From: a bacterium
GTDB taxonomy: Bacteria > SAR324 > NAC60-12
Length of the DNA stretch: 23,081 nt
Direction of reading: 5' to 3'
NCBI GenBank assembly: GCA_965205865.1
Contig: CBDBHR010000006.1
Span: 1 to 23,081, forward strand
In this document: one piece after another, positions 1 through 23,081 of the stretch
How the letters are laid out: each line of letters opens with the position of its first letter
Numbering within the stretch: position 1 is the first letter of the stretch
The notes under the pieces: generated by a model
The model's database searches: none
The model's input: only the letters and a program-made list of their open reading frames with translations
What the model was told of the DNA's origin: nothing
Position numbers and translations under genes: made by a program

Positions 1-78
1 TTCTTAAAAATAGGTGAATACCATTAAATATCATGTAAAGTCTTTCATTAATTATATCAAGATGATAAACTGATATTA

Positions 79-1650
79 GTGACGCAAAGATTTGAAAGAA
101 CCCGAGTGCGCGCCACCTCGCATGAGGGGTCAATCGTTGCAGTTACGGTATCTTCGGACTGGTTTCTTTCGTTTTTCCGTAAATCTTCAAGATTTGAAAT
201 TTTATGCGCACCATACGTGACCCCCAGATGAAGTTCGGCGAAGTCGACATTGCCGCCATCGAGTTGGATCTAAAATCCCGTGATGACATCCCCCCGATCC
301 TTCGCGGTTTGCAATACATATACGCCACTCCAGCATTACGCGCATCCGTATTCAAGGTTCTGGAACGAGTTATCCCCTCGCGAAGCGGCCCGGGCCTGAG
401 CAACGAAGACAGTTATCGCAAAGCGGACCCTCGTCTTGGTCGTCCCGGGATGGAGCAATGGAAGATTCTGGTGCTTGGCGTACTGCGCCTGGGTCTCAAC
501 AGCGATTACGACCGCATCCATGAGTTGGCTAACCATCACGACAGCATCCGGCAGATGCTCGGGCATGGAAGGTGGGAGGACAAAACGACGTACGACCGGC
601 AGACGATCAAGGATAACCTGCGTCTTTTCACACCTGAGATTCTCAATGAGATCAATCAGTTAGTTGTCAAAACCGGACATGGGCTGGTAAAAAAAAAACG
701 CCCTAAAAGATGGGCCAACCCGAGTTCGGAGGGAGAAGAAGATTGAACTTCATGATTCAACCAAGGCGCTACGTGCTCGCTGCGACTCCTTTGTGGTTGA
801 AACCAATGTACATTATCCGACCGACATCAACCTGCTCTTCGACGCCATACGCAAGACGGTTGAAGAATGCGCCAGGCTTTCACGGAGTTGCCAGTTGGTG
901 GGCTGGCGACAATATCGGAACAAGCTCAGGCAGTTCAAAAAGCAGTATCGTCTCATCCAAAAGCTCAGGCCCTCCACTTCGAAAGTTGAGCAAATAAAGC
1001 GTGCCCGTGAATAAGAGAGGCGCAAGGAATATCTCAAATACGTCCTCATGGCCAAGGCGTATCACCTGCGGGCCCGGAAAAGCCTGGAACTTTTGGAAAA
1101 ACGGGTGCGCTCCTCCTTGAAGCTGCTACGCTTGCGGTCGTCAGTTGGGACAAGGGCGCTCACAGCCCGCAGAATCAGCGTGAACTCGTTGAGCAAAGCA
1201 GACCGGCAGAGAGAAGATTCCCGGGAATTCAAACTCCTGCGCCGCCAACACTCTGCAGTCGAATCCGCCATCAACGCTCTGGAAGTGCACGGACTCGACC
1301 GATGTCCGGATCATGGAATCAAGGGGTTCGAACGCTATGTCGCTCTGGCTGTGCTTGCAAAAAACATCCACCGTCTCGGCACCGTCCTGCGTGAACAACA
1401 AAAAGAACGGCAGCGTCGTAAACGAGGACCCTACAAAAAAGCGGCCTGAACCCAAGAGTGACTCCCCATTCTGAAACAAGAGGGGAGGCCGGGAGGGGGG
1501 GCGAGTGTCCAAAAATAAGGGGGTAATAAAAAATTAGGGATCCCAAAGAAAAATAGCTTCAATTCTCTAAAATATGGCTTGTTCAAAAACAAATGTTCTC
1601 GCGGGTTCTACACCTCACTATTAGTAAAATTGTATTTTTCTGTCAGCCAC
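79..1650 (+). mobile_element. Degenerate IS (ISNCY/IS5-like DDE element), internally deleted
   Basis: Imperfect terminal IRs: GTGACGCAAAGA at 79 versus GTGGCTGACAGA (reverse complement of the end at 1650), each flanked by TA, enclosing a broken transposase. The 6-bp flanks ATATTA and TAATTA do not match. Ends are approximate. Confidence 0.7.
204..1449 (+). pseudogene. ISNCY-like transposase pseudogene
   Basis: Motifs KSRDDIP, GRPGMEQW, RCDSFVVETNVHYPTD and RRQHSAVESAINALEVHGLDRCPDHG. Frame change at the A10 run (689-698), in-frame TAA at 1012-1014, and the central DDE segment (EKV.S and D.G[FY] motifs seen in the 509-aa relative) is missing near 1140-1190. Confidence 0.88.
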
Positions 1651-1655
1651 TAATT

Positions 1656-2036
1656 ATGCAAGATGCTGTTGTGATAAGAATTTTCATCGCCCCCGAAGCG
1701 GGCACCGAAATGATTGCTGTGAATGAGGTTAGTGCTGTAATGAATCGAGGCTTGATCGGCGACCGTTACTATAAATTGACAGGCACATTCTCAAAACCAC
1801 AAATTGAACGCGATCAAGAAATAACACTAATAGAATTTGAAGCAATTGAAGAATTAGTGGTCAACTATGGAGTTAAATTAGAACTCTCTCAATCGCGGCG
1901 AAATATTGTTACGCAAAACGTGAAGTTGAACAACCTCGTAGCAAAACAATTTCAGGTTGGAGAGGTATCGTTAACAGGGATTCGACTTTGCGAACCATGT
2001 AAATATTTAAGTAAAATGACTGGGAACCGCTATCTA
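1656..2036 (+). pseudogene. MOSC-domain protein, 3'-truncated by IS
   Basis: MQDAVVIRIFIAPEAG...GLIGDRY...ITLIE...RRNIVT...GIRLCEPC are MOSC motifs. The frame enters the IS left end at 2037 and stops at 2063; the rest of the gene is not seen in the window. Confidence 0.85.
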
Positions 2037-3868
2037 GATCCTAGCCGAAAAGGTATTTTTTAGAATTATATCTTTAACTTGAGGTTAGAAAGTGCCATAA
2101 TTCATTGAAATAACTGTGAATAACTTCAATATTAAGAATTATGGCACCCAAAATGAAACCATTCATTCGAGCAGAAAAACATCTTATTTTAAGCGCTCCT
2201 GATACAGAATTTGAAAATTTCTTATCAGAACTTGATCAATTGTCTGAGCGAGAGCCGGAGATATTGGACAAAATTGAACAGGATTTGGAGAAATACGCAA
2301 GAAATAAAAAGAAAGAGCGTTTAGAGGATAAACGATGGCAGGAAGCCCGGAATCCATGGCTTCCTCATCTTCCCGTAGAAGATGAGGAATTGAAGCCGGA
2401 AGAACTGAGGCTGGAAATAGGGTGTCCTCGGATGTCGGCTTTTTTAGTCTACCTTTTTATGATGATTCGGGGATATTTAGGAAGTATCAAATCCCAAACG
2501 GCCCAAATATTTCTTTCAGAGTCAATCACACTGCATCTGCTTCTGCTCAACCGTGGATTGAAAATGCCGGGAGCGAGTACAATCCTTGATAATGTCAATG
2601 CTGTCAGCAACGAGAGCAGACAGTTTATTTTCGATGCTCAAATTCGAATGGTTCTCAATGAAGAGTTGGACGATTTTGATATTTTAAAACTGGATAGCAC
2701 CTCTGTAAAAGGAAATACAGCTTGGCCTACTGATTCGTCGATATTGACTCGTCTCGTGGAGCGAAGCTACCATCGAGGGCGTTCCCTTGATACATTTGGA
2801 ATCGCTGAGATCAGTGAAAGAAATTTTGATTTCCTCATCAAGGAGATGAATAAGCTCTCTAAGATGATTGCTTTTGAGACAGGTAAAAAGGACAGTAAAA
2901 CGAAGCGAAAAAAACATTACAAAACCCTATTGAAGAAAGCTCAAAGCGCTCATGGGAAATTTTTAAAAGAAATGGCAAAGGTGGATATCCGTGCCCAAAA
3001 AGCTCTTCTCCCCCCTTCTCGGAAAACGCGTTTGATTCGCCTCATTGAAATGATGAATGAAGATATTTCTAATTTGCAACGGGTAATCATCTACTGTCAT
3101 CAAAGAGTTTTTGAAGAAAAGAAGGTTCCTTCTACTGAGAAAGTATTGAGTCTTTCCGATCAGAGCTCGGCTTATATTCAAAAGGGAGATCGAGAAGCGC
3201 TTATCGGATATAAGCCTCAATTAGGAAGGAGCGGAAATGGTTTTATTTCCGTGTTAATTACTCCGGAGGGCAATGCTGCTGATTCAGGGCAACTCGACCC
3301 TGCCCTTGTTGAACATTTGCGATGCACCATCACCATTCCCTCTGAAGTGAGCCTTGATGATGGATATGCCAATCAGGCGATCAGAGAAAAGTGGATGGGC
3401 AAAGGCGTTAAGGTTTTTAGTATTAGTGGGGCAAAGGGAAAAAAGATGACCCCGATTGAAGAATGGGAAAGTGAAATCTATTTGGAATCACGAAATGGAA
3501 GATCTGCTGCAGAGTCGTTGATGTTTCATCTTAAGCATCGTTTCCATTTCGGACAAGTTATGCGCAGAGGGATTGAAAACGTTCGGGCAGAGTTGCTGGA
3601 AAAAGCATTAACCTATAATTTTTGCAAAATGATTGAGTTGAAAAAAAGACAACTCAAACAAGCGGCCTGAATATTCAATGGGGGAGTGTGAAATATGAGC
3701 AGGGGCGAGGAAAGTATGTCCAAAAAAGATTTTTTCCCTATAAAAACTGTGCTGTGGGCGAATAAAAAACAAAAAAATCGTTTTCTCGTCATATTGAATC
3801 AAATAGAGAATCAAATAGAATCCAATCGGTTATATTTACTATTTTCGAAACCCTTTTCGGCTAGGGTC
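2037..3868 (+). mobile_element. IS copy 1 (1832 bp, ISNCY/IS5-like DDE)
   Basis: 17-bp IRs GATCCTAGCCGAAAAGG and GACCCTAGCCGAAAAGG (1 mismatch); boundaries confirmed by copy 2; flanks TATCTA (left) and TAGCTA (right). Confidence 0.95.
2141..3670 (+). CDS. DDE transposase, 509 aa (ISNCY/IS5-like)
   Basis: Intact ORF with LDSTSV...WPTD, EKVLSLSD, SLDDGY and RSAAES motifs; duplicated at 9019-10548. Confidence 0.92.
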   Translation: MAPKMKPFIRAEKHLILSAPDTEFENFLSELDQLSEREPEILDKIEQDLEKYARNKKKERLEDKRWQEARNPWLPHLPVEDEELKPEELRLEIGCPRMSAFLVYLFMMIRGYLGSIKSQTAQIFLSESITLHLLLLNRGLKMPGASTILDNVNAVSNESRQFIFDAQIRMVLNEELDDFDILKLDSTSVKGNTAWPTDSSILTRLVERSYHRGRSLDTFGIAEISERNFDFLIKEMNKLSKMIAFETGKKDSKTKRKKHYKTLLKKAQSAHGKFLKEMAKVDIRAQKALLPPSRKTRLIRLIEMMNEDISNLQRVIIYCHQRVFEEKKVPSTEKVLSLSDQSSAYIQKGDREALIGYKPQLGRSGNGFISVLITPEGNAADSGQLDPALVEHLRCTITIPSEVSLDDGYANQAIREKWMGKGVKVFSISGAKGKKMTPIEEWESEIYLESRNGRSAAESLMFHLKHRFHFGQVMRRGIENVRAELLEKALTYNFCKMIELKKRQLKQAA

Positions 3869-4474
3869 TAGCTAGACTGCACCCATTCCAGGTTGGGATC
3901 GACATCTACGGTTCTGTTTCCGACACCAGGGGCGGACCGTGGCTCAAGAAAACCTGCTTTGTGGCTGCTTTCCAATATTTTCAGCCCCCCGACTTCCAAT
4001 GGCGTATCACCCAATGGCGCCCAACAGCTGATGGTCTCTATTGAACCACCAACAAAGACCCAATCCTGATGGGGTGGGGTGCCACGCTCATTATCACGAG
4101 GGAAGGCGATACGCCCGATCGTTTGGGGAAAAGGAACGACGCCTTTCTGGAAGAGGGCTGCCATGATGTCGATGATATTTTTGTGAAACTTCAGCTGGTG
4201 GAAAGCTTCCAGGGCTTGGACCCGAGCGTATACGGGAGCGTATTCCTCGTCCATTTCCATAATCGGGGCGCCGATCCGTCAGGCCATCCATCAAATCGGC
4301 CCCCTGGCGCAACCAACCGGCATCCTGACAAAATTCAAGGATTTTTCGTCTCAAGTGCAGAATCTCGTCTTTCGGGAGGATGTTTCTGAGAAACAAATAG
4401 CCGTCGTTGCGCAGCCGCTTACGCAGTCCCGATGGATCGTTAAGAAGGCAGTTCGATTCTTTAAACGGTTTCAC
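3869..4474 (-). pseudogene. PhyH-family Fe(II)/2-oxoglutarate dioxygenase, 5' half (frameshifted and IS-interrupted)
   Basis: GTG start at 4474 after GGAGG; DGYLFLRNIL, a one-base frameshift near 4265-4275, then TPPHQDW (HxD), CWAPLGD, GGLKILESSH; ends WVQSS at the IS right end. Confidence 0.9.
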
Positions 4475-4542
4475 TTTGTGCCTCCTGGAGGATTTTCACA
4501 AAATGCAGGATTCAATCCCTTGCGAAAAAAGGAGGCTTACTA

Positions 4543-5721
4543 GTGTATTGCCTGTTTAATACATTGTATTATTGGTCATTTGGTAGAAAGGTTTGAGTTT
4601 GTTGATAATTTCTTCGGCAGTTTTAGTCCAGACATAGGGTTTTGGGTTGCGATTGTGTGTCTCGATGTAACTATGGATGGCTTCGGTCAACTCGAGCACG
4701 CTTTTGAAGGCGCCTCGTCGAATCCGTTCTGCAGTGATCTTGCCAAAAAAGCGTTCCACCATGTTCAGCCATGAGGAGGAAGTAGGAATGAAATGCGGGT
4801 GAAATCGCGGGTGTTTTTTGAGCCATTCTTTCACCTTAAGATGTTTGTGGGTGGCGTAATTGTCCAGGATCAAGTGTACCTGCAGTTGCTTCGAGGTAGT
4901 CTTGTCAATAAGACGCAGGAAGCGCAGATACTCTTGGTGTCGGTGCCGTTTTTCACAGCGAGCGAGCACTTCCCCTGTCTGCGTATTCAAAGCAGTAAAC
5001 AGACAGCAGGTGCCATGACGGATATAATCATGAGTTCTGGTGCCATTGCGCCCTGGTTTCAGTGGCAGACCTGGCTGGGTGCGATCGAGTGCCTGGATTT
5101 GTGATTTCTCATCGACGCTCAAGACCAGCGCTTTCTCAGGAGGATTCATGTACAAACCGATGACATCTTTCAGTTTCGCAGTGAAATGCTTATCATGCGA
5201 CAACTTAAATGTTTTTTCCAGATGAGGCTTGAGGCGATGGGCCTTCCATACTTTACCGACGGTTGTCTTGCCTACGCCAACTGCCTTGGCCATCGATCGC
5301 GTGCTCCAATGGGTACGGTCCTCAGGCTTCTCTTCAATGGTTTTCTTCACAATCTCCTCGATTTTATCCGCTCCATAAATGCGTGTCCTGCCAGGCCGCG
5401 GATCATCATTGAGACCTGTTATTCCTTTTTCAACAAAGCGCCGTCGCCACTTTCCAACGGCATTACCGCTGGTTCCAAGCGTTTTGGCAATTTCTTGATT
5501 CTTAAGGCCATCAGCAGCCAACAGGATGATGCGCGCACGACGAGTGTCTCGCATCGCTCCGGTATGACGGCGTGCGGTTTTGCCCAATTCATCCCGTTCT
5601 TCCCGGGTCAGTTTTATACTTGGTGCTTTTCTCATGCTGTCTCCATATATGCAAAAAAAAGGACAGCTCGTAGTATAGCAAACCAAGGATTTTTTTACAC
5701 ATTAATAAAAGAGCGACACAC
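4543..5721 (-). mobile_element. IS630-family element
   Basis: Imperfect IRs GTGTATTGCCTGTTTAAT and GTGTGTCGCTCTTTTATT (reverse complement); TA duplicated at 4541-4542 and 5722-5723 in a CTAG context; sits between the SBP and phyH genes. Confidence 0.93.
4556..5635 (-). CDS. IS630-family transposase
   Basis: ATG at 5635 after GGAG; N-terminal HTH, HWSTRSMA, SVDEKSQIQAL, THDYIRHGT, ILDNYATHK, SSSWLNMVERFF. Confidence 0.95.
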   Translation of the reverse strand: MRKAPSIKLTREERDELGKTARRHTGAMRDTRRARIILLAADGLKNQEIAKTLGTSGNAVGKWRRRFVEKGITGLNDDPRPGRTRIYGADKIEEIVKKTIEEKPEDRTHWSTRSMAKAVGVGKTTVGKVWKAHRLKPHLEKTFKLSHDKHFTAKLKDVIGLYMNPPEKALVLSVDEKSQIQALDRTQPGLPLKPGRNGTRTHDYIRHGTCCLFTALNTQTGEVLARCEKRHRHQEYLRFLRLIDKTTSKQLQVHLILDNYATHKHLKVKEWLKKHPRFHPHFIPTSSSWLNMVERFFGKITAERIRRGAFKSVLELTEAIHSYIETHNRNPKPYVWTKTAEEIINKLKPFYQMTNNTMY

Positions 5722-5736
5722 TAGAATGAAAACGTT

Positions 5737-7047
5737 CTAGCCGTGGGCCGCCGCCGGTTGCTCGCGCAGGAGGGCGGAGAGATACTCGTCCACCTCATTC
5801 AATCCTTCGTCCACACTTTTCGATTTATCCCAAACCTTGTCCAGCATACGAGTGATTGCGCTTGAGCTGGCACCGTAAACTGAAAATTCAGCTCCCTTCG
5901 GATGAGAGACATCCCAAAAAGCAAACTGGCCATTTTCTTCGGAACCTTTGAAGTATTTCTTATGCGGTGAATTGACGTACCCTGAATAATCAAGCCCTTC
6001 TTGGGTCACCGGAATTTGAGAAGAGGCCACGCCAAATTCCCCGGCATGCTCGGCGTAGTACCCGTAAATCTTGCCTATTGCTTCCTTAACGTCATCCGGA
6101 CGTCCATAGGGGAGCACCAAGCCGCTATACTCATACATTACTGCCCGTTTATCTCCTAATACCGGCATCACGTCGCTATGGAAATTGAGGTTTTTCTGAG
6201 CAAGCGAACTGCCCACCACCCAGGTGCCCGAATAGAACGTCGAGGCCTGCCCTGTCAGCCAGTAGTCGTAGCGTTGAGTGATATTGGGATCCGTGATTTC
6301 CCATTCGTACAGGGTATTGAGGACGAATTCAGCGGCTTTCCGTCCTGCTTCATTATTGAAATTGGTCTCCTTCCCATCCGTGGTAACGACCGAACCCCCG
6401 TACTGGTAAAGCATTGCTCCCCAGATATTGTTGGGCAGAACCCCTGATCTCGGACACGAAAATCCGGACTGAATGATGTTGCCACTGCTGTCACGCAGGG
6501 TCATTTTTTTGGCCCACTCTACGAATTCTTCAAGGTTTTCCGGTTCCCGGTCGGTTGGCAAGCCTGCTTTTTCCAGGTGATCCAGGTTGTAGAAAAGGAC
6601 CCATGAATTCCAGCCGTGTGGCACCGCGTAGAGTTTTCCATTCCAGCGACAACGGTCCAGCGCAAACGGCAAGATTTTGTTGAGAGGGTAATTGGCCGTA
6701 GCCAGCATTTCATCCATCGGATCGAGTGCCTCGATACCGAGAACAAATCCTCCCATGTAAGGATAATCGCATTCGTACATATCCGGTAAATCGTTCGCGC
6801 CAAAGGCAGCGACGAACTTGGTTTCCGCATCATTCGCAAAATTCTCGAAAGTGACGTCATATCCATGTTCTTTCGCAGCGCGTTTGCCAAATTCGATCAG
6901 CGGATCTCCGGCAGACGCTCCCAATCCCAACCAGAACCGCATTTGCCTCACCGCGTACGCTTGCTGGGGCGTTAAATTCAGCGCTGCTGCCCCAGCAATG
7001 GCCAACGATGAATTTCTGATGAATCTTCTTCTTGTGATATTCTTCAT
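5737..7047 (-). CDS. Carbohydrate-type ABC transporter substrate-binding protein with Tat signal
   Basis: ATG at 7047 after GGAG; TRRRFI twin-arginine leader ending AYA; DLPDM, GKLYAVP, LFYNLDHLEKAGL. Confidence 0.92.
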   Translation of the reverse strand: MKNITRRRFIRNSSLAIAGAAALNLTPQQAYAVRQMRFWLGLGASAGDPLIEFGKRAAKEHGYDVTFENFANDAETKFVAAFGANDLPDMYECDYPYMGGFVLGIEALDPMDEMLATANYPLNKILPFALDRCRWNGKLYAVPHGWNSWVLFYNLDHLEKAGLPTDREPENLEEFVEWAKKMTLRDSSGNIIQSGFSCPRSGVLPNNIWGAMLYQYGGSVVTTDGKETNFNNEAGRKAAEFVLNTLYEWEITDPNITQRYDYWLTGQASTFYSGTWVVGSSLAQKNLNFHSDVMPVLGDKRAVMYEYSGLVLPYGRPDDVKEAIGKIYGYYAEHAGEFGVASSQIPVTQEGLDYSGYVNSPHKKYFKGSEENGQFAFWDVSHPKGAEFSVYGASSSAITRMLDKVWDKSKSVDEGLNEVDEYLSALLREQPAAAHG

Positions 7048-7143
7048 ATATGGTTTCTCCAAAAAAATTAAATTATATCTCAAATCTTTCTAAATAAGAA
7101 TTGAGATCATGCAAACAATAGTGAAGCCACGAACCGGCTTCCT

Positions 7144-7168
7144 GGCGTAAATTGAAAAAATTTACGCC
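7144..7168. other. Perfect 10-bp inverted repeat in intergenic spacer
   Basis: GGCGTAAATT-GAAAA-AATTTACGCC, next to GAAGCC-N7-GGCTTC (7123-7141). Function unknown. Confidence 0.6.
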
Positions 7169-7234
7169 TCCTCTGTGGAAATCTCGAAGCAATGAATAAT
7201 TTCCACTAAGTTTTAAAAAATCCTCCAAACAGAA

Positions 7235-8379
7235 TTATATTTTGAATCTTGTACATAAAACGTATTGCATCGGATCGGGAGCATTATCCCATTCATGGTA
7301 CGAAGCAACGATGGTGCCATCCGGGATTTGAACGACGGAGGGATAACCGATATGTTGATAAACGCCCACATTATGGGGATTAAGCACTCCCGGGCGTTCT
7401 GCCCCCACCTTTTCGGATAAAATAAAGAATTGGCTTCATCCCAATGGACCCCATCTTCAGAGATCACTCCCTTCACCCCGTAAGGTGGTCTTCGATAACC
7501 ATAAACCATCAAATATCTACCATCCATCAAACGGATTAATTCAGCAGGATAGCCCCAGATATTCGTCCAGATGGGTAATGACCAGCTAAAGCCCTTGTCC
7601 TCTGAAATGACATAGGCCATATTTTTAGCATCGCTACTGGGATTGACATGGGTGCGCATAAAGCAGACAAATCGTCCGTCTTCCAATTCCAGCAATGCCG
7701 GTTCTTCAAAATCAATAATAGAAGCCGCATCGTAGGCCAAGGTCGAGTAATACTCCCAATTGTCACCGCCGTCATCCGAACGCATCAAAGCAGAACGGAT
7801 CGTTTCTCTTTCCCCTTCTTCTCCATATCCGCGTATTCTGCCATACAGTCCCATTAAAATGGAGCCGTTGGAGAGTTGCCAGCATCCCAAGCGGCAGCCT
7901 CCATGTTTGAGCGGTCTCACGTTGACGGGGATCAGATCGGACCATGTTTCACCCTGATCATTTGATTTGAGCACATAAGTTCCTAACCACCCCTGTGTTT
8001 TATAAGCCCACGTCCAATCCCCCCATTTTTCGCTCCAGGGTTGCATCCTCCAGGAAGGCTGCTCGGCTTTAATTCCCCGTTTAAAAAATCCGGCGATCGT
8101 CAGGTTAACCAATAATGATTGGTCATTGAGTTCACATATTCCGCAATCCCAATTTCCTATTGTCTCCGACTAGGGTAAAACGATTTTTGGATCGGACCAA
8201 GTCACTCCTCCATCTGATGATTTAACCATGACGGTTTGTCCACTGTCATGATGAAACGGAAAGCGTTCTTCATTATAGACTGCAACAATTTCACCTGTGG
8301 TCAACACCCGCGTGCTGATCTGATTGAGACAATGTTCTTTGTGAGTTGCAATGGTATGATGCTCTGCTTGAATATTCAT
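7235..8379 (-). pseudogene. BNR/Asp-box (sialidase-like beta-propeller) protein pseudogene
   Basis: Five Asp-boxes (SSDGGVTW, SNDQGETW, SDDGGDNW, SEDKGFSW, SEDGVHW); in-frame TAG at 8172-8170 (VLP*SETIGNWDCG); frameshift(s) near 7385-7425; likely true C-terminus YQHIGYPSVVQIPDGTIVASYHEW...CTRFKI* ends at 7235. Confidence 0.88.
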
Positions 8380-8679
8380 GGACGTTTTCCATATCCCAGA
8401 CAGTGAAAGATGGTTTCGTTTTATCCGGATCCTTTGGGTCGTTGTATATTATCAAGATGTGAACTTTAGAAAAAGAACCATCGATAATCCTATAGAAAGC
8501 AGTGGAGAGCAATCAATATTTTCAACAGGTGTCCTCATTTTAAAGGATTTTCTCTGGGATTTCCCTGAAAAAGCAGTGCCTTCAATGGGGTTTGAACTCA
8601 AAGTCATGCTCCTTTTCATTTTCCTTTCGTAAAATTTTAAGTCGCAAATCACAGTATATCATTAATTATTTTCAGAATC

Positions 8680-8718
8680 TTGGCATTTTGCGCCAATAAA
8701 TTGGCATTTTGCGCCAAT
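8680..8718. promoter_or_regulatory. Candidate operator: 18-bp direct repeat x2, 21-bp period
   Basis: TTGGCATTTTGCGCCAAT at 8680 and 8701; each unit is itself TTGGC-N7-GCCAA; upstream of the first cluster gene. The repeat is certain, the regulatory role is inferred. Confidence 0.5.
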
Positions 8719-8914
8719 TTTTAAATACTTCTCAACTAACTTATTTTTGAGAAACCGGCTTTTTGGCAGAACATTATAACAATGGGATCGTGGACATATA
8801 GTACCGTGAATACGGGATTATCATCTTGATCTTGATTTGGGTGGCGATCTTTAGCGATGTTTTGGCCCTTTTTGGATATACGAAAATACTCTTGGCCGAC
8901 AGGCTAACTAGCTC

Positions 8915-10748
8915 GATCCTAGCCGAAAAGGTATTTTTTAGAATTATATCTTTAACTTGAGGTTAGAAAGTGCCATAATTCATTGAAATAACTGTGAATA
9001 ACTTCAATATTAAGAATTATGGCACCCAAAATGAAACCATTCATTCGAGCAGAAAAACATCTTTTTTTAAGCGCTCCTGATACAGAATTTGAAAATTTCT
9101 TATCAGAACTTGATCAATTGTCTGAGCGAGAGCCGGAGATATTGGACAAAATTGAACAGGATTTGGAGAAATACGCAAGAAATAAAAAGAAAGAGCGTTT
9201 AGAGGATAAACGATGGCAGGAAGCCCGGAATCCATGGCTTCCTCATCTTCCCGTAGAAGATGAGGAATTGAAGCCGGAAGAACTGAGGCTGGAAATAGGG
9301 TGTCCTCGGATGTCGGCTTTTTTAGTCTACCTTTTTATGATGATTCGGGGATATTTAGGAAGTATCAAATCCCAAACGGCCCAAATATTTCTTTCAGAGT
9401 CAATCACACTGCATCTGCTTCTGCTCAACCGTGGATTGAAAATGCCGGGAGCGAGTACAATCCTTGATAATGTCAATGCTGTCAGCAACGAGACCAGACA
9501 GTTTATTTTCGATGCTCAAATTCGAATGGTTCTCAATGAAGAGTTGGACGATTTTGATATTTTAAAACTGGATAGCACCTCTGTAAAAGGAAATACAGCT
9601 TGGCCTACTGATTCGTCGATATTGACTCGTCTCGTGGAGCGAAGCTACCATCGAGGGCGTTCCCTTGATACATTTGGAATCGCTGAGATCAGTGAAAGAA
9701 ATTTTGATTTCCTCATCAAGGAGATGAATAAGCTCTCTAAGATGATTGCTTTTGAGACAGGTAAAAAGGACAGTAAAACGAAGCGAAAAAAACATTACAA
9801 AACCCTATTGAAGAAAGCTCAAAGCGCTCATGGGAAATTTTTAAAAGAAATGGCAAAGGTGGATATCCGTGCCCAAAAAGCTCTTCTCCCCCCTTCTCGG
9901 AAAACGCGTTTGATTCGCCTCATTGAAATGATGAATGAAGATATTTCTAATTTGCAACGGGTAATCATCTACTGTCATCAAAGAGTTTTTGAAGAAAAGA
10001 AGGTTCCTTCTACTGAGAAAGTATTGAGTCTTTCCGATCAGAGCTCGGCTTATATTCAAAAGGGAGATCGAGAAGCGCTTATCGGATATAAGCCTCAATT
10101 AGGAAGGAGCGGAAATGGTTTTATTTCCGTGTTAATTACTCCGGAGGGCAATGCTGCTGATTCAGGGCAACTCGACCCTGCCCTTGTTGAACATTTGCGA
10201 TGCACCATCACCATTCCCTCTGAAGTGAGCCTTGATGATGGATATGCCAATCAGGCGATCAGAGAAAAGTGGATGGGCAAAGGCGTTAAGGTTTTTAGTA
10301 TTAGTGGGGCAAAGGGAAAAAAGATGACCCCGATTGAAGAATGGGAAAGTGAAATCTATTTGGAATCACGAAATGGAAGATCTGCTGCAGAGTCGTTGAT
10401 GTTTCATCTTAAGCATCGTTTCCATTTCGGACAAGTTATGCGCAGAGGGATTGAAAACGTTCGGGCAGAGTTGCTGGAAAAAGCATTAACCTATAATTTT
10501 TGCAAAATGATTGAGTTGAAAAAAAGACAACTCAAACAAGCGGCCTGAATATTCAATGGGGGAGTGTGAAATATGAGCAGGGGCGAGGAAAGTATGTCCA
10601 AAAAAGATTTTTTCCCTATAAAAACTGTGCTGTGGGCGAATAAAAAACAAAAATAAATCGTTTTCTCGTCATATTGAATCAAATAGAGAATCAAATAGAA
10701 TCCAATCGGTTATATTTACTATTTTCGAAACCCTTTTCGGCTAGGGTC
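8915..10748 (+). mobile_element. IS copy 2 (1834 bp), same orientation as copy 1
   Basis: Same IRs; differences seen: A2186/T9064, G2616/C9494 and a 2-bp length change in the 3' A-tract; flanks TAGCTC (left) and TAGCTA (right). Confidence 0.95.
9019..10548 (+). CDS. DDE transposase, 509 aa (second copy)
   Basis: Matches 2141-3670 except HLILS to HLFLS and NESRQ to NETRQ. Confidence 0.92.
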   Translation: MAPKMKPFIRAEKHLFLSAPDTEFENFLSELDQLSEREPEILDKIEQDLEKYARNKKKERLEDKRWQEARNPWLPHLPVEDEELKPEELRLEIGCPRMSAFLVYLFMMIRGYLGSIKSQTAQIFLSESITLHLLLLNRGLKMPGASTILDNVNAVSNETRQFIFDAQIRMVLNEELDDFDILKLDSTSVKGNTAWPTDSSILTRLVERSYHRGRSLDTFGIAEISERNFDFLIKEMNKLSKMIAFETGKKDSKTKRKKHYKTLLKKAQSAHGKFLKEMAKVDIRAQKALLPPSRKTRLIRLIEMMNEDISNLQRVIIYCHQRVFEEKKVPSTEKVLSLSDQSSAYIQKGDREALIGYKPQLGRSGNGFISVLITPEGNAADSGQLDPALVEHLRCTITIPSEVSLDDGYANQAIREKWMGKGVKVFSISGAKGKKMTPIEEWESEIYLESRNGRSAAESLMFHLKHRFHFGQVMRRGIENVRAELLEKALTYNFCKMIELKKRQLKQAA

Positions 10749-11016
10749 TAGCTACCGTAGCGGGGATATTCTGCTATTCAAAATGCTAACTATTCACGCT
10801 GCGGCTGCCAACGTCACGCCGGATGTCTTGCGACTTTCTGTTGATTTTCGATATACTGGTGAAAGTCACGTGATAGCTGAGGACTGGCTCCTCCCTCACT
10901 CTAGTTCTCGAGGTGAACCATTTACCTGGGACACCTTAGAAAAAGAGTGGCGCGATAGCCCCATTGCCCACTACTGGGAACGGCTGCCTAAATTGAAAAC
11001 GAAACCCCATCAATAG
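10749..11016 (+). pseudogene. PhyH-family dioxygenase, 3' half
   Basis: Reads SYRSGDILLFKMLTIHAAAANVTPDVLRLSVDFRY (distal His and Arg motifs) directly after the IS end; joins the 5' half in frame through TAGCTA. Confidence 0.9.
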
Positions 11017-11032
11017 TTTTGGGAGAAATGAT

Positions 11033-11986
11033 ATGTCTGCCTACAAACCGATCACGCCTCCCAATAGAATTGCTGAGCAACAATTCGCCGCAAAACCTTG
11101 GTGGGTGTTTGCCTTGAAGCGACTCAATCCTGCGGCTTATACCTTTGTGATTCCTTTCTTGATCCTCTTCATTCTATTCAGGATTTATCCATTTTTGCTC
11201 GGCATAGTGACCAGTTTCACGAACGCTAAAATCGGGCCAAGACCGCCCAAGTATATTGGCTTCGACAACTACATCAATGCATTTAGCAATTCTGAAGTCC
11301 ACCGTGCTTTCATCGTCACCCTCCAGTACTCCATCATTGTGGTTCCAATGGCATTTTTTTTCGCTTTGTTCATGGCGGTCTATGTCAACCGGAAGTTAGC
11401 CACTCATACTTTTTCACGTTTGGTCTTCTTCGCGCCCTATGTCCTGGCAGCCACACTGGTGGCCATCATCTGGAACTGGATGTTTCAAACGCAATTTGGC
11501 CTGGTCAACGTGGGATTAGGGATGCTGGGGTTGCCCAGTCGGATTGCCTGGTTGAAGGAGCCGAATCTGGTTTTACCGGTAATCGCCTTTATTACAACCT
11601 GGTGGCAGGCGGGTTTCGGGATGGTGATCTTTCTTGCCGCGCTGCAAAGCATTCCCAATGAATTGGTCGAAGCCGCTCGCATTGACGGCGCGAATCCCTG
11701 GCAAGTCTTCTGGCGAATCACATTCCCCCTGTTGCTTCCCGCATCTACTTTAGTGATCACCATCACCCTCATCGAGGCAATGCGGGTTTTTAGTCTCATC
11801 CATATTATCACGCAGGGGGGCCCCAGTGATTACTCGACATCGGTAGTTTATTATATCTTCCATGTCGGCTTTACCCGCTATGAACAAGGTATGGCCGCAG
11901 CCGTTGGCGTCTTGCTTTTCTTAGTGATTATGATTTTGACTATCTTGCGTTTCACTTTGTTGCGTGGAGAGCAACGCTACTATTAG
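11033..11986 (+). CDS. Carbohydrate ABC transporter permease 1
   Basis: Multiple TM segments, IGFDNY, EAA loop LQSIPNELVEAARIDGA, TQGGP. Confidence 0.95.
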   Translation: MSAYKPITPPNRIAEQQFAAKPWWVFALKRLNPAAYTFVIPFLILFILFRIYPFLLGIVTSFTNAKIGPRPPKYIGFDNYINAFSNSEVHRAFIVTLQYSIIVVPMAFFFALFMAVYVNRKLATHTFSRLVFFAPYVLAATLVAIIWNWMFQTQFGLVNVGLGMLGLPSRIAWLKEPNLVLPVIAFITTWWQAGFGMVIFLAALQSIPNELVEAARIDGANPWQVFWRITFPLLLPASTLVITITLIEAMRVFSLIHIITQGGPSDYSTSVVYYIFHVGFTRYEQGMAAAVGVLLFLVIMILTILRFTLLRGEQRYY

Positions 11987-12002
11987 CCAGGATTTATGGG
12001 AC

Positions 12003-12860
12003 ATGAAATTTTTTAATGCCAGGCAAAAAAAACAAGTGCTCCCCTATGGAGTCGCCATCATAGGATTGGTGTTCACCATTTTATGGTTTTTCCCTTTATT
12101 GTGGATCATCCTTACCTCGATCAAACCGACGGGAGAAATCCTCACCAATCCGCCGCAATGGGTTCCGACTGAATTTATACTGGCACACTACGAGCGGGTT
12201 TTCGAAAAACCAATTGCGCAATGGACCTTCAACAGCCTTTACATTTCCATCGTTTCAACCGGAATGACGCTAATGATGGGAGCAGCCGCGGGTTATGCGT
12301 TTGCGCGGTTGCGATTTTTTGGACGCGATATATTATTTTGGCTGGTGCTCGCCTCTTTTATGATGCCCTTCGAAGTGATGCTGATTCCCTTGTATCGGAT
12401 GATGGGCAATTTTGAGCTGATTGGGACAAGGTGGTCTATTATTCTGCCCTCGGTTGCCAGCCCCTTTTCAATCTATTTATTCCGTCAGTTCTTCCTCAGC
12501 ATTCCCCGTGATTTGGAAGACGCAGCCGCCATCGATGGTGCCGGTCTCTGGGGGCGTTTCTACCGTATCGTACTGCCGTTATCCATACCGGCGTGCACCT
12601 CTGTGGGGATTCTGGCATTTGCTGAAAATTTCAACCAGTATCTCTGGCCTCTGATTATGAGCACTTCAGACACGGTGAGAACACTGCCTGTCGGGATCGC
12701 CCAGTTTTCGCCATCGCTCCGCGGGAGCACTAATATTACGGAATACTATGGTATGGGAGCGGCGGCGGCCTCACTGCTGGCCATTCCAAGCCTGATCGTT
12801 TTTTTGATATTGCAACGTTTTTTCATGAGCAATGTAATCACCTCAGGGATGAAAGGCTAA
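12003..12860 (+). CDS. Carbohydrate ABC transporter permease 2
   Basis: AGYAFARLRFFGR, LFRQFFLSIPRDLEDAAAIDGA; ATG at 12003 avoids overlap with permease 1. Confidence 0.93.
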   Translation: MKFFNARQKKQVLPYGVAIIGLVFTILWFFPLLWIILTSIKPTGEILTNPPQWVPTEFILAHYERVFEKPIAQWTFNSLYISIVSTGMTLMMGAAAGYAFARLRFFGRDILFWLVLASFMMPFEVMLIPLYRMMGNFELIGTRWSIILPSVASPFSIYLFRQFFLSIPRDLEDAAAIDGAGLWGRFYRIVLPLSIPACTSVGILAFAENFNQYLWPLIMSTSDTVRTLPVGIAQFSPSLRGSTNITEYYGMGAAAASLLAIPSLIVFLILQRFFMSNVITSGMKG

Positions 12861-12924
12861 CCTAATTCAGAGAACCCTTTCGAGATTAACTAGTACGCTT
12901 TGGCAAAGTCTGTGGTGATTCCTG

Positions 12925-14094
12925 ATGAAAAATAATTTGTACAAACTCCCCTTCACTCTCCAACAAGACGATCCTTTTGGAAAATTAGCGAAAGAGCATC
13001 CGATCAATCGTGAATCCCTGAAATTCGTATTTGTGCTTATTCCGGAATTCCCAATTTATGCGTTGATTCCGGCAATAGAAACTCTCAGGATTTGCAATAT
13101 TATTCTGAAGAAATTTTTTTTTTCATGGACGATGGTCAGCATGGGGGAACAAAGTGTGATATCCAGCAATGGCATACTCATCAACGTCGACAAGATATTG
13201 GACGAATCGGTGTTGGAGAGCGATATTCTGTTTGTTGTTTCAGGAAACAAACCCCAATTGTGTTTTGATCAAAAGCTGGCAAAAATTCTACAGCGCTTGA
13301 ATTTGAATAAACAAATCCTCGGGGGGATTGATACCGGCACTTTTGCCCTGGCCTACGCTCAATTGCTGAATGAAGGGGAATCCACCTTGCATTGGGAGGC
13401 GATCCCTCTCTTTAAGGAATTTTTTCCGGATGTCAGGGTCAAGGAATGTTTATTTTGCGTTCATGAAAATTGTGTCACCTGTGCCGGTGGCATGGCGACG
13501 GTGGATATGATGTTTCATTTGATCCATTCGTTCCTGGGCGGGGAAATAGCGGAATATGTGGCCAATGGGCTTGTTTATAATACCTGGCGCGACCATACGG
13601 ACGATCAACGGGTTCATCCCTTCCTGGGCAAGAAAAGGGCACAGGTGATCAATGGGTTGGTTCATAATACATGGCGTGACCATAGCTGGGATCAGCGGGG
13701 CCATCTGGAAGGGGAGAGTCAGAACGACCCCAACCTTCTCTGGATACGAATTTTACACTACATGGAAGATCATATAGAAAATCCTCTTCCACCCCAGGAA
13801 ATTGCAGAATTTTTCTACATGTCCCGCCGCAGTTTGGAAAGATTGTTCCGAAAATACGCAGGTGACAGTTATGCCAGGTGCTACTTAAAGCTGAGGCTGA
13901 ATTCTGCCTGTAACATGCTTTTTTACAGTGACATTTCCATCGCTTCCATTGCTTATGCCACGGGTTTTACCCCGTCTTCTTTTTCCAGATGCTTTCAAAA
14001 ACATTTCAATGTTTCCCCCAGAGCCTACCGACAAGCGAACCAAACCCGACGGCATAACGGACCGCAACCCATTTTTACAGGAACTGTTCAATGA
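12925..14094 (+). CDS. GlxA-family transcriptional regulator (DJ-1/GATase1-like domain plus AraC HTH)
   Basis: GGIDTGTFALA, TLHWE, TCAGG..VDM, then MSRRSLERLF and IAYATGF..SSFSRCFQKHFNVSPRAYR. Confidence 0.92.
   Translation: MKNNLYKLPFTLQQDDPFGKLAKEHPINRESLKFVFVLIPEFPIYALIPAIETLRICNIILKKFFFSWTMVSMGEQSVISSNGILINVDKILDESVLESDILFVVSGNKPQLCFDQKLAKILQRLNLNKQILGGIDTGTFALAYAQLLNEGESTLHWEAIPLFKEFFPDVRVKECLFCVHENCVTCAGGMATVDMMFHLIHSFLGGEIAEYVANGLVYNTWRDHTDDQRVHPFLGKKRAQVINGLVHNTWRDHSWDQRGHLEGESQNDPNLLWIRILHYMEDHIENPLPPQEIAEFFYMSRRSLERLFRKYAGDSYARCYLKLRLNSACNMLFYSDISIASIAYATGFTPSSFSRCFQKHFNVSPRAYRQANQTRRHNGPQPIFTGTVQ
13525..13704 (+). repeat. Diverged in-frame tandem duplication (30 aa + 29 aa) in the regulator
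   Basis: HSFLGGEIAEYVANGLVYNTWRDHTDDQRV and HPFLGKKRAQVINGLVHNTWRDHSWDQRG. Confidence 0.9.
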
Positions 14095-14268
14095 TCTCAG
14101 CGAAATATGGTGTCTCTAAAGAAGAAGTCCGACAATACCATCGACAGGAGTGGTTTGGCCCATTTACGCTCATTTCTGAATTAGAGATGGCTGAGATACG
14201 GTAAAAGATCGAGGGGTATTTCGCTCCCAACTACTTTCAATTATTCACATACTGCCACTCAGGAAATC

Positions 14269-15222
14269 ATGACCGATTATGAAAAATTGAAAAGCAAATT
14301 AGCAGGATGTTATGTGACGATTCCCACTATGTTTCACGACGAGGATCTCTCCTTGGATGCGGAGTCGATGAAATCCCATGTCCATTACTTAATTGGGAGA
14401 GGAATGCGTGCTGAAAACGCGGTTTTTCTTGCTGGCGGAGCAGCAGGCGATTTTTCCACCATGACATTTGGTGAACGGGTTGCAGTGACAAAAGCTATTA
14501 TTGAAGCAACTCGAGGAAGAGTGCCGGTAGCGATGGGAGGGCAAACCACCAATACCCTGGAGTTGGTCAAACTCATCAAAACCGCTGCGGACATCGGGGC
14601 GGATTACGTGCAAATTTCGCCTCCTTATTACTTCACTCATACCGAAGAGGATTTTTATGAATTCGCGATGGCGGGAGCAAAGGCCTCTAAAGAAATCGGT
14701 ATTATTATGTATAACACATTTTGGACAAGCACCAATATCAGCAATTCTCTGGTTGAGAAACTGGCGGAAATCCCCAATATCGTTGGCTTGAAATGGGCCG
14801 TACCGCGTACCGATGCGATGGAATTCGAGACGGTATGTGCCAAGTATTCCCATCGTTTTTGCATCATCGACAACAATCTCTTATTCAATATCAGTTTTAT
14901 GATGGGAGCAAAAGCGATAGAAGTGCATGCCTGCAATTACTGGCCGGAACTGGGAATAAAAATGTATGAAGATCTGAAAAATAAAAATTACCAAGAGGTT
15001 CAAAACGATTTGATTGAAAAGATCATGCCGTTTTATCACCTTTGGGCGCAAATCGAACAAGAGTATACCAGTGGAGACGGATATCTCGATAAACTGTGCA
15101 TGGAACTGGTTGGGCTGCCATCGAGCTGGTGCCGCCCACCCACCCGCGATATCCGTCAAAAATACAAAGACCAAACCAGAAATATGATGCTCCGCTCTGG
15201 TGTTCCGGGAGTGTTGGCCTGA
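14269..15222 (+). CDS. DHDPS/N-acetylneuraminate-lyase family class I aldolase or dehydratase
   Basis: IPTMF, GGAAGDFSTMTFGER, GRVPVAMG, SPPYY, MYN, PNIVGLKW (Schiff-base Lys). Confidence 0.9.
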   Translation: MTDYEKLKSKLAGCYVTIPTMFHDEDLSLDAESMKSHVHYLIGRGMRAENAVFLAGGAAGDFSTMTFGERVAVTKAIIEATRGRVPVAMGGQTTNTLELVKLIKTAADIGADYVQISPPYYFTHTEEDFYEFAMAGAKASKEIGIIMYNTFWTSTNISNSLVEKLAEIPNIVGLKWAVPRTDAMEFETVCAKYSHRFCIIDNNLLFNISFMMGAKAIEVHACNYWPELGIKMYEDLKNKNYQEVQNDLIEKIMPFYHLWAQIEQEYTSGDGYLDKLCMELVGLPSSWCRPPTRDIRQKYKDQTRNMMLRSGVPGVLA

Positions 15223-15329
15223 TAAAAAGTCGTCAGTCCCCAATCGTAACGAGCCAGGGAAGATGGTACGGTTTTCTTGACGGGGGTCGTCTGAATGAAA
15301 AAAGCAGAAGAAATAACAGAGCTGAGATT

Positions 15330-15365
15330 CCCCTCACCCTGACCCTCTCCCTCCGGGGGAGAGGG
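15330..15365. repeat. REP-like palindromic element
   Basis: CCCCTCACCCTGA followed by a 9-bp stem CCCTCTCCC-TCCGG-GGGAGAGGG; resembles a widespread extragenic repeat type. Confidence 0.75.
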
Positions 15366-15392
15366 AACATCTAAATAATTGGAGCGTGGTTG

Positions 15393-16325
15393 ATGGAAAT
15401 TTACCTATCCTTTGAACTGAATGAGCCACAAATCACCCGTTTGCGAAAGCTTACAGAAAACGGACGCCTTCATATACGCGCCGATTACGATGATAATGCG
15501 GAGATTGATCCGGCGTTTGCGGATTGTGAAGTGGTATTTGGTAACGTACCGGCTGCGTGGCTGGAGAAAACATCCAAGCTGAGATGGGTACAGCTTGAAT
15601 CTGTCGGCTTCGGTGAATACCGAAATCTGGATTGGTCAGTGTTGGAAAAGCAGATCACGATAACCAATCTGGCAGGCTTTTTTTCAGATCCTGTTGCGCA
15701 ATCAACCTTGGCGGGAATACTGGCGCACTTTCGTGGTATTGATCAATTGGTGCTGCTGAAGCACAAAAAGGAGTGGGTGGGTGACCCAATTCGTGAGGAG
15801 TTGCGAAGCCTGACCGGAGTAGACGTTGTGTTATTCGGTTACGGTTCAATCAACCAACGCTTGGCTGAACTTTTGACTCCATACCAGTGCCAGATCACTC
15901 ATTTTGGCAGTGACTGGACACCGGCTCAACTCGATCAGGCATTGGCCGTGGCTGATATTGTGGTTTGCACGGTGCCGGAAACCAACGCCACCATCAGGGT
16001 TTTTGAGCAGGCACGTCTGGATTTGCTCAAAAAGGATGCATTGTTTGTCAATGTCGGACGCGGGTCTGTAATTGACGAGCAAGCACTCGCGGTAACACTC
16101 GAAAACCACGAGATCGGCGGGGCTGTCATTGATGTCACCCTGGAGGAACCATTACCGGATGAACATCCGTTCTGGACTGCACCAAACATGATTCTTACCC
16201 AACACAGCGGAGGGGGGAGTCGAGATGAACTCGATCGCAAAATTGACATATTTGCCGAAAACCTTGCGCGCTACAGTGCAGGAAAAACGTTGCTCAGTGT
16301 GGTAGATTTTGAGAGAGGATATTAA
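15393..16325 (+). CDS. D-isomer-specific 2-hydroxyacid dehydrogenase
   Basis: LRWVQLESVG, GYGSI, VNVGRGSVIDE, IDVTLEEPLP, LTQHSGG; start at 15390 (TTG) or 15393 (ATG). Confidence 0.93.
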   Translation: MEIYLSFELNEPQITRLRKLTENGRLHIRADYDDNAEIDPAFADCEVVFGNVPAAWLEKTSKLRWVQLESVGFGEYRNLDWSVLEKQITITNLAGFFSDPVAQSTLAGILAHFRGIDQLVLLKHKKEWVGDPIREELRSLTGVDVVLFGYGSINQRLAELLTPYQCQITHFGSDWTPAQLDQALAVADIVVCTVPETNATIRVFEQARLDLLKKDALFVNVGRGSVIDEQALAVTLENHEIGGAVIDVTLEEPLPDEHPFWTAPNMILTQHSGGGSRDELDRKIDIFAENLARYSAGKTLLSVVDFERGY

Positions 16326-17554
16326 TGCCCAACATTCAACAAGTCAGATGCGTCTTACTCAGTTCCTCCTATGCTGGTGCCGATGATCCGGAAATCAAAG
16401 AATGTTTCCCCAATGGTCCGAAGCGGACCGTGGGTATGGTCGAAGTCACGCTTGATAATGGCGTTACCGGTCTTGGCGAAGGTTATATGGCGGTATTTGC
16501 ACCCAAGGTGTTTCAAGCGATCGTAGAATTGACCACTCCTTATGTGCTTGGTAAGGATGCGTTTGCAATCGAAGATCGGGTCAGGGATTTGTGCAGTGTT
16601 TGTGATTATTGGTCGCAGCAAGGCGCTGCTCGTCATGTCACCAGCGCCTACGAGATTGCGCTGGTAGATGCAAAAGCCAAATCGCAAGGCGTTCCGGCTT
16701 ATGAACTTTTAGGTGGAACTGAGAGTGAGTCTATCCGGATCTATGGAAGTGGTGGCTGCTGCGATGCGAAGGAGCAGTTTGAGCGAGAACTGGATTTATT
16801 AGATTCGTTGGGAATAGAATTGTATAAAATACGAGCGGTCAAGGGAGATATCTATCGCACAGCTTGGGCTCTTGAGGCGGCAGGGCAGCGCGGCGTCCGG
16901 GTGGGGATCGATATGTGCCAGAATCTTGCCGATCCGCCGCAGGAGGTCGACGATGTGGTGGGCTATGTCGAAGCGGTACGAAAACTCACCGACAGATCTA
17001 TCTTGTTTCTGGAAGAGGCTATCGGCCCCGATTGTCCGGAAGGGTTCAAAGAACTGCGTTCACGAGTGGATATCAAGATTTGCGGTGGAGAAATCATTAC
17101 CACTCCGAAGGAGATGATCCATCGTATCCAGGATGAGGTCTATGATTTTGTACAACCGGATGCCTCGGTAATCGGTGGTATTAGCGCAGTAATGGATATA
17201 TTCTCGGCAGGTCATGCGCATGGTACGGAGGTGGTTGTACATGCCTGGGGGGGCGCCGTTGCCATTATGGCAAGTTATCATGCGGCCTTTGCGGCGGATG
17301 GCGAATTGGTGGAGTATCCTATGCTCGATTTTCCCCTCGGTCGGGAGATGATGGGAGATCAAGGTAAAATTGTACAAGGTCGCTTGCTGAAACCCTCCGC
17401 GCCCGGTCTCGGTATCACGCTTACATCCGCGCCCGGTCTCGGTATCACGCTTACACCCGAGATGGAAGCCAGCTATCCATTTGACAAAACCGCCGTGTAC
17501 TCTTGCATGTTACATGACTGGGGGCCGCCACCCGATAGTTACTGGAATTCATGA
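16325..17554 (+). CDS. Mandelate racemase/muconate lactonizing enzyme (enolase superfamily) protein
   Basis: GVTGLGE, EIALVDAKAK..GVPAYELLGG, YKIR, metal ligands IDM/LEE/GGE, VQPD, VVHAW, PGLG; TAATG overlap with the upstream gene. Confidence 0.93.
   Translation: MPNIQQVRCVLLSSSYAGADDPEIKECFPNGPKRTVGMVEVTLDNGVTGLGEGYMAVFAPKVFQAIVELTTPYVLGKDAFAIEDRVRDLCSVCDYWSQQGAARHVTSAYEIALVDAKAKSQGVPAYELLGGTESESIRIYGSGGCCDAKEQFERELDLLDSLGIELYKIRAVKGDIYRTAWALEAAGQRGVRVGIDMCQNLADPPQEVDDVVGYVEAVRKLTDRSILFLEEAIGPDCPEGFKELRSRVDIKICGGEIITTPKEMIHRIQDEVYDFVQPDASVIGGISAVMDIFSAGHAHGTEVVVHAWGGAVAIMASYHAAFAADGELVEYPMLDFPLGREMMGDQGKIVQGRLLKPSAPGLGITLTSAPGLGITLTPEMEASYPFDKTAVYSCMLHDWGPPPDSYWNS
17396..17455 (+). repeat. 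Perfect 30-bp in-frame tandem duplication (SAPGLGITLT x2)
   Basis: TCCGCGCCCGGTCTCGGTATCACGCTTACA at 17396 and 17426. Confidence 0.95.
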
Positions 17555-17623
17555 TATCATGGCAATTTTGCTTGAACCCCTGATATCATGGCATGATATC
17601 ATGGCAATTTTGCTTGAACCCCT
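17550..17623. repeat. Compound direct repeat at the gene end
   Basis: CATGATATCATGGCAATTTTGCTTGAACCCCT at 17550 and 17592, with a partial TGATATCATGGCA at 17581. Confidence 0.9.
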
Positions 17624-17806
17624 CAGCCTGCCCTAGTCACTACGGTTGCTAAAACTTGTTCTCTTTGGGGATTCCGCTTTATAGTGTTTCTCACTTCTGT
17701 TCAAAATTTTGCTTCAAAATACCAATTTGCTTCATGTTGGTGGACAGCCAGCCTATGAAGCCACTGTTCGCAAATGGATAACCCGTCAAATAATTTATTT
17801 GCTGGA

Positions 17807-18811
17807 TTAAACCCGATGGGGGTGAGGACCGAATTCTGCTTGATAAAAGGGGGAAACAAAAGTTCCGGGAGGAACTAATTGATCGACTTCAGCACAATCT
17901 TCCTCGGTTAATTTGAGATCTAATGATTTCAAATTATCTTCCAATTGTTCCATGGTTCGGGGACCGATAATCGGGCTGGTGATTCCAGGTTGATTCATGA
18001 CCCAAGCAATGGCAAAGTGAGACACACTGGTGTCCTTCGCTTGCGTATATTCTTTCAATTGATCGATAATGGCCAAGACTTTCTTGTTATACCGTTCTGC
18101 TTGGACAGCATTAGCGGTGGCAAATCTCGAATCCCTGGGAGGAGGGGTATCCATTGAATATTTACCAGTCAACAAACCCCCACCTAAGGGACTCCAAGGC
18201 AGAGTTCCAATACCGTAAGTTTGGGCCATCGGAAGCAATTCTCGTTCGATGCGACGATCCAGAATGTTATAAGGAGGTTGTTCTGAAACAAAACGATTCA
18301 ACCCCCACTCTTTAGAAACCCATAACGCTTCCACTACCTGCCAAGCTGCAAAAGTTGTCGTGCCAATATAACGAACTTTTCCTGATCTGACCAAATCATC
18401 AAGAGCTCGCAAGGTTTCATCAATAGCAATATCAGGATTAGGGCGATGCATTTGATATAAATCGATGTAATCCGTTTGCAGCCTTTTTAAGCTCGCTTCA
18501 CACTGCTCAATAATGTGTCGACGTGAATTGCCTGCAGCATTGGGATCCTCATCAGCCATACGGCCATGGACTTTGGTGGCTAAGATAATCTTATCCCTCA
18601 TCCCATTTCTTTTCAAAGCTTCTCCCGTGACTTCCTCGCTCCGTCCAAGAGAATAAACATTGGCAGTATCTAAAAAATTAATTCCCTGGTCAATCGCTCG
18701 ATCAATAATCGCATAGGATGCTTCCGGTTCGGTTTTTCCACCAAAATTCATGCATCCCAAACACAATGGAGTGACTTTCACTCCGGTTCGTCCAAAATTT
18801 CTATATTCCAT
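17807..18811 (-). CDS. Aldo/keto reductase
   Basis: MEYRNFGRTG, LCLGCMNFG, INFLDTANVY, ILATK, DYIDLYQMH, WSPLGGGLLTGKY, PIIGPRT. Confidence 0.95.
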   Translation of the reverse strand: MEYRNFGRTGVKVTPLCLGCMNFGGKTEPEASYAIIDRAIDQGINFLDTANVYSLGRSEEVTGEALKRNGMRDKIILATKVHGRMADEDPNAAGNSRRHIIEQCEASLKRLQTDYIDLYQMHRPNPDIAIDETLRALDDLVRSGKVRYIGTTTFAAWQVVEALWVSKEWGLNRFVSEQPPYNILDRRIERELLPMAQTYGIGTLPWSPLGGGLLTGKYSMDTPPPRDSRFATANAVQAERYNKKVLAIIDQLKEYTQAKDTSVSHFAIAWVMNQPGITSPIIGPRTMEQLEDNLKSLDLKLTEEDCAEVDQLVPPGTFVSPFYQAEFGPHPHRV

Positions 18812-19047
18812 TTCAATTTTCCTAACTATTTTGATGCTCCCCGGTTTTCCGGATTTCAAAAAAGAATTATAAGTTTAGCACTAATTGCGGTCACAAGTCA
18901 AGGTAGTGTAGTGGTCAAGTAATAATTGACAATTGATAAGAGTTTTTTACATTTGCATAAATCCGGGGACAGTTACTTAACCTAAGTTCGAGATAAGAAT
19001 TTAATAAATTCAATATGTTATGGAATCTTCATATCTTAGAGAAACCT

Positions 19048-19147
19048 TGTCATTCCTGCGAAAGCAGGAATCCGGAGGTATGCAGCCAGACTGAAATCCG
19101 GATCCCCGCTCCCCGCTTTCGCGGGGACAAGTTTCGCGAGGATGACA
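19048..19147. repeat. GTCATTCC-type paired REP-like element with nested unit
   Basis: Left arm TGTCATTCCTGCGAAAGCAGGAATCC; right arm GGATCCCCGC...TTTCGCGAGGATGACA interrupted by CCCCGCTTTCGCGGGGACAAG. Confidence 0.85.
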
Positions 19148-19207
19148 TATACACCAGGATACTCATATTATTGAAGATTTATGTCGAACTCAGGTTACTT
19201 ATTTTTA

Positions 19208-19407
19208 TCATTTTTTAGGTCTCCCTGGTTTTTTGAGACTCAATTCTCGTTTGGTCATTGCTTTCGCCTTTCTCAAAAACGGTCATCTCCCAAGGATCGA
19301 CCCGTCCGAAAATGCATTCGAAATCTTTCTAAATCCTGGGACTCTTCCTTTCTTTGGGTGATATGATGGGGTACGCATGGAAGTACCACTCTCGCTAACC
19401 CGGCTAT
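19208..19407 (-). pseudogene. Internally deleted RAYT/Y1 tyrosine transposase remnant
   Basis: Not in the ORF track. Minus strand reads IAGLARVVLPCVPHHITQR fused to KEESQDLERFRMHFRTGRSLGDDRF, then after a frameshift LRKAKAMTKRELSLKKPGRPKK*. These look like RAYT N- and C-termini without the HUH core. Confidence 0.75.
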
Positions 19408-19900
19408 CTTACTTGCAATTTCCGAATTGAAAATTCAATGCTCGATGATGATTCACAACAATTATCGAATAAAGGAAACCATTGAAAATAATCAGTGCTT
19501 GAACGAAAACCTTTCATTCCTTGAAAAATAAGGGATACAAGGATATTTTTGAAAACAATATTTCCAAGTCGAAAATATACAAAAAATTACGGACTATAAG
19601 GACAGTGATGAGTAAATTTACAAAAACATTTTTTTCCAGGGAATAGAGATTGAAAACCACTAACACCCCGCGGGCATTGTTTGATAGTCAGTGCCGGGTC
19701 CAACTGTCTTGATTTATCCATGCGCCTGCGCAATACTGGCGATCACCCTTTGGCAGGATTTCGTCAAGGAACTTATTCCGTTTGACGTTTAATCAAAAAC
19801 TTTCGGAACCGAGGGGGACCAGATGGGTAGCCAGCCAATTCCGATGATGGGAGATGCAATATTTTTTATACGATCAGCAACCTTCATGAGACGATAGGCA

Positions 19901-20047
19901 ATGAGTTGGATCAAAGAAGTGGAAGCCATCAACAAACGGCGGGAGTTGGCAAGTCAGCAAGGGGGAGAGGAATCAGTAGCGCGCCACCATGCCAAAGGAT
20001 TCAGCCTGTCTTGGAGACTCTCAAAGGTCCCCGCGCTTTTTCAATGA
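19901..20047 (+). pseudogene. N-terminal stub of an acyl-CoA carboxylase carboxyltransferase
   Basis: MSWIKEVEAINKRRELASQQGGEESVARHHAKG resembles PccB-like N-termini; similarity ends near 19999, before the expected RERI motif, and the frame stops at 20047. Confidence 0.7.
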
Positions 20048-20199
20048 GACCCTGAAGATTTGGAAAGGTTCACGGCCATTGAAAGTTGTTTGTCAAACAA
20101 ATAAAATCGAAACTCACAAAATAATCTTTCCAAAGAATGTTGTAGAACGCTGTACTTTGAGAAGCAATCCGGATTCGATAACCATCGAGAGGAGGTCCT

Positions 20200-22869
20200 A
20201 TGAGCAACAACCCCACACTGGTCGATATTGATCCCACGGAAACCCGTGAATGGTTGCAAGCCCTCAGAGGGGTAATCCAACATGTAGGAGTAGAGCGGGC
20301 TCATTTTTTACTGGAAAGGCTCATTGACGAGGCAAGACGTTCCGGGGCGCATTTGCCTTATGATCCCAATACTGCTTACCTCAACACAATCCCTCCGAAC
20401 CAAGAAGAACGGAGTCCGGGTGATATGGAATTGGAGTGGCGGATCCGATCCTATGTTCGTTGGAACGCTTTGGCAATGGTGGTGCGGGCCAATCGTATCA
20501 CTCCGGAGCTTGGAGGCCATATTGCCAGTTTTGCATCCTCGGCGACTTTGTATGATATCGGGCTCAACCATTTCTGGCATGCGCCCGGTGACAGCCATGG
20601 AGGGGATCTGGTATTTTTCCAGGGACACTCCACTCCCGGGATGTATGCTCGTTGTTTCCTGGAAGGGCGATTGAGTGAAGAGGATTTGATGAAATTTCGA
20701 CAGGAAACCGATGGTTCAGGACTTTCTTCCTATCCCCATCCCTGGCTCATGCCGCATTTTTGGCAATTCCCCACGGTTTCCATGGGACTGGGTCCGATCA
20801 TGGCCATTTATCAAGCGCGTTTCATGAAATACTTACAAAACCGTGGTTTGTCGAACACGGAAGGGCGTAGAGTCTGGGTATTTATAGGAGATGGAGAAAC
20901 CGACGAACCGGAGTCCTTGGGTGCGATCTCATTGGCAGGACGTGAACAACTGGACAACCTTATATTTGTTGTCAACTGCAATTTACAGCGTCTGGACGGT
21001 CCCGTGCGTGGCAATGGAAAAATCATTCAGGAGTTGGAAGGCATTTTTCGAGGGGCGGGATGGAATGTGATAAAAGTGATATGGGGCAGCTATTGGGATC
21101 CTCTGCTGGCCCGGGATACCAAAGGGTTATTGCGCAAACGCATGGAAGAGGCGGTGGATGGCGAATATCAGGCCTTCAAAGCCAAAGGAGGCGCATATAC
21201 GCGGGAGAATTTTTTTGGCAAGTACCCGGAATTGAAGGAAATGGTCTCCAACATGAGCGACGAGGACATATGGCGATTGAACCGGGGTGGGCATGATCCC
21301 CATAAAGTCTATGCAGCCTATGCGGCCGCCACCAAACACAAGGGTCAGCCCACCGTGATTCTGGCAAAGACGGTCAAAGGATATGGCATGGGTGAATCCG
21401 GGGAAGGCCAGAATATCACTCACCAGCAAAAGAAAATGGGAGAAGAAGCCTTGAAGAAATTTCGGGATCGTTTCAGCATTCCTATTTCTGATCAGGAAAT
21501 CAAAGATGCCCCTTTCTATAAGCCTGCCGGGGACAGCCCGGAAATCCGCTACCTCAAAGAGCGCCGCGATGCATTAGGAGGCGCTTTCCCGGCCCGATAT
21601 ACTGAGAGCGCACCCCTGGAAATACCAGATCTTCTGGCATTTGATGCGCAGCTCAAAGGCACGGGTGAACGGGAAATCTCCACCACCATGGCTTTTGTCC
21701 GCATTCTCAACACGCTGGCTCGTGATAAAAAAATCGGCCGCTTTGTGGTGCCCATTGTGCCGGATGAATCCCGCACTTTTGGCATGGAGGGCATGTTCCG
21801 CCAATTGGGGATTTATTCTCCAAAAGGTCAATTGTACAATCCGGAAGATGCCGACCAACTGATGTATTACAAAGAAGATAAAAAAGGCCAAGTACTCCAG
21901 GAAGGGATCACCGAAGCCGGAGCATTCTCTTCCTGGATGGCCATTGGTAGCGCATACAGCAATCATGGCATGAGTATGATTCCTTTTTATATTTATTATT
22001 CCATGTTTGGTATGCAACGCATCGGCGATCTCGCCTGGGCTGCCGGAGACATGCAAGTGCGTGGGTTCCTCTTGGGGGGCACTGCCGGACGGACGACACT
22101 GGCAGGAGAAGGATTGCAACACCAGGACGGTCACAGCCACATTCTTGCTTCCACCATCCCGAATTGTATTTCATATGATCCCACCTTCGCTTACGAGTTG
22201 GCAGTCATCATACAAGATGGTTTGCGCCGTATGTTCCAGGAACAGGAAAACGTCTATTACTACATCACCGTCATGAATGAAAACTATACTCACCCTCAAA
22301 TACTGAAAGGGTGTGAAGAAGGAATCCGCAAAGGCATGTATTTGTTGCGGGAAGGCCGAGACGGGAGCAAAAATAGCCAGGTGCAACTGCTGGGCAGTGG
22401 AACGATTCTGCGTGAGGTGATGGCTGCTGCTGATTTGCTGGAACAAGACTTCAAAGTATCCGCCGATATTTGGAGTGTCACCAGCTTCAATGAGTTGGCG
22501 CGTGACGGAGACCAGGCGCAACGCTGGAACATGTTGCATCCCGGGAAAAAACAAAAAATCAGTTATGTCACAAAATGTCTGGCGCAACGCAATGGAGTGG
22601 TCGTAGCGGCAACTGATTACATGAGGAATTATGCCAATCAAATCCGTGCCCTTATCCCCCAACCTTATCTGGTTCTGGGAACGGACGGATTCGGACGAAG
22701 CGATACTCGCGTCAAATTACGGCAGTTTTTCGAAGTGAACCGCAATTATGTAGTGCTTGCCACCTTGAAAGCTTTGGCTGAAGAAGGAACCGTTCCCGTA
22801 GCAAAAGTGGCGGAAGCAATCAAGAAATATGGCATTGATTCGGAAAAACCCTATCCGACCACCGTATAA
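20200..22869 (+). CDS. aceE: Pyruvate dehydrogenase E1, homodimeric type
   Basis: DIDPTETREW, GGHIASF, WQFPTVSMGLGP, GDGETDEPES (ThDP motif), EGLQHQDGHS, LGTDGFGRSD; RBS GAGGAGG. Confidence 0.98.
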   Translation: MSNNPTLVDIDPTETREWLQALRGVIQHVGVERAHFLLERLIDEARRSGAHLPYDPNTAYLNTIPPNQEERSPGDMELEWRIRSYVRWNALAMVVRANRITPELGGHIASFASSATLYDIGLNHFWHAPGDSHGGDLVFFQGHSTPGMYARCFLEGRLSEEDLMKFRQETDGSGLSSYPHPWLMPHFWQFPTVSMGLGPIMAIYQARFMKYLQNRGLSNTEGRRVWVFIGDGETDEPESLGAISLAGREQLDNLIFVVNCNLQRLDGPVRGNGKIIQELEGIFRGAGWNVIKVIWGSYWDPLLARDTKGLLRKRMEEAVDGEYQAFKAKGGAYTRENFFGKYPELKEMVSNMSDEDIWRLNRGGHDPHKVYAAYAAATKHKGQPTVILAKTVKGYGMGESGEGQNITHQQKKMGEEALKKFRDRFSIPISDQEIKDAPFYKPAGDSPEIRYLKERRDALGGAFPARYTESAPLEIPDLLAFDAQLKGTGEREISTTMAFVRILNTLARDKKIGRFVVPIVPDESRTFGMEGMFRQLGIYSPKGQLYNPEDADQLMYYKEDKKGQVLQEGITEAGAFSSWMAIGSAYSNHGMSMIPFYIYYSMFGMQRIGDLAWAAGDMQVRGFLLGGTAGRTTLAGEGLQHQDGHSHILASTIPNCISYDPTFAYELAVIIQDGLRRMFQEQENVYYYITVMNENYTHPQILKGCEEGIRKGMYLLREGRDGSKNSQVQLLGSGTILREVMAAADLLEQDFKVSADIWSVTSFNELARDGDQAQRWNMLHPGKKQKISYVTKCLAQRNGVVVAATDYMRNYANQIRALIPQPYLVLGTDGFGRSDTRVKLRQFFEVNRNYVVLATLKALAEEGTVPVAKVAEAIKKYGIDSEKPYPTTV

Positions 22870-22894
22870 TTAAAGCGTACCTGGAGAAAGACGC

Positions 22895-23081
22895 ATGTCA
22901 AGAGAAGTATTATTGCCTGATATCGGAGATTTTCGGGATGTAGAGGTCATTGAAGTACTGGTTTCCCCTGGAGATCAAATCAATGAAGAAGACGCCTTGA
23001 TTACTCTGGAAAGTGATAAGGCGACGATGGAAGTTCCTGCTCCGGTTAGTGGGACCATTGAGGAAATAAAGGTCAGAATGG
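22895..23081 (+). CDS. aceF: Lipoyl-domain protein, most likely PDH E2 (partial, runs off the window)
   Basis: MSREVLLPDIGDFRDVEVIEVLV...LESDKATMEVPAP (lipoyl Lys), directly after aceE with RBS GGAG. Confidence 0.9.
   Translation, partial: MSREVLLPDIGDFRDVEVIEVLVSPGDQINEEDALITLESDKATMEVPAPVSGTIEEIKVRM

What the first reader, a model, noticed from the sequence alone, without database searches (positions are those of the whole stretch)
2031..11016. Footprint of an inside-end deletion-inversion: phyH split at a duplicated TAGCTA, both halves on IS right ends
Seen: the phyH 5' half (minus strand) ends CAG TCT AGC TA at the copy 1 right end (3869). The 3' half (plus strand) begins T AGC TAC CGT AGC GGG GAT at the copy 2 right end (10749). 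Merging the shared TAGCTA restores one frame, WVQSSYRSGDILLF, reuniting HxD with the distal His. The IS copies are direct repeats although 3869-8914 is inverted relative to the downstream operon. Established: a simple insertion puts the duplicated target on one left and one right end, and recombination between direct repeats deletes rather than inverts. Tn10/IS10 inside-end intramolecular transposition gives an inverted segment between direct copies and loses the DNA that lay between them. Inference: two head-to-head copies paired their right ends and attacked phyH. This also explains the missing MOSC 3' end and the unmatched left flanks, and implies this transposase can use two right ends.
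Basis: partly seen in the sequence, partly recalled or inferred. Interest (0 to 1): 0.85.

Follow-up and report, generated by a model that had tools for sequence, protein, structure and literature searches.

The report
IS pair inverted and split phyH
Two copies of one insertion sequence most likely acted together in a single cut-and-paste event that cut a dioxygenase gene in two, flipped 5 kb of a sugar-uptake operon and discarded the DNA between the copies, which is a textbook transposon rearrangement seen here in an unstudied element.

Summary
Two 1.83-kb copies of an ISNCY-like insertion sequence (cores w2037-3868 and w8915-10748) lie in direct orientation. Each right end abuts one half of a PhyH-family gene through the hexamer TAGCTA.

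A same-genus complete genome (G001) and contigs of three public runs carry the gene whole, with the hexamer once. There, w3875-8415 lies in the opposite orientation, colinear with the downstream operon.

Genome-wide, the hexamer is this element's 6-bp target duplication and not part of its inverted repeat.

Homologous recombination, single-copy replicative inversion and tandem-dimer junctions all leave one half on a left end. That leaves two routes: a joint attack by two right ends, or a double insertion at one hexamer followed by further rearrangements.

The single-event reading, a Tn10-type deletion-inversion, is favoured at about 0.65. It also fits the unmatched left hexamers and the two truncated left-flank genes whose remainders were not found. 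The precursor arrangement was not seen.

This is a known kind of rearrangement in a new element. This scan noted a similar case before on other DNA (e1-2746558). Interest is modest.

The parts
1..1656 (+). Second, different ISNCY-like element (IS#2) with a decayed transposase (pieces at w204-746 and w1048-1449). It ends at the start codon of the MOSC gene. The contig begins inside it.
   Evidence: Three copies of about 1.65 kb in G001. More than 15 copies at 94-97% in G000. NF033593 matches to both ORF pieces.
1656..2030 (+). 5' part of a MOSC-domain gene (125 codons before the hexamer, out of about 155), cut by IS copy 1. The last 28 residues are missing.
   Evidence: Pfam MOSC at 23.8 bits. 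1013 homologues found, the best of about 155 aa at 64% identity. Alignment A1 shows the truncation. The remainder was not found in G000. The gene was not found in G001.
2031..2036 (.). Left-flank hexamer of copy 1, TATCTA. It is the orphan half of an older target duplication.
2037..3868 (+). IS copy 1 (1832 bp). Its 17-bp terminal inverted repeats are GATCCTAGCCGAAAAGG on the left and GACCCTAGCCGAAAAGG on the right (reverse complement). The transposase ORF is w2141-3670 (509 aa).
3869..3874 (.). TAGCTA, the target duplication copy on the phyH 5' half, next to the right end of copy 1.
3875..4498 (-). phyH 5' part, holding the HQD motif. It has one extra base near w4271 that shifts the frame in the window only.
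   Evidence: The extra base at w4271 is absent from contigs of all 4 runs laid.
4539..5719 (-). IS630-family element inserted at a CTAG between the SBP gene and phyH. It is absent from G001 and from contigs of X2, X4, X5 and X7.
   Evidence: NF033545 at 281.5 bits against a cut-off of 100..
5737..8112 (-). Inverted upstream part of the operon: an ABC solute-binding protein (w5737-7083) and a BNR_2 protein (w7213-8112).
   Evidence: Pfam matches. Colinear with G001 at 86% identity.
8802..8908 (+). Relic of a dppC-like permease gene (residues 43-75 of the G001 paralogue) running into the left end of copy 2.
8909..8914 (.). Left-flank hexamer of copy 2, TAGCTC, an orphan. In X4, X5 and X7 a 2623-nt contig aligns up to w8914 and then continues for 585 letters that do not lie on the stretch, so this site is empty there.
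8915..10748 (+). IS copy 2 (1834 bp), in direct orientation to copy 1. The transposase ORF is w9019-10548.
10749..10754 (.). TAGCTA, the target duplication copy on the phyH 3' half, next to the right end of copy 2.
10755..11013 (+). phyH 3' part (88 codons counted from the hexamer), holding the distal His (TIHAAA).
11033..17561 (+). Downstream operon in its original orientation: two ABC permeases, DHDPS-family, 2-hydroxyacid dehydrogenase and MR/MLE enolase-type genes. An AraC/DJ-1 gene (w12925-14094) has no DNA match in the 60-kb G001 region compared.

Best explanation
One intramolecular cut-and-paste event of the Tn10 'deletion-inversion' type.

Inferred starting state: two copies of this IS sat in opposite orientation with their right ends facing each other. 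One interrupted the MOSC gene. The other interrupted a dppC-like relic upstream of the BNR/SBP/phyH/permease operon.

Inferred event: transposase paired the two facing right ends, cut them free of the DNA between them (which was lost), and joined both ends to the staggered 6-bp target TAGCTA inside phyH, on opposite strands.

Shown result:
- The segment between the second copy and the target, including that copy, is inverted.
- The copies are now direct repeats.
- Each phyH half carries TAGCTA on a right end.
- Each copy keeps its old, unmatched left hexamer.
For: 1. Exact 6-bp duplication on two right ends, judged against intact genes in G001 and in contigs of 3 runs from 3 studies.

2. The hexamer is this element's target duplication. 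12 of 29 paired copies have identical hexamers on both sides. Five of those are non-consensus hexamers repeated directly: TATCTA, TAGCTG twice, TAGTTA and CAGCTA. Two simple insertions in dppC paralogues abut at residues 251/252 and 306.

3. Direct copies flank a segment inverted relative to G001 and to X4/X5/X7.

4. Geometry, by reasoning: recombination never changes which end type a flank sits on. Single-copy replicative inversion and attack from a right-left dimer junction each give one right-end and one left-end junction.

5. Left hexamers are TATCTA and TAGCTC, against TAGCTA on both right ends.

6. The MOSC 3' end was not found by HMM or tblastn. No IS end among the 69 examined carries a dppC continuation from about residue 76.

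7. None of the 33 left-end flanks is another copy's left end, so the assembly holds no left-end to left-end junction.

8. The element looks recently active: 27 of 37 transposase matches in G000 are full-length and open at 99-100% identity, and there is no match in G001.

9. The structure matches the published definition of a deletion-inversion, including 'to produce a direct repeat' (PMC2723962, passages read).
Against: - The precursor arrangement was not seen. G001 lacks the MOSC gene and w8416-8812, so the adjacency of the MOSC gene to the operon could not be tested.
- 17 of 29 copies have unmatched hexamers, so recombination between copies is frequent here and multi-step histories are not far-fetched.
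- Tandem copies sharing a single TAGCTA exist at two loci. This shows the element can land in the hexamer beside an existing copy, which is the first step of the rival.
- The missing MOSC piece is only 28 residues, so a failed search is weak evidence. The dppC-like piece is a relic, and its continuation may not be dppC-like at all.
- The window is a whole 23-kb contig bounded by repeats.
- A contig of the best-matching run, X2, lacks the IS630 copy that the window has. The strain or population is therefore polymorphic.
Confidence: 0.65

Rival explanations
1. Multi-step route. A first copy inserted into phyH. A second copy then inserted in opposite orientation into the TAGCTA beside it, with left ends facing. 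After that, one inversion by recombination with a third copy upstream of the operon, plus at least one further recombination or deletion, removed the left-left junction and brought in the MOSC flank.
For: The element does insert into hexamers beside existing copies: tandem pairs share one TAGCTA at C28:336916-340599 and C27:19002-21728. Flank reshuffling is common, with 17 of 29 copies showing unmatched hexamers. Orphan left and right hexamers of the same type occur elsewhere, for example TAGCTT twice on each side.
Against: It needs at least four events against three. No left-left junction is present among the 33 left-end flanks. Both tandems seen are head-to-tail, not head-to-head. It does not predict that both left-flank genes lose their remainders.
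Confidence: 0.22
2. Artefact. The sample holds two subpopulations with opposite-orientation insertions at the same TAGCTA, or the assembler mis-threaded reads through the 30-copy repeat, so the contig is a chimera.
For: The contig is short (23 kb) and ends in repeats. The window carries an extra base at w4271 that is absent from all 4 runs laid. X2 contigs lack the IS630 copy. X2 depth is lower over w10941-12000 (1.45-2) than over w3869-8764 (5.7-7.7).
Against: Both junctions are right-end type from the third base inward: GTC, then the interior that is specific to the right end. The two copies differ by single-base changes and a 2-bp indel, so they were resolved separately. No second copy of either phyH half exists in the assembly. 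X2 shows no intact-phyH joint, and its contigs stop 22-23 letters into the IS at w3869 and w8937, as expected for these junctions. These overhangs are under the 31 letters needed to count as bridging. A chimera would not supply two different truncated genes on the left flanks.
Confidence: 0.08
3. A simple insertion in phyH followed only by homologous recombination between IS copies, or a replicative intramolecular inversion by a single copy (IS26-like).
For: Recombination between copies is evidently frequent.
Against: Both routes leave one gene half on a left end. The replicative route also leaves inverted, not direct, copies. Here both halves sit on right ends and the copies are direct.
Confidence: 0.02

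Closest known systems
Tn10/IS10 inside-end 'deletion-inversion' (described in PMC2723962, passages read; the original Tn10 papers are recalled, not read)
   Same: The DNA between two inversely oriented IS copies is lost. Both like ends join one target. The segment up to the target is inverted together with one copy. The copies end up direct, and the target duplication sits on the same kind of end of both.
   Different: The element is an uncharacterised ISNCY-like IS with a 6-bp duplication and a strict TAGCTA target, not an IS4-family element with 9 bp. This is a natural chromosomal footprint in an environmental bacterium, not a selected plasmid event. No known composite transposon was the donor. 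The cleavage chemistry is untested.
IS26-type intramolecular replicative transposition giving inversions (PMC4471558: search listing and abstract start only; the structure is recalled)
   Same: An IS-driven inversion with the target duplication split between two copies.
   Different: That route uses both ends of one copy, makes a new copy in inverted orientation, leaves one left-end and one right-end junction, and loses no DNA. The locus here fails each of these points.
(IS)2 tandem dimers and circle junctions of IS30, IS21, IS3 and IS256 families (PMC3299598: abstract start only; the rest is recalled)
   Same: This genome holds head-to-tail tandems with right and left ends separated by a single 6-bp hexamer.
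   Different: Attack from such a junction would put the gene halves on one right and one left end. It does not explain this locus.
ISNCY family, NCBIfam NF033593. The ISDol1-like group is my recollection of ISfinder (about 1.6-1.9 kb with a 6-7-bp duplication) and was not checked.
   Same: It is the best family match, covering residues 86-498 of the transposase. Length and duplication size fit what I recall.
   Different: The score of 270.4 bits is below the curated cut-off of 325. No close relative was found in 39 of 40 related genomes or by the genome-contig scan.

Membership tests
Tn10-type deletion-inversion (a rearrangement class) | Two copies of one IS in direct orientation bracket a segment that is inverted relative to the ancestral order | tested here: met
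   Direct copies at 1841/1847 identities. The segment is inverted relative to G001 and to contigs of X4, X5 and X7.
Tn10-type deletion-inversion (a rearrangement class) | One target sequence, duplicated at the element's usual length, lies next to the same kind of end of both copies | tested here: met
   TAGCTA lies on both right ends and is single in the intact genes. The 6-bp duplication length was established from other copies.
Tn10-type deletion-inversion (a rearrangement class) | The DNA that lay between the two reacting ends is lost | tested here: inconclusive
   The MOSC 3' end (28 residues) and a dppC continuation were not found in G000. The lost segment's sequence is unknown, and the assembly is 91.9% complete.
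Tn10-type deletion-inversion (a rearrangement class) | A precursor with two inversely oriented copies whose reacting ends face each other | not testable with these tools
   G001 lacks the IS, the MOSC gene and w8416-8812.
Tn10-type deletion-inversion (a rearrangement class) | Conservative (double-strand cut) transposition chemistry | not testable with these tools
ISNCY family transposase (NF033593) | Whole-protein score above the curated cut-off | tested here: not met
   270.4 bits against a cut-off of 325. It is still the best family by far, with IS1182 at 59.8 and IS5 at 56.1 bits. Pfam DDE_Tnp_1 scores 31.7 against a cut-off of 23.
PhyH (PF05721) Fe(II)/2-oxoglutarate dioxygenases | Pfam match above the gathering score | tested here: met
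   The intact G001 orthologue (80% identical to the 5' half) scores 57.5 bits against a cut-off of 22. The two window halves alone gave no family at E <= 0.001.
PhyH (PF05721) Fe(II)/2-oxoglutarate dioxygenases | HxD...H iron-binding triad (motif recalled) | tested here: inconclusive
   HQD lies in the 5' half and TIHAAA in the 3' half. These were not mapped onto a solved structure.
IS630 family (element at w4539-5719) | NF033545 match above the cut-off | tested here: met
   281.5 bits against a cut-off of 100.

The most novel reading that the evidence does not exclude
This unclassified, TAGCTA-specific ISNCY-like element is a conservative cut-and-paste IS in the middle of a recent burst. Ends of separate copies pair in vivo. 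Split target duplications on like ends could then serve as a sequence-only test of transposition chemistry (conservative against replicative) for IS families that nobody has studied at the bench. They would also record rearrangements that recombination cannot make.
Probability: 0.45. Interest if true: 0.4.

Novelty: new member of a known kind. Interest (0 to 1): 0.33.

Why it matters
It is a clean natural footprint of a rearrangement class known mainly from selected Tn10 events on plasmids, and it occurs in an IS family with no biochemistry. If the single-event reading is right, the footprint says the element cuts both strands at its ends. It also shows how an IS burst dismantles an operon: phyH is split and the solute-binding gene is inverted away from its permeases. 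Beyond that it is ordinary IS-driven genome shuffling, and this scan has already reported a similar case in another genome.

Tried and rejected
1. TAGCTA as the outer part of the inverted repeat. It flanks nearly every copy. Rejected because non-consensus hexamers recur as direct repeats, not inverted ones, on 5 copies, and because the intact genes hold it only once.

2. A second right-end/right-end pair at C29:614929 and C30:1190908, whose flanks are reverse complements over 36 bp. Rejected: the 36-mer is the end of a roughly 230-bp repeat with about 60 copies.

3. A partner for the copy 1 left flank. The two right ends carrying TATCTA do not continue the MOSC frame. The MOSC HMM found only an E 0.28 hit elsewhere. 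tblastn with 8 homologues and their C-termini gave only chance hits, and the best one lies out of frame inside a dppC paralogue.

4. A partner for the copy 2 left flank:
   - Neither right end with TAGCTC (C13:106, C29:513349) continues the dppC frame.
   - C13's flank is a truncated dppA-like gene.
   - A candidate at C30:106985 is a dppB-dppC deletion fusion with no IS.
   - Looser blast of the G001 region around the C13 flank's match found no partner on an IS end.

5. A census of other unmatched copies by mapping their flanks on G001 (4 loci). The flanks are mostly other repeats or stop short of the junction, so I abandoned it.

6. Close strains in metagenome contigs. The best BNR_2 match was 78% identical, and none of the 80 loci holds the MOSC gene.

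7. Scans for the IS itself. The genome-contig scan with the transposase found no relative.

8. Fetching the related strains' dppC-like protein. The query was only 37 aa, below the tool's minimum of 40, so I dropped the step.

9. Read laying limits. In X2 the contigs reach only 22-23 letters into the IS, too few to count as bridging. Parts without cover and depth differences are not used as evidence.

10. PMC11708052 (passages read) does not deal with this kind of event.


Full report
WHAT IS THERE

The window is a whole 23,081-bp contig (C6) of a 4.74-Mb, 30-contig genome. Two stretches, w2030-3874 and w8908-10754, are direct repeats with 1841/1847 identities and one 2-base gap. Each holds a 509-aa ORF with a DDE_Tnp_1 domain. 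Its best NCBIfam match is ISNCY NF033593, at 270.4 bits, below the cut-off of 325.

The genome carries about 30 full copies plus fragments. Of 37 transposase matches, 27 are full-length, open and 99-100% identical. At E <= 1e-20 the transposase was found in 2 of 41 genomes searched: G000 itself and a partial 54% match in G010. It was not found in the same-genus genome G001. This looks like a recent burst.

WHERE THE ELEMENT ENDS

Aligning the flanks of all copies puts the constant part at GATCCTAGCCGAAAAGG ... CCTTTTCGGCTAGGGTC. These are 17-bp inverted repeats with one mismatch. A TAGCTA-like hexamer lies outside each end.

The hexamer could have been the tip of the inverted repeat. It is not, for three reasons:
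- 12 of 29 paired copies have identical hexamers on both sides. Five of these are non-consensus hexamers repeated directly (TATCTA, TAGCTG twice, TAGTTA, CAGCTA), and the reverse complement is not what appears.
- Two copies inside dppC paralogues abut at residues 251/252 and at 306.
- The intact phyH genes hold the hexamer once (see below).

So the element makes a 6-bp target duplication at a near-palindromic target. TAGCTA is rare here, with 194 sites against about 1248 expected.

The cores are therefore w2037-3868 and w8915-10748. The hexamers are TATCTA/TAGCTA for copy 1 and TAGCTC/TAGCTA for copy 2.

THE SPLIT GENE

On the minus strand, next to copy 1's right end, a frame ends ...NLEWVQSS*. 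On the plus strand, next to copy 2's right end, a frame begins SSYRSGDILLF... and runs for 88 codons. Neither half alone reaches any Pfam family at E <= 0.001.

G001, a complete same-genus genome, has an intact 301-aa ORF that is 80% identical to the 5' half and matches Pfam PhyH at E 3.1e-15. At the break it reads GCAGTC TGGCTA CCACTG. The window reads GCAGTC TAGCTA followed by the right end, and the right end followed by TAGCTA CCGTAG. The two halves overlap by exactly the hexamer.

Contigs of three public runs from three studies (X4, X5, X7) share about three quarters of the sampled words. Each joins w3878 to w10746 on opposite strands, with 9 letters common to both sides. That is the whole gene with one TAGCTA and no IS.

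In 3 of 80 metagenome loci that encode a BNR_2 relative, the two halves align back to back.

THE INVERSION

G001 is colinear with the reverse complement of w8415-5720 and of w4543-3869, followed directly by w10746-17561. The ancestral operon therefore ran BNR_2, solute-binding protein, PhyH, two permeases and onward. In the window, the part upstream of the break is flipped.

The same three runs also show the copy 2 site empty. A 2623-nt contig aligns up to w8914, the last base of TAGCTC, and then runs on for 585 letters that are not IS. Those letters were not displayed.

WHAT CAN PRODUCE THIS (REASONING FROM ESTABLISHED TRANSPOSITION GEOMETRY)

- Recombination between IS copies re-pairs left and right ends but never moves a flank from one kind of end to the other. 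A simple insertion followed by any number of such exchanges keeps one gene half on a left end.
- Replicative intramolecular inversion by one copy gives inverted copies, with one half on each kind of end.
- Attack from the right-left junction of a tandem dimer does the same.
- Two routes remain: a joint attack by the right ends of two copies, or two separate insertions into the same hexamer followed by more rearrangement.

The joint attack is the Tn10 'deletion-inversion'. [quoted passage not shown] The same paper says such products 'seem unique to conservative transposition'.

TESTS OF THE SINGLE-EVENT READING

It predicts orphan left hexamers, and these are found. It also predicts loss of whatever lay beyond the two old right ends.

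Copy 1's left flank is a MOSC gene cut 28 residues before its end. Only w1656-2030 is unique, because w1-1656 is a second, decayed ISNCY-like element. The missing end was not found with the Pfam model or with 8 homologues. The two right ends that carry TATCTA do not continue the frame.

Copy 2's left flank is a relic of a dppC-like permease, covering residues 43-75. None of the 69 IS ends carries a continuation from about residue 76, and no paralogue starts there.

No left-left junction exists among the 33 left-end flanks.

All of this fits the model, but none of it is strong. The MOSC piece is short, the relic may not continue as dppC, and the precursor was not seen. G001 lacks the MOSC gene and w8416-8812.

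WHAT SPEAKS FOR THE RIVALS

Unmatched hexamers are common, in 17 of 29 copies. Orphan left and right hexamers of the same kind occur elsewhere, so recombination between copies is frequent.

Tandem pairs sharing one TAGCTA exist at two loci. One pair of internally deleted copies is bounded by a matching outer GAGCTA. So the element can land beside itself. A head-to-head double insertion, one inversion and one further exchange would also yield this locus, at the price of more events and a vanished left-left junction.

An assembly or mixture artefact is unlikely for these reasons:
- Both junctions are right-end type from the third base inward.
- The two copies differ from each other.
- Each gene half occurs only once in the assembly.

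It is not excluded, however. The contig is short and bounded by repeats. It has an extra base at w4271 that no run shows. Contigs of X2, the run that shares 98% of the sampled words, lack the IS630 copy at w4539-5719. X2 shows no intact-phyH joint, but its contigs enter the IS by only 22-23 letters, too few to count as bridging.

VERDICT

I put it at about 0.65, the multi-step route at about 0.22 and an artefact at about 0.08.

The inference that the transposase 'can use two right ends' adds little. The ends share 16 of 17 terminal bases, and composite transposons use like ends routinely.

This is a new example of a known kind of event in an unstudied IS.

LITERATURE CHECKED

- search terms 'intramolecular transposition', 'inside ends', 'inversion', 'IS10'.
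- 'ISNCY', 'ISDol1'.
- 'deletion-inversion', 'insertion sequence', 'target site duplication'.

None of the listed titles describes this element or a natural deletion-inversion by an ISNCY member. That is not proof that none is in print.

Noticed in passing
w4539-5719: An IS630-family element sits at a CTAG between the SBP gene and phyH. It is absent from G001. Contigs of all four runs laid skip it, including X2, which otherwise matches the window best. It is a very recent or polymorphic insertion.
   Followed up: partly
w4271: The window has one base more than G001 and than contigs of all 4 runs. This shifts the frame of the phyH 5' half. It is probably an assembly error, in which case the gene half is otherwise undecayed.
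   Followed up: partly
G000 genome-wide: The IS targets TAGCTA-like hexamers: 33 of 69 ends carry TAGCTA, and the rest differ at one position, apart from one decayed end (TATTTG). TAGCTA is about six-fold under-represented in the genome (194 sites against about 1248 expected).
   Followed up: partly
G000 C28:336916-340599 and C27:19002-21728: Head-to-tail tandem IS pairs have the right and left ends separated by a single TAGCTA. The C27 pair of internally deleted copies is bounded by a matching outer GAGCTA, as if the dimer had moved as one unit.
   Followed up: no
G000, 29 paired copies: 17 of 29 copies have different hexamers on their two sides, many differing only at position 6. Orphan left and right hexamers of the same type are roughly balanced, which points to widespread recombination between copies.
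   Followed up: partly
w18971-19203 and about 60 sites in G000: A repeat of about 230 bp, with more than 40 copies in G001, ends in TAACTA + 24 nt + TAGTTA. The IS has inserted into these end hexamers in several copies.
   Followed up: partly
w1-1656: A second ISNCY-like element with a broken transposase ends exactly at the MOSC start codon. It has more than 15 copies in G000 and at least 3 in G001. The contig starts inside it.
   Followed up: partly
w22916-23081 and G000 C13:17363-17528: The right end of the contig overlaps the right end of contig C13 in reverse (166 bp, 100%). C13 starts inside another copy of the IS, whose right end (hexamer TAGCTC) truncates a dppA-like gene.
   Followed up: partly
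w12925-14094: An AraC-type regulator with a DJ-1/PfpI domain lies between the permeases and the DHDPS-family gene. It has no DNA match in the 60-kb G001 region compared, where the neighbouring matches lie only about 160 bp apart.
   Followed up: no
w17396-17455 and w17550-17623: There is an exact 30-bp tandem duplication, and an exact 32-bp repeat spaced 42 bp apart, at and just past the 3' end of the enolase-type gene.
   Followed up: no
w10941-12000 in run X2: Contig depth is 1.45-2 here, against 5.7-7.7 over w3869-8764 in the same run. This is unexplained and may just be noise at low coverage.
   Followed up: no
G000 C29:8227 and C29:35005: Two IS copies in opposite orientation carry identical right-end flanks (CAGCTA plus at least 40 nt). 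This is an inverted duplication that includes the IS.
   Followed up: no
G000 C30:~463000: This is a breakpoint relative to G001. Sequence matching G001 1322034 (descending) meets sequence matching G001 1373536 (ascending). That would be one junction of a roughly 51-kb inversion that once contained this operon.
   Followed up: no
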